Shown here: piece by piece, positions 1-64,000 of the stretch
Numbering within the stretch: the first letter of the stretch is position 1
Layout: the number at the start of each line of letters is the position of its first letter
Assembly (NCBI GenBank): GCA_018653315.1
Contig: JABIAL010000007.1
Location: 11,348 to 75,347 of the forward strand
Length of the DNA stretch: 64,000 nucleotides
Direction of reading: 5' to 3'
DNA from: a bacterium
GTDB taxonomy: Bacteria > Patescibacteriota > Patescibacteriia > UBA1558 > GWA2-36-10
The notes under the pieces: model-generated
The model's database searches: none
Told to the model about the DNA's origin: nothing
The model's input: the letters and a program-made list of their open reading frames with translations, nothing else
Program-made: the position numbers and the translations under genes

Positions 1-270
1 ATCAATCATATACCGGAAGCTGAAAAAACAAGCTCTTGGGCAGTTGGCTTAGAACACATCTTGAAAATGTGGGAAACATTTTTGTCAGATCATAGTGTTA
101 CTCGTATCAAGACTTTAGGTGAAGAATTTAATCCTCATATTCACGAAGCTTTAGATCAAGTAAATGAGGAAGACAAAAAAGACCAAGAAATCGTTGAAGA
201 AAAACAAGCTGGTTTTATGCTCAATGAAGACGTCATAAGACCTGCCAAAGTTATTATAAATAATAAGTAA
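1..270 (+). CDS. grpE: GrpE nucleotide exchange factor, C-terminal part (the 5' end lies upstream of the window)
   Basis: Frame 1 is open from nt 1. The translation ends ...FNPHIHEAL...GFMLNEDVIRPAKV..., which is a typical GrpE C-terminus. dnaK and dnaJ follow. Confidence 0.75.
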   Translation: MNHIPEAEKTSSWAVGLEHILKMWETFLSDHSVTRIKTLGEEFNPHIHEALDQVNEEDKKDQEIVEEKQAGFMLNEDVIRPAKVIINNK

Positions 271-278
271 TAAATATT

Positions 279-668
279 ATGTCATTAATACCATGGAGTC
301 CCTTTTTGGACACTTTTGAAAATTTGGAAAATACAGATTTTTTGCCGGCTATCGATGTTTATGAAGATCATGATCAAGTCATAGTTGAGGCAAGTTTAGC
401 TGGTATTAGCCCGGAGGACGTCAATATTTCCGTTAAAGATGATATTTTCAATCTAGAAGGCACTCGTCGAGAAACTTCAGAGATAGATGAAAAAAACTAT
501 TACCGCAAAGAAGTGCGTACCGGGTCTTTTCATCGCTCAGTTATTTTGCCGGCTTCAGTACAAGCCGATAAAGCTGAGGCTAATTTTGATAACGGATTAT
601 TGAAAGTAGTTTTACCAAAAGAAGCTCACGCTAAATCTAAAAACATTGAGATTAAAATTAAAAAATAA
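279..668 (+). CDS. Hsp20/alpha-crystallin small heat-shock protein
   Basis: The alpha-crystallin-domain pattern is present (AIDVYEDHDQVIVEASLAGI...GSFHRSVILPASV...GLLKVVLPK). It lies between grpE and dnaK. Confidence 0.85.
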   Translation: MSLIPWSPFLDTFENLENTDFLPAIDVYEDHDQVIVEASLAGISPEDVNISVKDDIFNLEGTRRETSEIDEKNYYRKEVRTGSFHRSVILPASVQADKAEANFDNGLLKVVLPKEAHAKSKNIEIKIKK

Positions 669-1000
669 TGATAAATTCCAACAGTCCATTAAATATAAAG
701 TTGATCAAGAAATGTCCAGTTTGTGCTAGTGAGTACAATCAGTCTCAAATTCAAGTGCTACACGAAAGTGATTATGGATTATTGACTTATGCCACCTGTC
801 GCAAGTGTAGTTCAAATTTATTAACCAAGTTCTCTTCATTGCCACAAGGCATTGTCGGTAACGCCATTTTGACCGATTTGAAACCACAAGAAGTATTAGA
901 CTTTGCCATTGGCGATGATCTAGATGCCGATCAAGTTTTAGACATGCAAACAATGATAAAAAATAATCAATTAATAAATAATTTTAAAGAAATAATTTAA
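668..1000 (+). CDS. hypothetical protein with a CxxC...CxxC zinc-ribbon-like motif
   Basis: Contains CPVCASEY...CRKCSS. The ORF is 110 aa in the chaperone operon and runs into dnaK. No family was recognised. Confidence 0.4.
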
Positions 1001-1007
1001 AAAACAT

Positions 1008-2987
1008 ATGGGAAAAATTTTAGGAATCGATTTAGGTACTACTAATTCAGCCTTCGCTATTATCGAAGGTGGTCAACCAAAGATTTTGGAAAACAAAGAA
1101 GGTAGTAGAACTACTCCTTCTATGGTCGCTATTTCAAAAAATGGTGAACGCTTAGTAGGTATGCCGGCTAAACGTCAGGCAGTAACCAATCCAGAAAACA
1201 CAATTTTTTCAGTCAAGCGTTTGATCGGACGTAAATTTAGCGATGAGGCAGTAGCTGAAGATATCAAGACCGTGCCTTACAAAATTGTTCAGGATGGCGT
1301 GGGTGTAAAAGTTGCTATGAGTGGCAAAGATCATAGTCCACAAGAAATTTCTGCTATGATTTTGCAAAAGATCAAAGCTGATGCTGAAAGTAAATTAGGT
1401 GAACCAATCACCGAAGCTGTTATTACTGTGCCTGCTTATTTTGATGATTCACAAAGACAAGCTACCAAAGATGCTGGTAAAATTGCCGGTTTAGAAGTAA
1501 AAAGAATTATAAACGAACCAACAGCAGCAGCACTAGCTTATGGATTTGATAAAAAGAAAGATCAACAAGTAGTTGTTTATGATCTGGGTGGTGGTACTTT
1601 TGATGTTTCTGTTTTAGATGTTTCTGCAGATACTGTAGAGGTAAAGTCTACAAATGGCGATACTCATTTGGGTGGCGATGACTTTGATCAAGTTATTATC
1701 AAATGGATTTTGGAAGAATATAAAAAACAAGAAGGATTAGACTTATCCAATGATAATTTAGCTTTGCAAAGACTGAAAGAATCAGCTGAAAAAGCTAAGA
1801 TTGAGCTTTCTTCTTCTATGGAAACTGAAATCAATCAGCCATTTATCACTACTGATGAATCTGGTCCAAAGCATTTGGTGATGAAAATGACTCGTGCTCA
1901 ACTAGAAGATTTAGTTGGTGATTTAGTGACTAAGACTTTAGAGCCATGTAAAAAGGCTTTAGCTGATGCTAAATTAGAGGTCAAAGATATTGAGGAAGTT
2001 ATTATGGTTGGTGGTATGACTCGTATGCCACTTGTCCTAAAGAAAGTTGAAGAATTTTTTGGCAAAAAACCAAATGTTTCTGTAAACCCTGACGAAGTAG
2101 TAGCCTTAGGTGCAGCTGTACAAGCTGGAGTTTTGCAAGGTGATGTCAAAGATGTTTTATTGCTAGACGTAACTCCACTTACTTTGGGTATTGAAACTAT
2201 GGGTGGTGTCCGTACTCCATTGATTGATCGTAATACAACTATCCCAGCTTCAAAAACTCAGACCTTCTCTACTGCCGCTGATAGTCAGCCCAGTGTAGAG
2301 ATCCATGTCTTACAAGGTGAACGTGAGATGGCAGGGGATAATAAAACTTTAGGTAGATTTACTTTGACTGGTATTCCTCCAGCACCACGTGGTGTTCCTC
2401 AAATTGAAGTAAGTTTTGATATTGATGCTAATGGTATTTTGCATGTCAAAGCTGTAGATAAAGGAACTGGTACTGAACAAAAGATTACTATCCAAGCAAG
2501 CTCTGGTTTATCTGATGCTGATATTGAGAAAATGCAAAAGGATGCTGAGGTTCATGCTGATGAAGATAAGAAAAAGAAAGAAGCAGTGGAAACTCGTAAC
2601 TCTGCTGATAATATTGTTTTCCAAACTGAAAAATTTATCAAAGACAATGGAGATAAATTTAAAGAAGAAGATAAAAAAGAAATGGAAGACAAAACTGAAG
2701 CTCTTAAGAAAGTAAAAGACGGCGAAGATTTAGAAGCTATTAAAACTGCTACTAAAGATCTGGAAGAAGTTGTCCAAAAGATTGGGGCTGCAATGTATCA
2801 AAACCAATCAACCGAACAATCTAAGCCAGGTGAAGCTGATCCAAATGCAGATGCTGCTTCAGGTGAAGAGAAGAAAGAAGACACAGCTGAAGGCGACTTC
2901 GAAGATGTCAAACCATCCTCCGCCGAGGCTACGGATGGCAGGGAAGAAGACAAGAAAGAAGAAACTAAAACAGAAGAAACTAAATAA
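1008..2987 (+). CDS. dnaK: molecular chaperone DnaK (Hsp70)
   Basis: Hsp70 signatures are present: [24 protein letters not shown] and the [14 protein letters not shown] substrate-binding-domain motif. The protein is 659 aa. Confidence 0.97.
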
Positions 2988-4075
2988 TGTCCAAAGATTA
3001 TTACAAAATATTAGGCGTAGAAAAAAGTGCTTCGGCTGATGAAATAAAAAAAGCTTTTCGTAAAGTAGCTCATGAACATCATCCTGACAAAAATAATGGT
3101 CAAGATGAAAAGTTCAAAGAAGCCAATGAAGCTTATCAGACTTTGAGTGACAAAAGTAAACGCGCTCAATATGATCAATTTGGCAGTGCTTTTTCTGGTG
3201 GCCAAAGTGGTTTTGGCGGTGGTAATCCATTTGGGCAAGGCTTTGGCCAAGGTGGCGCTCAACAAACCGACTTTGATTTTGACTTAGGAGATATCTTTGG
3301 TAGTTTTTTTGGTGGACAAGGAGGCCAAGGTGGTGCAAGAGCTGGCCGGACTCAACGCGGATCTGATTTAGAAGTGAATTTAGAAATTACTTTGAAAGAA
3401 GCTGTCTTTGGTGTAAGTCACAATGTTTCTTTGCAAAGAAAAAGTCAGTGTCAGCCATGTCAGGGTACAGGTGCCAAAGAGGGTACTTCTTTTGATAAAT
3501 GTCCGACTTGTGATGGTGCCGGCCGAGTGACGACAACTATTTTGGGACAATTCCAGACACAGACTGCTTGTCCAGAATGTAGAGGCCAAGGTAAAAATAT
3601 TAAAGATAAATGTGGCGCTTGTAGTGGTCAAGGTATCACTGTCGAACATCAAGATATAAAAGTAGAGGTACCAGGTGGTATCGACACTGGTCAGTCTATT
3701 CGTCTCAGTGGACAAGGGGACAGTGGTGTTAATGGTGCGTCTGCTGGAGACTTGTATGTCAATATTCTCGTCAAACCTCAAGCTGATTTGGTGCGTGAAG
3801 GTTTTGATCTAATTTCTGAAATCAAAATTCCATTTACCATTGCAGCGATGGGCGGTGAAATAAAAGTAAATACAATAGACGGAAAAGTAAAATTAAAAAT
3901 CCCAACTGGTACTCAGAGTAATAAAAAATTTATTCTTCGCAATAAAGGTGTTACTAAATTGAAAAGCAGAGGACGAGGTGATCAGATTGTGATTATAGTT
4001 GTTGATGTGCCGACAAAACTGTCTAGAAAGCAGAAGAAACTTTTAGAAGAGTTGAGTAAAGAGTTGAATGATTAA
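2987..4075 (+). CDS. dnaJ: co-chaperone DnaJ
   Basis: It has a J domain with HPD (HHPDKN), a Gly/Phe-rich linker, four CxxCxGxG zinc-finger repeats and a C-terminal domain. Its start overlaps the dnaK stop. Confidence 0.95.
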
Positions 4076-4081
4076 AATAAA

Positions 4082-4107
4082 AGGCACCTTGGAAGAGGTG
4101 CTTTTTG
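4082..4107 (+). terminator. intrinsic terminator after dnaJ
   Basis: The GC stem ggcacc...ggtgc is followed by TTTTT immediately after the dnaJ stop. This argues that the next gene starts downstream of it. Confidence 0.6.
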
Positions 4108-4112
4108 TAAAT

Positions 4113-4140
4113 TGCTTGTTTATTTCAGTAGTGCTAAAAT
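4113..4140 (+). promoter_or_regulatory. sigma70-type promoter, copy 1 of a repeated plus-strand promoter cassette
   Basis: Reads TTGCTT-17-TAAAAT inside the conserved string aattgcYtgtttatttcagtRgtgSta(a/g)aat. Two further copies lie at 7376 and 10398. Confidence 0.6.
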
Positions 4141-4172
4141 ATACACAAGTTAATTTAACTCTAAGAAATATA

Positions 4173-4910
4173 ATGTGGTCAAAACAACAAATTGAATATC
4201 ATGAAAAAGCTGCGAAGTTGCTTATAAAAATCAAAGATTTAACATTTAAGCACATTCAAAACAACCGATCAATCTCTGAATATGAGATTCAGCAATTTGT
4301 GTTAGAAAAATTTCAGGAACATAACTTAGAAACAGACAAGTATCCGCCAATAGTTTCATATAACCAAAATTCTGCAACGCCTGAATTTTACCCTAAAAAA
4401 TCATCTGAAAAATTAAAAGATAATACTTTTATCTTAATTGATCTGTGGGCAAAATTAAAAATAAAAAATGCGCCTTTTGCGGATATCACTTGGCTTAGTT
4501 TTTATGGAAAAAAAGTTCCTACAGAGATTCAACAAGTATTTGATGTTGTCGTCACTGCTAGAGATGGAGCTCTAAAGTATATAGAAATACAATTAGAAAA
4601 TAATAAGATTCCAACAGGTAAGGATATTGAAAATGTTGCTTTTGAGATAATTAAAAAAGCCGGATTTGAAAAGAATATTTTACATGAACTGGGACACTCT
4701 TTGGGGATAGAACAAGATCATGGTCCTAAACCAAACTGGATTTATCAGAAAAATAAAAAGAGTCTTTTAAAAAATTTAGGCTACACGATTGAGCCAGGAA
4801 TTTATATTGAAAATAAATTTGGAATCCGTAGTGAAATTGATTTTTATATTTCAAGTGACGATAAATTGATTGTCACTACAGATTTGCAAAAAGAGATTAT
4901 CTTGTTATAA
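4173..4910 (+). CDS. M24 (pita-bread fold) metallopeptidase-like protein, possibly degenerate
   Basis: HELGHSLG...EPGIYIENKFGIRSEIDF resembles the C-terminal metal-ligand region of MetAP/Xaa-Pro peptidases. The track start at 4068 lies upstream of the dnaJ terminator and the promoter, so the internal ATG at 4173 was chosen. Confidence 0.4.
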   Translation: MWSKQQIEYHEKAAKLLIKIKDLTFKHIQNNRSISEYEIQQFVLEKFQEHNLETDKYPPIVSYNQNSATPEFYPKKSSEKLKDNTFILIDLWAKLKIKNAPFADITWLSFYGKKVPTEIQQVFDVVVTARDGALKYIEIQLENNKIPTGKDIENVAFEIIKKAGFEKNILHELGHSLGIEQDHGPKPNWIYQKNKKSLLKNLGYTIEPGIYIENKFGIRSEIDFYISSDDKLIVTTDLQKEIILL

Positions 4911-4961
4911 AATAACCCTACCCCTTTTTGATGCTTCATTAATTTAAATTTAAAATTTTTT

Positions 4962-5426
4962 ATGAACAAAGAATTTAAACCAGAAATTTCTTTTAGCAAA
5001 GACAAGAGTAATTTAGAAATGCTACAAAAATCTTTGGAGTCAGAGGAAATTGATAAGGATATAATTCCAATTCTTGAAAAGTTTTTTTCTCTACCAATTA
5101 CTCCTCACCAAAGTTGTTACGGACACGCAGAAACAAACAAAGAGCCGTATTTAAGCTACGTAGATGACGAAACAACAAATGAGTCGGAACTCAGCATTCA
5201 AAGAAATTTCAAAGAAAAAATTATCGAATTAGTTGCGAGAATAAATCAACAAATCGGTAGTGAGGCTGTAAATATAAGCTTAGAAGAAGTTGATCACAAA
5301 AGAGGACCGAAAGATTATACATTACGATTTGAAATAATTGATAAAAAATCTTTTCTACAAAATGGTAAAAAAATATTAGCTATTATTTGGGACGAATTTT
5401 CTAAATATCTTGATGAGTTGAAATAA
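4962..5426 (+). CDS. hypothetical protein
   Basis: A 154-aa ORF that is acidic/hydrophilic. No motif was recognised. Confidence 0.4.
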   Translation: MNKEFKPEISFSKDKSNLEMLQKSLESEEIDKDIIPILEKFFSLPITPHQSCYGHAETNKEPYLSYVDDETTNESELSIQRNFKEKIIELVARINQQIGSEAVNISLEEVDHKRGPKDYTLRFEIIDKKSFLQNGKKILAIIWDEFSKYLDELK

Positions 5427-5470
5427 AAAAATAAGCCACTCCTTTTTTACACGAATTAATTTAAAATGAA

Positions 5471-5503
5471 AAACCCTCGTCGTATAACACGCGAGGGTTT
5501 TGT
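5471..5503. terminator. bidirectional intrinsic terminator
   Basis: The stem accctcg...cgagggt has an A-run on the 5' side and a T-run on the 3' side. It sits between convergent genes. Confidence 0.6.
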
Positions 5504-5513
5504 GATTGGCTTA

Positions 5514-5864
5514 TTATAAGGTGAAGCCCAGAAAGCTACCACCCCTGATCATTGTAATAACAACAATCAGTATAAACTCGATTAGGCCTATGCCCATGGC
5601 CAGGAATATTCTCCAGTCTCGTTGCTTGACTCCATACAATGTAATGATTGAAAAATTGTATATCAGAAGCACATAGGTTTCAACTGAAATTCCTTCTACT
5701 GAACTTGCGTTGATTGCTTTCAGTAGTTGAGGAAATTGAGCAAGAGGACTGATGAAGACCGTGAGGCCAAATAAAATTTCGTACCACTTGGAATCAAGAA
5801 ACCATGACAGCCGATGATTCCAATAGTTGAAAAACGGTTCGAACAATAGCCGCATGGTATTCAT
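5514..5864 (-). CDS. PQ-loop / SemiSWEET-like small membrane protein
   Basis: Three predicted TM helices with a PQ motif (SPLAQFPQLLKAI) in about 100 aa. AGGAG sits 9 nt upstream of the start. It is probably co-transcribed with the upstream minus-strand gene. Confidence 0.5.
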   Translation of the reverse strand: MNTMRLLFEPFFNYWNHRLSWFLDSKWYEILFGLTVFISPLAQFPQLLKAINASSVEGISVETYVLLIYNFSIITLYGVKQRDWRIFLAMGIGLIEFILIVVITMIRGGSFLGFTL

Positions 5865-5919
5865 GGTTTACATTCTCCTATTTCGTTTTTTTTTGTTTTC
5901 ATTGAGGAGATGTCTCTGC

Positions 5920-6354
5920 TTACTTCCAAGTGAAGTATAACATCGGCATAATGATGACAAGGGATTGGATCGCCATCGACCAGATAGTATAGGCCTTAGG
6001 CAAGTCATTTTTTTTGGCATAATAGAGCGTGCGGAATATAAGCTCTATCGTGATGACAGTGATTAGCATGAGCGCGATAAATGCAGCTATAAAGAAGCGC
6101 TCTGAATTGATTGTAAAAGCTAATATAAAAAATGTAATAGCAATTACGATGAGCACAGAGTCCAATGCAACAAATGCAGTGATGAGAGCGTTAGCTGATG
6201 AGATGCATAGAGCGATTAATACAATAATGAGCGTAACAACGAATGGCGTAAAGATTTCGAATAGCACATTGTCATCTGTAATCTGTCTGGTAATAAAAAA
6301 TGTTGCCAGAGTAATTATTGTTATAATAATTTGCCACCAATTAAGCTTAGACAT
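5920..6354 (-). CDS. hypothetical polytopic membrane protein
   Basis: 144 aa with 4-5 hydrophobic helices. GAGGA lies upstream of the ATG, and a consensus promoter lies at 6408-6436. Confidence 0.5.
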   Translation of the reverse strand: MSKLNWWQIIITIITLATFFITRQITDDNVLFEIFTPFVVTLIIVLIALCISSANALITAFVALDSVLIVIAITFFILAFTINSERFFIAAFIALMLITVITIELIFRTLYYAKKNDLPKAYTIWSMAIQSLVIIMPMLYFTWK

Positions 6355-6407
6355 AATTGTTTCCTCTTACTTAAAATTGTAATGTACTTTGTATATAGTA
6401 ATATAAT

Positions 6408-6436
6408 AATATAGTATGTATTTGCTACTTTGTCAA
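6408..6436 (-). promoter_or_regulatory. sigma70 promoter (minus-strand promoter family, copy A)
   Basis: On the minus strand it reads TTGACA-17-TATATT. Confidence 0.6.
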
Positions 6437-6512
6437 GATTAGGAGAAAAGAAAAAGCCCTCCGTATATTTTTATACGAAGGGTCTTTGATTTTGAAATGA
6501 AGACTTGATCAT

Positions 6513-6818
6513 CTATGCGACGATCATGTTAAATTTCGATCCATGATTTTTGCAAAAGAGCATCTTGATTCCGTGAAAGAATAGCTTAATGCTATTTATC
6601 AATAGCCATACAAGAATAAATGCAATTCCTGAGAGGGGGCCACTAAAAAATATTAGAGCTTCGGCATCATTGCGTTCACGATGATAGCGCTGCCATTGGT
6701 CACTACTTGCACAAGGTCCGGGTTCTCGATCTGGTTGTAGCTTTTTAGCTAACCATAGGCTACACATGCCCATGGTAATCCAGCTAATCACACCGATGGT
6801 TAAGTAAATGTATTCCAT
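6513..6818 (-). CDS. hypothetical small membrane protein
   Basis: 101 aa with 3 TM helices. GGAG lies upstream, and a consensus promoter lies at 6861-6889. Confidence 0.5.
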   Translation of the reverse strand: MEYIYLTIGVISWITMGMCSLWLAKKLQPDREPGPCASSDQWQRYHRERNDAEALIFFSGPLSGIAFILVWLLINSIKLFFHGIKMLFCKNHGSKFNMIVA

Positions 6819-6860
6819 TTTCTTTCTCCAGCTTCGTTAATTGTTTGTGTTATGCTCTGA

Positions 6861-6889
6861 ATTATAGCATATATTATATATTTTGTCAA
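6861..6889 (-). promoter_or_regulatory. sigma70 promoter with extended -10 (copy B)
   Basis: On the minus strand it reads TTGACA-17-(TGc)TATAAT. The roughly 45-bp cassette is almost identical to copy C at 7326. Confidence 0.7.
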
Positions 6890-6938
6890 GGAGAGCAAAA
6901 AAAGCAGGACCACCTTGTGGGGTGACCCTGAGACATGT

Positions 6939-7292
6939 TTACGCTAATGCGTAAGGATGTAATATAACATCGAAACGGTGATGATTATGAATATAACCGA
7001 AGGTAAATTCATTGTTCAAGTCGTTTTTCTTTGTGCAATCAGATTCGTATAATGCGACGGCTAATGCAATTGCTAAGGTGGCGACGCATATGGTGACGAG
7101 TGTGGTGAGTGCAACGTTTGTGTCAGTGGGTTTGTCGAGTGCGACGAATATAACGACGAGTGCGACGGTGAGTATGACGGCGAATACTGAGGACATAATG
7201 TCATCATTTATGGCATTTGTTATAATAAAGACAGCCAAGGTGATGATGATTATTATCAAATACTGCCAAAATAATTTACGCTTCTGATCCAT
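6939..7292 (-). CDS. hypothetical small membrane protein
   Basis: The start is placed at MDQKRKL, with AGGAG upstream. The longer track start at 7325 would lie upstream of the predicted transcription start site of the promoter at 7326-7354. Confidence 0.5.
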   Translation of the reverse strand: MDQKRKLFWQYLIIIIITLAVFIITNAINDDIMSSVFAVILTVALVVIFVALDKPTDTNVALTTLVTICVATLAIALAVALYESDCTKKNDLNNEFTFGYIHNHHRFDVILHPYALA

Positions 7293-7325
7293 CTTTCTTA
7301 CTCCTAGTTTTAAAGAACATATCAT

Positions 7326-7354
7326 ATAATAGCATATATTGTATATTTTGTCAA
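7326..7354 (-). promoter_or_regulatory. sigma70 promoter with extended -10 (copy C)
   Basis: On the minus strand it reads TTGACA-17-(TGc)TATTAT. It is near-identical to copy B and includes the upstream T-rich ...CTCC element. Confidence 0.7.
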
Positions 7355-7375
7355 GGAGGGCAAAAAAAGATGTAA

Positions 7376-7404
7376 TTGCCTGTTTATTTCAGTGATGGTA
7401 GAAT
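7376..7404 (+). promoter_or_regulatory. sigma70 promoter, copy 2 of the plus-strand cassette; likely leaderless
   Basis: Reads TTGCCT-17-TAGAAT. The -10 ends 6 nt before the ATG at 7411. Confidence 0.55.
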
Positions 7405-7410
7405 TATGGT

Positions 7411-7917
7411 ATGAAAAAAATAAGTTTACAAGCTGAGCAAATCATGACAACCAATGATTTTCCAGTGCATAATGAGCAAGTTTTAAAGATATACTTTAAA
7501 ATTGCCAAAGCTAATCCAGAATTGTTACCAGTCACTCCAGTGATACATAAATCACTTGGCTTGTCAGTGTTAGGAGAAAAAGTTCAAAATTTTTTTGAAA
7601 AGAATTCGGAGCTGGAATATATCATGTGTGATGGTAGTCATAAGACCACTGCTTTGACTTTGACTGATAATCCCATCAACGCCATGTTGCTTGAGAGTGA
7701 TAATGATATAAAGGAGTTTAAAGCTTTGATAGACTCTGGAGAAATTTTTAGTTTTGCTTGTAGCGATTCAATAAAAGAGATATTAAAAGATAAGGCAGAG
7801 CATTTTGCTGAAGCTGAATTTTTTCAAACTGTAAAATCTAAGACTGACAGAATGGTTGATGAGAAAGTAATTCCTCAGTATATGATTGATTTTTATAAAA
7901 AAATAAAATTAACATAA
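7411..7917 (+). CDS. ParB/sulfiredoxin-fold (DGQHR-like) domain protein
   Basis: The motif IMCDGSHKTTALTL resembles the DG(Q/S)H(R/K)..A signature of ParB/Srx/DndB-like folds. The protein is 168 aa and lies 5 nt upstream of the next gene. Confidence 0.4.
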   Translation: MKKISLQAEQIMTTNDFPVHNEQVLKIYFKIAKANPELLPVTPVIHKSLGLSVLGEKVQNFFEKNSELEYIMCDGSHKTTALTLTDNPINAMLLESDNDIKEFKALIDSGEIFSFACSDSIKEILKDKAEHFAEAEFFQTVKSKTDRMVDEKVIPQYMIDFYKKIKLT

Positions 7918-7921
7918 AAAT

Positions 7922-8677
7922 ATGACTAAAGATTTAACGAATCAATTTTTTGACATTAATAAATTTCCGGCTGAAGAAGGATTAGTTGTTTTCCCTATAT
8001 CAATGAATCGTATTTCAAATCCATCTCAAGGTGCTCAGATTTATTATGAATATTTAGGGCATTTTAATCCTGATAAAATTGTAAAATCAAATCCCAACTC
8101 AAAAGCTGGCGGAGTTTTTGTTTATACTGATTTTTTATATTTATACTCAGAAGAGCCTGCTTATAAATTAAAATATCGTTTTACGGACTTGATGATCAGC
8201 CACATGAAATCTTTTCAGAATATCTTAAAAAAAGATAAACATGTGGTTCAAGATTCTTTTTCTTACACAACATGGAGCCAACTTTATTTAAATAGTAATT
8301 TTGTTAGTTTTTTTGATAAACTTAAAAATATATATAAAAAAGATAAAGAATTTCAGAAATATTTGAAAGAGGATTTTGATAATCTTAAAAATACTAAATT
8401 AAGTTTTGATGAAAAGCAAATCGATTTTTTCTTAGAAGAACATTTAATGGCGCATTTAATAACTAAGGGACAAGTTTCTCTTTATAATAAATTTATTGAT
8501 GGGCGTGAAAATTGGATATTATTAGCTTATCCAGATAAACCACCGAAAGCCCTGACTTATTTATACCAAAAAGATTTTTTAAAATTAGATAATCCAAAAA
8601 ATGTTTACCAAGACTCCTGGTATGATTTAGAAGAGAAAAAGCTTTATGATCATCATAAGATTAATTTAAATATATGA
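7922..8677 (+). CDS. hypothetical protein, paralog A of a tandemly duplicated family
   Basis: 251 aa starting MTKDLTNQFFDINKFP..., about 55% identical to the ORF at 10450-11217. No family was recognised. Confidence 0.55.
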   Translation: MTKDLTNQFFDINKFPAEEGLVVFPISMNRISNPSQGAQIYYEYLGHFNPDKIVKSNPNSKAGGVFVYTDFLYLYSEEPAYKLKYRFTDLMISHMKSFQNILKKDKHVVQDSFSYTTWSQLYLNSNFVSFFDKLKNIYKKDKEFQKYLKEDFDNLKNTKLSFDEKQIDFFLEEHLMAHLITKGQVSLYNKFIDGRENWILLAYPDKPPKALTYLYQKDFLKLDNPKNVYQDSWYDLEEKKLYDHHKINLNI

Positions 8678-8760
8678 CTAAAGATTTAACGAATCAATTT
8701 TTTGACATTAATAAACTTCCGGCTGAAGAAGGAATGCCTGTTTATTTTGTTTTAAAATAA
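8674..8760 (+). pseudogene. 28-codon N-terminal fragment of the MTKDLTNQFFDINK paralog family
   Basis: Translates to MTKDLTNQFFDINKLPAEEGMPVYFVLK*. It overlaps the previous stop as ATGA. Its 3' end (gaatgcctgtttatttt) is fused to a piece of the plus-strand promoter repeat. Confidence 0.6.
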
Positions 8761-8803
8761 AAACCCCGTCCCTTTCTGTCTAGAAGACAAATTAGGACGA
8801 GGT
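8761..8803. terminator. hairpin between convergent genes (putative bidirectional terminator)
   Basis: The stem cgtcc...ggacg has an internal tgtct-aga-agaca hairpin, with an A-run to the 5' side. Confidence 0.4.
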
Positions 8804-8834
8804 GACGCGCTGCAATGCACGCGGTTAGTGGTTA

Positions 8835-9704
8835 TTAGGATTCAGCAATGTCAAAGAGTGTTTGTAGAACAGCAGCTGGTTCAATGCCTTTGAGTTTGAC
8901 GTCAAAACATAGGAAGCCAGATGTCCAACCATCTTCTATTTTTTCAACTACTTCAGAAAATACCATTAACATAAAATGCAATCCAATCGTCAGATCTTCA
9001 AGGATAAAGTAGGCGCTAGCCTCATGTACTTGAATATCCAAGATTTTATGATGTTGGACTTCTCCTTCATTGTTTGGCTTGAAGGAGATTTCTCTGCCAA
9101 CTAGGTATTTTTTCAACCGAGCTTCCATCATAGCTGGAGTGAGTTCAATTGCATCAGGCTCTGTTTCGGGCATCTTCAGGGGGACTTCCAAGAGGTGTTT
9201 CAGGAGTTTGGCCCAGTTTTTGGCTTGAACAGAGAGGTTTTCCTCCTTGCACCATTCTTTCCGATCCATCTCATTGGCAAGATTGTCAGGTTGAAAATGG
9301 TTAATCCAGTTGCGAGTATTGCTCAGGACAACCTTGGCACCATTAACCATAAATGGTGTTGGCCAGCCCTCACCTTCATTAAAGGCATCGAAGCAAGCCG
9401 AAGCTGGATGTTGGTGATGGTTACTGTCGGAAAATACTGCTACATACTTAAAGCCACGGATACTTGCGAGCAAGGCAATAAAGATACCGACTGGCATTTC
9501 ATCGCGCCAGCGGTGTCGTTCACCTTGCGCTTGCAAGCTAGGCGGCATCAAGAGATCAGCTAGTAAGACATCGAATTCGTGCTCGGACAGGATGAGCTCC
9601 TGGGCTTCATCATAAGTAGATACAACAGTCAGATCGTGTTCTGCTAGTTGAGCTATTGCAGCTTCTCTATGAATAGCATTGTCATCAAGAACTAAGATTT
9701 TCAT
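8835..9704 (-). CDS. response regulator: REC receiver domain plus an uncharacterised C-terminal domain
   Basis: The REC motifs are KILVLDD, ...FDVLLADLLMP (phospho-acceptor Asp) and ...VAVFSDS...GAKVVL. The C-terminal ~150 aa is unknown. The start was taken at MKILVLDD, 2 nt after the upstream stop; the track start is 9746. GC is about 45%, against about 30% in the flanks. Confidence 0.6.
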   Translation of the reverse strand: MKILVLDDNAIHREAAIAQLAEHDLTVVSTYDEAQELILSEHEFDVLLADLLMPPSLQAQGERHRWRDEMPVGIFIALLASIRGFKYVAVFSDSNHHQHPASACFDAFNEGEGWPTPFMVNGAKVVLSNTRNWINHFQPDNLANEMDRKEWCKEENLSVQAKNWAKLLKHLLEVPLKMPETEPDAIELTPAMMEARLKKYLVGREISFKPNNEGEVQHHKILDIQVHEASAYFILEDLTIGLHFMLMVFSEVVEKIEDGWTSGFLCFDVKLKGIEPAAVLQTLFDIAES

Positions 9705-9705
9705 T

Positions 9706-10251
9706 TCATTTTCCATTTCTGTAGGTGACACCAAGCTTGAAGACATCTGTTAAGATTTCTTCGAATGCCTCAAGGCTATCCTGCATAAATTCCAGGCTGC
9801 ACATGAGATCAAAGGCGTCTCCAAGATCGTCTCTGGTGAAAGATTTGAACGCAATTACGTTTTCATCTCCACCGGCAAGCTTGATTTCTGTTTGAACTTT
9901 TTGGGGGGACGTAAATGGCGTAATAAACACATCAATGCTTCCGTCTAATTCGGAAGCAGCTAGATTGAAAGTGTCAGACACCTCTTCGTCCCTCGTTTCT
10001 CTCGTACTCGTTAGCTCTGCCTGAGCTACGGTCAGAATGCGAACATCTACTGCAACTGGGGTTTGCTTAGCTGATCCGATGACAAAGTCAACGTCGAGCC
10101 CTGAAGCAAGAGCTTTTTCACCTGAGAAGGCAATAAGCTTTTTACTGTTGAGCGGATGACCGTTTTCATTGACCCTGATTTTCCACAGTTTTTTGCCGTG
10201 GGCTCCAGGGTCTGATCCGACCACAAAACCTTTTACTCTTTCCTGAGTCAT
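9706..10251 (-). CDS. hypothetical protein (possible N-terminal OB-fold-like region, acidic C-terminus)
   Basis: 181 aa, translationally coupled to the REC gene and with the same high-GC composition. No confident family. Confidence 0.45.
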   Translation of the reverse strand: MTQERVKGFVVGSDPGAHGKKLWKIRVNENGHPLNSKKLIAFSGEKALASGLDVDFVIGSAKQTPVAVDVRILTVAQAELTSTRETRDEEVSDTFNLAASELDGSIDVFITPFTSPQKVQTEIKLAGGDENVIAFKSFTRDDLGDAFDLMCSLEFMQDSLEAFEEILTDVFKLGVTYRNGK

Positions 10252-10397
10252 GATTCTTTCTCCTTTTTCCTTTTTACCTTTTTCCTTTTGGACTACTGCC
10301 TGTAATCCACCTTTTTAAAGAGCTATTCCCAAACCGGGGAATAATCAAAAGTAACATTTTTGTTTAATTTTGTCAATAGTAGCTAAAAATGCTTGAA

Positions 10398-10426
10398 TTG
10401 CCTGTTTATTTCAGTGGTGGTAAAAT
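10398..10426 (+). promoter_or_regulatory. sigma70 promoter, copy 3 of the plus-strand cassette
   Basis: Reads TTGCCT-17-TAAAAT, 24 nt upstream of the ATG at 10450. Confidence 0.6.
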
Positions 10427-10449
10427 ATATGTAATATTAACATAAAAAT

Positions 10450-11217
10450 ATGACTAAAGATTTAACGAATCAATTCTTTGACATTAATAAATTTCCAACT
10501 GAGGAAGGAATGCTTGTTTTTCCTATCTCCATGAGTCGCATTAGCAATGAATCGCAAAACGCTAAGAAATACTGGGAATATGTTAATTTTATCAATCCGA
10601 GCAAAGTCGATAAATCAAAAGCCGAATCAAAGGTTGGAGTAATTTTTATTTATGGAGATTATTTGTATCTGCATTCAGATGAAAAAGCTAGCGTTCTCAA
10701 GAGAAGATATATGGATTTAGTAACTACCCACAGAAATTCTTTTGGAAATTTACTTAAAAGTGACTCCCATTTAATCAATGATGGTTTTTCATATAAAGTT
10801 TGGAATCAATTTTATGTTGACTATGGTAGATTCATTTATTATTTTGAAGAATTAAAAAAAATCTACCAAAAAGATAAAGAATTTCAAAAATACATAAAAG
10901 AAGATTTTGATAATTTAGATAATAAAGATCTTAAGCTTGATGATAACCAGATAAATTTTTTCTTAGAAGAGCACCTGATGCTTCATTTAATTACTAAAGG
11001 ACAGATGAAATTAGAGAATAAATTTATTGATGGGCGTGAAAAGTGGATTTTAATGTCTTACCCAGGCAAGCCACTCAAAGCTCATATTTATTTACATCAA
11101 AAGAATTTTTTCAAATTAGATAATCCAAAAAATGTTTATCAAGATTCGTGGTATGACTTAGAAGGTAAAAAACTTTATGATTATAAAAAAATAGATTTAG
11201 AAACTGTTAAATTATAA
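10450..11217 (+). CDS. hypothetical protein, paralog B of the MTKDLTNQFFDINK family
   Basis: 255 aa, colinear with the ORF at 7922-8677. Confidence 0.55.
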   Translation: MTKDLTNQFFDINKFPTEEGMLVFPISMSRISNESQNAKKYWEYVNFINPSKVDKSKAESKVGVIFIYGDYLYLHSDEKASVLKRRYMDLVTTHRNSFGNLLKSDSHLINDGFSYKVWNQFYVDYGRFIYYFEELKKIYQKDKEFQKYIKEDFDNLDNKDLKLDDNQINFFLEEHLMLHLITKGQMKLENKFIDGREKWILMSYPGKPLKAHIYLHQKNFFKLDNPKNVYQDSWYDLEGKKLYDYKKIDLETVKL

Positions 11218-11231
11218 GAAATAAAATTATT

Positions 11232-11546
11232 ATGGAAATAAAAGAATTACAAAAACAAGCCTCAGAAATTTTTATAAATAATTCTAAAAGAGATGGTATC
11301 AAAGTTGATACAGATTATTTAATTTTAAAATTAACAGAGGAGCTTGGCGAGTTTGTTCAATCTTATATAGTACACGAAAGAAGATGTCGTCCAGCAAAGT
11401 ATTTATCTGCAAAAGAAGCTAAAAGAGAATTATCTAAAGAGCTAGCCGATGTTTTGGGTTTAGTTTTTTCAATTGCAGACAAATGTGATATCGATATCGA
11501 AGAAGCTTTAGTTAAAAAATGGATAACCAAAGAGTGGATTAAATAA
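11232..11546 (+). CDS. MazG-like nucleotide pyrophosphohydrolase (small all-alpha NTP-PPase)
   Basis: Contains LTEELGEF...ELADVLG..., which is the EExGE / ExxD pattern of short MazG-type proteins. It is 104 aa. Confidence 0.5.
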   Translation: MEIKELQKQASEIFINNSKRDGIKVDTDYLILKLTEELGEFVQSYIVHERRCRPAKYLSAKEAKRELSKELADVLGLVFSIADKCDIDIEEALVKKWITKEWIK

Positions 11547-11552
11547 TATAAT

Positions 11553-11822
11553 ATGGAAATAAAATTAATAAAAAAAGACGAAAGAGGCACAAAATATCAA
11601 GCCGAAGGCTTTAAGATTTTTTATAGAGATAAAAATACCATTACCGGCGATAACGCTGAAAATGTAGCAGAGTTAATATACTTCATTACTGGTTCAGCAG
11701 AAATTACTTTAGAAGATAAAACTTGGGTAGTTGAAGCTCCGGCTAAAGTAGAATTTCCCGCCAAAACTTATCATAAAATCAAGGCTTTGACGGACGTAAG
11801 TTTTATTTTATTTGAGAAATAA
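11553..11822 (+). CDS. hypothetical small protein, cupin-like beta-barrel (weak)
   Basis: 89 aa. The residue pattern is compatible with a small cupin. Weak call. Confidence 0.3.
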   Translation: MEIKLIKKDERGTKYQAEGFKIFYRDKNTITGDNAENVAELIYFITGSAEITLEDKTWVVEAPAKVEFPAKTYHKIKALTDVSFILFEK

Positions 11823-12096
11823 AAATATGAATTCAGCAAAAGAACTAGAAAAGCAAATAGAGAAAATAAAAAAACGAAATCAACAAGTAGAGGCAGATAA
11901 GGCTTGGGAAATAAGTTGGACTCGTAGATTTGTGCTTCTTATTTTTACTTATATTGTGATTGTAATCTTTTTCTTTTTTGCTCAATTACCCAACCCATTT
12001 ATAAATGCCATAATAACAGCAGTTGCCTTTGTGATTTCTACATTGTCTGTGCCTTTATTTAAAAAATGGTGGTTAAGTAAATTTTATAGAAAATAA
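11812..12096 (+). CDS. hypothetical small membrane protein
   Basis: 94 aa with a basic N-terminus followed by 2 TM helices. Confidence 0.4.
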   Translation: MRNKNMNSAKELEKQIEKIKKRNQQVEADKAWEISWTRRFVLLIFTYIVIVIFFFFAQLPNPFINAIITAVAFVISTLSVPLFKKWWLSKFYRK

Positions 12097-12109
12097 AATT
12101 AATAAAAAT

Positions 12110-12544
12110 ATGTTATATAATCACACACAAGTTGGGCGTCTAATGGTTACTATTTTATTTATTATCGCTGTTTATTTTGGTTTTATTTTAAAGACAGTAG
12201 AATCTGATAGATCCATTATAACTGTATTAATTTTAGTTTCATTTATTTTACTTTCTTTTGTATCACTTAATGTAACGATTGATGAAAAGCATCTACGAAT
12301 TAAATTTGGTTATGGTATATTTAGAAAACATTTTGCGCTTTCAGAAATAATTTCTGTTAAATCTGTAAAAAATCATTGGTATTATGGCTGGGGCATTAGA
12401 GCATGGTTTTGGCCATATATGCGTATTTTTAATGTATCTGGTTTTGATGCAGTTGAGATCAGAATGAAAGATAGTAAAATATATAGAATAGGTACGGATG
12501 AATCTCAAAAGCTAGAGCTTGCTATTACGGAAGCTATTAAATAA
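12110..12544 (+). CDS. membrane-anchored bacterial PH-domain (bPH_2/YdbT-like) protein
   Basis: Two N-terminal TM helices are followed by a ~70-aa domain (HLRIKFGYGIFRKHFALSEI...IYRIGTDESQ) resembling bPH_2. Confidence 0.4.
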   Translation: MLYNHTQVGRLMVTILFIIAVYFGFILKTVESDRSIITVLILVSFILLSFVSLNVTIDEKHLRIKFGYGIFRKHFALSEIISVKSVKNHWYYGWGIRAWFWPYMRIFNVSGFDAVEIRMKDSKIYRIGTDESQKLELAITEAIK

Positions 12545-12614
12545 AATTAATAAAAAATAGTAAAAAAAGAGGGAGCTTAGTATTTCTACTAAACCCCCAA
12601 ATGACAGGTGGTTA

Positions 12615-12857
12615 TTAACCGCGACTTGAAGTCACGATTTTCGGTATGGCATACCAGCAAATGAATGCCATGATTGCTGCCGTGATTATTCCGGCTGGAA
12701 TAGCTTTAACGAAATACTGAAATTCCGTAGCCAGGCTTACTCCACTAAATTCCCAAGACATAGCAATATAGTTGATGTCGTGGAAGAGTGGTGTAATAAG
12801 AGCAGTGCACAGAGCTATCCAAATAATTCCGATTAGTGTAATTTTTAAAGTTTTCAT
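12615..12857 (-). CDS. hypothetical small membrane protein
   Basis: 80 aa with 2 TM helices. GAGGAG lies upstream, and a consensus promoter lies at 12907-12935. Confidence 0.5.
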   Translation of the reverse strand: MKTLKITLIGIIWIALCTALITPLFHDINYIAMSWEFSGVSLATEFQYFVKAIPAGIITAAIMAFICWYAIPKIVTSSRG

Positions 12858-12906
12858 GAAAAGAACTCCTCGTTACTTGAAATATTGGTTAAACTTGAAT
12901 AATGTC

Positions 12907-12935
12907 ATTATAGCATATATTCACTATTCTGTCAA
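12907..12935 (-). promoter_or_regulatory. sigma70 promoter with extended -10 (copy D)
   Basis: On the minus strand it reads TTGACA-17-(TGc)TATAAT. Confidence 0.65.
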
Positions 12936-12968
12936 TAGTAATAAATATAGTTGAAAGTAAGTAAAATC

Positions 12969-12997
12969 TTGACTATTTAAGCATTTTAGTCTATAAT
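12969..12997 (+). promoter_or_regulatory. consensus sigma70 promoter for the tRNA-Thr/rpmG/tRNA-Trp transcript
   Basis: Reads TTGACT-17-TATAAT, about 125 nt upstream of tRNA-Thr. Confidence 0.6.
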
Positions 12998-13125
12998 CTA
13001 CTTTGTAATTTTAAATACTGCCGGAATAGCTCCCTTCGACTCACTTCGTTCACTCAGGGCAGGCAGTTGAAATTATAAGCTGCGTACAGCCAAACAAACA
13101 GCGGTTTAAACTTCATTTTTTATCA

Positions 13126-13201
13126 GCCGGAATAGCTCAGTTGGTAGAGCAGTAGTTTTGTAAACTACGGGTCACGGGTTCGAGTCCTGTTTCCGGCTCC
13201 A
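13126..13201 (+). tRNA. tRNA-Thr (anticodon UGU), CCA encoded
   Basis: The cloverleaf was folded by hand: acceptor gccggaa/ttccggc, D arm gctc..gagc, anticodon stem gtagt/actac with loop tttgtaa, T arm acggg-ttcgagt-cctgt, then CCA. Confidence 0.85.
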
Positions 13202-13231
13202 TTCGATTTATATTAATTAAAGAATACACAG

Positions 13232-13387
13232 ATGTCACAAGATAACTTAGCAAAGTTGGAATGTACTGAATGTCACGGTATTAATTATTATTCTCATCGT
13301 AATAAGAAAGCTATTAAAGAACGATTAGAGTTAAAAAAATATTGTAACAAGTGTAAACAACATACTGCTCACAAAGAAACTAAATAA
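13232..13387 (+). CDS. rpmG: 50S ribosomal protein L33 (zinc-ribbon, Cys4 form)
   Basis: Translates to MSQDNLAKLECTECHGINYYSHRNKKAIKERLELKKYCNKCKQHTAHKETK (51 aa). It is absent from the ORF track because it is under 60 aa. The C..C...C..C plus YxxxxN...LEL.KYC..C..H pattern is L33. It lies between tRNA-Thr and tRNA-Trp, as in many bacteria. Confidence 0.8.
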   Translation: MSQDNLAKLECTECHGINYYSHRNKKAIKERLELKKYCNKCKQHTAHKETK

Positions 13388-13426
13388 TCCCGTCCAGAAA
13401 ATAATCTCGGTGGGATTATTTTACAA

Positions 13427-13500
13427 GGGGGCGTCGTATAGTGGTAGTACAGGGGTCTCCAAAACCTCTTGCGTGGGTTCGATTCCTACCGCCCCTGCCA
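13427..13500 (+). tRNA. tRNA-Trp (anticodon CCA), CCA encoded
   Basis: The cloverleaf was folded by hand: acceptor gggggcg/cgcccct (G1-U72), D stem gtat/gtac, anticodon stem ggggt/acctc with loop ctccaaa, T arm gtggg-ttcgatt-cctac, then CCA. Confidence 0.8.
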
Positions 13501-13645
13501 CTCGATTCATTTTTACTTTGTAAAAACTCACTCGTGGTCGCCGGTGTCTTAAAACACCTCTGACCGTTATATTTAATAGTCGAGTGTCTTGAGCGAATGT
13601 AATGAGTCGAAAGGCAAAGATTTACCCATTTAGGGTATTTTTTTG

Positions 13646-15229
13646 TTATTCGGAGTCTTTATGCTCGTTTTTTATTATCATTAGGTCGTCTACTTGGTTT
13701 AAGATTTTACTAGTCGAATATTGTGGAGGTAATTCTAATAAAGATTGTTTGCTCATAATAATCATTTTTCCTTCTTTCCAGACTTGTGCTAGATTCGCTT
13801 CATTAATAATGACCTCATGATTTATATTATTAGCTTTTAAATAAAAAATATTACTAGGGTTTAAATCAATCACGTAAACATTATGAATCAAGTCCCCGTA
13901 TACTGCTGTTTCTTGACCATTATAATTTTTAATAAGCTCATTAAATGGGGATGGCTGAGGGTATAATACATTATTTTTAATCCCTTGCCAGTTAATAATC
14001 AGACCGCCAGCAATTAGGCCAAATATAAGTGCGTTAACAATGCAGTCTATAGCTCTTTTCTTTTTATTAAGCAGGATCCAGCTAATTACTAAAACAATGA
14101 TTGTTACAATTATAAAATATTTGTTATTTATAGCATCAAAAGGATAAAAACCTACAATTAGAAGTCCTAGACTGGCCAGTTTTAGAGATAGCTTTTCTTT
14201 GGCTAAGTTCCAGACAAAATTAGCTAAAATCATTAACAAGGGAATAACTGCTGGTAAAATATGCCAATGCATTTTTGAGTGAACTAAACTGAATACAAAT
14301 AATATTGTTAAAAACCAAAGTAGTGGTACTGAATTTTTTTTAAATTTTTTAAAACTATTAATGATCGCTAGGATGCTTAGATAAAAAAACGGCGCTATTG
14401 ACCAAGACAAAAACCAGAAATACCACCAGATTGGTCGTAAGTGGTTACCAAAGCTAGGTTTAATTCTATTTGCAATTTGACTTTGCCAGAAATCATGAAT
14501 AAATACCTCTCGCAGAAAAATATAATTACCTATTAACCATGGGCTGATAAAAATTAAGCTCAAAAGAAAGGACCAAAATAGTTGCTTTATCAGTTTTTTA
14601 CTTCTGCTAGTTATTAGCCAATCAAAAAATATAATTAGAAAAATGGGGACTATCATCAGACTTTTTATCCAAAAACCTCCAGCAAGACCAATCGCAATTC
14701 CGAGTGCCCACCACTGCCATTTCTTCCCAGTTTTTAAATGCCAATACGAAAATAAAGCTATTAACTCAAAAAATATTAAAGCCATGTCGAAATCACCAGT
14801 TCGACCGATATGCTCAGTCACAAACAGTTGTGATATTATTAAAAAAATTATCGCTAGAAGTCCTGATTGGTTGTTCCAGATTTTTCTTGACCATAAATAT
14901 AACAATAGACAATTCAAAACAAGAAATAATGCAGGTATTATTCTAATTGCTAAGGCAGTTAGATCAAAAAATTTAAATGAAATTTGGTTAAGCCAGAAAT
15001 GCAGAGGTGGTTTCTCTAGCCATGGTTGCTCACTATACCTGGGAACTAGATAATCGCCAGTTTGCTGCATCTCTATACTAATTTTCGCGTATATTCCTTC
15101 ATCAGCGTTATTTATTTCCTGAACGCCTAGCTTATTAAAGCTAAAAAATACAACTACTGCAAAAACCAATATAAAACTTAATATTCGAAACAGTTTACTT
15201 GTAAATATATTGATAATAAATCTACTCAT
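13646..15229 (-). CDS. GT-C fold glycosyltransferase, ArnT/PMT (GT83/GT39)-like polyprenyl-phosphate-sugar transferase
   Basis: 527 aa with about 12 TM helices. The first-loop motif DEGIYA, a periplasmic loop and the PMT/ArnT topology are present. A TGcTATAAT -10 lies 6 nt from the ATG, so the mRNA is probably leaderless. Confidence 0.6.
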   Translation of the reverse strand: MSRFIINIFTSKLFRILSFILVFAVVVFFSFNKLGVQEINNADEGIYAKISIEMQQTGDYLVPRYSEQPWLEKPPLHFWLNQISFKFFDLTALAIRIIPALFLVLNCLLLYLWSRKIWNNQSGLLAIIFLIISQLFVTEHIGRTGDFDMALIFFELIALFSYWHLKTGKKWQWWALGIAIGLAGGFWIKSLMIVPIFLIIFFDWLITSRSKKLIKQLFWSFLLSLIFISPWLIGNYIFLREVFIHDFWQSQIANRIKPSFGNHLRPIWWYFWFLSWSIAPFFYLSILAIINSFKKFKKNSVPLLWFLTILFVFSLVHSKMHWHILPAVIPLLMILANFVWNLAKEKLSLKLASLGLLIVGFYPFDAINNKYFIIVTIIVLVISWILLNKKKRAIDCIVNALIFGLIAGGLIINWQGIKNNVLYPQPSPFNELIKNYNGQETAVYGDLIHNVYVIDLNPSNIFYLKANNINHEVIINEANLAQVWKEGKMIIMSKQSLLELPPQYSTSKILNQVDDLMIIKNEHKDSE

Positions 15230-15286
15230 AATTTGATTATAGCATATTGCATTCTCAAAAAGAACGATTAGAATTAGGGTATTTTT

Positions 15287-15535
15287 TTGTTTCTTTATTT
15301 CTTCAAAAGGCGTATAATAAAAGTATATTTAATAAGTAAACATAAAATTATGAACTTATTTAAAAACACTACTTGGAAGTGGTATGAACTCAAGTTTATC
15401 TCTTGGGGCGGAATATTCCTAGGTTTAGCACTAGGCACTTATTTTCATCAATGGCTAACCAATTGGTTGACATTAATTTGGATTATATTTGCTATCTTAT
15501 GGCTATACATCATAGTTGTTTGGTTTAAGAAGTAA
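15287..15535 (+). CDS. hypothetical small membrane protein
   Basis: 82 aa with 2 TM helices. Confidence 0.35.
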   Translation: MFLYFFKRRIIKVYLISKHKIMNLFKNTTWKWYELKFISWGGIFLGLALGTYFHQWLTNWLTLIWIIFAILWLYIIVVWFKK

Positions 15536-15547
15536 CATATAAAAATT

Positions 15548-15883
15548 ATGAAAATATGCATGGCTTGTGGTATGCCACTAAATAATTCTGATGATATTGG
15601 GATTGAAAATGAAACTGGTTTATTTTGCAAACACTGTATCAATGAAGACAAGAGCGTCAAAGGTTGTCAAGAGATTTTTGATGGCGGAGTACAATTTTTT
15701 ATGGAAGCAGTACCAAATACAGATAAAGAATTATCCGAACGTATAACTCGTAAAAATATGAATGCTTTAGCTTATTGGCAAGGCAAAGATCCTTCGACTA
15801 ATGCTCAGGATGAATGTTTAAAAGGCGATCAGGCTAGTGATGAAGAATTTCAAGTAGTTTTAACAAAATTAGCTAGTAAATAA
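15548..15883 (+). CDS. hypothetical protein with N-terminal CxxC...CxxC zinc-ribbon
   Basis: Contains CMACGMPL...FCKHC. It is 111 aa. Confidence 0.4.
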   Translation: MKICMACGMPLNNSDDIGIENETGLFCKHCINEDKSVKGCQEIFDGGVQFFMEAVPNTDKELSERITRKNMNALAYWQGKDPSTNAQDECLKGDQASDEEFQVVLTKLASK

Positions 15884-15931
15884 ATCATATTTTAATGTAT
15901 ATAATTAGTTTAATAAAATAATAAAAAATTT

Positions 15932-16138
15932 ATGGGTGAACAAAATCAAAATATACCTCAAGGTGAGACTAAGAAAGAAAAATGCACAAAAATGAAACCA
16001 CTTTGGTGCCAAGCTATATTTGGCGTATTAATTATCATATTAGTTTGGTGGTGGACTCCATCATGGGCTGATATTGCCATTACAGTCTTAGCTGCATTGA
16101 TAATTATTCGCTCATTTTGTGTAAAGAATCTTAAATAA
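15932..16138 (+). CDS. hypothetical small membrane protein
   Basis: 68 aa with a charged N-terminus followed by 2 TM helices. An intrinsic terminator follows it. Confidence 0.4.
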   Translation: MGEQNQNIPQGETKKEKCTKMKPLWCQAIFGVLIIILVWWWTPSWADIAITVLAALIIIRSFCVKNLK

Positions 16139-16163
16139 AAGAAAGTTAATTATTGTATTTTAT

Positions 16164-16196
16164 GCGCGGCCAGCATTGCTAGCCGCGCGTTTTTAT
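16164..16196 (+). terminator. intrinsic terminator
   Basis: The stem gcgcggc...gccgcgc is followed by TTTTTAT. Confidence 0.75.
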
Positions 16197-16217
16197 TTAA
16201 ATAAAGGCTTAATAACC

Positions 16218-16246
16218 TTGACAAAAACTTAATTTTAGCTTATAAT
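16218..16246 (+). promoter_or_regulatory. consensus sigma70 promoter for typA
   Basis: Reads TTGACA-17-TATAAT. It is followed by a leader hairpin, atccgcg-tttagc-cgcggat, and then a T-rich tract. Confidence 0.65.
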
Positions 16247-16304
16247 TCTGACCTATAAACCATCCGCGTTTAGCCGCGGATTTTAATTTACCGTAATTTA
16301 AGCT

Positions 16305-18077
16305 ATGGATATTCGTAATATTGCTATTATTGCTCACGTTGATCACGGAAAAACTACCTTAACTGATGCTATGATGCGTCAAACAGGTATGGTGGAAGAT
16401 GGTCAAAGCATGGATTCAAACGCTCTAGAACAAGAGCGTGGCATTACTATTTATGCTAAAAACGCTTCTTTGATCTATAAAGATACTAAGGTTAATATTG
16501 TAGATACTCCTGGTCATGCTGATTTTGGTTCAGAAGTGGAGCGTGTTTTGCGTTCTATTGATTCAGTTTTGTTAGTTGTTGATGCTCAAGAAGGTCCAAT
16601 GCCACAAACTAAGTTTGTGCTTAAGAAATCTTTAGAGCTAGGTTTAAGACCAATTGTAGTAATAAATAAAATAGATAAACCAGCCGCTGACGTAGCAACT
16701 TGCGAAGATAAAGTCTTGGAATTATTTATGGATTTAGGGGCTAGTAATGAACAATTAGCTTTTCATACTGTTTATGCTATTGGTATCCAAGGAGTAGCTA
16801 AACGAAATATAGAAGATGAATTTAAAGATTTATCTCCACTATTAGATTCTATTTTAGAACATGTTCCAGTTGCTCCACATAATATCGATACACCTTTGCG
16901 TATGCAACCATTTAATCTAGCCTATGATGACTATCTAGGACGATTAGCTATTGGTCGTATTTATGAAGGTATTATCAAACAAGGACAAAAAGTATTTATT
17001 AAAAATATAAAAGGCGAGTTACGTCATAGTAAAATTACTAAGCTTTATACTTTTCATGGTTTTGATCGTCAAGAAGTAGCTAGTGCTGAAGCTGGTGAGT
17101 TAGTTATGATTGCTGGTGTTGTCGATATAGATATTGGTGAAACTATTAGTGAGCTTGAAGATCAAGAGTCACTGCCAGCTATTCATGTTGATGAGCCAAC
17201 TATTTCTATGGATTTGATGATTAATAATTCTCCCTTTGCTGGGCGCGATGGAAAATATGTCACTAATTCAAAAATTAAAGAACGCTTACAAAAAGAATTA
17301 GAAGTTAATGTTGGTTTGAGGATTGATTTTGATTCTAGTGATTATTACAAAATATATGGACGTGGTGAAATGCATATTGCTATTTTATTAGAACAAATGC
17401 GTCGTGAGGGTTATGAGGTACAAGTTTCTCAGCCACATGCTATAATCAAAGAAGAGGATGGTCAAAAGTTAGAGCCATACGAGGAAGTAGTTGTTGATGT
17501 GCCGCATGATATGTCAGGTACTGTGATTGAAAAATTATCTCGTCGTAAAGGTGTAATGACTAATATTCAAACTGAGGCTACTACGCAAATGATTTTTGAA
17601 ATTCCAACTCGTGGTTTGTTGGGTTACCGAGGTGAGTTTGTAGTAGATACTAAAGGTGAGGGTATTATTGCTGCGCATGGTTTAGGATTTAAAAAACATG
17701 CTGGTAAGATTGATCACAAATATACTGGAGCAATGATTTCTATGATCGCTGGTAAAGCTTTAGGTTTTTCTTTATTTAATTTACAGGATAGAGGAGAATT
17801 ATACATTGGGCCGAACACTGAGGTTTATGAGGGTATGGTTATTGGTAATACAGCCAAAGGAGAGGCGATGACTGTAAATCCTACCAAAGGCAAGCAATTG
17901 TCTAATATGCGCTCTTCTGGAGCCGATGAGGCTATCAATTTGACCAAACCAATTGAGATTACTATTGAGCGTGGTCTAGAAATGATGTCAGATGATGAAT
18001 ATTTAGAGATTACTCCACATAATATACGTTTACGTAAACAAGTTCTTAATGAGGGCATGCGTAAAAAAACTAAATAA
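16305..18077 (+). CDS. typA: ribosome-associated translational GTPase TypA/BipA
   Basis: The G domain has AHVDHGKTT, DTPGH and NKID. The 590-aa length and the EF-G-like domains with a BipA-type C-terminus fit TypA. Confidence 0.9.
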   Translation: MDIRNIAIIAHVDHGKTTLTDAMMRQTGMVEDGQSMDSNALEQERGITIYAKNASLIYKDTKVNIVDTPGHADFGSEVERVLRSIDSVLLVVDAQEGPMPQTKFVLKKSLELGLRPIVVINKIDKPAADVATCEDKVLELFMDLGASNEQLAFHTVYAIGIQGVAKRNIEDEFKDLSPLLDSILEHVPVAPHNIDTPLRMQPFNLAYDDYLGRLAIGRIYEGIIKQGQKVFIKNIKGELRHSKITKLYTFHGFDRQEVASAEAGELVMIAGVVDIDIGETISELEDQESLPAIHVDEPTISMDLMINNSPFAGRDGKYVTNSKIKERLQKELEVNVGLRIDFDSSDYYKIYGRGEMHIAILLEQMRREGYEVQVSQPHAIIKEEDGQKLEPYEEVVVDVPHDMSGTVIEKLSRRKGVMTNIQTEATTQMIFEIPTRGLLGYRGEFVVDTKGEGIIAAHGLGFKKHAGKIDHKYTGAMISMIAGKALGFSLFNLQDRGELYIGPNTEVYEGMVIGNTAKGEAMTVNPTKGKQLSNMRSSGADEAINLTKPIEITIERGLEMMSDDEYLEITPHNIRLRKQVLNEGMRKKTK

Positions 18078-19082
18078 ATGAATTTAGATAATTTATACAA
18101 AGTTTTAGAAGGACAGCCAAAGTTTCGAGCTACTCAAGTTAAAGAAGCTATTTTTAAGCAACTCATAAAAGATTGGTCTGAGGCTAGTACTTTATCTTTA
18201 GATTTACGTCAAAAGTTAAATCAAGAATGTCCATTAGAGATTAATGCAGACATTTCTCAGTCAAAAGAAAAAGATACTAGCAAGGTTTTGATCAAGCTGG
18301 AAGATGGAGAAGAAATTGAGACTGTTTTAATGTCGCACAAAGATGGTCGACATACCGTTTGTGTTTCTTCACAGGTTGGTTGTGCCATGGCCTGTAAGTT
18401 TTGTGCCACTGGCCAGATGGGTTTCAAAAGAAATTTAACTGTAAGTGAAATATTAGAGCAGGTATTATTTTTTGCTAGACTCTTGAAAGAAAAAGGAGAG
18501 CGAGTTTCTAATGTTGTTTTCATGGGAATGGGTGAGCCATTTTTAAACTATGATAATGTAATGTCCGCTATTGATTATCTGAATGATGCTAATGGTTTAA
18601 ATATCGGTGCTCGTCGTATTTCTGTTTCTACTTGTGGTATTTTACCAGGGATCAAAAAATTTACTCAACAAAAATTACAGATTAATTTAGCAATTTCTTT
18701 GCATGCGCCAAATGATAAATTGCGTAGTGAATTGATGCCTATTAATCAGAAACAACCTTTGAAAAAATTGATGGCTGCGGTTGGTGAATATGTTCATAAA
18801 ACAGGACGTAAAGTTATGTTTGAATATCTAATGATCAAAGGAGTTAATGATTCAGTAAAGTATGCTCAACAATTAGCTACTTTGATGGCAGATCCATTGT
18901 TTATGGTTAATCTGATTCCATATAATCCAACTGGAGTGTATTTGCCTTCAGATAAAAAAACGATGAATACTTTTAGACAATATTTAGAACATAATGATAT
19001 AGAAGTTACCCAAAGATATGCTCTAGGACAAGATATAGATGCTGCCTGCGGACAACTAGCTAATAAAAAAAAGAACAAATAA
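18078..19082 (+). CDS. rlmN: radical-SAM 23S rRNA (A2503-C2)/tRNA methyltransferase RlmN
   Basis: The CAMACKFCATG CxxxCxxC radical-SAM motif and the RlmN/Cfr family layout are present, along with the conserved C-terminal Cys (ACGQL). Confidence 0.85.
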   Translation: MNLDNLYKVLEGQPKFRATQVKEAIFKQLIKDWSEASTLSLDLRQKLNQECPLEINADISQSKEKDTSKVLIKLEDGEEIETVLMSHKDGRHTVCVSSQVGCAMACKFCATGQMGFKRNLTVSEILEQVLFFARLLKEKGERVSNVVFMGMGEPFLNYDNVMSAIDYLNDANGLNIGARRISVSTCGILPGIKKFTQQKLQINLAISLHAPNDKLRSELMPINQKQPLKKLMAAVGEYVHKTGRKVMFEYLMIKGVNDSVKYAQQLATLMADPLFMVNLIPYNPTGVYLPSDKKTMNTFRQYLEHNDIEVTQRYALGQDIDAACGQLANKKKNK

Positions 19083-19110
19083 ACCGACACTAAAAGTGTC
19101 GGTTTATTTG
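19082..19110. terminator. bidirectional intrinsic terminator
   Basis: The stem aaccgacac...gtgtcggtt is flanked by an A-run and a T-run. It sits between convergent genes. Confidence 0.75.
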
Positions 19111-19146
19111 TTTCTAATATTATTTCGTTTTCTTTTTGATATATTT

Positions 19147-19512
19147 TTAGTTTATATTTTTAATATACTCAATAATTTCTTTAAGGTTAGAGTCTGATTT
19201 TACAAAATAATGTAAAACATCAAACTTATCAGCGATACCTCTACCTTCTCCTTGGCCTAAATTTGAAGTAATTATAACAGGAGTCTCATTACCATCGCCT
19301 CGTATTATTTCTAACAAAGAAAAACCATCCATTTTTGGCATTATGATATCTAATAATATTAGATCATATTTTTCTTTTTTTAGCATATCAATTGCTTCGC
19401 TCCCATTTTTTGCAATTGCTGTTGAAAAATTATTTTTTTGTAGCGATACATTTAATGCTTGAGCTAGATTTTCTTCATCTTCGACTATTAAAATATTGTT
19501 TATTTTCCCCAT
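19147..19512 (-). CDS. stand-alone response-regulator receiver (CheY-like) protein
   Basis: Contains ILIVEDE, ...YDLILLDIIMP and ...PVIITS...K. It is 121 aa with no output domain. Confidence 0.85.
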   Translation of the reverse strand: MGKINNILIVEDEENLAQALNVSLQKNNFSTAIAKNGSEAIDMLKKEKYDLILLDIIMPKMDGFSLLEIIRGDGNETPVIITSNLGQGEGRGIADKFDVLHYFVKSDSNLKEIIEYIKNIN

Positions 19513-19619
19513 AATAGTAGTTTAATTCTTTATTAGTATAGTATAACAAAAAAATGTTTGTTTACAAAGCATTAAAAAATAAAATCGCTAAAACAGCGAT
19601 TTTTTGTTATAATTAAAAC

Positions 19620-20369
19620 ATGAAATTTTTAACTATTAGTTTATTTATTTTATTATTTTTTAGCTCATCAAGTGCAGCTTTGGCTGATTGTTTTTATAAT
19701 TCTTGTGATACCGATGATGATGGTTTATTGAATGATGAGGAGGTAGATATTTATTATACTGATCCCTTAAATGCAGATACTGATGGTGATGGTTACAATG
19801 ATGGTCTTGAAATTGCTAGCTTGTATTCACCTAGACACGGAGGAGGAAAAAAACTTATAGAGGTAGATAGTGATAATGATGAGTTAAATGATTATTGGGA
19901 GCTTAAATTAGGAACAAATTTAATGAATGTAGATACTGATGGTGATTCTTATTCAGATGGAGTAGAAATGGCTACTAGCCATGATCCCTTAACCGACATC
20001 AAAGACATTCAAGAAAGATTGATAAAAGTAAACATTGCTGATCAATATTTAGAATATTATTTTGGCGATAAACTAATGGATGGTTTCGCTATTTCTAGCG
20101 GATTACCAGGTATGGATACACCAGAAGGACAATTTACCATTTTAGATAAACAACCAGTCAAGTATTATGGTGGGCCAGGCTATGATTTGCCAAATACAAA
20201 ATGGAACATGCATTTTACTACTCGTTCTTATCGTTATTGGATTCATGGCGCTTATTGGCATAACAATTTTGGTCAAAAAATGAGCCATGGTTGTGTTAAT
20301 GTAGATTATAAAGATATGGAACCATTATATAATTGGTCACAGATGGGCACTAAAGTTATTATTGATTAA
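19620..20369 (+). CDS. secreted L,D-transpeptidase (YkuD domain) with thrombospondin type-3-like Ca-binding repeats
   Basis: A signal peptide is present. There are four DxDxDGxxDxxE repeats. The catalytic motif is HGAYWHNNFGQKMSHGCVNV. A TGtTATAAT -10 ends 8 nt before the ATG, which suggests a leaderless mRNA. Confidence 0.75.
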   Translation: MKFLTISLFILLFFSSSSAALADCFYNSCDTDDDGLLNDEEVDIYYTDPLNADTDGDGYNDGLEIASLYSPRHGGGKKLIEVDSDNDELNDYWELKLGTNLMNVDTDGDSYSDGVEMATSHDPLTDIKDIQERLIKVNIADQYLEYYFGDKLMDGFAISSGLPGMDTPEGQFTILDKQPVKYYGGPGYDLPNTKWNMHFTTRSYRYWIHGAYWHNNFGQKMSHGCVNVDYKDMEPLYNWSQMGTKVIID

Positions 20370-20381
20370 TAAATAAATATT

Positions 20382-20651
20382 ATGGATTTAGATGTAAGTA
20401 AAATGTCCAAATTTACTTTGGATCAGCACAAAGCTATTATTTCTTTGCGAGAAGAATTAGATGCAATAGACTTATATCAGCAACGAGCTGATGTAACAGA
20501 AGATGCAGAACTTAAGGCAGTTTTAGAGCACAATAGAGATGAAGAGAAAGAACACGCAGCCATGTTGATCGAATGGTTACGTCGTAATGATGCTGTTTTT
20601 GAGAAAGAATTAAAAGATTATCTATTTACAGATAAACCTTTGAGTCACTAA
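20382..20651 (+). CDS. ferritin-like (half-ferritin/EncFtn-like) small protein
   Basis: 89 aa with an E...Y helix followed by ExxEEKEH, which is a di-iron ligand-like pattern. Confidence 0.35.
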   Translation: MDLDVSKMSKFTLDQHKAIISLREELDAIDLYQQRADVTEDAELKAVLEHNRDEEKEHAAMLIEWLRRNDAVFEKELKDYLFTDKPLSH

Positions 20652-20676
20652 ACAAAAAAATATTTTAACCCCCTAA

Positions 20677-20735
20677 ATCCCCCTTAACAGGGGGACTTTT
20701 CTATTTAAATAAATTCCTCCCCTGTTAAGGGGAGG
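20677..20735. terminator. back-to-back convergent intrinsic terminators
   Basis: The plus-strand terminator is ccccc-ttaaca-ggggg followed by a T-rich tract. The minus-strand terminator is cctcccc-tgttaa-ggggagg. An outer ttaacccc/ggggttaa inverted repeat encloses both. Confidence 0.6.
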
Positions 20736-20756
20736 TCAGGAGGGGTTAAAAGAGTT

Positions 20757-21395
20757 TTATAATTGGAATTTTATATAGTAGATTATTGTTCCAGCTATTT
20801 CTTTTTTTTCATAAGTAGTTTGAATATTCAGTGTAGGATTATCTTTCATCGCTTGTTTAATGCCACTATGGCTTTCTATTATTGTTCCAGCTTGTTCGGT
20901 AATAGTCTCCAAGCTATAGTCAAATAATATCTGATCATCAGTTTTTAAATGTACTAAGCCATTTGGTTTTAGTATTTTTTTATATAGATTTAAAAAGCGA
21001 GGAGAAGTTAGCCGTTTTTTTATATTTTTCTTCTTTAATTGTGGATCAGGAAAGCTTAACCAAATTTCTGATACAGAATGTTCTGGTAAATAGTCAGCTA
21101 TATGCTCTATTTGAAATCTTAAAAATAAAACATTGTTTAGATTGTTTTCTAAAGCTTCAGTGGCTCCATGCCATAGTCTTTCACCTTGAATATCTATGCC
21201 AATAAATTGACTTTGAGGAAATTCAGCTGCTAGCGCTAAAGAATATTCTCCTTTGCCACAGCCTAATTCTAGAATCAAACATTTTTCAGGGTCAATAAAA
21301 GCATCTAATTTTTCTTGGACATTATTCAAAGACACTTGTCCAACATTAGACAATTCATCTAAATCAGCAAATTTGATTAATTTTTTCCTAGCCAT
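20757..21395 (-). CDS. trmB: tRNA (guanine46-N7)-methyltransferase TrmB
   Basis: The SAM-binding motif LELGCGKGEY and the TrmB motif IWLSFPDPQLKKKN are present. The start was chosen at MARKKLI (21395). The track start at 21431 adds a 12-aa hydrophobic extension. Confidence 0.8.
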   Translation of the reverse strand: MARKKLIKFADLDELSNVGQVSLNNVQEKLDAFIDPEKCLILELGCGKGEYSLALAAEFPQSQFIGIDIQGERLWHGATEALENNLNNVLFLRFQIEHIADYLPEHSVSEIWLSFPDPQLKKKNIKKRLTSPRFLNLYKKILKPNGLVHLKTDDQILFDYSLETITEQAGTIIESHSGIKQAMKDNPTLNIQTTYEKKEIAGTIIYYIKFQL

Positions 21396-21433
21396 AATTA
21401 TAGTATAGGTAAAAAATAGGAAATAGGCCAATT

Positions 21434-21462
21434 TTGCTTTATTTTTATAATTAGATTATAAT
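21434..21462 (+). promoter_or_regulatory. sigma70 promoter of the metK leader
   Basis: Reads TTGCTT-17-TATAAT. Confidence 0.55.
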
Positions 21463-21469
21463 AGAGATA

Positions 21470-21632
21470 CAATTGAATAAGAATTATCAAGAGTACGGGG
21501 AGAGTTTTGGCTCAATGATCCGTCAGCAACCTGTTTTTTAAATAAGGTGCTAAGTCCAACCCTCAAGTGGGAAGATGATGTTTGGTCGTATTAACTTTCC
21601 TTTTGGGGAAAGATTTTTTAATTTTAAAATAA
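21470..21632 (+). promoter_or_regulatory. SAM-I (S-box) riboswitch with intrinsic terminator
   Basis: The S-box core matches: uUAUCAAGAG...GGGGAGAG..UGGCUCaAUGAuCCGuCAGCAACC...AAGGUGCUAAguCC...GAAGAUGAug. The P1 3' strand GAUGA pairs with UUAUC. The terminator is ctttcc-ttttgg-ggaaag followed by TTTTTTAATTTT, directly upstream of metK. Confidence 0.8.
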
Positions 21633-21638
21633 AAGATT

Positions 21639-22646
21639 ATGTTAAAGACAGCAGAAAATGTAACTTGGGGACATCCAGATAAAGTATGTGATCAAATATC
21701 TGATGCTATTTTAGATGAGTGTTTGCGTCAAGATAAAAATAGTCGAGTGGCTGTAGAAACGGTTGGTGGCCATGGTAAATTGTTTATTGTCGGTGAATTA
21801 ACTACATTGGCTAAATTTGATGCAGCCAAGATAACTCGACAAGTGTATAAAGATATTGGCTATACGGATGATTTAGATATTACTGTACATTTAGTACATC
21901 AGAGCCCAGATATCGCTCAGGGAGTCGACGTAGGGGGCGCAGGTGATCAAGGAATCATGGTCGGCTATGCTACAGCAGAAACTGTAGAAAATTTACCACT
22001 AGAACATGTTTTGGCAACAAAATTAATTCGTCGTTTAGAATTTGTGCGAGCAGATAAGAATAATCAATTATCTCAATTTTTAGGACCAGATGGTAAAGCT
22101 CAGGTGACTATAGAAGATGACAAAGTAAAGACAGTAGTTTTATCTACTCAACATACAGATAATATCAGCCAAGGTGTTTTGCGGCAGTTAATTATAAAAG
22201 AAGTTATTAAGCCAATCATTCCAGAATATGATGAGGTTCATATTAATCCGACTGGTATTTTTGTACAGGGTGGTTTTGAGGCTGATTCTGGTTTGACTGG
22301 CCGTAAAATAACGATCGATAATTATGGACCACAAGTGCCAGTCGGTGGCGGTGCTTTTTCTGGAAAAGATCCTTCAAAAGTAGATCGTTCAGCTGCTTAT
22401 ATGGCTAGATTTTTAGCGGTTAAATACCTAAAAAAATATCAAGCTAAAGAAGTGCTAGTAAAATTAGCTTATGCTATAGGTAAGAAAGAACCAGTGATGG
22501 CCATGGCTTTATTAGATGATAATCGGCTGATAAAAATAGAGGATCATGATTTATCTCCGCAGGGTATTATTGATTTTTTACGCTTAGATAAGCCACAATA
22601 TAGGGATCGGGCTCGCTTTGGTTTCTTTAAAAATTTTATTCAATAA
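21639..22646 (+). CDS. metK: S-adenosylmethionine synthetase (short form, 335 aa)
   Basis: Contains GHPDKVCDQISDAILD, GAGDQGIMVGYA and GGGAFSGKDPSKVDRSAAY. The C-terminal part is shorter than in E. coli MetK. Confidence 0.9.
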   Translation: MLKTAENVTWGHPDKVCDQISDAILDECLRQDKNSRVAVETVGGHGKLFIVGELTTLAKFDAAKITRQVYKDIGYTDDLDITVHLVHQSPDIAQGVDVGGAGDQGIMVGYATAETVENLPLEHVLATKLIRRLEFVRADKNNQLSQFLGPDGKAQVTIEDDKVKTVVLSTQHTDNISQGVLRQLIIKEVIKPIIPEYDEVHINPTGIFVQGGFEADSGLTGRKITIDNYGPQVPVGGGAFSGKDPSKVDRSAAYMARFLAVKYLKKYQAKEVLVKLAYAIGKKEPVMAMALLDDNRLIKIEDHDLSPQGIIDFLRLDKPQYRDRARFGFFKNFIQ

Positions 22647-22655
22647 AATTTATCA

Positions 22656-22685
22656 TTGACTTTTATTTTTTAGTATGTATATAAT
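22656..22685 (+). promoter_or_regulatory. sigma70 promoter for the HU gene
   Basis: Reads TTGACT-16/18-TATATAAT. Confidence 0.55.
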
Positions 22686-22780
22686 TTAAGTGATTTTACT
22701 TAGTAAATCTTCACAAAATTTAATATTTGTGTTAATATGCTAGAGTGAAATTAATTAATTAATTTTTAAGTCAAAAAAAT

Positions 22781-23062
22781 ATGGCAAAAATGACTAAAAC
22801 AGACATGCTTAACGCTTTAGCTGAGGCTACAGAATTAAGCAAAAAAGACGTAAAAAACTTCTTAGAGGTGTGGACAGCAATGGCTTACAGAGAAGTTGTT
22901 AATAACGGAGAGTTCTCTTTACCAGGCTTAGGTAAACTTGTAAAGGTTAACCGTAAGGCTCGTGAAGGACGTAATCCAGCCACAGGAGAATCAATTCATA
23001 TTCCTGCAAAAACAGTAGTAAAATTCCGTGTTGCTAAAGCAGCTAAGGAAGCAGTAATGTAA
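22781..23062 (+). CDS. hup: HU/IHF-family nucleoid DNA-binding protein
   Basis: The HU fold signature is present: ...GEFSLPGLGKLVKVNRKAREGRNPATGESIHIPAKTVVKFR.... It is 93 aa. Confidence 0.9.
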   Translation: MAKMTKTDMLNALAEATELSKKDVKNFLEVWTAMAYREVVNNGEFSLPGLGKLVKVNRKAREGRNPATGESIHIPAKTVVKFRVAKAAKEAVM

Positions 23063-23084
23063 ATTGTTGTAAATTCAACAAATT

Positions 23085-23113
23085 AAAAAACCTCCCTAGG
23101 TGGGAGGTTTTTT
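23085..23113. terminator. bidirectional intrinsic terminator
   Basis: An A6 run precedes cctccc-taggt-gggagg, which is followed by T6. Confidence 0.75.
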
Positions 23114-23145
23114 GTTATCCTGAGCGTCAGTCGAAGGATTATACT

Positions 23146-25323
23146 TTATTTTTGCTCGTAGTTATAAATAAAAATATAGGATTTATCTTGGCCAACTACA
23201 AAATAATCATCAGCTGTTTCTTTAGCTTGATTTATAGCTTGTTTAGCGGAGTGCCAGTAGTTATTAACTACAAAATATAATTTATTAACTCCAGCTTTAT
23301 CCATGGCCAGCTTAGCTTCTTGATGACTAGCTTGATGTTCGATCATATTTAGATAATTTTGATAAATATTATTATTACCTAAGGGCATGGAGTAATAAAA
23401 GTTGTCATTATAGTAATGTACAAAGCCATAGGCATCAATAGCAGCGGCTCCGACCATTTGATTAGCTAAAACGATATAATCTTGATCATTGGATGATTGT
23501 TCTATTAGACGGACAGTTTCCACATCGACAGCTGTGATGTTAAAACTTTTACTATTTGAGTGACGGTCGTAAGTAGGATAGCTAAAATAGGTACTGATTA
23601 TTATAATCATAACAGTAATTGCACCGATCCATATTTTATAACTCAAGTTTTTTTGTTTTGCTAAAATATTATGCCACCAAAAATACCAAGTGCTTAAAAA
23701 TATTGGCATTACACTCAACCCAATTAAATAAATGATTCTTAGTAAATAAGCATTCTGTTCATAGTCTATTTGATTTGAAAAAGAGATAAAGACACGAGCT
23801 AAGATGTAATTACTTAATAATATACTTAACAACAGCCAGTGTTTATTAAAAAATAAATACTTATGTTTTTTTACTATAATCAACCAGCCAAGTAAAACAA
23901 TTATTATAAAAATCAGAGCATAATTATTCCAGATATTATGTATCAAGTCGATAGGGAAATTATAACTATTAACTAGTTTCGGCCAAGACCAATCAATTAA
24001 TGGCCAAGGATGCCAAGTAAATATTCGTGACCAATTTTGTCCAGCTAATCTCTGATAAAGCGCAAGTGCTGTTGGTAAACTAATAGCTGATAAGAAAACT
24101 ATGATAGCATGGATGTATTTTTTGAATTTCTTTTTTATTTTCCAATAGCGGATAGATAATAGAAGACTCATGTATAAAATAGGAATACCACCCAGAGGAT
24201 GGATAGTTAGCGTTCCAAGACCAATAATCCAGCAAAAATATAGACATTGTTTATGTTTTTTGATTACAGGTAATATAAATATAAATGTAGCTACCAAAAG
24301 AAAAGCTAAGTTTTGAGGAGTGGTTATGATAGCGAAATTAAATCCAGCAAACAAACTTAGCAAAACAGCTAGTAAACTGATCTTGCGAGGCCAGCGAAAG
24401 CCTTTATTTAGGCCATAATACAGGCTATGTGGCCATAAAATACTAAAAGCGATTGGTAAGACCAGTTTGTTGATAGTAGCGATTGGGAGCTGCCACAGGG
24501 AGTGTAAAAAGAAAGTCCAACTATACTGACCTAGGTATAAAAATAAACGAGGTTGGATGGTACTAGTTTTGTCTATCACTTCCATGGCTGCTTGATGTAG
24601 AAATGGATCATAGCCAAAACCAAGTGGATAAACCAACCAGGCGACACTAGCTAAAATAAAAAAGTGAATACTAGTTAAAAATAGTACGATGGTTGATTTT
24701 TTATTTTGGATAGTCATGATGACTAGTAAAATGCTAGCCACGATAAGCAAAGTCCAAAATTTATAACCCAATAATTCCCAAGGAGAGCGAATTATTTCTA
24801 CACTAGATCTTCTGGTTAATAAAATAATGGTCAGTAGCTCTGTTATCAAAAAAAGAGTAGGTAGAATTATATTTTTGATATTAGCCAAGCGGATACTTGG
24901 GATATCCAAAGTAGTAAAAAAATAATGTTGTTTATTTAAACGCCAAGACCAGAATTCAATGATTAGAGGAACACTAATTAAGGCAAATAAAAAAGTAATG
25001 GCGTTGATTTGCCAAACATGATAAAAAAGAGTGTAAATAATACTAAAGTATAGTAGTATTGTTAACCAGCCCAAAACATTACGAAAATTCCCAGAGATAT
25101 GGATAAATAGAATGTCGCCTAATTTTTTGCTATTAAGAGTAAAAAATAATAAACTAACAATAATACCCAAAATGGGCCAATGTAAGAATTGCCAATTTAT
25201 AATTAATAAGGCCAAAGACAATGCCTGTAAACTTATATGTTGAGTTCTATTAAGGGTAATCATCACTAACAGTTTAACATAAGTTTGGTTTTTTGTTAAA
25301 ATAAAGATATGGTGTTTAAACAA
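23146..25323 (-). CDS. large polytopic membrane protein with C-terminal extracytoplasmic domain (possible GT-C-like glycosyltransferase or polymerase)
   Basis: 725 aa. At least 14 TM helices are followed by a ~170-aa soluble domain. No specific family was recognised. Confidence 0.35.
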   Translation of the reverse strand: MFKHHIFILTKNQTYVKLLVMITLNRTQHISLQALSLALLIINWQFLHWPILGIIVSLLFFTLNSKKLGDILFIHISGNFRNVLGWLTILLYFSIIYTLFYHVWQINAITFLFALISVPLIIEFWSWRLNKQHYFFTTLDIPSIRLANIKNIILPTLFLITELLTIILLTRRSSVEIIRSPWELLGYKFWTLLIVASILLVIMTIQNKKSTIVLFLTSIHFFILASVAWLVYPLGFGYDPFLHQAAMEVIDKTSTIQPRLFLYLGQYSWTFFLHSLWQLPIATINKLVLPIAFSILWPHSLYYGLNKGFRWPRKISLLAVLLSLFAGFNFAIITTPQNLAFLLVATFIFILPVIKKHKQCLYFCWIIGLGTLTIHPLGGIPILYMSLLLSIRYWKIKKKFKKYIHAIIVFLSAISLPTALALYQRLAGQNWSRIFTWHPWPLIDWSWPKLVNSYNFPIDLIHNIWNNYALIFIIIVLLGWLIIVKKHKYLFFNKHWLLLSILLSNYILARVFISFSNQIDYEQNAYLLRIIYLIGLSVMPIFLSTWYFWWHNILAKQKNLSYKIWIGAITVMIIIISTYFSYPTYDRHSNSKSFNITAVDVETVRLIEQSSNDQDYIVLANQMVGAAAIDAYGFVHYYNDNFYYSMPLGNNNIYQNYLNMIEHQASHQEAKLAMDKAGVNKLYFVVNNYWHSAKQAINQAKETADDYFVVGQDKSYIFIYNYEQK

Positions 25324-25809
25324 AAATATTTTATTCTGTTTTTTCGTTATTTATGGTTGCTTTTAGCCCTTATAGCGATTATTTTTATTATTAATAAAAA
25401 CATCTTGACTGATCAGTCATTGGTTTATCAGATTGATTTAAGTCAGGCAGTTACTACTGAGATCGAAGGACCTTATCCAAGAAATAGGGTTTTGTATGAT
25501 AGTCAATTAAATGTTTTGGCTGAGCCATTGTATATGCAAGCTTATTTACCAGGACATTTTACTGATTTGACAGTATCGGGTCAGCTTATTCTGGGAGAGC
25601 AGATTTTAGATTTAGGTTTAAAGCAGATAGATGGTAGTTGGCAATGGCAGACCATTGATGTGGAAAATTTTGAGGTTACTTTTGATTTAGCAAATGTATA
25701 TTTATCAGCTAATAAAATACAGTTGATTTTTTCTTGGCCAAACTTAAATAATCCAGATGAATTAAAGATTAAAAATTTACAATTAATTTTACACAATGAC
25801 AATTCTTAA
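25309..25809 (+). CDS. hypothetical membrane-anchored protein
   Basis: 166 aa with an N-terminal TM helix followed by a hydrophilic domain. Confidence 0.35.
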   Translation: MVFKQKYFILFFRYLWLLLALIAIIFIINKNILTDQSLVYQIDLSQAVTTEIEGPYPRNRVLYDSQLNVLAEPLYMQAYLPGHFTDLTVSGQLILGEQILDLGLKQIDGSWQWQTIDVENFEVTFDLANVYLSANKIQLIFSWPNLNNPDELKIKNLQLILHNDNS

Positions 25810-26034
25810 ATCAGCTATAAATGATTTATTTAAAACCAGTTTATTTTTGTGGTTGTTTTTATTGTTATTAGAATTTTGGCGTCCTGGTACCGTGCATCGT
25901 TTTGTTAATTTAGAATATTATTTTTATTTTTTATTATTATTTAGTTTGATTATAAAATTTGTTAATTTTTCTTTTAATACCTCTAGACGTTGATTTATGG
26001 TATAATAACCTTAAGTTTTTAAAAAAGGGGGAAC

Positions 26035-26115
26035 ATGAACAAGAAAAGAAAAATAGCGCAGAAAAAACATCGTCGTAAGCGCAATAAAGAGATAGCTAAT
26101 ATTCGCTATCGTTAA
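26035..26115 (+). CDS. 26-aa highly basic peptide (MNKKRKIAQKKHRRKRNKEIANIRYR)
   Basis: An unusually strong SD (AAGGGGGAA) lies 5 nt upstream. A TGgTATAAT extended -10 lies upstream of that. It ends 3 nt before the next gene. It is not in the ORF track because it is under 60 aa. Confidence 0.35.
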   Translation: MNKKRKIAQKKHRRKRNKEIANIRYR

Positions 26116-26118
26116 ATT

Positions 26119-27444
26119 ATGCAAAACAAAAAACAAAAAATGCATGTTGTTACTGTTGATATGGGTTACGGCCATCAACGAGCAGCTTATCCTTTAGCGT
26201 CAGTTAGCGCCGGAGGAGTTATTAATGCCAATCAATATAAAGGCATCTCTAAGAATGAGGAGCGTTCTTGGCAGAAGGGTCGTAAATGGTATGAAATAAT
26301 TTCTCGTTTTAAAAAAGTGCCTATTTTAGGTGCGGTTGCTTTTGCGATGATGGATAATTTTCAAAAGATAGAACCTTTTTATCCACGACGTGATTTGTCT
26401 AAAACTTCTTCTCAACAAAGATATTTTTATAAAAAAGTTAAAAAAGGTCTAGGTAAAGATCTTATTACTACTTTAAATAAAAAACCTATTCCATTGGTGA
26501 CTACTTTTTTTGTGCCAGCTTATTTTGCTGAATACTGTAATTATGAGGGACAAATTTATTGTGTGGTTTGTGATGCTGATGTAGCTAGAGCTTGGGCACC
26601 CCATGATGCTAGGCATAGTAAAGTCATTTATTTAGCGCCAAATAAGCGTGTTAAAGAGCGTTTACAGCTTTATGGTGTACGGCCAAACAAGATTTATGTT
26701 ACGGGCTTTCCTTTACCAAAAGAGAATATCGGTGGTTTGCAACAAAAGATTTTAAAAGCCGATCTTAAAGTTCGTTTGTGCAATTTAGACCCTAAAGGAA
26801 TTTATCGCCATAAGTACAAGAATTTAATTGGGGCATACCTGTGTCCAGTTAGTGAATTACGCGCTAAACCAAAAGGAGTAACGATTACCTTTGCCGTTGG
26901 TGGCGCTGGTGCTCAACGAGAAATCGGAGTCACTTTATTACGGGTGCTTAAAAAACATATTAAAGCTGGTCGAATAAATTTAAATTTAGTAGCTGGCGTG
27001 CGGAATGATATTTATCGTTTTTTTGAAGAGGCGGTCAAACGATATGGTTTAGCTAATGCTAATAATGTTAATATCATCTTTGCTAATAACAAATACGATT
27101 ATTTTAAGATTTTTAATCGAGCTTTAAGAACAACAGATATTTTATGGACCAAGCCATCTGAGTTAACTTTTTATAGCGGTCTTGGTTTGCCGATTATCAT
27201 GGCTCCACCGATTGGCTCACAGGAAAAGTATAATCGTGATTGGCTGCAAGCTTTGGGAGCTGGTATTGATTCTGAGAATCCAGAATATGTTGATGAGTGG
27301 CTTTTTGATTGGCTAGATTCTGGTTGGTTAGCAGAAGCGGCCATGCAGGGATATTTAGATGCTCCTAAAATGGGCACCTATCATATAGAAAATATTGTTT
27401 TACATAATAAAGTAGAGGAGATAAAAGATGTTCAATTGTTATAA
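26119..27444 (+). CDS. GT28-family glycosyltransferase, MGDG-synthase/UgtP-like (glycolipid synthase)
   Basis: The N-terminal motif is HVVTVDMGYGHQRAA (G-x-GH). Also present are IYVTGFPLP and the C-terminal GT28 pattern ITFAVGGAGAQ...TKPSELTFYSGLGLPII...GSQEKYNRDWLQALGAGI. Confidence 0.6.
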   Translation: MQNKKQKMHVVTVDMGYGHQRAAYPLASVSAGGVINANQYKGISKNEERSWQKGRKWYEIISRFKKVPILGAVAFAMMDNFQKIEPFYPRRDLSKTSSQQRYFYKKVKKGLGKDLITTLNKKPIPLVTTFFVPAYFAEYCNYEGQIYCVVCDADVARAWAPHDARHSKVIYLAPNKRVKERLQLYGVRPNKIYVTGFPLPKENIGGLQQKILKADLKVRLCNLDPKGIYRHKYKNLIGAYLCPVSELRAKPKGVTITFAVGGAGAQREIGVTLLRVLKKHIKAGRINLNLVAGVRNDIYRFFEEAVKRYGLANANNVNIIFANNKYDYFKIFNRALRTTDILWTKPSELTFYSGLGLPIIMAPPIGSQEKYNRDWLQALGAGIDSENPEYVDEWLFDWLDSGWLAEAAMQGYLDAPKMGTYHIENIVLHNKVEEIKDVQLL

Positions 27445-28781
27445 TGAAAATTACTACACTACATATTAATTTATACAAAAGCATCAAGCAACCGATTAGT
27501 TTTTCTGCTTTGCCGGTCAATATTTTGATTGGTCAAAATAATTGCGGTAAGAGTAATATCTTATATGCTATTGATTACTTATTTGATGTACAGGGAGTTA
27601 GTCCTATTTTAGAATATCCAGGAGCTGATATTGAAGTAGAATTAGTTTTCACAGAAGAAGAATTGGATAGATGGAATTTACCAAGTAAAACAGCTAGTTT
27701 AACTATTAAAGATGAAAAAAGAAAACTAGCCTTTTCTAATCAGATTGTAAATTATAATGGTAATTGGAAGGATTTATTATCAGTCAAAATTAAGCATTTA
27801 AATTATGATGCTTTTAATGATTTAGAAGCGGTCGATAAAGATTGGCAAAGTTTGCAACAGCACAAAGAACATTTTAATAAATTTAAACAACATTTAAAAA
27901 ACCATTTTCCTAAAATTAGTGCCAAAGAAAATGCTTTAGATATTCATTATGAGCATGCCGGTATAAAAGAGGGGACACGTAAAGCTACTATTGATCATTT
28001 AGGTTCTGGTTTTCGTCGTATTTTTACTACTTTATTGTATATTTTTCATCCAGATTATCACATAGTTATTTTAGATGAACCAGAAACACATTTGCATCCA
28101 GTGCTAGTTAAGAAACTTTTATGGGCCATGCAAAATGCAGAAGGTGGTGGACAAATATTTTTTACCACTCATTCTCCTTTATTTATTAATTCAGTCACTT
28201 TACCGCAGGTATTGCGAGTAGTTAAAGATAGTGCTACTACTAAAGCTTTTGGTTTGCCAGTTAAAAAACAGCATTATAGTTATAAGCGTTTGATCCAAGA
28301 ATTGAATGCCGACAATGTTGAGATGTTATTTTCTGATACAACTATTTTAGTAGAGGGTATTTCTGATCGTATATTATTACGTGGCTTGATCGATCATTTT
28401 TATCAAGGTAATAAAGATATTAAAGTTGTGCAAACACATGGTAAAGGTAATATTGCTTTGTATGTAGATTTGTTAAAAATTTTTCATATTAATTATATTA
28501 TTTTAGCTGATAGAGATATTATAAAATATCAATTAGATAGAGTGATAAGTCATTTAGGGATAAAACCAAAAGCACGTAAAGCTAATGATTTAATTATTGA
28601 GCTTAAAGAATACAATGTATTTATTTTACCAGGCGGTTCAATAGAAAAACACTATCCAAAGAAATATCAGCGTGATGATAAAAAAACACTTAATGCTTTG
28701 TATGCGGCAACTGCTATTACCAAGACAGAATTTAATTCAAAAATAATGAAACCCTTGAAAGAGATAATAGATAGATTATAA
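27444..28781 (+). CDS. OLD-family (overcoming lysogenization defect) ABC-ATPase + Toprim nuclease, class-1-like single gene
   Basis: Walker A is NILIGQNNCGKSNIL and Walker B is VILDEPETHLHP. The C-terminal Toprim has TILVEGISDRILL and ILADRDI (DxD). The start overlaps the upstream stop as TAATG. Confidence 0.7.
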   Translation: MKITTLHINLYKSIKQPISFSALPVNILIGQNNCGKSNILYAIDYLFDVQGVSPILEYPGADIEVELVFTEEELDRWNLPSKTASLTIKDEKRKLAFSNQIVNYNGNWKDLLSVKIKHLNYDAFNDLEAVDKDWQSLQQHKEHFNKFKQHLKNHFPKISAKENALDIHYEHAGIKEGTRKATIDHLGSGFRRIFTTLLYIFHPDYHIVILDEPETHLHPVLVKKLLWAMQNAEGGGQIFFTTHSPLFINSVTLPQVLRVVKDSATTKAFGLPVKKQHYSYKRLIQELNADNVEMLFSDTTILVEGISDRILLRGLIDHFYQGNKDIKVVQTHGKGNIALYVDLLKIFHINYIILADRDIIKYQLDRVISHLGIKPKARKANDLIIELKEYNVFILPGGSIEKHYPKKYQRDDKKTLNALYAATAITKTEFNSKIMKPLKEIIDRL

Positions 28782-28810
28782 ATATAAAATTTAATAATTA
28801 AAATATTATT

Positions 28811-28861
28811 ATGGAAACATGTCCAAATTGCGGTAATGATCCATGTACTTGCGGTGCATAA
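28811..28861 (+). CDS. possible 16-aa Cys-rich peptide (METCPNCGNDPCTCGA)
   Basis: It has four Cys in 16 aa and is followed directly by an intrinsic terminator. There is no SD. This is speculative. Confidence 0.2.
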   Translation: METCPNCGNDPCTCGA

Positions 28862-28870
28862 ATAAAAGAA

Positions 28871-28936
28871 CGGCCTCTTTATCAGAATGAGGCTGTTTTT
28901 TATTTGAGTAAAAAAAGCCCGTTTTCTTGACGGGCT
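28871..28936. terminator. two convergent intrinsic terminators
   Basis: The plus-strand terminator is cggcctc..gaggctg followed by T6. The minus-strand terminator is the reverse complement of agcccgt-tttcttg-acgggct preceded by A7. Confidence 0.7.
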
Positions 28937-29158
28937 TATGAGGGGTACTACCGTTGACAATCAGCGCTTTGCGTTATGCCGGTGGCATTGTCCATAATCA
29001 TTTCCGGGGTGTTGGCTGCGTTTTTCATTTCAGCATTGACCATCTTGGCCTGAGGAGGAATGAGTAAGTGCTTCAAAAGAAGCTCCCTTCTTTAATAAAA
29101 AGCTTGCCATGATCATAGAGGTTTTTCCTCTAGTATAAAAAATTGAGAGTACATTAAT
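28909..29158 (-). ncRNA. candidate small RNA (or micro-protein gene): a GC-rich ~250-nt transcription unit
   Basis: A minus-strand consensus promoter, TTGACA-17-TACAAT, lies at 29165-29193, and an intrinsic terminator lies at 28909-28936. The body is about 50% GC in a ~30% GC genome and has no ORF longer than 33 codons. Several local hairpins are present. Confidence 0.4.
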
Positions 29159-29164
29159 GCATTA

Positions 29165-29216
29165 ATTGTATTAAAAATTTATTTTTTTGTCAAAGTTAGG
29201 CAAAAAATGATATAAT
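29165..29216. promoter_or_regulatory. face-to-face divergent promoters sharing one -35 region
   Basis: The plus-strand promoter is TTGTCA-17-(TGa)TATAAT, driving the gene at 29243. The minus-strand promoter is TTGACA-17-TACAAT. The two -35 hexamers overlap at 29187-29193. Confidence 0.55.
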
Positions 29217-29242
29217 ATAAACAATCATTAAATCAAAATTTT

Positions 29243-30172
29243 ATGGATTGGTTAATTATTGCTATTGCTGCTTATTTAATTTTAGCAGTTGTCAATTTAG
29301 CAGATAAATTTTTATTAGAAAAGGTAGTTCCCAGTGCTAAGGCCTATACATTTTTAGTTGGCGTTTTAGGTTTAGCTGTGATTGTGATTGCGCCTTGGTT
29401 TTTAAGCTGGCCCGGGTGGTATTTATTATTTGGCAATTTAGCAATTGGTGCTTTATTTCCAGTAGCATTGTTATTGTTATATCATGCCTTAAAGATTGGT
29501 GATGTTTCCAAAATTATTCCATTAATTGGCGGAGCAGTTCCAATTTTTACACTTATTTTGGCCATGTTATTTTTGGGAGAAAGATTTTTATCAATGCAAT
29601 GGGTAGCAATTTTTTATTTATTGTTAGGAACAGTAATGTTAGCCTATTTGCCAACCGGCCATAATTTATGGAGTACAGTAAAATCATGGTTTGGTCTGAC
29701 TGGTCCAAAAAATAAACAAGCAGTAATGATAGCCATTGGAGCGGGTTTTGTATTTGCCGCTTTTTTTGTTGGTACTAAATTTTTGTATCTTCATCAGCCA
29801 TTTTTGAGTAGCTTTATTTGGATTAGAATTGGTACATTTTTGATAAGTTTAACTTTATTAATACCAAAAGATTTACGTAAAGAAATTTTTAAAGGACTTA
29901 AGAACATCAAAGGTAAAAATAGTGCATTGTTTTTTTCTAATCAAGGCATTGCCGCAATTGGATTTTTATTACAAAACTATGCTATTTTCTTAGGTTCGGT
30001 AGCCATAGTTAATGCTTTGCAGGGCGTGCAATTTGCCTTCCTATTAGTCTTAGGTGGATTGATTTCTGTCTTTTTCCCAAAATTACTCAAAGAAAATGTT
30101 TCTAAAATGGTTATTATTCAAAAGATTTTAGCGATTGTTTTGATTAGCTTGGGTTTGTATTTTATTATTTAG
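29243..30172 (+). CDS. DMT-superfamily (EamA-like) transporter
   Basis: 309 aa with 10 TM helices arranged as two EamA-like halves. Confidence 0.5.
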   Translation: MDWLIIAIAAYLILAVVNLADKFLLEKVVPSAKAYTFLVGVLGLAVIVIAPWFLSWPGWYLLFGNLAIGALFPVALLLLYHALKIGDVSKIIPLIGGAVPIFTLILAMLFLGERFLSMQWVAIFYLLLGTVMLAYLPTGHNLWSTVKSWFGLTGPKNKQAVMIAIGAGFVFAAFFVGTKFLYLHQPFLSSFIWIRIGTFLISLTLLIPKDLRKEIFKGLKNIKGKNSALFFSNQGIAAIGFLLQNYAIFLGSVAIVNALQGVQFAFLLVLGGLISVFFPKLLKENVSKMVIIQKILAIVLISLGLYFII

Positions 30173-30176
30173 TAAA

Positions 30177-31169
30177 ATGAAATTGTTGAAAATTATAATT
30201 ATAATTTTAATTGTTGTTTGGGCGATTTGGTTTGTTAAATTTTCTAAACATTATGTTCATAATGGCGAACTAAATGAAAATCCAGATTTGTGGGGAGTTA
30301 CTTTTTCTACTAAATTTGCTAGTGAATTAGATTTGGATATTGGTGAAACTTATAGGGCTATTTTAGATGATTTACAAGTAAGACAGATTAGATTACCTAT
30401 TTATTGGGATCAGATAGAAAAATATGAAAATGAATTTGATTTCTCATTGTTTGATCAATTGTTAGTAGAAGGTAAAAAAAGAGATGTAAAATTTATTGTT
30501 AATTTAGGTTGGCGTTTACCTCGTTGGCCAGAATGTCATGCTCCGCTTTGGGCTAAAGATATGTCAATTGAGGATGTTCAGGCCAAAACATTACGGATGT
30601 TGCGAGTTGCCGTGGGTCATTACAAAGGACATTCAGAAATAGTGGCCTGGCAAATAGAAAATGAGCCTTTAGTTGATTGGTTTGGTAAATGTCCAGCTGG
30701 TGATGAAGAATTTTTAAAGCAAGAAGTAGCTTTGGTAAAAAGTTTAGATGGTCGGCCGGTGATTGTCTCGGCTTCAGGTGAGCTTAGTTTTTGGCAAAGA
30801 GAAGCTGAAGTAGGCGATGTTTTAGCTACTACTGTTTATCGGGTGGTGTGGAATCCATGGTTCAAATATTTTCGTTATCCGTTGCCAGCTTGGTTTTATT
30901 CTTGGAAAGCAGGTCGTGTAGGAAAAACAGGAGAAAAAATGATAGTTAGTGAACTGCAGGCTGAGCCTTGGGTGATAGATGGTGGTATGAATAAAATAGA
31001 TCAAGCAGAAGTTGATAAGTCTATGAGTTTAGAACAATTTGAATCAAATTTAAAGTTTGCTCAAAAAATAAATTTTGATAAAAATTATCTATGGGGAGTA
31101 GAGTGGTGGTATTTGCAAAAAATCAACGGAAATGATGATTATTGGAATTTAGCTAAAAAACTTTTTTAG
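30177..31169 (+). CDS. membrane-anchored clan GH-A (GH5-like) glycoside hydrolase
   Basis: An N-terminal TM helix is followed by a TIM-barrel pattern with the catalytic acid/base motif WQIENEP and a later ELQAEPW nucleophile region. Confidence 0.5.
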   Translation: MKLLKIIIIILIVVWAIWFVKFSKHYVHNGELNENPDLWGVTFSTKFASELDLDIGETYRAILDDLQVRQIRLPIYWDQIEKYENEFDFSLFDQLLVEGKKRDVKFIVNLGWRLPRWPECHAPLWAKDMSIEDVQAKTLRMLRVAVGHYKGHSEIVAWQIENEPLVDWFGKCPAGDEEFLKQEVALVKSLDGRPVIVSASGELSFWQREAEVGDVLATTVYRVVWNPWFKYFRYPLPAWFYSWKAGRVGKTGEKMIVSELQAEPWVIDGGMNKIDQAEVDKSMSLEQFESNLKFAQKINFDKNYLWGVEWWYLQKINGNDDYWNLAKKLF

Positions 31170-31313
31170 TCAATCTTAGGCTTTTTAATATTTTAAAATC
31201 TACGTTTTTCAAGACGTGGATTTTTCTTGTTTTTCAAGGCCATTTCTGTTATAATTTAATCACAAATTCGCCAAAGGCGGAGTAAACAAATAAAAAATTA
31301 ATCGAATATTACA

Positions 31314-33335
31314 GTGCTTAAAAGAATTTTATTTACAGTTTTTATTGGTTTTGGTTTATGCGCATTTTATGTTCATGAAACTCAAGCTTTTAGTCAGGAT
31401 TATACACCAGTAGATCCTGGCGTGGTTTATCAAAATTATTTTGATTTGATCAATATTGAACCTAGCTGGTCCGATGATTTACAGGTTAATAAAGAGGTGA
31501 TTGTTGCAATTTTGGATTCTGGCATTGATTTAGATCATCCTGATTTAATAAGCAGTTTATGGTCAAATCATGGAGAGATCGCTGGTAACGGTCTTGATGA
31601 TGATCTTAATAGTTATATTGATGATGTTGTTGGTTGGGATTTTATTGATAGTGATAATATTCCAAAGCCAGAACTTATTGGTGATTATGACTTTGTAGCA
31701 GTTAATCATGGCACAGTGATTGCCGGTATAATTGCGGCTGCTCGTAATAACATTGGTATTGTTGGCATTGCTCCACAAGTTAAAATTATGCCTTTACGTA
31801 TTTTAGATCCGCGAGGTCAAGGAAATACCTTAGTATTATCACAGGCGATTGATTATGCTGTAGAGAATGGCGCAGATATTATAAATTTAAGTTTAGTTGG
31901 CGTGGGTTATGATGAGACTTTGAAGGGTTCTATTAAAAATGCTTATAATCAAGGTGTGATGATCGTAGCTGCATCTGGCAATGAAGAAGACGCAGGAATA
32001 GATTTAGATGAACATCCACGTTATCCAGTTTGTGAAATCAATGGCGTTAACAGAGTATTGGGTGTAGCTGCCGTTGATCAAACAAGTGTTTTGACAGATT
32101 TTTCTAATTTTGGACAGACCTGCATTGATGTTTCTGCTCCGGGTAGAAATTTTTATTCTACAGTTTATCAGGATAGTAGTAATAACCAGTTTAGTGAGTA
32201 TTACGCCAATGGTTGGTCAGGTACTTCTGTAGCGGCACCGGTAATATCTGCTACAGCAGCTTTGATAAAGATGCAGTATCCACAATTTAGACCTTATGAT
32301 ATTTATAATATTATTAGATCTAGTGCCTCAAGTTTGCAAATAAAAAATCCAAGTAATTATTTAGACTTAGGAAGTGGCTTGATTGATGTTGGTGCGGCTT
32401 TGAATTTAGCAGCTAGCAGACACTCTCAATCTCGACATCTTGTTTTAGCACCAGATAGAGGATTAGCACCAGAAATTTTTATCTTAGACGAAGATGGTAA
32501 TCAATTAGATAGTTGGTTAGCTTATGCAGAAAAGTTTACCGGCGGAGTGAATATTGCTGTCGGTGATGTTAATGGTGATGATGTAAAAGAAATAATCACT
32601 CCTCCTAAAGCGGGCGGTGGACCACATGTCCGTATTTTTAATGAAAGTGGTAATATATTATCTGAGTTTATGGCTTATGACACTAGATTTGAAGGCGGAG
32701 TGAATATTGCTGTCGGTGATGTAACAGGTGATGGACAATTAAATATTATTACAGCACCTTTATCAAATGGTGGGCCACATATCCGTATTTTTGATTGGCA
32801 AGGTAATTTGCGTCAACAATTTTTTGCTTATGATGATGACTATTTTGGCGGAGTGAATATTGCTGTCGGTGACGTTAATAATAGCGGCTATGATGAAGTT
32901 GTTACAATAAATAACACGGGCATAGCTAAAGTAAAAGTATTTGATAAATATCGTCGTCTTAGAGCTAGCTTTTTGCCTTATAGTAGTAATATGCTTAGCG
33001 GAGTTAATTTAACAATTGGAGATGTAAATAATGACGGTTGGCAGGAAATTATCACTGTGCCAGCCAAGGATCAAGTAGCTGATATTAAGATGTTTAGTCA
33101 AAAAGGACGATTAAAAGGTCAATTTACCGGTTTTAATAGCAGTTTGCGATCAGGTTTAGAAATTATTGCTCGTGATTTATCTGGAGATGGCCTACCTGAG
33201 ATTTTGGCCTTACCTCATAAAAATTCGGCTGCTTTATTAAAAATTTATGATCATTTAGGTTTAGAAAAGGATAGTTTTTATTTACGTGATGTTGGTGATA
33301 AAAATGGTTATCAGTTAGAAGTGTTAGCATATTAG
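31314..33335 (+). CDS. secreted subtilisin-like serine protease (S8) with C-terminal FG-GAP/VCBS-like repeats
   Basis: The catalytic triad motifs are AILDSGID, HGTVIAG and GTSVAAPVISA. There are at least five GGVNIAVGDVNGDG..EII repeats. It uses a GTG start with AAGGCGGAG as SD. Confidence 0.8.
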   Translation: MLKRILFTVFIGFGLCAFYVHETQAFSQDYTPVDPGVVYQNYFDLINIEPSWSDDLQVNKEVIVAILDSGIDLDHPDLISSLWSNHGEIAGNGLDDDLNSYIDDVVGWDFIDSDNIPKPELIGDYDFVAVNHGTVIAGIIAAARNNIGIVGIAPQVKIMPLRILDPRGQGNTLVLSQAIDYAVENGADIINLSLVGVGYDETLKGSIKNAYNQGVMIVAASGNEEDAGIDLDEHPRYPVCEINGVNRVLGVAAVDQTSVLTDFSNFGQTCIDVSAPGRNFYSTVYQDSSNNQFSEYYANGWSGTSVAAPVISATAALIKMQYPQFRPYDIYNIIRSSASSLQIKNPSNYLDLGSGLIDVGAALNLAASRHSQSRHLVLAPDRGLAPEIFILDEDGNQLDSWLAYAEKFTGGVNIAVGDVNGDDVKEIITPPKAGGGPHVRIFNESGNILSEFMAYDTRFEGGVNIAVGDVTGDGQLNIITAPLSNGGPHIRIFDWQGNLRQQFFAYDDDYFGGVNIAVGDVNNSGYDEVVTINNTGIAKVKVFDKYRRLRASFLPYSSNMLSGVNLTIGDVNNDGWQEIITVPAKDQVADIKMFSQKGRLKGQFTGFNSSLRSGLEIIARDLSGDGLPEILALPHKNSAALLKIYDHLGLEKDSFYLRDVGDKNGYQLEVLAY

Positions 33336-33338
33336 TCT

Positions 33339-33767
33339 ATGGAATGGTATCAGGATATTGTTATTATAAAATTTTTGAATAGTCGTCCAGTTTTAAAACA
33401 ATTTATTAAATTTAGTTTAATTGGTGCTTTAAATACGATTGTTGACTTTGTGGCTTATCTATTTTTTACTCGTGTTTTATCTTGGCATTATTTATTAGCT
33501 GCTTTTCTGGCTTTTTCATTGGCTGCTACTTCTAGTTTTTTACTCAATCGTTATTGGACTTTTAAGTTGGAAAATAAATTTTCAGCCACAGAGTATGCTA
33601 AGTTTATTTTAGTGGCAGTAGGTGGATTATTATTAACCATGCTTTTTTTATATATCTTGGTCGATGTGTTTTTCTGGTATGATTTATGGGCCAAATTAAT
33701 AATCGTAGTTATTGTTGTAAATTATAATTTTTGGATGCAAAAACTTTGGACTTTTAAGATAAAATAA
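33339..33767 (+). CDS. GtrA-family membrane protein (polyprenol-sugar translocation accessory)
   Basis: Four TM helices and the KFSLIGALNTIVDF...LLNRYWTF signature. Confidence 0.75.
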   Translation: MEWYQDIVIIKFLNSRPVLKQFIKFSLIGALNTIVDFVAYLFFTRVLSWHYLLAAFLAFSLAATSSFLLNRYWTFKLENKFSATEYAKFILVAVGGLLLTMLFLYILVDVFFWYDLWAKLIIVVIVVNYNFWMQKLWTFKIK

Positions 33768-33768
33768 A

Positions 33769-34470
33769 ATGCAGTTAAGTGTAGTAATACCAGTTTTTAA
33801 TGAAGCCAAACTTATCGCAAGTACACTTGCTAAGACAAGTAATTGGCTAGAAAAGAAATTCACTAGTTTTGAGATTATTGTTGTTGATGATGCCTCGACT
33901 GATGGTACCTTAGAAATCGTTAAAAAGATTCCAGACATCAAAGTTTTAGTTAATTTGACCAATCATGGTAAAGGTTATACAGTGGCCAAAGGTATGCGAG
34001 CAGCTCAAGGTGATCTAGTGTTATTCATGGATGCTGATAATGCTACCACTATCGTAGAATTAGATAAATTATTACCATATACAAAGAAATATCCCATAAT
34101 CATTGCTTCTAGAGCTTTGGCTCAATCCAAAGTACATCAGTATCAACATTGGTTAAAAGTTAGTCTGGGGAATTTAGGTAATACTTTAATTAGATTGGTA
34201 CTTAATTTATCAATTAGGGATACTCAATGTGGTTTTAAGTTATTTAATCGTAGTGCCATAAAAGTATTTGATAAATTAACCATTAATCGTTGGGGTTTTG
34301 ATTTTGAATTGTTGTTTATAGCAAAATTGTATAATATTGCCGTCAAAGAAGTGGCGGTAGATTGGGCTGATTCTGAACAGGTATCTAAGGTAACACCTGC
34401 GTCTTACATAAAGACTTTACTTCACGTTTTTAAAGTGCGTATTAATCATTTATTAAATAAATATAAATAA
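33769..34470 (+). CDS. GT2 polyprenyl-phosphate glycosyltransferase (DPM1/GtrB-like)
   Basis: Contains SVVIPVFNE, VVDDASTDGT, DAD and QCGFK. Confidence 0.85.
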   Translation: MQLSVVIPVFNEAKLIASTLAKTSNWLEKKFTSFEIIVVDDASTDGTLEIVKKIPDIKVLVNLTNHGKGYTVAKGMRAAQGDLVLFMDADNATTIVELDKLLPYTKKYPIIIASRALAQSKVHQYQHWLKVSLGNLGNTLIRLVLNLSIRDTQCGFKLFNRSAIKVFDKLTINRWGFDFELLFIAKLYNIAVKEVAVDWADSEQVSKVTPASYIKTLLHVFKVRINHLLNKYK

Positions 34471-34492
34471 GCTAGGAATAAATAATAAAATT

Positions 34493-35527
34493 ATGTCAAA
34501 TAATAGTAACAAAAATATTTTAGTCTTAGGAGGAGCGGGCTTTATTGGCTCTCATTTATGTGAAGCTTTAGTGCAAAAAGGTAATAATGTGGTTTGTGTG
34601 GATAATTTCATATCTTCTAATGTTGAAAATATTAGAAGACTTTTGCAGTATCCAAGTTTTGCATTTATTCGACATGATGTTACAGAAAAAATTGACTTAA
34701 CTAGTTTACCAGGATTAAAGAAATTTAAAATTGAAGTTTACGGCTTTGCGGAGATTTATAATTTTGCTTGTCCTACTTCTGCTCGTGATTATACTAAGTT
34801 ACCAATAAAAACCGCTGTCTCAAATTCAATTGGTGTAATAAATGGTTTAGAATTAGCTAGAGAATTTAAAGCTAAATATTTATTGGCTTCAACATCGGCA
34901 GTTTATGGTCAACCTCCAAAAGATGACGCGAAAGTTAAAGAAGATTATTATGGTTTGTTGGATTTTTTAGGTCCACGAGCTTGTTATAATGAAGGTAAGA
35001 GATTTGCTGAAACATTAGTAACTACTTATCGTGATTTTTATAAATTAGATACCAAGATTGCTCGTATTTTTTCTACTTATGGTCCACGAATGTTAGAACA
35101 TGCTGGCCGTAGAATTCCAGATTATATTCAAGAAGCACTAAGCGGAAAAGAAGTAATGATTGCTGGTGATAAGCAATGGACTTCTACTTTTTGTTATGTT
35201 AAAGATGTAGTAGAAGGCGTGATAGCCTTGATGGATTCAAATGTAAAAGATCCTATAAATTTAGGGCACGATCAGGCTCATACGCTGACTGAGATTGCTC
35301 AAAAAATTATTGAGTTAACAAATTCTCAAGCTAAAATTGCTTACCAAGAAAATTTTGCTTATATTAATAAACCAGCTATACCAGATATTACTAAGGCTAA
35401 AACAGAATTAGGCTGGATGCCATTGATATCTTTAGAAGATGGTTTAAAACAGACTATAGATTATTTACGTTCTCAATCTAGATTGTATCAACCATTTTTT
35501 TCTGATGATGATAAAAAAGATGATTAA
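34493..35527 (+). CDS. NAD-dependent sugar-nucleotide epimerase/dehydratase (UDP-glucuronate decarboxylase UXS-like)
   Basis: The Rossmann motif is VLGGAGFIGSHL, and LASTSAVYG and the YxxxK region are present. The overall pattern is similar to UXS. Confidence 0.7.
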   Translation: MSNNSNKNILVLGGAGFIGSHLCEALVQKGNNVVCVDNFISSNVENIRRLLQYPSFAFIRHDVTEKIDLTSLPGLKKFKIEVYGFAEIYNFACPTSARDYTKLPIKTAVSNSIGVINGLELAREFKAKYLLASTSAVYGQPPKDDAKVKEDYYGLLDFLGPRACYNEGKRFAETLVTTYRDFYKLDTKIARIFSTYGPRMLEHAGRRIPDYIQEALSGKEVMIAGDKQWTSTFCYVKDVVEGVIALMDSNVKDPINLGHDQAHTLTEIAQKIIELTNSQAKIAYQENFAYINKPAIPDITKAKTELGWMPLISLEDGLKQTIDYLRSQSRLYQPFFSDDDKKDD

Positions 35528-35530
35528 ATT

Positions 35531-36193
35531 ATGAAAGTTTTCGTTATCATACCAGCTTTTAATGAAGAAGCACGAATCGGACAAGTTTTAACTGAATTGT
35601 CCGATTTGCCTTATAATGTAGTTATAGTAGATGATGCTTCTACTGATCAGACTAGTCGAGCGGCTAGTCAATTTAAGGTGACTGTTTTACGACATAGGAT
35701 AAACAGAGATCAAGGAGCTTCTTTGCAAACAGGCAATCAGTATGCCTTGAGTCAAGGTGCAGAAGTAATTGTACATTTTGACGCTGATGGGCAATTTTTA
35801 GTTTCTGAAATAAAAGATATTATCGGTCCAATTATAAATAATGATTACGATGTGGTATTTGGTTCTCGTTTTTTAGCTAAAAAGTCAGAGATGCCTTGGC
35901 TTAAAAAACATTTTGTTTTTCCTATTGCTAGATTGGTTAATTGGTTATTTTTTAGAATAAAATTTACTGATCCACAAAGTGGTTTTAGGGCTATGTCTAG
36001 ACGAGCTGCTCAAAAAATAATTATTGAGCAAGATGGCAAGGCTCATTGTAGTGAAATTTTATCTAAGGTTTTTAGTTTAAAATTAAAAGCCAAAGAAGTG
36101 CCAATGACTGTTATTTATCATCATTTTGGTCAAAATATTGGTGGCGGTTGGAAAATCGTTAAAGATTTATTATTTAGTAAATTAATAAAATAA
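35531..36193 (+). CDS. GT2 polyprenyl-phosphate glycosyltransferase
   Basis: Contains VIIPAFNEE, VVIVDDASTDQT and HFDADGQF. Confidence 0.8.
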   Translation: MKVFVIIPAFNEEARIGQVLTELSDLPYNVVIVDDASTDQTSRAASQFKVTVLRHRINRDQGASLQTGNQYALSQGAEVIVHFDADGQFLVSEIKDIIGPIINNDYDVVFGSRFLAKKSEMPWLKKHFVFPIARLVNWLFFRIKFTDPQSGFRAMSRRAAQKIIIEQDGKAHCSEILSKVFSLKLKAKEVPMTVIYHHFGQNIGGGWKIVKDLLFSKLIK

Positions 36194-36522
36194 TGTGGTT
36201 ACAAATATTAGTTACTTTATTCGTAGTAATAATTTTATTTAAATTATTTAAACAGCGACAAGCGGATAAGTTATCTTTGTCTAGTTTTTTTGCTTGGTTT
36301 ATTTTGTGGTTGATTGTCTTAGTAGTTTTCTGGCAGCCAAATACTGCATCTTATCTGGCAAATTTTTTAGGCATTGGTCGAGGAGCAGATTTGATAATTT
36401 ATTTATCAGTTATTGTTATTTTTTATTTATTATTCAAAATATTTGTTCGTCTTAATAAGATAGACAAAGAAATTACTAAGATAGTCAGAGAGGATGCAAT
36501 TAAAAATGTCAAAAAAAATTAA
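36193..36522 (+). CDS. small membrane protein, DUF2304-like (GT2-associated)
   Basis: 109 aa with 3 TM helices. Its position next to GT2 genes is typical of this family. Confidence 0.45.
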   Translation: MWLQILVTLFVVIILFKLFKQRQADKLSLSSFFAWFILWLIVLVVFWQPNTASYLANFLGIGRGADLIIYLSVIVIFYLLFKIFVRLNKIDKEITKIVREDAIKNVKKN

Positions 36523-37558
36523 AGTAATAATAATAATACCCAGTTTTAATGGTCAAAATTATTTGCAAGACCTATTACCGGATTTAGTGTCTGATGAATA
36601 TCAAGATTTTGATCTTGATGTTTTGGTAGTAGACAATAATTCTAGCGATGATTCAGTAGCTTATATTAGAGATAATTTTAGCCAAGTCAAAGTTATAGTA
36701 AATAAAAAAAATACTGGCTATGTTGGCGCTAATAATATTGCTTATCAATACGCCAAAGAGCATAAGGCTGATTTTATTTATCTTTTAAATCAAGATACAG
36801 AGATTAGTAAGGGATTTTTACAACCTCTTTATGATTTTGCCAAAAATAATAAATTTGGTAGTTTGCAATCCAAGCTTTTATTAAGTCCAGATAAAAATAA
36901 AATAAACTCATTGGGTAATGTTATTCATTTTTTAGGTTTTGGTTATAGTAGTCATTGCGGAGAAGAGGATAATGAAAAACAAAAAATTACTACTATCAAT
37001 TATTCTTCTGGAGCAGCAGTTTTTATTTCCATGGAAGCATTATCACGTCTAGAAAATCTGTTTGATGAAACTATGTTTATGTATTTAGAGGATTTGGATT
37101 TAGGATGGACATTACAATTATTGGGGTATCAAAATTATTTGATTCCAGATAGCGTGATTTATCATAAATATGAATTTGATCGCAGTATCAAGCAAGTGTA
37201 CTGGTTTGAACGTAATCGTTTATGGGTGATGCTAAAAAATTATAAGTTAGTTACTTTATTATTTTTATTTCCAGCAGGAGTTTTGATGGAGATTGCTCAA
37301 TTGTTTTATGCTTGGCAACATAAATATTTGAAGCAGAAACTAAAATCCTATAGCTGGTTATTCTCTCTGTCACAATGGAAAATATTAAGACAAAAAAGAA
37401 AATTTATCCAACAACATCGAGTAACTAATGACCGTTTTATTTTAAAACAATTTTCTGGTAAAATACTATTTCAACCTTTAGAATCACAATCTTTAAAAAT
37501 AGCTAACGAAATTTTTGATTTATATTTTAAAATTATTAGATTGTTTATTTTTTGGTAA
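36506..37558 (+). CDS. GT2 glycosyltransferase (rhamnosyl/hexosyltransferase-like)
   Basis: Contains IIIPSFNGQNYL, VLVVDNNSSDDS, LNQDTE and YLEDLD. The start was taken at MSKKIKV. Confidence 0.75.
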   Translation: MSKKIKVIIIIPSFNGQNYLQDLLPDLVSDEYQDFDLDVLVVDNNSSDDSVAYIRDNFSQVKVIVNKKNTGYVGANNIAYQYAKEHKADFIYLLNQDTEISKGFLQPLYDFAKNNKFGSLQSKLLLSPDKNKINSLGNVIHFLGFGYSSHCGEEDNEKQKITTINYSSGAAVFISMEALSRLENLFDETMFMYLEDLDLGWTLQLLGYQNYLIPDSVIYHKYEFDRSIKQVYWFERNRLWVMLKNYKLVTLLFLFPAGVLMEIAQLFYAWQHKYLKQKLKSYSWLFSLSQWKILRQKRKFIQQHRVTNDRFILKQFSGKILFQPLESQSLKIANEIFDLYFKIIRLFIFW

Positions 37559-37584
37559 ACATTCTACAAATTCAGGATAATGAT

Positions 37585-38727
37585 ATGAAAATAGCAGAAG
37601 TTACATCTACTTTTCCACCATATAAAGCCGGCATTGGCAATGTTGCCTATCATAATGCTTGGTCTTTAGCTGCCTTGGGACATGAAGTGACAGTTTTTAC
37701 ACCACACTATAAAAAAATTAAGAGCACCGAGGAATTACCTTTTACAGTAAAACGTTTACGTCCTTGGTTTAAATATGGCAATGCCGGTATTTTGCCGCAG
37801 CTTTGGTGGCATTTACCTAAATTTGATGTCATTCATTTGCATTATCCATTTTTTGGTGGCGCAGAAACTATTTATTTTTTGGATAAAATAAAAGATATTA
37901 AATTAATAGTTACTTATCATATGGACGTGGTAGGTACTGGTTTAGTGGCCAAGTTTTTTCGTTGGCATACACAATACGTTTTACCAAAAATTTTGGATAG
38001 GGCAGATAAAATTATTGTTACCTCCAAAGATTATGCTCAGAGATCAAACTTGCAAGAACGTTTAAAAATAGAGCCAGAAAAATTTTTTGAGATTCCTTGT
38101 GGGGTTAATCATTTTTTATTCAAGCCTCGACCAAAAGATAAAGAGTTGATGAAAAAATACGATCTTTATGGTAAAAAGGTTATTTTATTTGTCGGTGGTT
38201 TAGATAAGGCTCATTATTTTAAAGGGATCAATATTTTGATTCAAGCCATGCAAAATTTTTCTGATAGCGATAAAGTACGTTGTTTGATTGTCGGTGATGG
38301 TGAGTTAAGAAGTAGTTATCAAAGTTTAGCCGATAGTTTTGGCTTGGGTAAAAAGCTAATTTTTGCTGGCTTTATCGAGGATAATATGTTGCCAAAATTT
38401 TATAATTTAGCCGATATGTTTGTCTTGCCATCTATTGATAAATCGGAAGCTTTTGGTATTGTGGCTTTAGAAGCTATGGCCTCAGGTGTCCCAGTGGTTG
38501 CTTCAGATTTACCAGGCGTACGTTCGGTAGTTGATAAAAAGAAAACAGGATTACTGGTCAAACCAGGTAGTGTAGATAATTTAGTACAGATGCTAGAATA
38601 TTTATTGAGTAATTCTAAAATAGCCAAACAATATGGACAAAATGGCAGGAAGAAGGTATTAGAAAAATATACATGGGATTCAGTTGGCTATAAGTTAGAG
38701 AATGTTATTAAAAGTTGTTGCAAATGA
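37585..38727 (+). CDS. GT4 (GT-B) glycosyltransferase
   Basis: The C-terminal motif is EAFGIVALEAMASGVPVVASDLPG. The start was taken at MKIAEV. Confidence 0.8.
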   Translation: MKIAEVTSTFPPYKAGIGNVAYHNAWSLAALGHEVTVFTPHYKKIKSTEELPFTVKRLRPWFKYGNAGILPQLWWHLPKFDVIHLHYPFFGGAETIYFLDKIKDIKLIVTYHMDVVGTGLVAKFFRWHTQYVLPKILDRADKIIVTSKDYAQRSNLQERLKIEPEKFFEIPCGVNHFLFKPRPKDKELMKKYDLYGKKVILFVGGLDKAHYFKGINILIQAMQNFSDSDKVRCLIVGDGELRSSYQSLADSFGLGKKLIFAGFIEDNMLPKFYNLADMFVLPSIDKSEAFGIVALEAMASGVPVVASDLPGVRSVVDKKKTGLLVKPGSVDNLVQMLEYLLSNSKIAKQYGQNGRKKVLEKYTWDSVGYKLENVIKSCCK

Positions 38728-39923
38728 AAATAGGAATTATATCCAATTTATACCCACCTTTAATTCGAGGTGGTGCAGAAGTAATAGCTGCTTTAGAAGC
38801 ACAAGGCTTAAAGGATGCTTGGCAGCATGTTTTTGTTATTAGCTCCAGACCTTATAATGGATTAAAGTCTTTGGCAATTAGTAAAAATGGCGATGCTGAT
38901 ATACCAGTTTATCGTTTTTATCCTTTGAATATTTATCATTATCTAAATGATTTTCGTTTTCCTGGATTTATTCGTTTACTCTGGCATCTTTTTGATAGTT
39001 TCAATATTTTTTCTTATTTTAAAATCAAAAAAATATTGTTAAAAGAAAAACCGGATGTGGTTATTACTCATAATATAATGGGTCTGGGGTTTTTAACTCC
39101 TGTATTATTACGTAGGTTAAAAATTAAACATATTCACACTTTGCATGATGTGCAATTAGCTACACCTTCTGGTTTAATTGTTTTTGGTCAAGAAAATTCT
39201 TGGCAGCATAAAATATTTAAATTTTTGGGCTATGTAAAATTGATGCGTTATTTATGGCAATCACCAGACATAGTTATTGCGCCTTCTCGTTTCTTATTAA
39301 ATTATTATAAAGATTTAGGATTTTTTAGTAAATCAAAACAAGTGGTTGTGCCAAATCCAGTCAAGAAATTATTTAAATTAAATAAGAAAGAAAGTTATAA
39401 TTTAGAATTATTATATTTAGGGCAGATTCATAAAGCCAAAGGTATCTTAGAATTAATTAAGACTGTTAAGTCTTTGAGTATATCATCATTGCGTTTAAGT
39501 ATTATTGGTGTTGGGCCAGATTTGGCGGAAGCAAAAAAAATAGCAGCTAAAGATAAGCGCATTAAATTTTATGGTTGGTTACAGCATAATGAAATGGTGC
39601 CAATAATTTCTAAAATGGATATTTTAGTTGTACCATCTTTGTGCTATGAAAATTCACCAACAGTTATTTATGAAATTTTAGCTTTGGGCTTACCGGTATT
39701 GGCAGCTAATATTGGCGGTGTGGCAGAACTTATTAGCGAAGGAAAAAATGGTTGGACATATCCTGCTGGTGATTTTAAAACCTTAAGTAAAAAAATTACC
39801 AGTATTCATAGACAACGAGATAAATTGGGTAACTTAGCTGATAATTGTCATCGTAGTGTTGGGCCATATTTATTAGAAAAATATATAGAGAAAGTTTTAG
39901 ATTTAGCCAATTCACCCCGTTAG
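38724..39923 (+). CDS. GT4 (GT-B) glycosyltransferase
   Basis: Contains YENSPTVIYEILALGLPVLAANIGG. The start overlaps the upstream stop as ATGA. Confidence 0.75.
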   Translation: MKIGIISNLYPPLIRGGAEVIAALEAQGLKDAWQHVFVISSRPYNGLKSLAISKNGDADIPVYRFYPLNIYHYLNDFRFPGFIRLLWHLFDSFNIFSYFKIKKILLKEKPDVVITHNIMGLGFLTPVLLRRLKIKHIHTLHDVQLATPSGLIVFGQENSWQHKIFKFLGYVKLMRYLWQSPDIVIAPSRFLLNYYKDLGFFSKSKQVVVPNPVKKLFKLNKKESYNLELLYLGQIHKAKGILELIKTVKSLSISSLRLSIIGVGPDLAEAKKIAAKDKRIKFYGWLQHNEMVPIISKMDILVVPSLCYENSPTVIYEILALGLPVLAANIGGVAELISEGKNGWTYPAGDFKTLSKKITSIHRQRDKLGNLADNCHRSVGPYLLEKYIEKVLDLANSPR

Positions 39924-40000
39924 ATAATTTATGGGGCATATGTAGAAGAAAAAAATAAAATATTTGTGTATGAAATTTATAATTACTAATATCTAACGGG

Positions 40001-41623
40001 GTGAAACAGAATAAATATTCTTTAATAGTATTGTTAGGCTGTATTATCTTCTTTTTTGTTTATAGTTTTACTAGCCTAACAGTTTGGTGGCCAAAATTTT
40101 TGGAGATTGGTCATCTAATTTTTAATTGGCCAGATGCTAATGCTAATTATTTTTTTAGTCAACTTTTTGCAAGTCAAGGACAATTTTCTATTTTAGAAGT
40201 TTTTAATCATTTTACGGATAATTTATTACATACTCGTAGCATTAATGTTATAAATGGCTTCTTGGTGCCGATGACTTTTTTGTGGCCAATAATTATTTTT
40301 GGTTCAATTTTTAAGGTTTTCGGTGGAGGATTGGTCTTGTTTTTTACACCATTATTAGCCAGCCTGACAGTCTTTATTTTGTATAAATTGTTTGGTCATA
40401 TTTTTTATGATCAAAAGATTGCTTTTATTACAGCGCTATTACTACTTCCTTTAGGGCCGTGGTTATTTTTTGCTAATGTAGTGATGTTACCAACTATATT
40501 ATTTATTTTTTTACTTAGCAGTGGTTTATTAGCATTAGTTGTTAGTATTAAAAATAATTCTAATCTTACATTTTTATTAGCTAGTTTATTAGTAATTTTG
40601 TCTTTATTTGTTAGGCCAACAGAATTTATTTGGGTAATAGTAATGCTTGCTCTTTTATATTATTTTAATTATAAAAAAATAAGCCATGCTAGATTAGCTA
40701 TTTTTATACTAATATTATTTATTTTTGCTTTTTTAACTTTATGGTTAAACAAATCAGTTTATGCTGGTTGGTTTAATTTTGGCTATCTAAATTTGCAAGC
40801 TAATTCTTTTACTACCGAAGTAGGAAGTCAAGAAAATAATATTTGGACTTGGTTTAAATTATTTATTTTACCTTTCGGTTGGAATACTAAAGTTTTTATA
40901 TTAAATATTTGGGAATATTTTATTAAAATTTTATGGCCTTATTGGCTATTAATTATCGCCGCTAGCTTCTTATTTTTTAGAAAAATTAAAACTAATAAAA
41001 TTTGGCGTCAATATTTTATTACTGCTAAAATAGTTGGAATATTATTATTGATTTATTATGCAAGTTGGGATTTAATTGATCCATTGGTCAAACAATATAA
41101 CACTGTTAGTATTTCTTATGTTAGATATTTTTTGCCTTTATATATTTTAGCCATGCCTATTGTAGCCTTAGCTCTTCAATCTTTATTTAATTTCAAAAAT
41201 AAAAAACAAGCCATTATTATTAAAACAGGCATAATAATTATTTTAAGTATTTTTTCTTTGCAGCTAGCTTTTCTGAGTCCTCATGACGGTTTGAAAAAAA
41301 ACAGAGAGACATTGTTAAATTATTATGATCAGTTTGATAAAGTACAAAAAATAGTGCCAGCTAATTCTGTAATCTTAACTGAGCGTAGTGATAAATTATT
41401 TTTTCCTTATTATAAAGTGATTGTGCCACAAGGAGATTTACCTTTATGGCCTCGGCTTGAGCGATTAGCTGTTGCAACTGATATTTTTTATTACTCTAGT
41501 TTGTCAGAAGAAAAAATAAAAGATGTACAGACAGAAGCAGCAGAATATAATTTGGATATTATTAGACTAGCTGAAATTAATCAGGATTTTAATTTATTTA
41601 AAATACAATTAATCAATAATTAA
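40001..41623 (+). CDS. large polytopic membrane protein (possible GT-C glycosyltransferase or polymerase)
   Basis: 540 aa with a GTG start and about 12 TM helices. Confidence 0.35.
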   Translation: MKQNKYSLIVLLGCIIFFFVYSFTSLTVWWPKFLEIGHLIFNWPDANANYFFSQLFASQGQFSILEVFNHFTDNLLHTRSINVINGFLVPMTFLWPIIIFGSIFKVFGGGLVLFFTPLLASLTVFILYKLFGHIFYDQKIAFITALLLLPLGPWLFFANVVMLPTILFIFLLSSGLLALVVSIKNNSNLTFLLASLLVILSLFVRPTEFIWVIVMLALLYYFNYKKISHARLAIFILILFIFAFLTLWLNKSVYAGWFNFGYLNLQANSFTTEVGSQENNIWTWFKLFILPFGWNTKVFILNIWEYFIKILWPYWLLIIAASFLFFRKIKTNKIWRQYFITAKIVGILLLIYYASWDLIDPLVKQYNTVSISYVRYFLPLYILAMPIVALALQSLFNFKNKKQAIIIKTGIIIILSIFSLQLAFLSPHDGLKKNRETLLNYYDQFDKVQKIVPANSVILTERSDKLFFPYYKVIVPQGDLPLWPRLERLAVATDIFYYSSLSEEKIKDVQTEAAEYNLDIIRLAEINQDFNLFKIQLINN

Positions 41624-41641
41624 TTAGCTAATAAAAAATAT

Positions 41642-42046
41642 ATGGATTGTCTTTTTTGTAAAATCATAAATAAAGAATTGCCAGCAAAAATTATTTATGA
41701 AGATGAAAAGTATTTAGCATTTTTGGACATCAATCCAATTACTGCTGGACATACATTACTTATTCTAAAAGATCATGTTGATAATTTTACGCATTTATCT
41801 GATCAACAAGCAGCTGATTTAGCTAGTATGATTCATAAAATAGCGCCGAAAATAATTGAGATTTTAGGAGCTGATGCTTATAATTTAGGAATTAATAATG
41901 GCGCGGCTGCTGGGCAGATTATCGATCATGTTCATTGGCATATTATTCCACGTTATTCAGATGATGCTTTAGTGCATTGGTCGTGTGATAATCAAGCCAA
42001 AGAACAACTTGATAATGTATTTAGTAAATTAGAAAATAAATTATAA
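41642..42046 (+). CDS. HIT-family (histidine triad) nucleotide hydrolase/transferase
   Basis: The HVHWHIIPR histidine-triad motif is present. Confidence 0.85.
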   Translation: MDCLFCKIINKELPAKIIYEDEKYLAFLDINPITAGHTLLILKDHVDNFTHLSDQQAADLASMIHKIAPKIIEILGADAYNLGINNGAAAGQIIDHVHWHIIPRYSDDALVHWSCDNQAKEQLDNVFSKLENKL

Positions 42047-42047
42047 T

Positions 42048-43013
42048 ATGAACTTATTAGTGACAGGTGGAGCTGGGTTTATTGGTTCAAATTTTATTTA
42101 TTACATTTTAGATAAATATCCAGAATATAAAATTATAAATTTAGATCTCTTAACTTACGCCGGAAATTTAGATAATTTAAAAAAACTACCAAAAGAGGCA
42201 AATCATAAATTTGTAAAAGGGGATATAAATGATTATGATTTGGTATCAAAAATTATTCAAGAAAATGATATTGACATGATTGTTCATTTTGCAGCCGAGT
42301 CTCATGTTGATAGATCAATTCAAGATCCGGATGTTTTTTTAAAGACTAATATTTTAGGAACTAGTACTTTGTTGAGAGCGGCTAAAGAAAATGGTAATAT
42401 TAGATTTCATCATATTTCTACTGATGAGGTTTATGGTAGCCTGGGCAAGACAGGTATTTTTACTGAAGACACAGCTTATGATCCTCGTAGTCCATATAGT
42501 GCTTCCAAGGCAGCTTCTGATCATTTAGTTCGTTCGTATTATCATACTTTTGCTTTACCGATTACGATTTCCAATTGCTCTAATAATTATGGGCCATATC
42601 AATTTCCAGAAAAATTAATTCCTTTGTTGGTTACTAATTTATTGCAAGATAAAAAAATTCCAATTTATGGTAAAGGAGAAAATATCAGAGACTGGATTCA
42701 TGTTTCTGATCATTGTCGGGCTATCGATTTGATTTTACATAAAGGTAAAATAGGGGAAACATATTGTGTTGGTGGAGAAAATGAAATGCATAATATAGAT
42801 ATAGCAAAGATGATTTTGCAAATTATGCATAAGAATGAAGAGATGATAGAGTATGTTCAAGATAGGCTTGGACATGATTATAGATACGCAATTAGTAACA
42901 AAAAAATAAACAAAGAATTAAACTGGAAACCAAAAATTGATTTTTCTACTGGACTTACTAATACAGTAGAGTGGTATAAAAATAATACTAATTGGTGGAA
43001 AAAATTAAAATAA
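42048..43013 (+). CDS. rfbB: dTDP-glucose 4,6-dehydratase
   Basis: Contains VTGGAGFIGSNF and YSASKAASDHLVRSY (YxxxK), and the RmlB-like pattern throughout. Confidence 0.85.
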   Translation: MNLLVTGGAGFIGSNFIYYILDKYPEYKIINLDLLTYAGNLDNLKKLPKEANHKFVKGDINDYDLVSKIIQENDIDMIVHFAAESHVDRSIQDPDVFLKTNILGTSTLLRAAKENGNIRFHHISTDEVYGSLGKTGIFTEDTAYDPRSPYSASKAASDHLVRSYYHTFALPITISNCSNNYGPYQFPEKLIPLLVTNLLQDKKIPIYGKGENIRDWIHVSDHCRAIDLILHKGKIGETYCVGGENEMHNIDIAKMILQIMHKNEEMIEYVQDRLGHDYRYAISNKKINKELNWKPKIDFSTGLTNTVEWYKNNTNWWKKLK

Positions 43014-43019
43014 TAAATT

Positions 43020-43748
43020 ATGAAGGGAATTATTTTAGCTGGCGGAGCCGGCACTAGACTTCATCCATTGACCAAAGTGACAAGTAAACAATTATTGCCT
43101 GTTTATGATCGGCCAATGATTTATTATCCTCTGGAAACCTTGATTAACGCTGGCATCAAAGAAATTTTGATTATTTCTGATCCAGTTAATATTGATAATT
43201 TTATAAAATTATTAGGTGATGGAAAAGATTTTGATATCACTATCACTTATAAAGTACAGGAAAAACCTGAGGGTTTAGCTCAGGCCTTTATAATTGCTGA
43301 GGACTTTATTGGCAATGATAATGTAACGATGATATTGGGCGATAATATTTTTATTGGGCAAGATGATGTATTAAAAAAAGCGGTTACTTCATTTAAAACT
43401 GGCGGTAAAATATTTGTAAAACAAGTGCCTGATCCACAGCGATTTGGGATAGCAGAATTTGATTCTGGCGGCCAAGTTATTAGTATAGAAGAAAAACCAG
43501 AATCCCCAAAAAGTGATTTTGCGGTTACTGGTTTATATATTTATGATTCAAGTGTAGTAAAAAGAGCTAAGGCTATTCAACCATCAGCTCGTGGTGAGTT
43601 AGAAATTACAGATGTGAATAATTTGTATTTAGCTGATAAACAACTAGACGTTGTTAGATATGAGGGATTTTGGCTAGACACTGGTACATTTGACACTTTA
43701 CTAGAAGCGGCTAATAAAGTCGCTGAATTAAGAAAGAATAAAATTTAA
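43020..43748 (+). CDS. rfbA: glucose-1-phosphate thymidylyltransferase (short form)
   Basis: Contains [18 protein letters not shown]...[16 protein letters not shown]. It is 242 aa. Confidence 0.85.
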
Positions 43749-43752
43749 ACTT

Positions 43753-43974
43753 ATGGATAAATTAAATAAAATTTTAGATAAAATTCGTCCTAGCTTACAG
43801 GCTGACGGAGGAGATATAAAATTAGTAAGCTATGATAAAGCTAAAGGGATAGTAGAAGTGGAATTACAAGGTGCCTGTAAAGGTTGCCCAATGGCTCAAT
43901 TTACTTTACAAGGATTAGTAGAGCAGGAAATAAAAAAAGAACTTCCTGAGGTTAAGGAAGTTCGAGCGGTTTAA
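43753..43974 (+). CDS. NifU-like (Nfu) Fe-S cluster scaffold/carrier domain protein
   Basis: Contains ...ADGGDIKLV...GACKGCPMAQFTL..., which is the CxxC Nfu motif. Confidence 0.8.
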   Translation: MDKLNKILDKIRPSLQADGGDIKLVSYDKAKGIVEVELQGACKGCPMAQFTLQGLVEQEIKKELPEVKEVRAV

Positions 43975-43980
43975 TTTTCT

Positions 43981-44847
43981 TTAAGCAATTTTAAATTTGT
44001 CGTCTTTTTGGACAATGGTGATTTTCAATACATTTTGTAAAATATAAGGATCAATGCCCCAATTAATTAAACACTCTAGGCCATTTTTTAAGTCACTATT
44101 TGGTAAATAAGCAATAACTAATTGATCGGTCATAGCAGCATTAATTGTAGATTTAGCTATTCGTGGACCAGTAATTTTTGATATCATTATTACATCTGGC
44201 TGGTGACGGAGTAATTTTTCTAAATGTTGGCAAACCTCATCGTCTTGCCAATTTTTTAATTGCTGTTGATGGATGCCAGGTAAAGGGCGCTCGATGAAAT
44301 CTTCTAAAGTAAAGATATCTAGGTGTTCATTATCTATTTGTTCTAATAAAGCATAAAGAATTTTATCTTTGTCTAATAATTTTATTTGAGTTAATAAAAT
44401 AAGCCCGTTTTTTTGTTTTAGAGTTTTTTGCATTTGCTCAAAATCTTTTTTACTAAGGGCTAACTTATTTAGCTTGTTATCATCCAAAATTTTGATCGTG
44501 ATTTTGTTACCTTGAAATTTTGGCCAAAAGCTAACAATTAGATTTTTATCAATTTTGCCAATTTTTATTTTAAATCGTCCTTCTTGCGGTAAATTTTGAT
44601 TATCTGAAAGATTAGCTAGTTTTTTTAGATGTACATCCAGGATATTTATCCAGGCTACTGGTAAATCTTTAATTTTTTGTAAGTGGCTAGCAATACGATA
44701 ACGTAAATTTAATTGATTATTATCATTTTCCAAATGAATACTGCTGGCTTGATTTTTTATAGCATCATTTAATAATGTATCTAAGATATTTTTAGCGGAT
44801 GATGATTTAGATTTTATCAAAGAGCTAAGGCTAACATTTTTATTCAT
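43981..44847 (-). CDS. PilB/GspE-like pseudo-ATPase (degenerate Walker A and B)
   Basis: It aligns by eye to the T2SS/T4P ATPase core: ASSIHLE (compare ASDIHIE) and ...PQEGRFKIKIG.... Where GPTGSGKT should be, it reads LTQIKLLDKDKILYALL. The Walker B aspartate box reads QPDVIMISKITG, with E changed to K. It is 288 aa, against about 560 aa for active enzymes. Confidence 0.5.
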   Translation of the reverse strand: MNKNVSLSSLIKSKSSSAKNILDTLLNDAIKNQASSIHLENDNNQLNLRYRIASHLQKIKDLPVAWINILDVHLKKLANLSDNQNLPQEGRFKIKIGKIDKNLIVSFWPKFQGNKITIKILDDNKLNKLALSKKDFEQMQKTLKQKNGLILLTQIKLLDKDKILYALLEQIDNEHLDIFTLEDFIERPLPGIHQQQLKNWQDDEVCQHLEKLLRHQPDVIMISKITGPRIAKSTINAAMTDQLVIAYLPNSDLKNGLECLINWGIDPYILQNVLKITIVQKDDKFKIA

Positions 44848-45009
44848 AGTTTTATATTATCTAGTCTAATAAGTATATTATACTTCTGTTTGTAAAATAT
44901 TACCACCCAATTTCAATTTAGACCTTTGTTTAGCTTATAAAATGGTATAATATTTTTGTTTTTTGGAGGATAGATTTTTTAAACAAAATATGTTAAAATA
45001 AGAATAAAT

Positions 45010-45369
45010 ATGCTGAAATTAAATAAATTTAAGGTTTTTTATAAAGACCGATTAAATTTTTGGCTGATAAATATTACAATGCTATTGGTGGTGGCCAGTT
45101 GGCTGGTATTTTTATTTAAACCATTAAAAGCTAGCCCTTTGGCTATTTTGCATTATAATATTTATTTTGGTTTTGATGTAGTTGGTAATTGGGTTTGGTT
45201 AATTTTGATTCCAGTTATTGTATTAGTATTGTCTTTGATTAATACATATTTAGCAGCTTATTTATGGACCAAAAAAGCTATTTGGAGTCATTTTTTATTG
45301 ACTCTAAATTTTTTGCTTAATTTTATGATTTTTATTTATCTTTTTAATATTTTAAATTACAACTTATGA
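45010..45369 (+). CDS. hypothetical small membrane protein
   Basis: 119 aa with 4 TM helices, located upstream of mraY. Confidence 0.4.
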   Translation: MLKLNKFKVFYKDRLNFWLINITMLLVVASWLVFLFKPLKASPLAILHYNIYFGFDVVGNWVWLILIPVIVLVLSLINTYLAAYLWTKKAIWSHFLLTLNFLLNFMIFIYLFNILNYNL

Positions 45370-46424
45370 TGCCCATCAACTTCATGGTTATTAAAATTTT
45401 AAGTCTTTCGGCGATTGCTTTTATTGTGGCTATTTTATGGACGCCAGCTTTGACACATTTTTTGTATAAATATCGTTTGGGTAAAAATATACGTAATTCT
45501 GGTAATACACCAATATTTTCTAAATTGCATGAAAAAAAATCTGGCACACCAACTATGGGCGGAGTATTGATTTGGTTGACTACTTTAGTTTTAGCTTTAG
45601 TTTTTTTCTGGATAGCTAAAATTTGGCCAAATTCTATTTTAGCGGGTTTTAATTTTTTAACTCGACCAGAAACTTATTTACCATTAGGTGCTTTGGTGGC
45701 TTCAGCTATAGTCGGTTTATTAGACGATTGGTTTAATGTTACACGTCAGGGTGGAGGTAAAGGAGGCGGCTTGACCATTAGACATCGTTTATTAATTTAT
45801 ACTTTAATTGCTTTATTTGGTGCTTGGTGGTTTTATTTCAAATTAGATTGGGATGTTGTTCGTGTACCTTTTGTTGGTTTATTTAACCTTGGTTGGTGGT
45901 TTATTCCTTTCTTTGTTTTTGTTATTGTGGCCACGGCTTTTTCAGTTAATGAAGCAGATGGTTTAGATGGTTTAGCTGGCGGTATTGTCTTAGCTGCTTT
46001 CGGGGCTTATGGTACAATTGCTTTTATGCAGGGCAGTTATAATTTAGCTGCTTTTTGTGGAGTTATTAGTGGTGGTTTATTGGCATTTCTATGGTTCAAT
46101 GTTAATCCAGCTAGATTTTTTATGGGTGACACAGGAGCGATGTCACTTGGCGTGTCCTTAGGCATTGTAGCTATGCTGACTGGCTATCCTTTGTTATTGC
46201 CGGTCATTGGTTTTTTGTTATTAGTAGAGTCACTTTCAGTAATTATTCAGATATCATCTAAAAAAATTCGTAAGAAAAAAGTATTTTTATCAGCGCCTAT
46301 TCATCATCATTTTGAGGCTAAAGGTTGGTCCGAACCAAAAATTGTAATGCGTTTTTGGATTATTGCTGGCGTGACAGCTGTTGTTGGTCTTATTTTAGCT
46401 ATTATTGACTTAGGTTTATGGTAA
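45366..46424 (+). CDS. mraY: phospho-N-acetylmuramoyl-pentapeptide transferase MraY
   Basis: Contains DDWFNV, NPARFFMGDTGAMSLG and PIHHHFE. Confidence 0.92.
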   Translation: MMPINFMVIKILSLSAIAFIVAILWTPALTHFLYKYRLGKNIRNSGNTPIFSKLHEKKSGTPTMGGVLIWLTTLVLALVFFWIAKIWPNSILAGFNFLTRPETYLPLGALVASAIVGLLDDWFNVTRQGGGKGGGLTIRHRLLIYTLIALFGAWWFYFKLDWDVVRVPFVGLFNLGWWFIPFFVFVIVATAFSVNEADGLDGLAGGIVLAAFGAYGTIAFMQGSYNLAAFCGVISGGLLAFLWFNVNPARFFMGDTGAMSLGVSLGIVAMLTGYPLLLPVIGFLLLVESLSVIIQISSKKIRKKKVFLSAPIHHHFEAKGWSEPKIVMRFWIIAGVTAVVGLILAIIDLGLW

Positions 46425-47830
46425 ATAATTGGCAAAATAAAAAAGTTTTAGTAATGGGTCTAGGCTTGCAGGGTGGAGGGTTTCAAGTTGTTAGTTGGCT
46501 TTTAAAACAAAAGGCACAAATTACAGTAACAGACTTGAAGACCAAGGCGCAGCTTAAGCTTACTTTAGATAAATTAGCCAAACTTAAAGGTTCTAAAAAT
46601 ATTCAATATGTTTTGGGTCAACATCGGGAAATAGATTTTGTGGATCAAGATTTAATTGTACAAAATCCAGGTGTACCACCACAATCAAAATATTTACAAA
46701 TTGCTCGTAAATTAAATATAAAAATAGTCAACGAGGCAACGATGTTTTTTGGTTTGTATGATGGGGATGTTATTGGTATTACTGGTACCCGTGGCAAATC
46801 AACAGTGTCTACTTTGTTGCATAAGATTTTAAAAACTAAAGTTTCAACTAACGTTGTGGCCGGAAACATTGCCACCACACCGATGTTTTCTATCTTAGAT
46901 AAATTAAAGAAAAATAGCTTGCCAGTTTTAGAATTGTCTAGTTGGCATTTAGAGAATTTGTTTGAGTATCAAAAATCGCCACACATTGCCGTAATTACTA
47001 ATATTTTAATTGATCATCTTAATCGTTATAAGAGTTTTACTGAGTACAAACAAGCTAAAATAGCAATTATCGCTAATCAAAATAAAAATGATTTTGCTAT
47101 TTTGAATGCTGATAATATTCATACTAAAAATTTAGCTAATAAAACTAAAGCTAAGGTTTTTTATTTTTCATTAAACAAAAAAGTAAAAGGAGTCTATTTG
47201 CAAGACGGTATTTTTTATTTTAATGATGGCCAGAAAATTAGTCGAGTAATGCTCAGTCAAAATGTTGGTATGATTGGTGAACATAATTTAGAGAATATAG
47301 CAGCAGCTATTTGTGTAGCCAAGATATTAAAGATTAGTAATAAAGATATTAAAAAAGTGGTTAGTAAATTTAAAAATCTTGAATATCGTTTACAGTCTTT
47401 AGGAAAATGGCAAGGGATAGAGATTTTTAATGATCCGACAGCTTCTACGCCTGATGCAACTTGTGCTGCTATTAATGCTATGGGTGATCAGAAAATTTTA
47501 TTAATTGCCGGTGGTGAAGATAAAGTTTTGGATTATACAGCTTTAGCTAAATTAATTAAACAAAAAGTAGATAAATTAATTTTATTTCCAGGATCTGGAA
47601 GTAAAAAGTTGTTGATTGAATTAAAAAAAGTCAAATATCCCAATGATCGCATAAGTATTGATATAAAAAATTTGCCATTAGCTTGGAGTATGGCACAAAA
47701 ATATGGTCAAGATATTGAGGTTATCTTATTTTCTCCAGCTGCAGCAAGTTTTAATATGTTTATCAATGAATTTGAACGGGCAAAAGTATTTGAAGAATTA
47801 GTAAAAAATGCTAAGAAAAAAATCCGCTAG
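46418..47830 (+). CDS. murD: UDP-N-acetylmuramoyl-L-alanine--D-glutamate ligase MurD
   Basis: The Mur ligase P-loop GITGTRGKSTV is present. The N-terminal Rossmann-like domain and the gene order fit MurD. Confidence 0.85.
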   Translation: MVNNWQNKKVLVMGLGLQGGGFQVVSWLLKQKAQITVTDLKTKAQLKLTLDKLAKLKGSKNIQYVLGQHREIDFVDQDLIVQNPGVPPQSKYLQIARKLNIKIVNEATMFFGLYDGDVIGITGTRGKSTVSTLLHKILKTKVSTNVVAGNIATTPMFSILDKLKKNSLPVLELSSWHLENLFEYQKSPHIAVITNILIDHLNRYKSFTEYKQAKIAIIANQNKNDFAILNADNIHTKNLANKTKAKVFYFSLNKKVKGVYLQDGIFYFNDGQKISRVMLSQNVGMIGEHNLENIAAAICVAKILKISNKDIKKVVSKFKNLEYRLQSLGKWQGIEIFNDPTASTPDATCAAINAMGDQKILLIAGGEDKVLDYTALAKLIKQKVDKLILFPGSGSKKLLIELKKVKYPNDRISIDIKNLPLAWSMAQKYGQDIEVILFSPAAASFNMFINEFERAKVFEELVKNAKKKIR

Positions 47831-48977
47831 AAACGGAATAAAAAAATGGTTATTAGCTCCTTTTTCAGTTGATCGTCAATCGCATCAGCCAGATTTTATT
47901 TTGTTGGCTGTAGTTGTCTTGCTCTTATTTCTTGGTTTGTTATTTTTATCTTCAGCATCTTCTTCATTAGCCTTTCATCAACGTGATCAAGATATTTATT
48001 TTTTTGTTAAACAACAAATTTTGCATGGTTTATTACCAGGTTTATTGTTGTTTTATATTACCTTGAGAACAAATTATCAAGTTTACCAAAAGTATTTTAA
48101 ATTATTTTTTATTATTTCCATTGTTTTGTTATTGCTAGTATTTATTCCAGGTTTACAATTAGAAGGAGCATCTGCTAAGTCTTGGATAAAATTAGGCAAT
48201 ATTTCCTTACAAACCAGTGAATTAGTTAAATTAAGTTTTATTTTATTTTTAGCGGCTTGGTTGTCTAAGACAGGCTTGAGTGTTAGAAACTGGCGTTTAG
48301 GAGCTTGGCCTTTTATTTCGTTTTTAGCTGTGATTGCAATATTGATCATTTTGCAACCAGACATAGGAACCTTGAGCATTATTATTTTAACTTCGTTGGC
48401 TATGTATTTTGTGGCTGGTGCTAGTTGGAAACATTTATCCGGTATTATAATGGCTGGATTATTTGGATTAGCATTAATGGTTAAGGCGGCGCCTTATAGA
48501 ATGAATCGTTTTCTAGCTTTTTTAGACCCAGAAAGAGATCCACTAGGCATTACTTATCAAATTAGACAAGCTTTAATTGCAGTTGGTTCTGGTGGTTTGT
48601 GGGGATTGGGCCTTGGTTATTCAAGACAAAAATTTAATTATTTACCAGAGCCAGCAGGGGATAGTGTTTTTGCTATTGTGTCTGAAGAGATTGGTTTTAT
48701 TTTCGTGACTTTATTTGTGCTTTTATTTGCTTTATTAATGATTAGAGGTTTTCATATTGTTCGGCATAGTACGGATAATTTTGCTAAATTAGTAGCTTTA
48801 GGCATTGTTGTTTGGTTATCAGCGCAAATATTTATAAACATTGCTAGTATCATTGGTTTATTGCCACTAACTGGTGTACCGTTGCCTTTTGTTTCTTTAG
48901 GTGGTACAAATTTATTAGTAACCTTATTGGGCATTGGTATTTTAGCTAATATATCAAGATTTACAGAAATAAAATAA
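47808..48977 (+). CDS. ftsW: SEDS-family peptidoglycan glycosyltransferase FtsW/RodA
   Basis: 10 TM helices with a SEDS periplasmic loop. It lies between murD and murG. Confidence 0.8.
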   Translation: MLRKKSARNGIKKWLLAPFSVDRQSHQPDFILLAVVVLLLFLGLLFLSSASSSLAFHQRDQDIYFFVKQQILHGLLPGLLLFYITLRTNYQVYQKYFKLFFIISIVLLLLVFIPGLQLEGASAKSWIKLGNISLQTSELVKLSFILFLAAWLSKTGLSVRNWRLGAWPFISFLAVIAILIILQPDIGTLSIIILTSLAMYFVAGASWKHLSGIIMAGLFGLALMVKAAPYRMNRFLAFLDPERDPLGITYQIRQALIAVGSGGLWGLGLGYSRQKFNYLPEPAGDSVFAIVSEEIGFIFVTLFVLLFALLMIRGFHIVRHSTDNFAKLVALGIVVWLSAQIFINIASIIGLLPLTGVPLPFVSLGGTNLLVTLLGIGILANISRFTEIK

Positions 48978-48987
48978 ATATAATTAT

Positions 48988-50013
48988 ATGAAATTATCTA
49001 ATAAAATTTTTCGGCTAAGCTCAAGACGGGTCGGGTTTACTCTGGTAGAGCTTTTAGTAGTGATTGGTATAATGGTTATTTTGTCAGGAGTCACTTATGT
49101 TGGTGTTTCAGAGATTAGACAAACAATTAGAGATAGTAAGCGTAAAGCAGATTTACATCAATTAGCTAGAGCCTTAGAGCTATTTAAAACAGATTATGGT
49201 CAATATCCATCTAATAATCATTATAGCATGCAAGAATATACTGGTGTTGATTGGGAAGAGGGTGCCAACGAAACTATGATGCCATTTTTAGTAGAAGGGG
49301 GAGAATTAACGTTAATCCATGGAACCATCAGTGGTCCTGTGCCCGAAAACACCACAGTTCAAGGTGGTTATCTTGATGACTACATCAAAGATCCGATTAA
49401 CCAACTAAATAGTTGGGATGCAGGTGACGACGACGATAACGTAATTCATCATCATGTTTATTTGTATTGGGGCCCAACTTATTGGGTTTTCGATGTTACA
49501 GAGTGGGCCTTTCCTTGGCCACTTGATTGTTCATCGCCAACTGCACCACCACCCGATGATTGTGGTGAATTAAATCCAAATAATGAAGCGGCTATCAATT
49601 ATCAAAATTGGAATAACTGTTGTGACAGTGGTTGTTTTGATTGTACTTTTACTGAGCCTTACTTGAGCTGGAATACTACAAATCAATCTGGGTTTTCTGA
49701 TTGGTGTTATGGTATGGATAGCAATCGCGTGCTAGTCCTTTTAGCTGCTGATTTAGAGAATGAATCAAAGCCGGAGGAGAGGATTAATAATGTATTGTCT
49801 TTTTGTCCAACAGCTAGTGGCACGCTTGAAGAACAAGCCTTATTTTTTAATTTTAAAAGATATTTTTATAGAGGAAAAGATTGTTATGAAGGTCCAGGTG
49901 GTGGTGCTACAAGTGGTGCTAGTTGTGACGATGGTGGTGGTGATTGGTCTTCTTGGGGCGGTAATAGACATAATTATTTTGTTCCTTTGACAGGAGAATA
50001 TGATCTAAACTAA
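48988..50013 (+). CDS. type IV pilin-like protein (class III signal peptide) with large Cys-rich C-terminal domain
   Basis: The N-terminus MKLSNKIFRLSSRRVG/FTLVELLVVIGIMVIL has G-1, F+1 and E+5. It is 341 aa with 14 Cys in the C-terminal half. It is embedded in the dcw cluster. Confidence 0.8.
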   Translation: MKLSNKIFRLSSRRVGFTLVELLVVIGIMVILSGVTYVGVSEIRQTIRDSKRKADLHQLARALELFKTDYGQYPSNNHYSMQEYTGVDWEEGANETMMPFLVEGGELTLIHGTISGPVPENTTVQGGYLDDYIKDPINQLNSWDAGDDDDNVIHHHVYLYWGPTYWVFDVTEWAFPWPLDCSSPTAPPPDDCGELNPNNEAAINYQNWNNCCDSGCFDCTFTEPYLSWNTTNQSGFSDWCYGMDSNRVLVLLAADLENESKPEERINNVLSFCPTASGTLEEQALFFNFKRYFYRGKDCYEGPGGGATSGASCDDGGGDWSSWGGNRHNYFVPLTGEYDLN

Positions 50014-51035
50014 TGAAACAAGATAAACATAAAAAAATATTATTAGTTGGTGGCGGAACCCTGGGCTCTGTTAGCCCACTTTTGGCTGTAGCAAATAAAT
50101 ATTCGGCTGATTATTTATTTATCGGTAGTCATCAGGGGCCAGAAAAAAATATGGTTGAAGCTGCTGGTTTAGAATTTAAGTCAATTAGCAGTGGGAAATT
50201 ACGTCGTTATTGGTCTTGGTCAAATTTTGTAGATTTATTTAAATTAAAATTAGCCTGGTGGCAAAGTATATTTTTGCTTGTTAAATTTAAGCCAGATATT
50301 GTATTGACTTCTGGAAGCTTTGTCGCTGTGCCAGTAGCTTGGGCTGCTTGGCTTTTGCGTATTCCCGTCATTGTTCATCAACAAGACATTGGAGTTGGTT
50401 TGGCAAATAAATTAATGGCGCCGGTTGCCAAAAAAATATCTGTTACTTTTGCTGCTAGCAAAAATTTATTTAAAGCCAATAAAGTTGTGGTGACTGGTAA
50501 TCCAGTGAGAGTGGATAATAAAAAAACCACTGATCAGCCAACTATTGTTATTACTGGTGGAGGATTAGGGGCCAGAGATTTTAATCAATTTTTAGCAGAA
50601 TTTATTCCACGGCTTACAGAAACCCATAAAATTCATCATATTTTAGGAACTAAAAATTATGATCAAGCTTTAGCTTTGCCAAATTATCAGCCTTACAAAT
50701 TTATTGAACAAGGAATGATAAATTTATTGGCTCAGGCTGATATTATTATTTCTAGAGCTGGACTTTCTTTAACTACTGAAGCAGCCGCGTTAAAAAAAGC
50801 ATTAATTATCATTCCTATTCCTGATAGTCACCAAGAAGATAATGCTAAATTTTTCGCTCAACATAATGCTGCCATTATGGTCAAACAGGGTAGTAGTCAA
50901 ATATTAGCTCGTTATTTAGATAAATTACTACCTAATAAAAAATTTCAGCAAGTTTTGGGTGAAAATTTATATAATTTATTTCCTAAAAATCCAGTTGACA
51001 AGTACATTAAATTAATAGAAGATGTGCTTAAATAA
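50013..51035 (+). CDS. murG: UDP-GlcNAc:lipid I N-acetylglucosaminyltransferase MurG
   Basis: The N-terminal motif is LVGGGTLGSVSP, and the GT28 C-terminal motifs are present. Confidence 0.85.
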   Translation: MKQDKHKKILLVGGGTLGSVSPLLAVANKYSADYLFIGSHQGPEKNMVEAAGLEFKSISSGKLRRYWSWSNFVDLFKLKLAWWQSIFLLVKFKPDIVLTSGSFVAVPVAWAAWLLRIPVIVHQQDIGVGLANKLMAPVAKKISVTFAASKNLFKANKVVVTGNPVRVDNKKTTDQPTIVITGGGLGARDFNQFLAEFIPRLTETHKIHHILGTKNYDQALALPNYQPYKFIEQGMINLLAQADIIISRAGLSLTTEAAALKKALIIIPIPDSHQEDNAKFFAQHNAAIMVKQGSSQILARYLDKLLPNKKFQQVLGENLYNLFPKNPVDKYIKLIEDVLK

Positions 51036-51044
51036 GCAAAAATA

Positions 51045-52406
51045 ATGGATTTAGACTTAAATAAAGTAAATAAAGTTTATTTAGCTGGCGTTGGCGGCAT
51101 TGGTTTGTCTGCTATTGCCTATTATTTTTTGCATCAAAAAAAGGAAGTTGAGGGTTCTGATAGTATAAAATCTGAAGTCACTAAGCGTTTAGAAGACAAG
51201 GGGGTTTATATAAATTATACTCAAAAAGCAGATAATATTAGTAATAATATTAGTTTATTTGTTTATACTTCTGCTTTACCAGATGATCATCCAGAACTTG
51301 CAAAGGCTCGTGAATTAAATATTCCAGTTCTTAGTTACTTTGAGTTTTTGGGACATTTAAGTAAAAACTACAAAACCATTGCTGTCACCGGCACAAACGG
51401 TAAAACAACAACTACTGCTATGCTTGGTTTGATTTTAGAAAAAGCTGGTTTAGATCCTACGGTTATTGTTGGTAGTTTAGTACCGCAATGGAATAGTAAT
51501 TTTAGAGCAGGTAAATCTGACATTTTAGTAGTAGAAGCTTGTGAATGGCAGGCGCATATGTTAGAAATAAATCCGGATGTTATTGTACTAACTAATATTG
51601 CGGAAGATCATTTAGATTTTTACAAAGATTTAGATGATATTAAAGATCACTTTCAAAAATTTGTTGATAAATTACCAAAAGATGGAATTTTGATTAAAAA
51701 TCGGGATGATAAAAATAGCGCAGATATTAAATCTAAAAATATTTTGACTTTTGGTCAGCAGCAAGCTGATTATTTATTTAGTGATTTACAAATAGAGCCA
51801 GGTAAACAAAATTTTGAGATTAATAAAAAAGGCGCTGACAAAATGCAATTTTCTCTTAATGCTCCAGGTTTATACAATGTATACAATGCTACTTCTGCTG
51901 TAGCGGCTGCTGGATATTTAGGTGTAAATAAACACCAGATTTGGAATGGCTTACATGAATTCAAAGGAACTTGGCGTAGATTTGAAAATTTGGGTAATTT
52001 TAAAACTAATATAGTTATTTCTGATTATGCTCATCATCCGGATGCAATAAAAGGCTTGTTAAAAGCGACTAAAGATTTTTATCCCGATCAGAAAATAATT
52101 AGCATATTCCAACCGCATCATCATAACAGAACCAAGACTTTGTTAGATGAGTTTGCTATTAGTTTTGATTTAGCAGATCATGTTATTATTTCAGAGATTT
52201 ATCAAGTTGGTGGCCGAGAAGATCAAGAACATGAAGATGTTAGTAGTCAAGACTTGATAAATAAAATGCAAAATTCACGGAAACATTATGCCAAAGATTT
52301 TGCCGCTGTAAAACAAATTATTCAAAAAATAAATCCAGTTGATTCAGTTTTACTGTTTATTGGTGCTGGAGATATTGACGATTTAGCTAGAGAGTTAATA
52401 GATTAA
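51045..52406 (+). CDS. murC: UDP-N-acetylmuramate--L-alanine ligase MurC
   Basis: Contains GVGGIGLSAIA and GTNGKTTTTAM. Confidence 0.88.
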   Translation: MDLDLNKVNKVYLAGVGGIGLSAIAYYFLHQKKEVEGSDSIKSEVTKRLEDKGVYINYTQKADNISNNISLFVYTSALPDDHPELAKARELNIPVLSYFEFLGHLSKNYKTIAVTGTNGKTTTTAMLGLILEKAGLDPTVIVGSLVPQWNSNFRAGKSDILVVEACEWQAHMLEINPDVIVLTNIAEDHLDFYKDLDDIKDHFQKFVDKLPKDGILIKNRDDKNSADIKSKNILTFGQQQADYLFSDLQIEPGKQNFEINKKGADKMQFSLNAPGLYNVYNATSAVAAAGYLGVNKHQIWNGLHEFKGTWRRFENLGNFKTNIVISDYAHHPDAIKGLLKATKDFYPDQKIISIFQPHHHNRTKTLLDEFAISFDLADHVIISEIYQVGGREDQEHEDVSSQDLINKMQNSRKHYAKDFAAVKQIIQKINPVDSVLLFIGAGDIDDLARELID

Positions 52407-52409
52407 ATT

Positions 52410-53330
52410 ATGGACATCCAAAAAAATATTTCATTAGCTCAATATACTACTTTTAAAATAGGTGGTCCTGCTGAAAATTTTGTTATTGTAAAAAGTATTA
52501 AGGAAGTGCAAGAAGCAATTAGTTTTGCCAAAGAAAATAATTTAGAAATCTTTATTTTGGGTGGTGGTAGTAATTTACTAATATCTGATCATGGAATTAA
52601 AGGCTTAGTAATTAAATTAGATTTGCAAAATATAGAGTTTAGTAATACACAGGTGATTGTTGGTGCTGGAGTCAGTTTGGCTTTTTTAGCAAGTCAGGCA
52701 TTGGATCAAGGATTGATTGGTTTAGAATTTACAGCAGGTATTCCAGGCACAGTCGGCGGAGCAGTACGTGGCAATGCTGGTACTTTTGGTCAAGGAATGA
52801 ATGTTGTCGTTGTTGGTGTTAAATATTTAGATGAAAATTTTAAATATCAAGAAATGACTAATAAACAAGCTGGCTTTGCTTATCGACATAGTATTTTTAA
52901 AGAAAAGCCATACATTATTCTAGAAACAAGCTTGGGCTTGCAAATGGGTGATGTAGCCACAGCTAAAAAATTAATGGCCGAAAGATTAACAGCTAGACGT
53001 ACAAATCATCCAAATCAGGCGTCTGCTGGGTGTATTTTTAAGAATATTGATTTTTCTACAGTTGATATTGATGATTTAAGTAAACGAGGAATTGAGATTG
53101 ATAAATTTACTAAACATCAAAAAATACCAGCTGGATATCTGATTGAAAAAGTTGGCTTAAAAGGTAAAATTATTGGCGGTGCTCAAGTCTCAGAAAAGCA
53201 TGCTAATTATATTATCAATGTAGATCAGGCTAGTGCTGAGGATGTGATTATGCTAACTAGTCTGATAAAGCAGCAAGTTCGGGGTAAATATGGCGTTCAG
53301 TTAATGGAAGAAGTACAGTTTGTTATTTAA
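52410..53330 (+). CDS. murB: UDP-N-acetylenolpyruvoylglucosamine reductase MurB
   Basis: The FAD-binding domain with ILGGGSNLL is present, and the C-terminal MurB pattern. Confidence 0.85.
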   Translation: MDIQKNISLAQYTTFKIGGPAENFVIVKSIKEVQEAISFAKENNLEIFILGGGSNLLISDHGIKGLVIKLDLQNIEFSNTQVIVGAGVSLAFLASQALDQGLIGLEFTAGIPGTVGGAVRGNAGTFGQGMNVVVVGVKYLDENFKYQEMTNKQAGFAYRHSIFKEKPYIILETSLGLQMGDVATAKKLMAERLTARRTNHPNQASAGCIFKNIDFSTVDIDDLSKRGIEIDKFTKHQKIPAGYLIEKVGLKGKIIGGAQVSEKHANYIINVDQASAEDVIMLTSLIKQQVRGKYGVQLMEEVQFVI

Positions 53331-53332
53331 AA

Positions 53333-53378
53333 TAAAAAAGTCCCTGTCTGCGGATGCAAACAAGGACTGAATTTCTTA
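53333..53378. terminator. hairpin between convergent genes
   Basis: The stem gtccctg...caaggac is preceded by an A-run. Confidence 0.45.
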
Positions 53379-53392
53379 AAAGAGCGAGGAGA

Positions 53393-54145
53393 TTATGAGG
53401 CAATCCTCTCGAAAACTTTTGGTTTTTGGGGGTTTTTGATGAAATAGATCGGGAAAAAGGCGATGAAGTAGATGATGGGCAAGGATATTCCAAAAGATAA
53501 TCCAATATCCACTGATTCAATTCTCCCGATAATGAATGTGAAAATAATCGCGCCAATTATCACGCCTATTGCAACAGTAATGGCTTCTTTGCCTTTTTGA
53601 GAGGTTCCCATGAATATCCCAAAAAGTATTCCTATAATTATACCAGTAATCGCCAAAACGATTACAAAAGTTTGGTTTTCTGGACTCAAGCCATTATGCC
53701 ATTCTATTACTTGATGTGAAAAGTAGCTGCCAATCATAATGGCAAACATCAGGCCGAGAAAGTAGGCGGCCCAGTTTCCAGGTATAGTTTTTCTTTCAAC
53801 ATGCCGAGTATCCCAAGGCTTGTAATGGGTTTTTATTAAGTAGGTTGGAAACAGGAAAACCATATAACTGGTCAAGAATACTAATGCTGCTGGCGAGCTA
53901 GCATGTATAGCCAAGACTGAACATACGATACCTGCGATGATACTGCCAGCTAAATTGCTTATAATAAAACCAAAGATTACACCGATAAGCGCACCGGTGA
54001 TTATGCCACCGAGTAGATCACTATACATTTCCATTCGGTTTACTCCCAGAGCATTGTACCATTCCAATGCCTGAGGTAAGAAGTAACCACCAAGAGCAAC
54101 GACAGCCATCAGGCTGATCAAATAAATAAACCATCTCTTAGACAT
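53393..54145 (-). CDS. hypothetical polytopic membrane protein with internal duplication
   Basis: 250 aa. Two homologous halves each carry ALEWYNALG / VIEWHNGLS followed by a Gly-rich TM helix. A consensus promoter lies at 54185-54213. Confidence 0.5.
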   Translation of the reverse strand: MSKRWFIYLISLMAVVALGGYFLPQALEWYNALGVNRMEMYSDLLGGIITGALIGVIFGFIISNLAGSIIAGIVCSVLAIHASSPAALVFLTSYMVFLFPTYLIKTHYKPWDTRHVERKTIPGNWAAYFLGLMFAIMIGSYFSHQVIEWHNGLSPENQTFVIVLAITGIIIGILFGIFMGTSQKGKEAITVAIGVIIGAIIFTFIIGRIESVDIGLSFGISLPIIYFIAFFPIYFIKNPQKPKVFERIAS

Positions 54146-54184
54146 TTGTCTCTCCTAATTTTTAACGAACTTATTTAATATAGA

Positions 54185-54213
54185 AATATAGCATATATCT
54201 AGCATTTTGTCAA
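54185..54213 (-). promoter_or_regulatory. sigma70 promoter with extended -10 (copy E)
   Basis: On the minus strand it reads TTGACA-17-(TGc)TATATT. Confidence 0.65.
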
Positions 54214-54327
54214 GTAATCAATACAAGTTTGCAGATCAAGAATTATTTAAAAAGCCCGTTTTTATTGACTTTTTCATGATTATTTTAAAATAGTCAGTAA
54301 TCATAGGCAAAAATAGCCCCTTATGGG

Positions 54328-54355
54328 TTGACAAATCAAAAAAAATCCGTATAAT
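54328..54355 (+). promoter_or_regulatory. sigma70 promoter for the infA / alpha-operon
   Basis: Reads TTGACA-16-TATAAT. Confidence 0.6.
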
Positions 54356-54451
54356 TAAGGGGCGTAAATTTTAAATAAAGAAAAGTATAAAGCTAGATTT
54401 TTATATAGTAAAGACTATGTAATTAATTTATTTTTTATTATTCATTTGTTA

Positions 54452-54688
54452 ATGAGCGAAGATACTACCAAAGTAAATAAAAAAGGATTTTTAGAAGTAG
54501 GTGGGGAAATAATAGAATTATTGCCTAATGCCACTTTTAAGGTTGTTTTGGAAAATGATCAGGAAATTTTGGCTCATTTATCAGGTAAAATGAGAATGTA
54601 TAAAATTCGTATTTTACCAGGTGATAAAGTGACTATTGAATTAAGTCCATACGATATGACCAAGGGTCGAATTATTTTTAGAAAATAA
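54452..54688 (+). CDS. infA: translation initiation factor IF-1
   Basis: The S1-like OB fold is present: ...[21 protein letters not shown]...[19 protein letters not shown]...RIIFR. Confidence 0.9.
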
Positions 54689-54759
54689 CACGATTCTGAT
54701 AAAATTTAAAAAATAAGATTAATTTAGATTCTGAAACAAGTTCAGAATGACAAATCAAT

Positions 54760-54873
54760 ATGAAAGTAAGAGCTTCAGTAAAAAAAATGTGTAAAGATTG
54801 TAAAGTTACTCGTCGTAAAAATCGAGTAGTTTGTAATTGTAAAAATCCTAAACATAAACAAAGACAAGGTTAA
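54760..54873 (+). CDS. rpmJ: 50S ribosomal protein L36
   Basis: Translates to [37 protein letters not shown] (37 aa). It is absent from the ORF track. Confidence 0.9.
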
Positions 54874-54907
54874 GTTTTTTTAACCTTATAAATTTAAACA
54901 AAATTTT

Positions 54908-55297
54908 ATGGCAAGAATTTCCGGAGTCAATATTCCTAACGACAAAAGAGCAGAAATAGCTTTAACTTATATCTATGGTGTTGGTTTAACAACCTCACAG
55001 AAGATTTTGAATTTACTGAAGATAGATAAAAATACTCGTGTTAAAGATATTTCGGAAGAAGATATTAACAGATTAAGACAAATAATTGAAAAAGATTTGA
55101 CGGTTGAAGGTGAATTACGTCGAACAAAGATATCTAATATTAAACGTTTGAAAGAAGTAAAGTCTTATCGTGGCTCACGTCATGCTAAGGGTTTACCAGC
55201 TAGGGGTCAACGTACTAAGACAAATTCACGTACAGTTAGAGGTAATAAAAGATTGACAATGGGTAGCGGAAAAACTAATGCTGCTCAGAAAACATAA
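54908..55297 (+). CDS. rpsM: 30S ribosomal protein S13
   Basis: Begins MARISGVNIPNDKRAEIALTYIYGVG.... Confidence 0.95.
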   Translation: MARISGVNIPNDKRAEIALTYIYGVGLTTSQKILNLLKIDKNTRVKDISEEDINRLRQIIEKDLTVEGELRRTKISNIKRLKEVKSYRGSRHAKGLPARGQRTKTNSRTVRGNKRLTMGSGKTNAAQKT

Positions 55298-55327
55298 TTA
55301 TATTTTTGAAATTCGTAGATTTGCAAT

Positions 55328-55711
55328 ATGAAAAAAATTGGTAAAAAAAAGAAATTAAAGAAAAAAGTAAGCCGTGGGCAAGCTCATATTCAGGCTACTT
55401 ATAATAACACTATCGTCAGTCTTACTGATGCTAATGGTAATATTATAGCTTGGTCTTCAGCCGGTGTTAATGGTTTTAAAGGACCAAAAAAAGCCACTCC
55501 TTATGCAGCTGGTATTATTGTTAAAAATGCAGCTGAAAAAGCTAAAGAATATGGTTTACAGGAAGTGGATGTATTTGTAAAAGGTGTTGGATCTGGCAGA
55601 GAGGCTGCTGTTCGTGCTTTACATGCAAATGGTATTACAGTGGCATCTATTAAGGATGTAACGCCAATTCCACACAATGGTTGTCGTCCTAAAAAAGTAA
55701 GAAGAGTATAA
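55328..55711 (+). CDS. rpsK: 30S ribosomal protein S11
   Basis: Contains ...[22 protein letters not shown]...SAG...[11 protein letters not shown].... Confidence 0.95.
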
Positions 55712-55738
55712 TTTTAGATAATAAACAATTAATCAGAT

Positions 55739-56353
55739 ATGGGTAGAAATCTTAAACCAAAACATAGAGCTAGTCGTCGTTTTAATGAAAACGTGGCTGA
55801 TACAGTCAAATCTCCACTGGATAAGCGTCCTTATCCGGCTGGTCAACATGGTCCTAAAAAAACTTTTGCTAAAGTTTCTGAATATGGCCGTCAATTGTTA
55901 GCCAAACAAAAAGCTAAGGCTATTTATGGTTTATTGGAAAAACAATTTTCTTTGACTTTCAAAAAGGCACAAAAAATGCCAGGAGATATTGGTAAAAATT
56001 TATTGACTTTGTTAGAGTCTCGTTTGGATAATGTTATTTTCAGATCAGGACTAGCTAATACTCATCGTTTAGCACGTCAATTAGTTAATCATGGACATTT
56101 TGAAGTTGATGGTATAAAGACTGACATTCCTTCTTTTAAGGTAAAAGTTGGTCAGGTTATTAAAGTTAAACCAAATAAACTAAAAAAAACTTATTGGACA
56201 AATTTAACAGAGATTTTAGATAAAGTAGAAACTGCTAGCTGGTTAGTATTAGATAAAAAAGAGATGACTATTACTATTGCTGGTTTACCAAATGATGATG
56301 ATCTACCACAAAATATTCAAACAAATTTAATCGTTGAGTTTTACTCACGATAA
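55739..56353 (+). CDS. rpsD: 30S ribosomal protein S4
   Basis: An S4 N-terminal domain plus an S4 RNA-binding domain (LESRLDNVIFRSGLA). Confidence 0.92.
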   Translation: MGRNLKPKHRASRRFNENVADTVKSPLDKRPYPAGQHGPKKTFAKVSEYGRQLLAKQKAKAIYGLLEKQFSLTFKKAQKMPGDIGKNLLTLLESRLDNVIFRSGLANTHRLARQLVNHGHFEVDGIKTDIPSFKVKVGQVIKVKPNKLKKTYWTNLTEILDKVETASWLVLDKKEMTITIAGLPNDDDLPQNIQTNLIVEFYSR

Positions 56354-56378
56354 TAAAATAAAAATTGAAAACAATTTT

Positions 56379-57164
56379 ATGGCCAATCAAATTTCTTTAC
56401 CAGACAAAATTAAAATCGAGGACAAAAAAGATAATCGCTATGAGGTGATTATTGAACCTTTTTATCCTGGATTTGGTGTAACCGTTGGCAATGCTTTGCG
56501 ACGTGTTTTGCTATCATCATTAGCTGGTGCTGCTGTTACTTCATTCAAAATTGATGGAGTACAACACGAATTTGATACTATCAATGGTGTCAAAGAAGAC
56601 GTAGTAGAAATTATGCTTAATTTGAAAAAATTGAGAATAAAACTTTTTTCTGATGAGCCAGTAAAATTACAGTTAAGCGCTAAAGGTGAAAAAGTTTTAA
56701 CAGCTGGTGATATTGCTAAAAATGCCGACGTAGAAGTAGCCAATACAGATTTAGTAATAGCTACTTTGACTGATAAAAGCAGCAATGTGAATATGGAAAT
56801 TACAGTTGAACAAGGCCTAGGCTATGTAACCGTAGAGCAACGTGAAAAAGAAAAAATGGAAATTGGTACTATTTTAGTAGATTCTAGTTTTTCTCCTGTT
56901 TTAAATGTTGGCTTTGATGTTTCTCATGTTCGAGTTGGTAAAATGACTAATTATGAAAAATTGACTTTTGATATATTAACAGATGGAACTGTTACAGCTG
57001 AGGAAGCCATTGTTAAAGCGTCTGCTACTCTAGCTAGTCATTTTGATTTATGGTCCGGAGACAGAACAATGCCAGAAGTAGCAGAAGAAGAAAATGAAGA
57101 CACATCTAAAACAGAAGACGAAGAAGATCCTTCGGCTAACGCTCAGGATGAAGATAAAAAGTAA
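56379..57164 (+). CDS. rpoA: DNA-directed RNA polymerase alpha subunit, N-terminal domain only (no alpha-CTD)
   Basis: Contains ...GFGVTVGNALRRVLLSSLAGAAVT...GVKEDVVEIMLNLK.... The protein ends in an acidic tail about 30 aa after the NTD/linker. The start was taken at MANQ; the track start is a TTG. Confidence 0.85.
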   Translation: MANQISLPDKIKIEDKKDNRYEVIIEPFYPGFGVTVGNALRRVLLSSLAGAAVTSFKIDGVQHEFDTINGVKEDVVEIMLNLKKLRIKLFSDEPVKLQLSAKGEKVLTAGDIAKNADVEVANTDLVIATLTDKSSNVNMEITVEQGLGYVTVEQREKEKMEIGTILVDSSFSPVLNVGFDVSHVRVGKMTNYEKLTFDILTDGTVTAEEAIVKASATLASHFDLWSGDRTMPEVAEEENEDTSKTEDEEDPSANAQDEDKK

Positions 57165-57173
57165 GAAAAAATC

Positions 57174-57524
57174 ATGCGACATCGTAAAGTAACCAAAATA
57201 TTAGATAGAAAAAAAGCCCCTCGTAAAGCTATGTTGGAAAATTTAGCTACTTCTTTGATTTTATATGAAAAGATCAAGACAACAGAAGCTAAGGCTAAGG
57301 TCATGAGACCATTTGTAGAAAAGTTAATTACTAGAGGCAAGGTTAAAACTGTAAATAATAAACAACGATTGGCTAGAGTTTTGCCAGACAAAAAAGCAGT
57401 CCAGAAAGTTTTGGATGTTTTAGGACCACGTTATAAAGATAGAAACGGTGGTTATTGTCGTATTATTAAAATGGGTGTTCGTCAGGGTGATGGCGCTCCT
57501 ATGGCCCAAATAGAATTAGTATAA
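57174..57524 (+). CDS. rplQ: 50S ribosomal protein L17
   Basis: Begins MRHRKVTKILDRKKAPRKAMLENLATSL.... Confidence 0.92.
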   Translation: MRHRKVTKILDRKKAPRKAMLENLATSLILYEKIKTTEAKAKVMRPFVEKLITRGKVKTVNNKQRLARVLPDKKAVQKVLDVLGPRYKDRNGGYCRIIKMGVRQGDGAPMAQIELV

Positions 57525-57528
57525 TTAT

Positions 57529-57876
57529 ATGGAAAGAACAACACACCAAATTGACGCAGACGGTAAAATTCTTGGTCGCTTAGCTTCACAGATTGCTGTT
57601 TTATTGCAAGGTAAAAATAAAGTTAGTTACCAAGCACATACAGATTGCGGTGATATCGTAGAAGTATCAAATATTTCTAAGTTTAAAGTTAGCGGTAAAA
57701 AATTAGAAGATAAAGTGTATTATCGTAATACTGGTTATCCAAGTGGTATTCGTACTACTAAATTATCTGATTTAATGGAAAATAATCCAGGTGAAGCGTT
57801 ACGTAAGACTATTTATAATATGTTACCAAAGAATAGATTACGAAATAATATGTTGAAAAGGTTAATTATCAAATAA
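57529..57876 (+). CDS. rplM: 50S ribosomal protein L13
   Basis: The L13 pattern ...DADGKILGRLASQIAVLLQGKNK... is present. It is short (115 aa). Confidence 0.85.
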   Translation: MERTTHQIDADGKILGRLASQIAVLLQGKNKVSYQAHTDCGDIVEVSNISKFKVSGKKLEDKVYYRNTGYPSGIRTTKLSDLMENNPGEALRKTIYNMLPKNRLRNNMLKRLIIK

Positions 57877-57880
57877 ACTC

Positions 57881-58294
57881 ATGATTAAAGACAAAGACAA
57901 TAAAGATTATATTCCAGCTGTTGGTAGAAGAAAGAGAGCAATTGCTCGCGTACGCCTTTTGAAAAAAACTGTCAAAGGTATTGAGATTACTATCAATGGT
58001 AAAGATTATAAAGAATACTTTCCTTACTTTGAATGGCAAGAAGCTGTTGTAGCCCCTATAAAGGTGGCTGGACGTGAAAATATTGCTTTTTCGGTCAGAG
58101 TATTAGGTGGCGGCCAAAAAGGTCAAGCTGAAGGAGTTAGACATGGTATTGCTCGTGCTTTACTTGCTTCTGATGAGGAACTAAAACCAAATCTAAAGAA
58201 AGAAGGTTTCTTGACTCGTGACTCTCGAAGAAAAGAAAGAAAGAAACCGGGTTTGAAAAAAGCTCGTCGTGCACCACAGTGGAGCAAGCGGTAA
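57881..58294 (+). CDS. rpsI: 30S ribosomal protein S9
   Basis: Contains ...GRRKRAIARVRL...GGGQKGQAEGVRHGIARAL...RDSRRKERKKPGLKKARRAPQWSKR. Confidence 0.93.
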   Translation: MIKDKDNKDYIPAVGRRKRAIARVRLLKKTVKGIEITINGKDYKEYFPYFEWQEAVVAPIKVAGRENIAFSVRVLGGGQKGQAEGVRHGIARALLASDEELKPNLKKEGFLTRDSRRKERKKPGLKKARRAPQWSKR

Positions 58295-58395
58295 GCTTGT
58301 GACACGCTGTCTTCGATTCCGAGGTCGCTCAGACTCGAGGAGAGCAAGGCCGAATGTATGGTCAAAACGTTAAAATTATATCATTTCTACTATAC

Positions 58396-58425
58396 AAAAA
58401 ACTCGCTTTTATAGCGAGTTTTTTG
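58396..58425 (+). terminator. intrinsic terminator of the ribosomal-protein operon
   Basis: The stem actcgct...agcgagt is followed by T6. It overlaps the -35 (TTGACA) of the next gene. Confidence 0.7.
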
Positions 58426-58488
58426 ACATTTAGAGTATTTAGTATTAAGATAATAAAAAAGTTCATACAACATAGCCTGGAGGGCACG

Positions 58489-58950
58489 ATGAGTTTAAAA
58501 ATTGGTGATATCGCGACTGTTATCTCAGAAGATAATCCTTTTGAAAGAGCTCAAGGCAAGATAGTTAGCATCAACGGAACAGAGGTGGAGTTCGAAATTG
58601 GTCCTGCAAAGCGTTTTTTATTGGATTATGAAATGCGGAGAGATGGTGATTTCACGGTTACTGTTGGTCTAGCTTCTTTGCGTAAAGATGAAGAATGGTC
58701 TTTGGATAACAGACTGAGCCATGCTTTTGGTAGCACCAAGTTTTTGCAGGTTTATACACTAACAGATGCTTTGGATCCAGAAAAACCATGCATGCGAGCT
58801 AATTGCAACGGCAAGCGTCAACAACGAATCATGGTTAATGTCTGGGGCAGTGCACTTGAATACGATGTTTGTGATACTTGTGCAGCACAGTTTCACGGGA
58901 AGTGGCTGGAGGAATTTCCAGTCAGACAAACAGACAAAAATCTGGCTTAA
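58489..58950 (+). CDS. hypothetical Cys-containing protein (CxxxxC...CxxC), higher-GC stand-alone gene
   Basis: The SD GGAGGG lies 5 nt upstream, and the gene has its own terminator. It is about 42% GC. The start was taken at MSLKIGD; the track start at 58354 lies upstream of the operon terminator. Confidence 0.5.
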   Translation: MSLKIGDIATVISEDNPFERAQGKIVSINGTEVEFEIGPAKRFLLDYEMRRDGDFTVTVGLASLRKDEEWSLDNRLSHAFGSTKFLQVYTLTDALDPEKPCMRANCNGKRQQRIMVNVWGSALEYDVCDTCAAQFHGKWLEEFPVRQTDKNLA

Positions 58951-58960
58951 TTTGAGCTGT

Positions 58961-58990
58961 AAGCGGTGAAATCTCACCGCTTTTATTTTT
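58961..58990 (+). terminator. intrinsic terminator
   Basis: The stem gcggtga-aatc-tcaccgc is followed by TTTTATTTTT. Confidence 0.8.
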
Positions 58991-59035
58991 CCCAGTTTTA
59001 CTAGCTTTTTTGCCTAATTTTGCTATACTTATTTC

Positions 59036-60475
59036 ATGTTAACTACCCGGAAAATCACTGCAAACTCCTCATTTTTCTTGACTGCTTTAGTACTTCAAAA
59101 GGTGCTTTCTTTTGTATACTTCACTATTTTGGCTCGTACTTTAGGCGCTGAATCTATCGGACAGTACTTTTTTGCTATCTCCTTTGCTACTATGTTTGCC
59201 GTTTTGATGGATTTTGGCTTGTCACCAGTGTTGACTCGAGAAGTAGCCAAAGATGATAGCGATAGTAAATTATGGTTCAAGCAAATATTTTCTCTTAAAC
59301 TAATAGCTACTCTGGCAGCTGTTGTTTTTTTATTAGTGCTAAATACTTTTGTTTTTGCTGGTGATGCTGTACGAGAGTTAATATATTTGACGACCATGAT
59401 TGTCGTGATCGATAGCTTCACTTTATTGTTCTATGCTTTTATTCGTGGCCAACAAAATCTAAAATTTGAAGCCCGTGGTACAATTATTTTCCAACTTATT
59501 GTCATGACCATTGGCTTAACTTTGTTGCAGTTCACTAATAATTTATTTTTAATTATTGGCGTTTTATTTATAGCCAGTTTATTTAATTTGATTTATTCTG
59601 GATTAGTTTTGTATTTTAAATATAAAGTCAAACCATTTTTTATTTGGAATAGAGGATTGATCAAAAAAATACTTTGGATCGCTTGGCCTTTCGCCGCGGC
59701 TGCTATTTTTGCTAAAGTTTATGCCTATATCGATACATTTTTAATTAAGTTATTTTTAGACGATGCTTCAGTTGGTTTTTATAGTGTCGCTTATAAAATA
59801 ACTTTTGCTTGGCAGTTTATTCCCTTGGCTTTCGTAGCTGCTTTGTATCCAGCTTTTTCTCATTTATTTAAACACAATAGAGAAGAATTAAAAAAAGTAT
59901 TTAATAAAGGTTTTGCTTATTTAGGATTTATTGCTTTACCGCTTAGTGTCGGCATTATTGTCTTGGCACCAGAGATCATTAACCAAGTTTATACTACAGA
60001 ATTTTCAGCTGCTATTTTACCTTTGCAAGTTTTGATCGCTTCAATTGCCTTTTTGTTTATGAACTTTGCTTTATCTAGCATGCTTAACGCTTGTGATAAG
60101 CAACTAGTAAATACCAGAAATTTGGGTATTACCATGATTTTAAATATAATATTTAATATAATATTTATTCAATATTGGGGTGTTTGGGGTGCAGCGCTAG
60201 CTTCTTCTATTAGTACCTTGATATTATTTATCTTAAATTTAAAAGCAGCTAATAGTTTAATAAAAATAAATTTCCAAGTTATTAAATCTTTGTTCATTGC
60301 TTTATTAGCTAGCATATTGATGGCTTATGTAGTTATTTATTTCAAAGATATTATTTGGTGGCCACTTACTATCTTGCTTGGCGGAGTAGTATATTTTGCT
60401 ATTATGTTTGTCACCAAAACATTAAGCTACAAAGAAATTATTTATTTAAAAAATTCTTTATTTCATAAAGAATAA
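59036..60475 (+). CDS. Wzx/MOP-superfamily oligosaccharide flippase-like membrane protein
   Basis: 479 aa with about 14 TM helices. Two-fold repeat architecture typical of polysaccharide biosynthesis (PST) proteins. Confidence 0.55.
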   Translation: MLTTRKITANSSFFLTALVLQKVLSFVYFTILARTLGAESIGQYFFAISFATMFAVLMDFGLSPVLTREVAKDDSDSKLWFKQIFSLKLIATLAAVVFLLVLNTFVFAGDAVRELIYLTTMIVVIDSFTLLFYAFIRGQQNLKFEARGTIIFQLIVMTIGLTLLQFTNNLFLIIGVLFIASLFNLIYSGLVLYFKYKVKPFFIWNRGLIKKILWIAWPFAAAAIFAKVYAYIDTFLIKLFLDDASVGFYSVAYKITFAWQFIPLAFVAALYPAFSHLFKHNREELKKVFNKGFAYLGFIALPLSVGIIVLAPEIINQVYTTEFSAAILPLQVLIASIAFLFMNFALSSMLNACDKQLVNTRNLGITMILNIIFNIIFIQYWGVWGAALASSISTLILFILNLKAANSLIKINFQVIKSLFIALLASILMAYVVIYFKDIIWWPLTILLGGVVYFAIMFVTKTLSYKEIIYLKNSLFHKE

Positions 60476-60484
60476 ATTATAGTA

Positions 60485-61579
60485 ATGAAAAAAACTTTGG
60501 TACTTACTCATGAATATTTTCCTTTTCCTGGCGGCGTTGCTCGTTATGTTTATAATTTATTTAAACATTTACCGCAAGATAAATATTTAGTTATTACTGA
60601 TAATGATCAAGTAAAAACTAAAGATAATATTTTAAATTTGCAATTAACAAGTAGTTTTTTGAAGCCAACTTGGTTGATGAGTTTTTTTAAGATACAAAAG
60701 ATCATCAAGGAAAATAAAATAGAACAAATTTTTACCCCTAATATTTTACCTTTTGGTAGTTTGAGTTATTTAATGTTTAAATTATATAAAATTCCCTATG
60801 TTATTTCTCTACATGGTTTAGATGTAAATCTAGCTTTAAAAAATAAATCTAGCTTAACTAAGAAAATTCTAGCTAATGCAAAATTAATTATTACTAATAG
60901 CCAAAATACTGCAAATTTAATTAAAGATTTAAATTTAGAAAAAAATAAAATAAAAGTGCTTTATCCCAGTTTTGATTTAGAAACTCATATTGATCAAGAT
61001 AAATTATTAAATTTAGAAAAAGAATTAAATATCACAGATGATAATTTGGTTTTATTAACAGTTGGCCGTCTAAATAAGCGAAAAGCTCATGATTTAGTTA
61101 TAGAAGCTATTGTTGAAAATAAAGATTTGCCTCTAAAGTATTTAATTGTAGGAGAAGGAGAAGAAAAAGAAAATCTTATAACATTAGTAAAAGAGCACGG
61201 AATAGAAGATAAGATTATCTGGGCTGGTCAGGTTGCAGATTCGGAGCTGATATACTATTATAAATTAGCTAACATCTTTGTTACTCCTCACCGAATGACC
61301 AATGTAGATGTCGAGGGATTTGGCTTGGTTTTCCTAGAAGCAGCTAATTGTCAGCTACCAATCATTGCCGGAAATAGCGGAGGAGTAAAAGAAATATTAA
61401 CTAATGAAGAAAATGCCTTATTAGTTGAAGCTGATAATTTAAATGAATTATCTAAAGCTATTAGATTATTTGCTAGTGATTGTGAACTTAGTTGGAAATT
61501 AGCTCAAAATGCTTATAAACGTAGTCAGGAGTTTCCATCTGCTAAAGAACAAAGTAAAAGATTAGAAGGGTGGTTATAA
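60485..61579 (+). CDS. GT4 (GT-B) glycosyltransferase
   Basis: Contains EGFGLVFLEAANCQLPIIAGNSGG. Confidence 0.8.
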   Translation: MKKTLVLTHEYFPFPGGVARYVYNLFKHLPQDKYLVITDNDQVKTKDNILNLQLTSSFLKPTWLMSFFKIQKIIKENKIEQIFTPNILPFGSLSYLMFKLYKIPYVISLHGLDVNLALKNKSSLTKKILANAKLIITNSQNTANLIKDLNLEKNKIKVLYPSFDLETHIDQDKLLNLEKELNITDDNLVLLTVGRLNKRKAHDLVIEAIVENKDLPLKYLIVGEGEEKENLITLVKEHGIEDKIIWAGQVADSELIYYYKLANIFVTPHRMTNVDVEGFGLVFLEAANCQLPIIAGNSGGVKEILTNEENALLVEADNLNELSKAIRLFASDCELSWKLAQNAYKRSQEFPSAKEQSKRLEGWL

Positions 61580-61588
61580 CATAAAAAT

Positions 61589-62758
61589 ATGAAAAAATTT
61601 GATGTCATCATGTTTAATATGTCTAGTTTCTCTGAATGGGAAGAGGGCGTATCAAATAGGAATTATCATGTGTTACAACAATTGTTGCAAAATGATCAGA
61701 TAGGTAAAATTTTAGCTGTTGATTATTTGCCTTTAAATTTTAAGAGGGCACTACGTAATTATAAAGAGAATATTGCCTTGAATCTTAAAGACGCCAAAGT
61801 AGTTAATAGAAAATGGACTAGCAAGGTAACTAAGGTGTCAGATAAATTGTATGTTTATTCTGGAGTTAATTTTTGTTTAAGGCCAAATAAAACTTTGAAT
61901 AATATAAAAAAAGTTGCCTTAGATCTTAATTTTGGCGATGTAGTAGTTTGGTCATTTTTTCCTTTTGTAGCTCCTTATTTAAATAATTTAGGTCAGAAAT
62001 TAACCGTTTTTGAAGCAGTAGATAATTGGTTGAATCATTCATCATATCAAAAATATCAACAACGATTAACTGAATCTTATAATATTTTTAAAAACCAAGC
62101 TGATCTTATTTTTACGGTTTCACAGAAGTTAGTTCATTTTTTTGATGATCAGCCAAATGTTTATTGGATACCAAATGGCGTGGACTACAAACATTATAAT
62201 CAAAAGTTTGCTTTGGTTAACCGAGACATTGCAGATATACCTAAGCCGATAATTGGTTATATTGGTGTTATTCAAGATAGAGTTGATTTAAAATTAATTG
62301 AACACTTGGCTCGTGCGAATCCCAAAAAATCTATTGTTTTAGTTGGTCCTGTTTGGAGCGAGCAAGATGAATTAAAAAAAGCGGTGAATAATTTAAAAAA
62401 TATTTATTTTTTGGGTTACAAATCGTATAATGAGGCACCGATGTATATTCAACAATTTGATATCGGAATTATCCCTCATCAACAGGCAGAATTCAGCGCT
62501 AGTACAAATCCAATGAAAATGTATGAATATTTAGCTTGTGGTAAGCCAGTGGTTGCTACTCAGAATTCAGGTACAGAAAATATTGAAGATATGATCGCAG
62601 TGGCTAATAACAGTGAAGATTTTAATGATAAATTAAATGATTTATTAAAATCTGATAATGACGATAAAAAGCAAGAGCGACAGGAATTCGTTAAAAAACA
62701 TTCTTGGATTAGTGCTGCAGATAAAATGATGGATTTGATTAATAAAAAGTTAAGCTAG
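61589..62758 (+). CDS. GT-B fold glycosyltransferase (GT4-like)
   Basis: The C-terminal pattern is STNPMKMYEYLACGKPVVATQNSG. Confidence 0.65.
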   Translation: MKKFDVIMFNMSSFSEWEEGVSNRNYHVLQQLLQNDQIGKILAVDYLPLNFKRALRNYKENIALNLKDAKVVNRKWTSKVTKVSDKLYVYSGVNFCLRPNKTLNNIKKVALDLNFGDVVVWSFFPFVAPYLNNLGQKLTVFEAVDNWLNHSSYQKYQQRLTESYNIFKNQADLIFTVSQKLVHFFDDQPNVYWIPNGVDYKHYNQKFALVNRDIADIPKPIIGYIGVIQDRVDLKLIEHLARANPKKSIVLVGPVWSEQDELKKAVNNLKNIYFLGYKSYNEAPMYIQQFDIGIIPHQQAEFSASTNPMKMYEYLACGKPVVATQNSGTENIEDMIAVANNSEDFNDKLNDLLKSDNDDKKQERQEFVKKHSWISAADKMMDLINKKLS

Positions 62759-62759
62759 C

Positions 62760-63632
62760 ATGGACAAGATTGATATTTCGATTGTTATTGTTAATTGGAA
62801 GGTTAGACCGCTTTTAGAAAAATGTCTGGATTCTATTATTGCTGATGTAAAAGATTTTGCAGCAGAGATTTTTGTGGTCGATAATGATTCTCGTGATAAC
62901 ACCTCAGAAATGGTTATGGCCAAATATCCACAAGTGACGATGATTGCTTTGTCTAGTAATAAAGGTTTTGCTACAGCTAATAATATTGCTTTAGCGCAAG
63001 CACGAGGTAAGTATATGTTTTTGTTGAATCCTGATACAGAGGTTGAGTCTGGATTTTTTAAAACTATTATCAATTACTTGGAACTACACACAGAGGTTGG
63101 TATTTTGGGTCCACAAATTTTAAATTCTGATCATAGTTTACAGCCATCAATTCGTCGTTTTCCGAAATTATTTTCACAGCTTTTTGTGTTATTGAAAATG
63201 ACTAATTTATATCCTAATAATAGGATATTTAAACATTATTTTGCTCAAGATCTTAATTATAATCAAGAACAAGACGTTGAACAGATTATGGGTGCGGCGA
63301 TGATTATTACTCGTTCAGCTTTTGAAAAAATAGGTTTTTTAGATGAGAAATTTTTTGTTTGGTTTGAAGAGGTAGATTATTGTAAACGAGCTAAAAAGAA
63401 GAATATTATTATTCGCTATTTGCCAACAGCTCATATTCTTCATCACAGCGGTACTAGTTTCGCTAAACAGAATATGTTACGTAAGCAATTATTTTTTGAT
63501 TTTAGTTTATTGCGTTATTTTATGAAACATCGACCCATTTGGGAAGTTGCTATTATAATTATTGTTATTCCTTTTAATTTATTTTTGACAGCTCTTTATG
63601 CTTGGGCGTTGAAGTATAAGAAAAAATCTTAA
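62760..63632 (+). CDS. GT2 glycosyltransferase
   Basis: Contains SIVIVNWKV, VVDNDSRDNT, LNPDTE and WFEEVDYC. Confidence 0.8.
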   Translation: MDKIDISIVIVNWKVRPLLEKCLDSIIADVKDFAAEIFVVDNDSRDNTSEMVMAKYPQVTMIALSSNKGFATANNIALAQARGKYMFLLNPDTEVESGFFKTIINYLELHTEVGILGPQILNSDHSLQPSIRRFPKLFSQLFVLLKMTNLYPNNRIFKHYFAQDLNYNQEQDVEQIMGAAMIITRSAFEKIGFLDEKFFVWFEEVDYCKRAKKKNIIIRYLPTAHILHHSGTSFAKQNMLRKQLFFDFSLLRYFMKHRPIWEVAIIIIVIPFNLFLTALYAWALKYKKKS

Positions 63633-64000
63633 TGACTAACAGACCAAAATTAACAATTAGCCTACTGACTTGGAATGGCGCACATTATCTCCCGTTGTTA
63701 CTTAAAAGTTTAACAGAGCAAACTTTTCAGGATTGGGAATTATTAGTATTGGACAATGCATCTGACGATGAATCAATAGCAACTATCAAAGAACATTATC
63801 CGCCAGCTAAAGTTATTCAACAAAAAATGAATTTAGGTTTTGCTAAAGGACATAATTTAATTATCAATTGGTCAAAGTCGGATTATATATTATTCTTAAA
63901 TCAGGATTTGATGTTGGCACCAAATTATTTAGAGGATGCTATAGCTTTTCTTGAAAAGAATCCCAATGTCGCCAGCGTCTCTGGCAAGCTTTTATACTGG
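63632..64000 (+). CDS. GT2 glycosyltransferase (3'-truncated by the window end)
   Basis: Contains LTISLLTWNG, LVLDNASDDES and LNQD. It overlaps the upstream stop as TAATG. Confidence 0.7.
   Translation, partial: MTNRPKLTISLLTWNGAHYLPLLLKSLTEQTFQDWELLVLDNASDDESIATIKEHYPPAKVIQQKMNLGFAKGHNLIINWSKSDYILFLNQDLMLAPNYLEDAIAFLEKNPNVASVSGKLLYW

Follow-up and report, generated by a model that had tools for sequence, protein, structure and literature searches.

Five near-consensus promoters (A to E), all on the minus strand of a 64-kb stretch of a Parcubacteria (CPR) genome (the window), are, in the reading that we somewhat favour, ordinary strong promoters carried by a class of accessory units, with a mutual similarity built up in three layers: constraint, an inherited module and local copying. 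They would be ordinary sigma-70/sigma-A promoters of near-maximal predicted strength, each heading a self-contained small membrane-protein unit, and the units would form a distinct accessory class, lineage-restricted, fast-evolving and located mostly in an island between dnaJ and a tRNA-Thr gene. In this scheme, the constraints imposed by RNA polymerase account for TTGACAA, TRTG and TATAAT. The second layer would be a clade-specific promoter, or promoter-leader, module that is inherited with the gene class in several related genomes, having arisen either by the copying or transfer of whole units, followed by fast cargo divergence, or by the swapping of cargo behind a retained module. The third layer is very recent local copying, seen in the block common to B and C, in the paralogy of A and C and in the C/G divergent-promoter duplication. 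The DNA examined comprised the window and a few 3-21 kb pieces of the genomes of relatives.

Promoters B, C, D and E match TTGACA(A/G)AAT-N5-ATATATGC-TAT(A/T)(A/T)T at 23-24 of 24 positions, and scoring of the window with TTGACAAAATN5ATATATGCTATAAT gave 24/24 for B, 23 for C, D and E, 20 for A and at most 18 for all remaining sites (Table 1). All five have 11-12 of 12 matches to the TTGACA/TATAAT hexamers and 17-bp spacing, with TATG-C located just 5′ of the -10 in B, C, D and E, where A instead has TAC. When one mismatch is allowed, TTGACA-N14-TGNTATAWT identifies exactly A to E in the window, with 0.20 sites expected, and none of 100 shuffles gave five. B and D contain the 14-mer ATATATGCTATAAT exactly, C and E with one mismatch; used alone, with two mismatches allowed, it occurs 7 times in the window with 3.15 expected, which is not significant. 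A preliminary description of this DNA had reported five such minus-strand promoters with a common extended -10 core. All five are present, but the core is found at only four of the sites, as A lacks the TG and ATATATGC and has ATACATAC in its place. The weaker sixth promoter that had also been proposed, site F, has no -35 element and its cargo is a conserved protein of 527 aa with normal codon usage, and F is therefore placed outside the family.

Table 1. Coordinates of promoters, leader boxes, cargo genes, terminators and the variable island in the window
Feature	Position	Strand	Details
Variable island, dnaJ to tRNA-Thr/rpmG	4076..13125	.	9 kb; units A, B, C, G, D
Terminator of unit A	5470..5501	-	intrinsic; folding z -4.8
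Cargo A2, second gene of unit A	5514..5864	-	116-aa PQ-loop / SemiSWEET-like; PF04193 22.4 bits, cut-off 22; GC3 0.45
Cargo A1	5920..6354	-	144 aa, 4 predicted TM; very rare, fast-evolving family; GC3 0.44
Leader box, A leader	6374..6388	-	AGTACATTACAATTT; rank 1 in window
Promoter A	6408..6436	-	TTGACA-AAGTAGCAAATACATAC-TATATT; degenerate member, no TG; 20/24
Terminator of unit B	6457..6482	-	intrinsic; z -5.3; followed by T-run, CTCC, promoter A
Cargo B	6513..6818	-	101 aa, 2 predicted TM; no homologue found; GC3 0.41
Promoter B	6861..6889	-	TTGACA-AAATATATAATATATGC-TATAAT; 24/24; block shared with C, 6861 to about 6906
Terminator of unit C	6905..6930	-	pattern scan: 10 pairs, 6 GC; U-run 6898-6904 is the T-run directly 5′ of promoter B
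Cargo C	6939..7292	-	117 aa, 3 predicted TM; truncated paralogue of A144; GC3 0.47
Leader box, C leader	7305..7319	-	TGTTCTTTAAAACTA; rank 9 of about 128,000 positions
Promoter C	7326..7354	-	TTGACA-AAATATACAATATATGC-TATTAT; 23/24; shared block with B reaches about 7371 on the upstream side (T7-GCCCTCC)
Promoter G (seventh, weaker relative)	10348..10376	-	TTGACA-AAATTAAACAAAAATGT-TACTTT; 18/24; drives 9706-10251 and 8835-9746
Terminator of unit D	12571..12598	-	intrinsic; hairpin has 16 nt in common with a terminator in the L166 orphan-gene array
Cargo D	12615..12857	-	80 aa, 2 predicted TM; GC3 0.38
Promoter D	12907..12935	-	TTGACA-GAATAGTGAATATATGC-TATAAT; 23/24; divergent from tRNA-Thr promoter 12969-12997
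Site F, non-member	15236..15249	-	extended -10 only (CAATATGCTATAAT), no -35 (TTCTTT); cargo PMT_2 glycosyltransferase, normal codon usage
Terminator of unit E	53339..53368	-	intrinsic; z -5.2
Cargo E	53393..54145	-	250 aa, about 7 predicted TM, internal duplication; GC3 0.41; weak single-repeat homologues in relatives
Leader box, E leader	54157..54171	-	AGTTCGTTAAAAATT; rank 21
Promoter E	54185..54213	-	TTGACA-AAATGCTAGATATATGC-TATATT, then second CTATATT copy; 23/24; divergent from infA promoter at 54328

The motif is in large part the generic sigma-70 or Gram-positive-type consensus, in which an A follows the -35 and a TRTG '-16' element precedes the -10. In a background of 122 unrelated TTGACA-17-TATWWT sites, 79% have the A after the -35 and 45% have TRTG. 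Exact copies of TTGACA-N9-ATATATGCTATWWT are present at >119 loci, in Clostridia, CPR, Omnitrophota, cyanobacteria and others, and the stricter 24-position pattern is found in 104 metagenome contigs of 24-47% GC, upstream of unrelated genes. A passage in PMC6570832, citing Voskuil and Chambliss, identifies TRTGn as the Gram-positive '-16 region' motif. With promoters of the sigma-70/sigma-A extended -10 (TGn)/TRTGn class, the family has in common TTGACA, a 17-bp spacer, TATG-C before TATAAT and an A/T-rich tract upstream; there is no mechanistic difference, only the high identity among copies in one genome. The likeness of D and E to B and C is restricted to RNA polymerase contacts and positions under generic constraint, and does not extend to the low-signal middle of the spacer or the flanks; the arrangement of conserved and variable blocks in the spacer follows the four-region organisation described for bacterial promoters (PMC12641261). 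A likeness so confined is also the outcome that convergence would give, with strong monocistronic genes independently reaching the generic optimal sigma-70 promoter and nothing special about the set, and the background PWM, with its A after the -35, A-rich tract and TRTG, is in keeping with this. We nevertheless consider convergence quite unlikely, given the occurrence of ATATATGC in four of the six TTGACA-17-TATWWT promoters of the window. Its background frequency, the product of position frequencies over the 122 sites, is 0.0036 (~0.4% per consensus promoter), from which p ~2e-9 follows by arithmetic, under a model that assumes independent positions and may understate the frequency of (AT)n-TGC spacers. 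The ATATATGC form is not the general promoter of this genome, as it is missing from the promoters of tRNA-Thr, typA and infA; these and further promoters in the window are without the family motif, and those of typA and tRNA-Thr are orthologously conserved in the relative L237. Convergence also leaves aside that the low-signal part of the spacer and the 15 nt upstream are common to B and C, that members have a leader motif 3′ of the -10 in common and that the motif is tied to atypical codon usage. That the likeness extends beyond the hexamers, as first described, is borne out: it exceeds the generic-consensus prediction, both against the 122 sites and in the 24-position scoring. Chance, or the generic consensus, was rejected as the only cause after scans of genome and metagenome contigs and comparison with the 122-promoter background, which explain part of the likeness, but not the four of six.

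Each unit is laid out as a promoter, a leader, a strong SD, a membrane-protein ORF and an intrinsic terminator, and in all five (A to E) the -10 is positioned 33-53 nt 5′ of an SD-preceded ATG. Such a design, judged from the sequence, predicts that each small membrane protein would be expressed strongly, without regulation and insulated from its surroundings. The terminator of unit C is the weakest of the five (z -1.2; 17 of 200 shuffles fold equally well). The leaders gave no Rfam match at the gathering threshold or at E<1 and their folding energies are the same as those of shuffles, and a riboswitch or structured leader was ruled out on these grounds. The cargo had been characterised as small, higher-GC, unconserved polytopic membrane proteins with a good SD. 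The SD, the 2-7 predicted TM and the GC content are confirmed, but E, with 250 aa and an internal duplication, departs from that description. A144 and B101 have zero homologues among 5.8 billion clusters, a profile search with the A family recovered only four remote homologues among 1.84 billion representatives, no donor or close homologue was found for any cargo, and a search for viral-contig relatives of C, D and E found none.

The cargo genes also stand apart in codon usage. Their GC3 is 0.38-0.47 versus a window mean of 0.246 (sd 0.073), with no gene outside the class exceeding 0.35, and the two G-driven ORFs have values of 0.43 (9706-10251) and 0.41 (8835-9746). Their codons are C-ending and GC3-rich, exemplified by CTC (0.20 versus 0.01) and TAC (0.49 versus 0.13). 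All four ATATATGC promoters are located within the six GC3-rich units of about 31 units (hypergeometric p 4.8e-4). Strand, membrane composition and expression were rejected as sources of the GC3 excess, as other minus-strand, polytopic membrane and ribosomal proteins have GC3 of 0.16-0.29. The anomaly could have a cause other than transfer.

All units are oriented head-on to the neighbouring operons. The island is absent from GCA_020632415.1 (L237), the closest relative with DNA examined, in which dnaJ is followed directly by rpmG. At the same place, a second relative, with a DnaJ that is 75% identical, has a different gene set that includes seven tandem minus-strand orphans, and L192 carries a promoter-ORF-terminator unit inserted at a position whose counterpart in the window is empty. 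The promoter type is paired with GC3-rich orphan genes in L237, L249 and L252, which were chosen by DnaJ homology and not by the motif, and in L150, L166 and L193, which together with L178 and L192 were found by motif search and so constitute a biased sample. L193 and L178 have the E module with 84-89% identity, against about 27% for the encoded proteins, and in the relatives it lies elsewhere in the genome, between FtsX and hrcA. The E promoter stays with its gene family across species. With cargo only 27% identical where DnaJ is 75% identical, cargo that appears 'unrelated' may consist of diverged paralogues. Comparison of the cargo across strains, suggested in the preliminary description, revealed no strain difference, as all contigs recovered are 100% identical at the A-B-C locus. 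An apparent variant of this array, L248, was rejected, as it reflected only another gene call, made on the antisense strand. With identical strains, and no donor or close homologue, transfer or mobility within the species was not observed.

B and C are 93% identical over 44 nt, or ~46 nt with flanking matches, a block that includes the T-run/GCYCTCC and that agrees with the ~45 bp of near-identical sequence, T-rich/CTCC element included, originally noted upstream of unrelated ORFs; other promoter pairs have 64-73% identity. The block takes in a low-signal part of the spacer and 15 nt 5′ of the -35, and has sharp borders, beyond which the adjoining leaders and ORFs are unrelated. Its T-run is the tail of a terminator at B, and has no preceding hairpin at C. 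In addition, a 94-nt duplication (7330-7423 / 10352-10445) has placed a copy of the C promoter region, as G, before different minus-strand cargo. These observations would be accommodated if a promoter segment of about 45-75 bp, plus leader, had been copied independently of genes and put before unrelated ORFs, as would the situation in relatives, in which the same promoter and leader are found upstream of unrelated cargo families: L193, with E-family cargo, and L254, with A-family cargo, agree at 25/29 positions of the -10 and leader, with no relationship between their cargo profiles (hhalign probability 0.1%). The A- and E-family cargo were rejected as one family on the basis of that value, with which extreme divergence would still be consistent. 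We consider such movement of promoters alone unlikely. A search for terminal inverted repeats, target duplications and a recombinase at the promoter copies found none, the E module remains with its gene family, and A and C are gene-plus-promoter duplicates. A144 and C117 are 44% identical over 48 aa and have a KKNDL motif in common; the cargo genes had been taken to be unrelated, which holds for B101, with no similarity to C117 or A144, but not for this pair. The earlier suggestion of a portable promoter cassette is thus supported by the B/C block, the C/G duplication and the module on unrelated cargo in relatives, but opposed by the absence of repeats and recombinase, the fidelity of E to its family and the A/C duplicates. 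Duplication or transfer of whole units with fast divergence of the cargo fits the data at least as well as recombination of promoters only.

Putative mobile promoters were defined by upstream regions of 50 nt or more, with an identity of 80% or more, before non-paralogous genes in one genome (Matus-Garcia, Nijveen and van Passel 2012; PMC3575422). As in those cases, B and C have near-identical upstream sequences, genes that are not paralogous and no IS link. The differences are that the block extends over only 44-46 nt, -10 included, and so falls short of the published 50 nt, that A and C are paralogous in gene and promoter, and that the family is tied to one compositional gene class and recurs in related genomes.

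A leader box lies 7-20 nt past the -10 in A, C, E and relatives, and is common to the unrelated A- and E-family cargo. The box was noticed post hoc, from an alignment, and its ranks (Table 1) come from a PWM trained only on the relatives; by the same PWM scan, the B and D leaders are without the box. An unbiased search for leader k-mers with two mismatches was uninformative in this AT-rich sequence. The conservation of the box, the duplicated CTATATT element and the presence of the motif at genes of similar type, those for small membrane proteins, would be expected of a regulon in which the spacer and/or leader box is bound by a transcription factor, an RNA-binding protein or a specialised sigma factor. 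We regard a regulon as very improbable, however, as the conserved positions are RNA polymerase contacts, the hexamers are canonical housekeeping hexamers, the units have no regulator gene linked to them, the box is missing from B and D and the leaders are unstructured. An operator or palindrome in the spacer was also rejected, as there is only trivial (AT)n symmetry and no dyad is conserved across the copies.

The units, as ordinary promoters with accessory cargo, were also compared with known systems. Similarity to the Correia, ERIC and REPIN repeats is limited to a short repeat that gives a downstream gene a strong promoter. Here there are no terminal inverted repeats, target-site duplications or defined ends; no inverted repeats of the MITE/Correia type flank the promoter copies, the similarity ends at the block 5′ of the -35 and in the leader, and conservation is limited to the polymerase-binding region and part of the leader. 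An integron gene cassette consists of a promoterless ORF and attC, and lies beside an integrase and Pc. The units have their own promoters, there is no conserved inverted repeat after the ORFs beyond the unit-specific terminators, and the window has no integrase. A tRNA-targeted integrative element was rejected, as there is no integrase and the island is 5′ of tRNA-Thr, and so were a prophage and a defence island, with no informative PHROG or PADLOC matches and no integrase. A moron is an autonomous extra prophage gene that has its own promoter and terminator and a deviant composition and is inserted between neighbours (PMC2920897). The units likewise have their own promoters and terminators, deviant composition and positions between genes that are adjacent in relatives (dnaJ and rpmG in L237; L192), and, as with phage morons, different units are present at the same hotspot in different genomes. 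Unlike morons, they reside in the chromosomal backbone, flanked by heat-shock, tRNA, ribosomal-protein and translation genes with no phage genes nearby and no phage-function PHROG matches, and one promoter type is common to the units.

A bolder proposal, to which we give little weight, is that the clade has a common pool of cassettes, each combining the promoter-leader module and a terminator with a gene, foreign in codon usage, for a small, hypervariable protein that is secreted or located in the membrane, and that these cassettes are exchanged or reshuffled between genomes without a recognisable recombinase and inserted head-on between housekeeping operons, with the leader box as a recognition or expression signal. 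If so, the units would amount to morons of a chromosomal, non-phage kind and would drive a fast turnover of cell-surface proteins in the episymbiotic CPR bacteria. To our knowledge, there is almost no experimental information on transcription signals or accessory-gene dynamics in the CPR/Patescibacteria. The promoter mechanism is ordinary, and the family adds a new, modest example of promoter reuse on accessory genes and a concrete test case for distinguishing promoter reuse from unit duplication with rapid cargo divergence and from convergence. If found genome-wide, the signature of a ATATATGC spacer end on a near-consensus promoter, GC3-rich codons and head-on orientation would mark recently gained or fast-turnover surface proteins. 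The promoters, leaders and terminators are also predicted to be compact, portable and probably very strong parts.

Based on the identity of its DnaJ to those of a 'Candidatus Nomurabacteria bacterium' (82%) and a 'Candidatus Parcubacteria bacterium' (66%), the organism from which this window (~32% GC) originates falls within the Patescibacteria/CPR. Three transcription units (C, B and A) lie in tandem on the minus strand at 5300-7600. With up to one mismatch allowed, a search for TTGACA-N14-TGNTATAWT finds the five minus-strand promoters listed in the preliminary description, A to E, and no other site (0.2 expected); promoter G is a further relative. All five units A to E have a canonical SD and a 3′-terminal hairpin followed by a U-run. 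In four, the hairpin folds far better than shuffled sequences (z -3.9 to -5.3); that of unit C does not (z -1.2) and was identified only by pattern scan (10 pairs, 6 GC, U-run). The leaders, from the -10 to the start codon, are 33-53 nt long, fold no better than shuffled sequences and matched no family in an Rfam search. The promoters are predicted to be ordinary housekeeping promoters of near-maximal strength and, together with the unstructured leaders, strong SDs and terminators, probably form insulated, constitutive units. The extended -10 site F (15236), previously offered as a sixth member, is not retained: it has no -35 and precedes a conserved PMT_2 glycosyltransferase gene with normal codon usage.

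Window coordinates of the related promoters, the ORFs behind them and their terminators
Unit	Promoter	ORF(s)	Terminator	Strand	Remark
A	6436-6408	144 aa, 6354-5920; 116 aa (PQ-loop-like), 5864-5514	hairpin 5501-5470	minus	
B	6889-6861	101 aa, 6818-6513	hairpin 6482-6457	minus	
C	7354-7326	117 aa, 7292-6939	hairpin + U-run 6930-6898	minus	
D	12935-12907	80 aa	hairpin 12571-12598	minus	built as A-C
E	54213-54185	250 aa, 53393-54145		minus	built as A-C
G	10376-10348	9706-10251; 8835-9746		minus	further relative of A-E

Relative to the consensus TTGACAAAATN5ATATATGCTATAAT, B matches at 24 of 24 positions, C, D and E at 23, A at 20 and all other sites in the window at 18 or fewer. The TG and ATATATGC core described as common to the five is present in B, C, D and E; A has neither. 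A large part of the shared motif is general promoter consensus. TTGACA-N9-ATATATGCTATWWT occurs, among the matches listed, in more than 119 loci from Clostridia, CPR, Omnitrophota, cyanobacteria and others, and a 24-position pattern is found in 104 metagenome contigs (24-47% GC), preceding unrelated genes, tRNAs and riboswitch-like leaders. In a background set of 122 other TTGACA-17-TATWWT sites from the same unrelated DNA, the base directly after the -35 is A in 79%, positions 7-12 of the spacer are rich in A and positions 13-16 read TRTG in 45%. TRTG at the spacer end is known as the '-16 region' or extended -10 (PMC6570832), and the background frequencies agree with a four-region spacer reported across bacteria (PMC12641261), with which the blocks kept in B to E (RAAT, ATATA and TGC) and the unconserved spacer positions 5-8 align. 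The motif is absent from the other consensus promoters of the window, those of tRNA-Thr (12969), typA (16218) and infA (54328) and those at 22656, 29187 and 29193; the tRNA-Thr and typA promoters are kept orthologously in L237, a relative with dnaJ adjacent to rpmG. The product of the background position frequencies for ATATATGC is 0.0036 (n = 122), and ATATATGC is present in 4 of the 6 TTGACA-17-TATWWT promoters of the window (p ~2e-9 versus background, by our arithmetic). Given this excess and the absence from the other promoters, the motif is neither chance nor the general promoter form of the genome. The promoters at 29193 (minus) and 29187 (plus) are near-consensus and back-to-back in a 461-bp gap (28782-29242); behind 29193 there is no ORF, only a short hairpin, and this promoter could drive a small RNA.

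The genes behind the promoters (the cargo) are compositionally distinct. The eight genes that make up units A to E and G show a G+C content at third codon positions (GC3) of 0.38-0.47, versus a window mean of 0.246 (sd 0.073), and all genes outside these units have values ≤0.35, with normal GC3 in other minus-strand genes, other polytopic membrane proteins and ribosomal proteins. The excess is in C- and G-ending codons (CTC, 0.20 vs 0.01; CTG, 0.16 vs 0.04; TAC, 0.49 vs 0.13; TTC, 0.41 vs 0.13). All four ATATATGC promoters fall in these six GC3-rich units, of ~31 units (hypergeometric p 4.8e-4); all six are on the minus strand, and the majority of window genes are on the plus strand. No donor of the atypical codon usage and no phage, defence or viral-contig links of the cargo were found. 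The 144-aa and 101-aa proteins of A and B returned only self-matches among 5.8 billion clusters. Contrary to the claim that all cargoes are unrelated, the 144-aa A and 117-aa C proteins are paralogues; the claim stands for B and C. With an A/C profile, HMMER identified four remote relatives (137-149 aa) that have a common N-terminus (KLFWWQ...TFF) and C-terminus (YAKxNxLxKxY...PMLYFIWK) separated by a hypervariable hydrophobic core. The E cargo, reported as a small membrane-protein gene, encodes 250 aa with an internal tandem duplication, the halves being 30% identical (E 7e-9); in relatives, its homologues have a single repeat and are 123-142 aa long. In unit A, the second gene product is PQ-loop/SemiSWEET-like (borderline, 22.4 bits; cut-off 22), and its gene has the atypical codon usage too. 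Plus-strand ORFs antisense to the first A cargo gene (6029-6382, 117 aa; called as 104 aa, replacing the 144-aa ORF, in one public annotation) and to the C cargo (7012-7287, 91 aa) are most likely artefacts of GC-rich, stop-poor sequence.

Units A, B, C, G and D are located in a ~9 kb interval between dnaJ and tRNA-Thr/rpmG (4076-13125) that is absent from GCA_020632415.1 (DnaJ 82% identical), the closest relative compared at the DNA level, in which tRNA-Thr and rpmG come directly after dnaJ, and typA next. The interval is a hypervariable island, and contains no integrase. Paralogous genes at 7922-8677 and 10450-11217 (251 and 255 aa, no Pfam match), with a truncated third copy, covering only their first 89 nt, at 8655-8743 (90% identical), lie around 8835-10251, a minus-strand gene pair of higher GC that encodes a 303-aa protein weakly matching a receiver domain and one of 181 aa. 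The arrangement resembles the scar of an insertion or recombination. A 94-nt divergent-promoter region is duplicated (7330-7423 and 10352-10445, 70% identity), each copy having a minus promoter (C or G), with different cargo, and a plus promoter (TTGCCT-17-TAGAAT/TAAAAT).

In a relative with 75% DnaJ identity (L166), this place carries a different set that includes seven tandem minus-strand small genes without Pfam matches. Two promoters of this array are readable, TTGACAAAAT-ATAGA-ATATATGC-TATATT and TTGACAAAAT-AATGA-ATATATAC-TATAGT, and a terminator with T-run lies right against the second, in exactly the arrangement seen at A, B and C. The terminator hairpin of unit D and one terminator within this orphan array (L166 ~2920-2955) have an identical 16-nt core, GTTTAGTAGAAATACT, a hint of a D-like unit in this relative. 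In L237, L249 and L252, picked by DnaJ homology and not by motif, small genes that are GC3-rich, lack Pfam matches and mostly lie head-on again have TRTG-like promoters with TTGACAAAAT or TTGACAAAAAT, and housekeeping genes do not; part of the sample of relatives was found via the motif itself and is biased. In L192, whose proteins are 65-84% identical to those of the window, a 180-aa ORF with promoter and terminator is inserted between orthologues of 30177-31169 and 31314-33335, where the window has only 144 bp; the downstream promoter is kept in both. The E module is 84-89% identical to those of L193 and L178, with proteins only ~27% identical, and is located between FtsX and hrcA in a relative and next to infA in the window. 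The population is clonal at the locus, so that mobility is not observed directly. In L255, from an unrelated sample, a family-type promoter (TTGACA-AAAATATCAAAATATGC-TATAAT, ~2850-2880, minus) neighbours a gene remotely homologous to the A family; it is on the opposite strand and precedes no called gene.

Alignment of the modules from the -35 to the start codon identified a second CTATATT copy in E, L193, L178, L166 and A and, in most members, a leader box (AGTTCnTnAMMAWTT) 7-20 nt downstream of the -10. With a PWM from relatives only, the A, C and E leaders rank 1st, 9th and 21st of ~128,000 positions; the B and D leaders do not have the box. As it was noticed post hoc, and homologues of A and E are in the training set, the box is suggestive as a shared feature. 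The -10 and leader of L193 (E-family cargo) and L254 (A-family cargo, P0147) are alike at 25 of 29 positions, with an exact AGTTCATCACA at equal offset; compared as profiles, the two cargoes are unrelated (hhalign probability 0.1%). As noted previously, B and C have a near-identical block, 44 nt at 93%, that includes the upstream T7-GCYCTCC. The data fit two routes. This sharp-edged block and the L193/L254 pair favour reuse of the promoter module before new cargo. It is plausible, given the extreme speed of cargo divergence, that whole units duplicate or transfer and their cargo then diverges beyond recognition. In this 64 kb sample of the genome, promoter similarity has three layers. Generic polymerase constraints account for part of the likeness, a clade-specific promoter(-leader) module probably accompanies this compositional class of accessory genes, and recent local copying produced the block common to B and C, the paralogy of A and C and the duplicated divergent promoters of C and G. 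Among the closest concepts are putative mobile promoters (PMC3575422), defined by a 50-nt length that the B/C block does not reach, and phage morons (criteria in PMC2920897), whose phage context is absent here; the units therefore work like mobile promoters or morons and are not members of either.

Elsewhere in the window, an 86-nt GC-rich double hairpin between convergent genes (20666-20751; -47 kcal/mol, z -4.9) is 89.5% identical to L193 2583-2668, at a non-orthologous gene junction of a related organism, which makes it a candidate REP-like repeat or mobile bidirectional terminator. A SAM riboswitch (RF00162, 63.7 bits; 21481-21581) is located upstream of the S-adenosylmethionine synthetase gene (21639-22646).

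Follow-up and report, generated by a model that had tools for sequence, protein, structure and literature searches.

Paralogs A and B, two tandem genes of a Patescibacteriota genome, probably encode remote homologs of tRNA-dependent cyclodipeptide synthases (CDPSs) that stand nearest to the XYP subfamily. They lie in an islet with turnover of gene copies, to which the DGSHK gene upstream of paralog A would belong as an independent neighbor. Judged from profile comparison and structure models, their family appears to be a previously unannotated, divergent form of the known CDPS enzymes. All features are listed in Table 1, with positions counted in the window, i.e., the whole stretch of 64,000 nucleotides of contig JABIAL010000007.1 that was analyzed.

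Table 1. Features of the islet and its surroundings.
Feature	Position	Strand	Description
Promoter cassette P1	7374..7404	+	-35 TTGCCT 7376-7381, 17-nt spacer with TG, -10 TAGAAT 7399-7404
DGSHK protein	7411..7917	+	168 aa; its family lacks annotation and occurs in CPR bacteria and DPANN archaea
Paralog A	7922..8677	+	251 aa, CDPS-like enzyme (predicted), more divergent copy
Remnant	8674..8760	+	28-codon 5' piece of a further family copy; evidence: repeat family, sequence, eight assemblies
13-nt exact match	8735..8747	+	TGCCTGTTTATTT, shared with the -35 part of P1 and P2 (31-nt cassette)
Intrinsic terminator of GC-rich cassette	8753..8803	-	hairpin 8763-8803, then UUUUUAUUUU at 8753-8762
GC-rich two-gene cassette	8835..10251	-	between remnant and paralog B
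303-aa protein	8835-9746	-	divergent receiver-like N-terminal domain, Response_reg match weak
181-aa protein	9706-10251	-	function unknown
Promoter cassette P2	10396..10426	+	-35 TTGCCT, -10 TAAAAT
Paralog B	10450..11217	+	255 aa, orthodox copy of the CDPS-like family
MazG-like gene	11232-11546		downstream of paralog B
Cupin-like gene	11553-11822		downstream of paralog B

A sequence-only reading of this locus had stated that the 251-aa family matches no known family. For curated HMM libraries this is correct, as neither Pfam, NCBIfam, PADLOC nor PHROG gave a match. Neither paralog was matched by Pfam PF16715 or NCBIfam at E ≤ 1, and the Pfam CDPS model matches a single one of the 49 broad family members (E 5.4e-4), while canonical XYP CDPSs score 32–33 bits in the curated-model test at a cut-off of 27. 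However, structure prediction and profile comparison both point to a remote relationship with CDPSs. The AF2 model of the 251-aa protein (pLDDT 92.3, pTM 0.90) displays a class-Ic aaRS-like Rossmann fold, and its top 39 structural matches in the PDB are all CDPSs (Foldseek E 2.6e-5 to 1.7e-3, TM ≤ 0.64); TyrRS comes next. In BFVD, the top two matches are CDPSs as well, followed by TyrRS and TrpRS. When the 49-member family alignment was compared with nine characterized XYP CDPSs, HHalign gave a probability of 95.6% (E 1.2e-8) over 173 columns, and paralog A obtained an XYP profile score of 22.3 bits. The same comparison against NYH-type CDPSs was not significant (probability 0.09%). The ATP-binding motifs HIGH and KMSKS are absent from the family alignment.

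Residue equivalences were taken from the profile alignment and the order of secondary structures, the roles of the canonical CDPS residues from the literature (PMC3105412). In the HHalign alignment, S27 corresponds to the catalytic Ser, D70 to the XYP Asp, W118 to Trp, F169 to Tyr178, E173 to Glu182 and Y203-P204 to Tyr202-Pro203. The candidate nucleophile S27 (S37 in AlbC) follows strand 20–26 and is conserved in 40/40 and 47/49 members. E173 is found in 48 of 49 members; its predicted counterpart Glu182 on helix alpha7 is strictly conserved and the variants E182A and E182Q are inactive (PMC3105412). Y203 (48/49) and P204 (40/49) align to the Tyr-Pro of XYP enzymes, in which Tyr202, the proton relay of cyclization in CDPSs, is followed by Pro. 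Tyr178 and Gly35, in contrast, are replaced. The hydroxyl of Tyr178 positions the aminoacyl amino group and AlbC Y178F is poorly active (PMC3105412), whereas 39/40 and 47/49 family members carry F169 at this position. Gly35 is located in strand beta3 and AlbC G35A is poorly active, too (PMC3105412), whereas P25, two positions before the Ser, takes its place in 34/40 and 43/49 members, with Gly in a few. As both replacements are family-wide, the alpha-amino group of the first substrate must be bound differently. In addition, Leu occupies the canonical Pro184 position throughout the family, and D11, Y68, Y73, H94, D141, D151, N227, and Y234 are further invariant residues. Mean column identity of the family reaches 52% across two domains of life.

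The family is small, comprising 238 clusters among 1.84 billion representative proteins, and its hosts, CPR/Patescibacteria and DPANN archaea, are ultra-small. The neighborhoods of this family and of the DGSHK family are variable and mostly of housekeeping or small-molecule-modifying character. In several loci, a class I aaRS gene is found immediately upstream on the same strand, which is a TyrRS gene in four DPANN MAGs. In two representatives, the family domain is fused to a SET domain (protein lysine methyltransferase) at the C-terminus, and 4 of 68 loci have a SET gene as the next gene downstream. The CDPS tailoring genes cyclodipeptide oxidase and P450 were not found among the family neighbors.

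From fold and conserved residues, the following mechanism is the most likely one. The acceptor end of an aminoacyl-tRNA would be bound on the basic helix of residues 80–104 and its aminoacyl group moved to Ser27, giving an acyl-enzyme positioned by Glu173. A second aminoacyl group would then be accepted and the product, probably a 2,5-diketopiperazine, released, with Tyr203 as putative proton relay. This product may differ from a standard cyclodipeptide: that the family natively carries Phe169 and Pro25, while AlbC Y178F and G35A are poorly active, argues against the standard CDPS reaction. One might speculate further, though we hold this for doubtful, that the family represents a third, previously unrecognized CDPS-like clade that is confined to CPR bacteria and DPANN archaea as ultra-small episymbionts, was exchanged between domains and performs one specific, non-canonical aminoacyl-tRNA-dependent reaction. 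This reaction would result from a first-substrate site rewired by the two replacements, together with a second, acidic pocket that is invariant (D141, D151). If so, the enzyme might yield an unusual diketopiperazine or aminoacylate an acceptor other than tRNA, the latter possibly a protein because of the SET-domain fusions, and the product could serve symbiont-host interaction.

It seems unlikely to us that the family combines the CDPS/class-Ic aaRS-like fold with a different chemistry, such as moving an aminoacyl or another acyl group from tRNA onto an acceptor other than tRNA, e.g., a protein, an amine or a lipid, or with mere tRNA binding. Such a function might account for Phe169 and Pro25, found throughout the family, by which both alpha-amino-positioning residues of canonical CDPSs are lost, as well as the many extra invariant residues. 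It would also fit the unusual conservation of the family, while the pockets of canonical CDPSs vary, and the lack of tailoring genes nearby; the SET fusions and downstream SET genes hint at a protein substrate. However, nucleophile Ser, Glu, and cyclization Tyr-Pro, i.e., what the CDPS ping-pong mechanism minimally requires, are retained, and among canonical CDPSs the best profile score belongs to a CPR XYP enzyme that produces cHP and cHE. A remote, XYP-nearest CDPS homology of both paralogs is the reading we prefer.

All ORFs were recovered at the positions given earlier. Both ORFs are indeed colinear paralogs, yet their amino acid identity, previously given as about 55%, is 64% over 250 residues (BLASTP E 1e-119), with 71% nucleotide identity. 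Paralog B resembles orthologs from other genomes (71% to P0008) more than it resembles paralog A. The latter departs from six otherwise conserved positions (N96K, I109V, Y178H, G205D, N218D, F220L), while B deviates at one, counting positions of 85% conservation or more. Could A consequently be a decaying duplicate that is heading for loss, with B alone being functional? Besides the deviations, of which G205D lies beside the Tyr-Pro motif, the C-terminus of A is four residues shorter and adjoins the remnant copy, and the A-type copy looks disrupted in a related population (L165). However, L165 is a 1.1-kb contig, possibly mis-assembled across repeats, and against its A-type ortholog paralog A shows a dN/dS of 0.07 (146 codons, dS 0.54). 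Thus paralog A is under purifying selection. In addition, eight assemblies show its reading frame unbroken and every candidate catalytic residue is kept, which makes decay rather improbable; paralog A carries S27, F169, E172-E173 and Y203-P204.

Real turnover of genes has taken place at this locus, an accessory islet flanked by dnaK-dnaJ-M24 on one side and a tRNA-Thr gene on the other. In this respect the sequence-only reading is supported by the remnant copy, the GC-rich cassette, the duplicated promoter and the A/B arrangement of a related population, which is rearranged differently. The islet formerly contained at least three copies of the CDPS-like family. One of them has shrunk to 28 codons that adjoin the GC-rich cassette on the opposite strand, and A and B each have their own copy of one 31-nt promoter upstream. 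The cassette, whose GC content is 0.45–0.49 compared to 0.24–0.31 in the flanks, interrupts the paralog array. The N-terminal 57% of its 303-aa protein matches 'CheY-like' proteins of about 220 aa that form a CPR family. On its left, the inserted cassette is bounded by its terminator, whose RNA fold reaches -32.4 kcal/mol (z -5.6, equally stable shuffles 0/200).

The 28-codon remnant was found directly after paralog A as described before, and it overlaps the stop codon of A (ATGA). Its first 59 nt equal the 5' end of A except for one position; beyond that it is B-like (GGAATGC). Family homology stops at about 8747, and the stop codon of the remnant is found in the sequence complementary to the U-tract of the terminator on the minus strand. 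The promoter-cassette fragment to which it was proposed to be fused comes down to the 13-nt exact match, covering the -35 part. This claim is weak, because the match reaches a local-alignment p of about 0.005–0.008 against shuffles and 12 of its 13 nt are also present in B's own coding sequence; possibly it is microhomology or a junction trace. Three near-identical 5' ends of about 60–90 nt could in principle mislead assemblers into creating remnant and junction. However, the junction (8674-8800) is colinear with 0–1 mismatch in eight independently assembled contigs. They derive from different samples, were built by two types of assembler (MEGAHIT k141, SPAdes NODE) and carry SNPs elsewhere. 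Thus an assembly artifact was ruled out, its probability being negligible.

Within the window, the 31-nt promoter cassette occurs three times, where zero occurrences are expected, and the predicted promoters are picked up by a sigma-70-like scan. The regions of P1 and P2 can be aligned over about 90 nt. While P2 is located 24 nt upstream of paralog B, P1 is the predicted promoter of both the DGSHK gene and paralog A. As 6 nt separate the end of its -10 box from the ATG at 7411, a leaderless transcript is possible.

The DGSHK gene had been taken for a ParB/Srx-like partner of paralog A in a DNA-modification or defense context. It is indeed adjacent, although the spacer from stop codon to ATG is 4 nt instead of 5 nt. 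None of its 137 homologs is annotated. Within the eponymous motif, D74, G75, H77, and K78 do not vary at all, and S76 is almost invariant. The AF2 model (pLDDT 92.7) has its top Foldseek matches among ParB, Noc, PadC, and sulfiredoxin, but at sub-significant values (E 0.06–1, probability 0.4–0.87, TM 0.3–0.6). Pfam ParBc gave no match at E ≤ 10 in 41 members of the DGSHK family and a PDB sequence search delivered no ParBc match, so that the ParB/Srx-like fold is weakly supported by the model.

That both proteins form a two-gene DNA-modification or defense module might be suggested by the two genes sharing one strand and a single predicted promoter, along with the invariant motif and its best structural matches. 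Yet the pairing does not recur: a DGSHK-family gene was found within 10 kb in 0 of 73 loci of the 251-aa family, and a CDPS-like gene in 0 of 83 DGSHK-family loci (574 kb flank). Because this co-occurrence test is negative, the module is largely refuted. Moreover, neither protein has a PADLOC match, no defense genes were found among the neighbors, paralog B lacks such a neighbor and the 251-aa protein resembles a CDPS rather than a nuclease or modification enzyme. A joint module is highly improbable to us. The nearest DGSHK relatives (75% and 69% identity) reside in other contexts, and small-molecule-modifying enzymes (methyltransferases, APH, GNAT) are the neighbors of this family. We conclude that the operon joining the DGSHK gene to A is limited to this lineage and that the DGSHK gene is an independent accessory gene and a chance neighbor.

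Among known systems, the DGSHK protein may be compared with the ParB N-terminal domain/sulfiredoxin and DGQHR-type proteins; it carries its motif at a strand-to-helix turn. However, the nucleotide-binding (D/G)G-x-H-R motif of ParB/Srx has Arg where Lys is found here, and the DGSHK protein lacks an HTH or DNA-binding domain. For the CDPS-like family, the catalytic domain of archaeal/eukaryotic-type TyrRS (class Ic) represents the second tier of structural matches (E 4e-3); TyrRS genes are also the upstream neighbors in the four DPANN loci. In contrast to TyrRS, the family lacks HIGH, KMSKS, and the anticodon-binding domain and is half the size. NYH CDPSs (AlbC 3oqv, Rv2275 2x9q, YvmC 3oqh) share the fold, AlbC being the top Foldseek match of the family (E 2.6e-5), and offer counterparts to its Ser, Glu, and Tyr positions. 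Nevertheless, the Asn40 and His203 signature is missing in the family, and the Tyr is followed by Pro as in XYP enzymes.

Among XYP CDPSs, which like the family also occur in CPR genomes, CDPS 90 of Parcubacteria bacterium RAAC4_OD1_1 (ETB63777.1) makes cHP and cHE. Together with Nbra-CDPS (5mlq) and Fdum-CDPS (5ocd), it has the Rossmann-type class-Ic aaRS-like fold in common with the family (Foldseek E 1e-4 to 1e-5, TM 0.55–0.64). Both groups are similar in length (about 230–250 aa) and colinear in a Ser after the first strand, an Asp after the second, a Trp, the [YF]-x-L-E-E on a long helix and, where the last core strand has ended, Tyr-Pro(-Gly-Lys). Yet the family differs from XYP CDPSs by Phe for Tyr178, Pro for Gly35 and Leu for Pro184, and it escapes PF16715 and NCBIfam; canonical CDPSs in turn do not exceed 13 bits when scored with the family HMM. 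Tailoring genes are not part of its neighborhoods, and it is far more conserved across taxa than canonical CDPSs. Furthermore, it possesses extra invariant motifs at the N- and C-terminus (D11-I-N-K; N227...Y234-D-L).

The paralogs A and B, each of about 250 amino acids, belong to what is, judged from predicted fold and profile alignment, an unannotated family resembling the tRNA-dependent cyclodipeptide synthases (CDPSs), conserved across CPR and DPANN and with a putatively rewired first-substrate site. Neither A, B nor the DGSHK protein, the product of the gene upstream of A, had a match in the curated libraries Pfam, NCBIfam, PADLOC and PHROGs. A database search gave 62 close homologs of the 251-aa family from CPR bacteria and DPANN archaea, all unnamed or 'hypothetical', and an alignment of 40 family sequences contains 18 invariant columns. 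In a search with the AlphaFold2 model of the 251-aa protein (pLDDT 92.3, pTM 0.90), the best 39 PDB matches were cyclodipeptide synthases (AlbC: E 2.6e-5; TM-scores up to 0.64), followed by tyrosyl-tRNA synthetases. An independent viral structure library placed two CDPSs on top, then TyrRS and TrpRS.

At the sequence level, the link to CDPSs surfaced only when a broader family alignment was combined with sequences of the XYP subfamily. When PDB sequences were searched with a profile built from the family alignment, only noise came up (e.g., Lon protease, E 0.5), and HHalign comparison of the family profile with four CDPSs of the NYH subfamily was not significant. The broader 49-member alignment, which includes distant members, aligned to nine XYP CDPSs that had been tested experimentally (supplement of Gondry et al., 2018, PMC5816076) over 173 columns with a probability of 95.6% and an E-value of 1.2e-8. 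Paralog A scored 22.3 bits against the XYP profile, and one distant family member reached the Pfam CDPS model (E 5.4e-4). Conversely, no canonical CDPS exceeded 13 bits with the family HMM, the CPR enzyme CDPS 90 being the top scorer, which argues that the family would be a separate clade and not a group of overlooked canonical CDPSs.

The family is small: just 238 clusters turned up when 1.84 billion representative proteins were searched exhaustively with a profile. Among one-genome-per-species contigs, searched with a closer 14-member alignment, 73 loci were found, of which about 45 are labelled Patescibacteria, 14 DPANN and 8 unclassified, while 6 carry other labels (as given). Labels outside CPR/DPANN comprise Micavibrio (L047, a 127-kb contig), Flavobacteriaceae (L018) and Bdellovibrionales (L021, L023), and reflect either mis-binning or real spread. 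CPR and DPANN organisms have a minimal metabolism and depend on hosts, and the restriction of the family to them matters in this light. Given its high bacterial-archaeal identity, the family may represent a symbiosis-related trait common to both groups and a case of gene exchange between domains. Our literature search found no work that brings cyclodipeptide synthases together with the Candidate Phyla Radiation or DPANN; surveys of communities or gene clusters do mention both 'cyclodipeptide synthase' and Patescibacteria, but each on its own, and the supplement of PMC5816076 lists canonical CDPSs from CPR.

Features of the locus and its surroundings (positions in the window)
Feature	Position	Details	Source
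Third cassette copy, degenerate	4110-4140	3 mismatches; within 5' end of M24-peptidase ORF 4068-4910	
Islet	about 4960-13100	flanked by hsp20-dnaK-dnaJ-M24 and tRNA-Thr/tRNA-Trp	
Three small membrane-protein genes	5920-7369	minus strand; 144, 101, 128 aa	
Membrane-protein-gene promoters	6889-6861, 7354-7326	TTGACA, 17 nt, TATAAT	
Promoter cassette P1	7374-7404	ahead of 168-aa gene	
P1 -10 box end to DGSHK-gene ATG	7399-7413	6 nt	
DGSHK gene	7411-7917	168 aa	ORF map
89-nt repeat unit, 3 copies	7903-7991, 8655-8743, 10431-10519		repeat finder
Paralog A	7922-8677	251 aa	ORF map
Remnant ORF	8674-8760	28 codons	ORF map
GC-rich segment	8753-10350	between remnant and P2	
Terminator	8763-8803, 8753-8762	hairpin, then U-tract	
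Promoter cassette P2	10396-10426	ahead of B	
Paralog B	10450-11217	255 aa	ORF map
MazG-like gene	11232-11546	after paralog B	

The sequence-only reading had taken A and B as colinear and about 55% identical. They do align over their full length with a single gap, at a higher identity of 64% (E 1e-119; 71% at the nucleotide level). The A/B duplication is old, not recent. B is closer to orthologs from other organisms (71% to its ortholog P0008 vs. 64% to A), and the neighbour-joining clade containing B excludes A. None of the other loci of the family holds a tandem duplicate. Six otherwise conserved positions are altered in A, one in B. Nevertheless, A is under strong purifying selection, with a dN/dS of 0.07 (dS 0.54, 146 codons) against an A-type ortholog from a related population. 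The opening 20 codons of A and B are 93% identical compared to 71% overall. Given the generally high identical-codon use of this AT-rich genome, this is no more than suggestive of a 5' gene-conversion tract.

Each 89-nt repeat unit consists of a 19-nt leader and the opening 70 nt of coding sequence. One of them belongs to the truncated third copy proposed earlier directly behind A, which was confirmed: the ATG of this remnant overlaps the TGA of A, its initial 59 nt match A except for a single position, it thereafter reads GGAATGC like B, and homology to the family ends near 8747. An assembly artefact had been considered for this junction. However, eight contigs, obtained from different samples and with two types of assembler, share the stretch 8674-8800 with 0-1 mismatch while carrying SNPs elsewhere, and the junction is thus real; one of the eight is the GenBank MAG contig JABHWK010000036.1. 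The segment that follows has a GC content of 45-49%, compared to 24-31% in the background, and comprises two minus-strand genes. The N-terminal 57% of the 303-aa product falls into a CPR family of receiver-like proteins (with a divergent domain), while its C-terminal 130 aa are unique; the 181-aa product had no informative match in family searches (Pfam, NCBIfam) and none to phage proteins. A strong terminator (z -5.6) of this cassette adjoins the remnant, whose stop codon lies within the complement of the U-tract.

A related population (L165:1-1142, 88-92% nucleotide identity) shows a different arrangement: an A-type copy, directly preceded by a 94-aa membrane-protein gene, continues through an out-of-frame junction into a B-type 3' end (an A-5'/B-3' chimera), followed by an inverted A fragment. 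At a length of only 1.1 kb, this contig might be a mis-assembly. The altered arrangement, the remnant and the inserted cassette jointly support the earlier proposal of active gene turnover in an accessory region, and the locus as a whole represents an ordinary case of accessory-islet turnover. Elsewhere in the islet, two of the three small membrane-protein genes follow 44-nt repeats (93% identical) with near-perfect sigma-70 promoters, and weak paralogy (E 2e-6) links the products of 144 and 128 aa.

The 31-nt promoter-like cassette reads TTGCCT, 17 nt with TG, and TAGAAT or TAAAAT, and no copy is expected by chance in the window. The M24-peptidase gene, whose ORF holds one copy, may in reality start further downstream. 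The remnant had also been described as fused to a promoter fragment. It indeed shares a 13-nt exact match with the -35 part of the cassette (local-alignment p about 0.005-0.008); however, because the match is limited to these 13 nt, 12 of which also occur in B's own coding sequence, such a fusion is possible, yet weakly supported. An origin of the cassette from the 5' coding region of the gene was rejected: the 5' ends of A and B align to it no better than shuffles (p 0.4-0.8), and the remnant is the sole 5' end that aligns better, weakly. No Shine-Dalgarno sequence precedes A or B, and the DGSHK-A mRNA may be leaderless.

The DGSHK protein belongs to an unannotated CPR/DPANN family of its own with at least 137 homologs, in which D74, G75, H77 and K78 are invariant and S76 is nearly so. 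Its structure model is confident, with ParB, Noc, PadC and sulfiredoxin as best matches (all E 0.06-1), while the tested family members gave no match to the ParBc Pfam model; a ParB/Srx fold is a plausible candidate assignment. The suggested partnership with the CDPS-like protein did not hold up: a DGSHK-family ORF occurs within 10 kb in 0 of 73 CDPS-like loci, and a CDPS-like ORF in none of the 83 DGSHK loci (574 kb of flank). Of the two closest DGSHK relatives, one lies between PBP and greA and the other after a MazG-like gene. Given these counts and contexts, the DGSHK-A operon is lineage-specific. Relatives with 69% identity have a MazG-like gene directly upstream (L075:5653-6525, L076:2624-3496). 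Neighbours of DGSHK genes are enriched in SAM methyltransferases, APH phosphotransferases, GNATs and small kinases. The defence context proposed earlier found no backing either, as PADLOC matched neither the A-family protein nor the DGSHK protein.

Immediate neighbours of CDPS-like genes are highly variable, and BLAST clustering and Pfam tallies of them revealed no conserved one. Class I aaRS, SET, NUDIX and ClpB recur weakly. The class I aaRS genes lie directly upstream on the same strand; they include TyrRS genes (four DPANN MAGs) and genes for enzymes of the Ile/Leu/Val type (three CPR loci). The TyrRS genes (L056:9003-9968, L063:8938-9969, L067:8847-9932, L057:8881-9990; Pacearchaeota, Nanoarchaeia) overlap the CDPS-like gene by 3-10 nt in two of the four MAGs. 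A SET-domain gene is found directly downstream in 4/68 loci (L039:10737-11234 and three others), and two representatives, P0226 and P0227, carry a C-terminal SET (lysine methyltransferase) domain fused to the CDPS-like domain. A functional link between cyclodipeptide synthases and a SET-domain partner was not found in our literature search, and typical CDPS tailoring genes, such as those for cyclodipeptide oxidase or P450, were not seen near the family loci.

To our knowledge, CDPSs are the sole enzymes that divert aminoacyl-tRNAs to diketopiperazine natural products. A 2026 review still recognizes just two subfamilies, NYH and XYP (PMC12945691). The family described here would be a sister clade that is unannotated, strongly conserved and altered at two residues of the canonical active site. 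Six residues are conserved in CDPSs: G35, S37, Y178, E182, P184 and Y202 in AlbC, an NYH-type enzyme (Sauguet et al., 2011, PMC3105412). Activity is abolished in its S37A and E182A/Q variants, poor in Y178F and G35A, and still about 11% in Y202F (PMC3105412); Y202 has a role in cyclisation (PMC5935735). In the HHalign alignment, with conservation counted in the 49-member alignment, S37 corresponds to S27 (47/49), E182 to E173 (48/49) and Y202-P203 to Y203-P204 (48/49 and 40/49). G35 is replaced by P25 (43/49) and Y178 by F169 (47/49), while the residue aligned to P184, L175 in paralog A, is not conserved (V 17, L 14, A 9 of 49). By alignment and secondary structure, a Lys/His-rich helix (80-104) would be the counterpart of the tRNA-binding basic helix of CDPSs.

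The enzyme would thus follow an aminoacyl-tRNA-dependent acyl-enzyme mechanism, with the acyl group carried on Ser27, and a cyclodipeptide is its most likely product. There is, however, a real chance that the family performs a different chemistry, and the active site speaks to both readings. If confirmed, the family would offer either more sequence space for CDPS mining or a new tRNA-dependent reaction. Compared to canonical CDPSs, it appears to retain the nucleophile, the glutamate and the Tyr-Pro pair of the cyclisation step, whereas both residues that shape how the first aminoacyl amino group is bound seem to be replaced family-wide.

What the first reader, a model, noticed from the sequence alone, without database searches (positions are those of the whole stretch)
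8761..10330. Compositionally foreign two-gene response-regulator module between tandem paralogs
GC here is about 45%, against about 30% in the flanks. The only two genes inside point against the local gene flow. One is a 181-aa protein. The other is a REC-domain protein with an unrecognised ~150-aa output domain, and the two are translationally coupled with a 2-nt gap. The island lies exactly between paralog A plus a 28-codon duplicate fragment (8674-8760) and paralog B, which suggests insertion or recombination at a tandem-duplication junction. Neither domain other than REC was recognised, so this may be an undescribed signalling or effector pair acquired horizontally.
Basis: partly seen in the sequence, partly recalled or inferred. 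Interest (0 to 1): 0.72.

Follow-up and report, generated by a model that had tools for sequence, protein, structure and literature searches.

The report
Mobile GC-rich receiver gene cassette
The GC-rich island is real: it is a self-contained two-gene cassette (an atypical receiver-domain protein plus an uncharacterised partner protein) of a kind that appears to spread laterally among CPR/Patescibacteria and is GC-richer than almost every genome it sits in; its function is undescribed.

The parts
7330..7423 (.). Resident bidirectional promoter block P1. Its plus-strand promoter is TTGCCT-17-TAGAAT at 7376-7404. Its minus-strand promoter is TTGACA-17-TATTAT at 7354-7326. It contains the first copy of the 13-mer TGCCTGTTTATTT (7377-7389).
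   Evidence: (repeat D5)
7922..8677 (+). Paralog A, 251 aa. It matches no known family. It is 74% identical in DNA to paralog B.
8674..8760 (+). A 28-codon copy of the paralog 5' end, overlapping the stop of paralog A (ATGA). The paralog-derived part ends at about 8734. The second copy of the 13-mer follows at 8735-8747, which is the point where the sequence switches to island sequence.
   Evidence: (D3)
8753..8822 (-). Intrinsic terminator of the cassette. It has a small hairpin at 8822-8805, a long hairpin at 8803-8763 and a U-tract at 8762-8753. This is the left edge of the island.
   Evidence: free energy -34.1 kcal/mol, z = -6.1, 0 of 200 shuffles as stable
8835..9185 (-). REC303 residues 188-303 plus the stop codon. 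This is a lineage-specific C-terminal tail with no homolog anywhere. It is poorly modelled (pLDDT about 30-60). Its GC is 0.40.
9186..9320 (-). REC303 residues 143-187. This extension is conserved across the family (strands plus a helix, invariant K176 and W178) and is confidently modelled.
9321..9704 (-). REC303 residues 15-142, the atypical receiver domain. It has D21/D22, D64 (DLLMP) and S106, plus the motif HHQHPASACFD at 110-120. The probable true start is M15 at 9704; the longest ORF starts at 9746.
9706..10251 (-). p181, a two-domain protein. The N-domain (aa 1-76) is beta-rich. The C-domain (aa 93-178) is alpha/beta. It belongs to a family named only from CPR bacteria. Its TGA stop lies 1 nt before the receiver gene's ATG.
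10252..10345 (-). Conserved 5' leader of p181. It contains the hairpin UUCCC/GGGAA (10343-10324), the motif ATAGCTCTTT (10326-10317), the 8-bp hairpin UGGAUUAC-AGGCA-GUAGUCCA (10309-10289) and AAAAAGG repeats running up to the ribosome-binding site.
10348..10376 (-). Putative p181 promoter: TTGACA at 10376-10371, a 17-nt spacer, then TG-n-TACTTT at 10353-10348. L036 has TTGACA-17-TATAGA at the same place.
   Evidence: read from the alignment. It was not called by the consensus scan.
10352..10445 (.). Second copy (P1') of the promoter block, 70% identical to P1. It carries TTGCCT-17-TAAAAT at 10398-10426, which would drive paralog B. It contains the third copy of the 13-mer (10399-10411). This is the right edge of the island.
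   Evidence: (D5)
10450..11217 (+). Paralog B, 255 aa. It is the copy closer to relatives in other genomes (71-86% identity, against 58-62% for paralog A).

Best explanation
The island is one laterally acquired copy of a small promoter-to-terminator gene cassette that circulates among CPR/Patescibacteria.

Shown:
- It carries a putative promoter, a ~90-nt conserved leader, two translationally coupled genes and a strong terminator.
- Gene 2 has a true receiver fold. It keeps the acidic pair, the phospho-acceptor aspartate and the beta4 Ser/Thr. It carries a family-invariant His/Cys cluster (HHxHPASACFD) right after beta4.
- Gene 1 belongs to a second family named only from CPR bacteria that recurs next to receiver-type genes.
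- Both families are GC-richer than their hosts.
- Near-identical receiver cassettes sit in unrelated genomic contexts.

Inferred:
- The two proteins act together as a small switch. The receiver's state would be set either by phosphorylation of D64 from a kinase encoded elsewhere or a small-molecule donor, or by metal or redox chemistry at the His/Cys cluster.
- That state would control binding to p181 and to the orphan C-terminal tail. p181's small beta-barrel N-domain would bind nucleic acid, possibly its own purine-rich leader, giving autoregulated control of expression.
- The cassette was joined into the 5' end of the downstream paralog by recombination at a 13-nt microhomology with a resident promoter block. 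That event left a 28-codon paralog stump and a second promoter copy that keeps paralog B expressed.
For: Cassette anatomy: terminator; leader almost invariant in the window, L036 and L037 although the proteins are only 53-78% identical; coupled genes.

Family: 98 clusters at 35-60% identity; the only organism names given are Nomura-, Taylor- and Berkelbacteria; invariant H110, H111, P114 and A117.

Pair conservation: in L036 a p181 homolog overlaps a divergent family member by 4 nt. p181-type ORFs adjoin receiver genes in L047, L052, L080, L108 and, more weakly, L093 and L068-72. From the p181 side, the downstream partner in L121 has a weak Pfam receiver hit.

Composition as a family trait: the gene is GC-richer than its flanks in 55 of 56 loci, mean +0.105, with GC3 +0.19. 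It has the highest GC3 in 18 of 35 loci, and the slope on host GC is 0.39. p181 modules exceed their hosts by 8 to 19 points.

Lateral spread: L066 against L068-72 is 92% identical in DNA with dS 0.20 and 0 nt of flank aligned. L009 (Nomurabacteria) against L010 (Berkelbacteria) is 84% identical with dS 0.41, and 78% of four-fold sites are identical. Copies at 80-83% identity sit in hosts of 47% against 31-38% GC. The shared segment includes up to 220 nt upstream and 160 nt downstream.

This window: p181 against L037 is 88% identical in DNA, with dS 0.19 and omega 0.64. In L037 the module abuts a uvrB fragment with GC3 0.55, while the window's genes average GC3 0.24.

Junction: the paralog 5' end is duplicated on both sides, the promoter block is duplicated, and the exact 13-mer occurs three times where none is expected.

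Leader link: the motif ATAGCTCTTT occurs about 150 nt upstream of the stand-alone receiver genes in L010, L053 and L107 and in the p181 leaders of the window and L037. Two off-target hits were seen, where about 1.6 were expected across the fetched loci.
Against: - No empty-site genome was found. The 22 genomes with a paralog relative share no other gene with this locus.
- All six fetched contigs of this species carry the island at 99.8% identity or more.
- No integrase or transposase is annotated within 8 kb on either side, the cassettes have no terminal inverted repeats, and the nearest tRNA is about 2.8 kb away.
- The window's receiver domain is saturated at synonymous sites against every sampled stand-alone cassette. 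Recent transfer therefore rests on p181 and L037 only.
- L037 is a 908-nt contig at 1.7x coverage, and its uvrB junction could be an assembly chimera.
- The functional model is inference. The p181 model is poor (pLDDT 44.5). Its cold-shock resemblance is sub-threshold. No partner kinase is known. The beta5 lysine appears to be Asn143.
- A systematic GC excess could also come from selection and not from transfer.
Confidence: 0.6

Rival explanations
1. The pair is native and vertically inherited. Its high GC would reflect selection on these genes, for example strong expression-linked codon bias or constraints on the mRNA, and not foreign origin. The odd junction would be an unrelated local duplication.
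For: The GC excess is seen in almost every host, so it does not mark recent arrival. The island is fixed in the population. No mobility genes are present.
Against: Low dS (0.2-0.4) between copies in class-level-different lineages with completely unrelated flanks. p181 is 88% identical in DNA to a copy that abuts a gene fragment with GC3 0.55. No ORF outside the minus-strand outlier set exceeds GC3 0.34 in this window. Family members have variable neighbours.
Confidence: 0.13
2. The pair is a conflict module, meaning a toxin-antitoxin, abortive-infection or anti-defence system. The receiver-like protein would sense or regulate, and p181 or the orphan tail would be the effector. Its selfish or defensive role would explain why it spreads and why it sits in a variable region.
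For: The pair is compact and translationally coupled. Its distribution is patchy and it transfers laterally. p181 evolves fast (omega 0.64). The surrounding 5-13 kb holds only accessory genes. A p181 homolog lies beside an integrase and an IS200/IS605 transposase. Fic and PIN/RHH genes lie near some family members.
Against: No PADLOC hit passes threshold; the best is E = 0.0015 on the N-terminal receiver part only. No nuclease, pore or NTPase motif is present. No residue of p181 that looks catalytic is invariant. The family was not found on viral contigs. Many family members are single genes with no partner.
Confidence: 0.15
3. REC303 is an ordinary two-component response regulator whose histidine kinase is encoded elsewhere in the genome. 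p181 would be an unrelated co-transcribed gene, and the C-terminal tail a divergent DNA-binding output.
For: It has the receiver fold and keeps DD, D64 and S106. Orphan regulators are common (general knowledge).
Against: It scores below the Pfam cut-off. The beta5 lysine is apparently missing, and an invariant His/Cys cluster not typical of receivers is present. The tail has no helix-turn-helix or any other match. Most family members have no output domain at all. p181-type genes recur next to receiver-type genes. No kinase is annotated within 8 kb on either side.
Confidence: 0.1
4. The island is an assembly or binning artefact, that is, foreign DNA wrongly joined into this contig.
For: The composition changes sharply at both edges.
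Against: The same junctions appear in six fetched contigs from different samples and two assemblers, out of 12 contigs read, at 99.8-100% identity.
Confidence: 0.01

Closest known systems
Single-domain and atypical receiver proteins (CheY-like regulators and pseudo-receivers) of the receiver superfamily, Pfam PF00072
   Different: Below the Pfam gathering score. The beta5 Lys is apparently Asn. There is an invariant HHxHPASACFD cluster after beta4. There is a conserved 45-aa C-terminal extension, and many members carry a variable insert of about 50 aa between alpha2 and beta3. Organism names are CPR only. The gene is GC-rich in every host and moves laterally. No kinase partner is known.
Classical two-component response regulators with an output domain (OmpR, NarL, NtrC types)
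   Same: An N-terminal receiver followed by a C-terminal region. Operon-like coupling with a second gene.
   Different: The C-terminal 115 aa match no output domain and exist only in this species. The coupled gene is not a histidine kinase: it has no H-box or ATPase motifs and no Pfam hit.
Small autonomous gene cassettes that ride without their own recombinase (phage 'morons', genomic islets)
   Same: A promoter-to-terminator unit of 1-1.7 kb. Its composition differs from the host. It is inserted between or inside resident genes in the opposite orientation. No recombinase of its own.
   Different: Not inside a prophage, and the family was not found on viral contigs. There is no integron attC-like end or terminal repeat. 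The same cassette family recurs across many CPR lineages with its own conserved leader.
Cold-shock domain / OB-fold nucleic-acid-binding proteins (for the p181 N-domain)
   Same: About 75 aa and beta-rich. A weak match to the last two strands of cold-shock domains recurs in Pfam, NCBIfam and PDB searches.
   Different: All matches are below threshold, and profile-profile probability is only 16% over 17 columns. The RNP1/RNP2 aromatic motifs are absent. The domain is fused to an unrelated alpha/beta C-domain.
TrmB-family regulators with divergently transcribed target genes
   Same: In 20 of 48 non-redundant loci a TrmB-type HTH gene lies within 1.5 kb of the receiver gene, almost always upstream and divergent.
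   Different: The window has no TrmB-like gene in 64 kb. Here the divergent neighbour is paralog B, behind a duplicated resident promoter.

Membership tests
Receiver (REC) domain superfamily | (beta-alpha)5 flavodoxin-like receiver fold | tested here: met
Receiver (REC) domain superfamily | Acidic pair after beta1 and phospho-acceptor Asp at the end of beta3 | tested here: met
   D21/D22 and D64 align with CheY D12/D13 and D57 and with PF00072 positions 5/6 and 49. In the 61-sequence alignment D22 and D64 are invariant and D21 is at least 90% conserved.
Receiver (REC) domain superfamily | Ser/Thr at the end of beta4 | tested here: met
   Strand 101-105 is followed by S106. Thr occupies this column in at least 90% of the family.
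Receiver (REC) domain superfamily | Lys at the end of beta5 | tested here: inconclusive
   Strand 137-142 is followed by N143, which is nearly invariant. The profile alignment to CheY covers only beta1-beta3, and no residue-level superposition was available. Invariant K176 could substitute, but this was not tested.
Receiver (REC) domain superfamily | Score above the Pfam gathering threshold for PF00072 | tested here: not met
   19.3 bits against a cut-off of 30.2, with only residues 17-68 matched. Only 5 of 98 homologs carry a precomputed PF00072 hit.
Two-component system (kinase plus regulator) | Cognate histidine kinase adjacent or in the same operon | tested here: not met
   The genes called within 8 kb on either side carry no HisKA or HATPase_c hits. 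p181 has no Pfam or NCBIfam match. The rest of the genome could not be examined.
Two-component system (kinase plus regulator) | Phosphotransfer to the receiver Asp | not testable with these tools
   Needs biochemistry: acetyl phosphate or a kinase, Phos-tag gels, and a D64A mutant.
Horizontally acquired genomic islet | Composition deviating from the host | tested here: met
   GC 0.443 against 0.327, the window maximum. The same offset is seen in 55 of 56 loci of the family, so this feature alone does not discriminate.
Horizontally acquired genomic islet | Near-identical copies in unrelated genomes or contexts | tested here: met
   For the family: 84-92% DNA identity, dS 0.2-0.4, and no flank aligned. 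For this island: p181 is 88% identical to L037 with dS 0.19. The caveat is that L037 is a short, low-coverage contig.
Horizontally acquired genomic islet | Empty site in a related genome | tested here: inconclusive
   22 genomes carry a paralog relative, but as a single copy and with no shared synteny. All six fetched contigs of this species carry the island.
Horizontally acquired genomic islet | Mobility gene, tRNA target or terminal repeats | tested here: not met
   No integrase or transposase within 8 kb on either side. The nearest tRNAs are at 13126 and 13427. No terminal inverted repeats. Only a 13-nt direct repeat that is part of a resident promoter.
Toxin-antitoxin or anti-phage defence system | Match to a known defence or toxin family | tested here: not met
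   PADLOC: the only hit is E = 0.0015 on the N-terminal receiver part, with nothing for p181 or the tail. PHROGs: only weak matches to the N-terminal part of the receiver (residues 10-69).
Cold-shock domain (p181 N-domain) | Profile-level similarity over the whole five-stranded barrel, including the RNP motifs | tested here: inconclusive
   Sub-threshold local matches: NCBIfam CspC at E = 0.026, PDB CSDE1 at E = 0.13-0.3, and Pfam CSD at 0.062 in 1 of 39 members. The AF2 model is too poor to use.
Phage- or virus-borne gene | Presence on viral contigs | tested here: not met
   No relative of the receiver family and no copy of the leader in IMG/VR. No BFVD structure match at E of 0.001 or better.

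The most novel reading that the evidence does not exclude
CPR bacteria host an unrecognised class of small (1-1.7 kb) GC-rich promoter-to-terminator cassettes. These would spread between class-level lineages without any recombinase of their own, perhaps through natural transformation and microhomology joining. They encode a new kind of receiver-based switch: a receiver with a His/Cys cluster, with or without a p181 partner, often opposite a TrmB-type regulator, and sharing a conserved leader element. Such a switch could act in episymbiont-host interaction or in genetic conflict. The window's island would be one such cassette, caught with its insertion scars.
Probability: 0.3. Interest if true: 0.8.

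Novelty: new variant of a known kind. Interest (0 to 1): 0.6.

Why it matters
CPR/Patescibacteria have tiny genomes, and signalling in them is poorly understood. I found no paper describing this receiver family (four full-text searches).

Here is a receiver-type protein family, named only from CPR bacteria, that is highly conserved (about 78-84% amino-acid identity between copies labelled Nomurabacteria and Berkelbacteria) and evidently mobile. It is linked to two further gene families: p181 and TrmB-type regulators.

If the pair is a working switch, it gives a concrete and testable entry point into regulation in these uncultured organisms.

The compositional behaviour also matters for method. 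A gene that is about 10 GC points richer than almost every host shows that a GC island can be a family trait and not a timestamp of transfer. The promoter-to-terminator cassettes without recombinases raise the question of how genes move between CPR lineages.

Tried and rejected
- Assembly chimera: rejected.
- Phage origin: the receiver family and the leader motif were not found in IMG/VR. BFVD gave only weak generic receiver matches.
- Empty-site test: the genome scan with paralog B found 22 single-copy relatives with no shared synteny, so the test could not be done.
- p181 in JGI metagenomes by pattern scan: nothing found. The 39-sequence alignment was too diverse for that tool.
- p181 structure: the AF2 model from 5 sequences was too poor (pLDDT 44.5) to give to a fold search.
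- p181 N-domain as a cold-shock domain: only local, sub-threshold matches.
- p181 C-domain against PDB sequences: nothing.
- Orphan C-terminal tail of REC303 as a p181-C-like domain: rejected (hhalign probability 0.5%). It has no homolog among the ORFs of the 90 family and p181 loci searched.
- The 229-aa gene upstream of the distant p181 homolog as a hidden receiver: rejected.
- Leader as a known RNA: no Rfam match. Its overall fold energy is unremarkable (z = -0.79). Three sequences are too few to assess covariation.
- Transposon-like ends: none.
- TrmB-like gene in the window: none.
- AFDB Foldseek library: unavailable.
- Literature: four full-text searches found nothing on this family.
Full report
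**1.

Window 8761-10330 has 44.3% GC. The window mean is 32.7%. For 1570-nt windows outside the island the mean is 32.5%, the sd 2.8 points and the maximum 40.6%. The window-wide GC maximum falls exactly at 8761. The immediate flanks are at 22-30%.

The excess is present at all three codon positions. GC1/2/3 are 0.58/0.32/0.41 for the receiver gene and 0.56/0.38/0.43 for p181. The two paralogs have about 0.38/0.21/0.19-0.25.

Two minus-strand ORFs fill the island: 10251..9706 (181 aa, 'p181') and 9746..8835 (303 aa, 'REC303'). 55 of 67 long ORFs in the window are on the plus strand.

The 28-codon ORF at 8674-8760 is a copy of the paralog 5' end. It overlaps the stop of paralog A as ATGA.

The locus is colinear and at least 99.8% identical in six contigs fetched from several samples and two assemblers, out of 12 contigs read. 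It is therefore not a chimera, and it is fixed in the sampled population.

- All 60 aligned homologs start at MKILV, which is M15 at 9704. The spacing is therefore TGA-A-ATG, a 1-nt gap.
- The 'about 150-aa output domain' is a family-conserved extension of about 45 aa plus a lineage-specific tail of about 115 aa.
- A second block of minus-strand genes with raised GC3 lies at 5514-7325.

**2. The island is a complete expression cassette.**

Downstream of REC303 there is a very strong intrinsic terminator: hairpins at 8822-8763 followed by a U-tract. Its free energy is -34.1 kcal/mol, with z = -6.1.

Upstream of p181 lies a leader of about 90 nt. About 65 nt of it are almost invariant in the window, L036 and L037, although the p181 proteins are only 53-78% identical. 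The leader holds:
- a small hairpin (UUCCC/GGGAA);
- the motif ATAGCTCTTT;
- an 8-bp hairpin, UGGAUUAC-AGGCA-GUAAUCCA, which carries one G-U change in the window;
- AAAAAGG repeats that run into the ribosome-binding site.

No Rfam family matches. A TTGACA-17-TG-n-TACTTT promoter can be read at 10376-10348, and L036 has TTGACA-17-TATAGA at the same place. The consensus scan did not call it.

**3. REC303 is an atypical receiver of a family known only from CPR bacteria.**

At the sequence level only residues 17-68 match Pfam Response_reg, at 19.3 bits against a cut-off of 30.2.

D21/D22 and D64 align with CheY D12/D13 and D57. The strand at 101-105 is followed by S106, which is Thr in at least 90% of the family. 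The strand at 137-142 is followed by N143, where receivers normally have Lys. That last point rests on the model's secondary structure only.

The family comprises 98 clusters at 35-60% identity. The only organism names given are Nomura-, Taylor- and Berkelbacteria. Most members are stand-alone proteins of 170-240 aa.

Its invariant columns include H110, H111, P114 and A117, within the motif HHxHPASACFD directly after beta4, and K176 and W178 in a conserved C-terminal extension.

Residues 188-303 of REC303 have no homolog in 5.8 billion clusters, nor among the ORFs of 90 related loci searched. They are poorly modelled. They are not related to the p181 C-domain.

**4. p181 belongs to a second CPR family that is linked to receiver genes.**

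The word-indexed search found 4 relatives. An exhaustive profile search found 125 representatives. These are full-length proteins of 180-200 aa, stand-alone N-domains of about 80 aa, stand-alone C-domains of about 90 aa, and a few fusions of about 360 aa without Pfam domains. Source names are Parcubacteria, Peregrinibacteria and Patescibacteria.

No residue that looks catalytic is invariant.

The N-domain repeatedly gives weak, sub-threshold matches to the last two strands of cold-shock domains. The profile-profile probability is only 16%. The C-domain matches nothing.

The linkage evidence is as follows.
- In L036 a 53%-identical p181 homolog overlaps by 4 nt a divergent member of the receiver family (31% identity, E = 4e-16).
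- L037, which is 88% identical in DNA, continues into the receiver gene's start before the contig ends.
- Among 80 further loci of the receiver family, p181-type ORFs lie next to the receiver gene in L047, L052, L080 and L108, and more weakly in L093 and L068-72.
- From the p181 side, three of four long contigs have a co-directional gene with no Pfam family above threshold directly downstream. One of these (L121) has a weak Pfam receiver hit. Another (L123) looks receiver-like at its N-terminus, by eye only.

The commonest neighbour of the receiver family is a different gene: a divergently transcribed TrmB-type HTH regulator, found in 20 of 48 non-redundant loci. The window has none in its 64 kb.

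**5. The GC excess is a family trait.**

In 56 non-redundant loci the receiver gene is GC-richer than its flanks in 55. The mean excess is +10.5 points and the median +10.7. GC3 exceeds that of the other ORFs by 19 points on average.

The gene has the highest GC3 of all ORFs in 18 of 35 loci and is in the top two in 24. Gene GC follows host GC only weakly (slope 0.39, r = 0.41), so the family has its own set-point near 55-60% GC.

p181 modules are likewise 8-19 points richer than their hosts.

The window's +10.5 points is therefore exactly what is typical for the family. Taken alone, it says nothing about when the island arrived.

**6. The family moves laterally.**

Receiver genes 92% identical in DNA (L066 against L068-72, dS 0.20) sit in contigs where none of up to 9.9 kb of flank aligns.

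L009 is labelled Nomurabacteria and L010 Berkelbacteria. They share 84% DNA identity, with dS 0.41. 78% of their four-fold sites are identical, where I estimate about 34% from base composition alone. None of 12 kb of flank aligns.

Copies at 80-83% identity sit in hosts of 47% against 31-38% GC.

The shared segment runs up to 220 nt upstream and about 160 nt downstream of the coding sequence. It therefore includes a promoter, a structured leader and a terminator. It has no terminal inverted repeats.

The 10-mer ATAGCTCTTT lies about 150 nt upstream of the stand-alone receiver genes in L010, L053 and L107, and also in the p181 leaders of the window and L037, always in sense orientation. Two off-target hits were seen, one in the fetched loci and one in the window. 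I estimate about 1.6 would be expected by chance in the loci. The p181-led module and the stand-alone cassettes therefore share a leader element.

**7. Evidence for this particular island.**

The window's p181 differs from the L037 copy by dS 0.19 and dN 0.12 (omega 0.64). In L037 the module abuts a uvrB fragment with GC3 0.55. The window's ORFs average GC3 0.24 with sd 0.07. That points to transfer between compositionally very different hosts.

There is a caveat. L037 is a 908-nt contig at 1.7x coverage. Its junction falls where the leader, read antisense, encodes KELFP, which resembles UvrB's KEFFP (UvrB sequence recalled from memory). It could therefore be a chimera.

The window's receiver domain itself is saturated at synonymous sites against every sampled stand-alone cassette (58-59% amino-acid identity). 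It belongs to a poorly sampled branch.

**8. The junctions.**

The paralog 5' end, including 19 nt upstream of the ATG, is present three times at about 89-94% identity: 7903-7991, 8655-8743 and 10431-10519. The rest of the paralogs is only about 72-74% identical.

A 94-nt promoter block (7330-7423) is repeated at 10352-10445. Its plus-strand promoter, TTGCCT-17-TAAAAT, now precedes paralog B.

The exact 13-mer TGCCTGTTTATTT, which covers most of that promoter's -35 hexamer (TTGCCT), occurs at 7377, 8735 and 10399. Allowing one mismatch, 0.39 matches were expected and six were found.

At 8735 the 13-mer marks the switch from paralog-derived sequence to the island's terminator tail. Paralog codons 17-24 resemble this promoter stretch, which offers a microhomology.

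My reading is inference. The cassette and a copy of the promoter block were joined into the 5' end of the downstream paralog by microhomology-mediated or Campbell-like recombination. That left the 28-codon stump and a promoter that keeps paralog B expressed.

No integrase or transposase is annotated within 8 kb on either side. The nearest tRNAs are about 2.8-3.1 kb away.

**9. What could not be shown.**

No related genome shares this locus. The 22 genomes with a paralog relative have a single copy and none of the neighbouring genes. There is therefore no empty site.

The function of the pair is not known. No defence, toxin or phage family matches. No histidine kinase is annotated nearby. I found no paper that describes the family.

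**10. Verdict.**

The island is a member of a laterally spreading, intrinsically GC-rich cassette family of CPR bacteria. It encodes an atypical receiver protein together with a recurrent partner protein.

The most likely working model is a two-protein switch with an autoregulated leader. That model is inferred, not shown.

I rate the finding as a new variant of a known kind, namely receiver-based signalling proteins and genomic islets. Interest is moderate to high, because both gene families, their shared leader, their composition and their mode of spread are undescribed.

Noticed in passing
window 5514-7325 (minus strand): A second block of minus-strand genes with raised GC (0.37-0.41) and GC3 (0.41-0.45) lies just left of the P1-g168-paralog A unit. 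It comprises a SemiSWEET/PQ-loop transporter (5514-5864) and three small membrane proteins (5920-6354, 6513-6818, 6939-7325). The region therefore alternates GC-rich minus-strand blocks with AT-rich plus-strand units headed by the same promoter block.
   Followed up: partly
window 7922-8677 and 10450-11217; loci L014-L035: The flanking paralogs belong to a family of about 250 aa with no Pfam, NCBIfam or PDB match. Members occur in genomes labelled CPR bacteria and in genomes labelled DPANN archaea (Woese-, Pace-, Micr- and Nanoarchaeota) at 45-71% identity, always as a single copy in unrelated contexts. That suggests cross-domain transfer of this family as well.
   Followed up: partly
L037 1-335 (compare window 10290-10334): In the 88%-identical copy the cassette leader runs directly into an antisense, 5'-truncated uvrB. 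The conserved leader motif, read antisense, encodes KELFP, which resembles the UvrB motif KEFFP (recalled from memory). This could be a uvrB remnant carried in the leader, a recombination at a microhomology, or a chimera in a contig with 1.7x coverage.
   Followed up: partly
L009 5783-6000, L010 5781-6000, L053 1729-1881: Stand-alone receiver cassettes share a conserved leader of about 220 nt. It has a promoter, the ATAGCTCTTTGATAA motif and a long imperfect hairpin with 23-nt arms (TGAGTAGC...GCTACTCA). L009 and L010 also share about 100 nt beyond the terminator. No Rfam search was run on these loci.
   Followed up: partly
loci L054, L057, L061, L062, L068-L072, L079, L082 and others: A TrmB-family HTH regulator of about 250 aa (PF01978, E down to 5e-18) is the commonest neighbour of the receiver family, lying divergently upstream. 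A TrmB gene also lies upstream of the distant p181 homolog P0102.
   Followed up: yes
context of P0102 (L007 981-1409; 20-kb JGI contig): The 40%-identical p181 homolog lies next to an IS200/IS605-type Y1 transposase. It is also about 2.7 kb from a tyrosine recombinase, near S15 and NYN genes. A similar set of genes (XerD-like recombinase, S15, NYN) lies near a receiver-family gene in L038.
   Followed up: no
window 53393-54145 (minus strand) and 58354-58950 (plus strand): Two further ORFs (250 and 198 aa) have raised GC3 (0.41 and 0.34) and no Pfam match. They may be other foreign genes.
   Followed up: partly
window 21481-21581 (plus strand): A SAM riboswitch (Rfam RF00162, 63.7 bits).
   Followed up: no
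window 11232-11822 (plus strand): Directly downstream of paralog B lie a MazG-like pyrophosphohydrolase (104 aa) and a small cupin (89 aa), followed by small membrane and bPH-like proteins. The whole stretch from 5 to 13 kb, between a methionine aminopeptidase gene and tRNA-Thr/L33/tRNA-Trp, holds only accessory-looking genes.
   Followed up: no
window 7411-7917 and 8650-8677: The C-terminal residues of the 168-aa gene upstream of paralog A (YKKIKLT) resemble the C-termini of the paralogs (HHKINLNI and YKKIDLETVKL). The DNA similarity between the two units starts 43 nt upstream of the paralog start codons. This hints that an older paralog copy once preceded paralog A.
   Followed up: no
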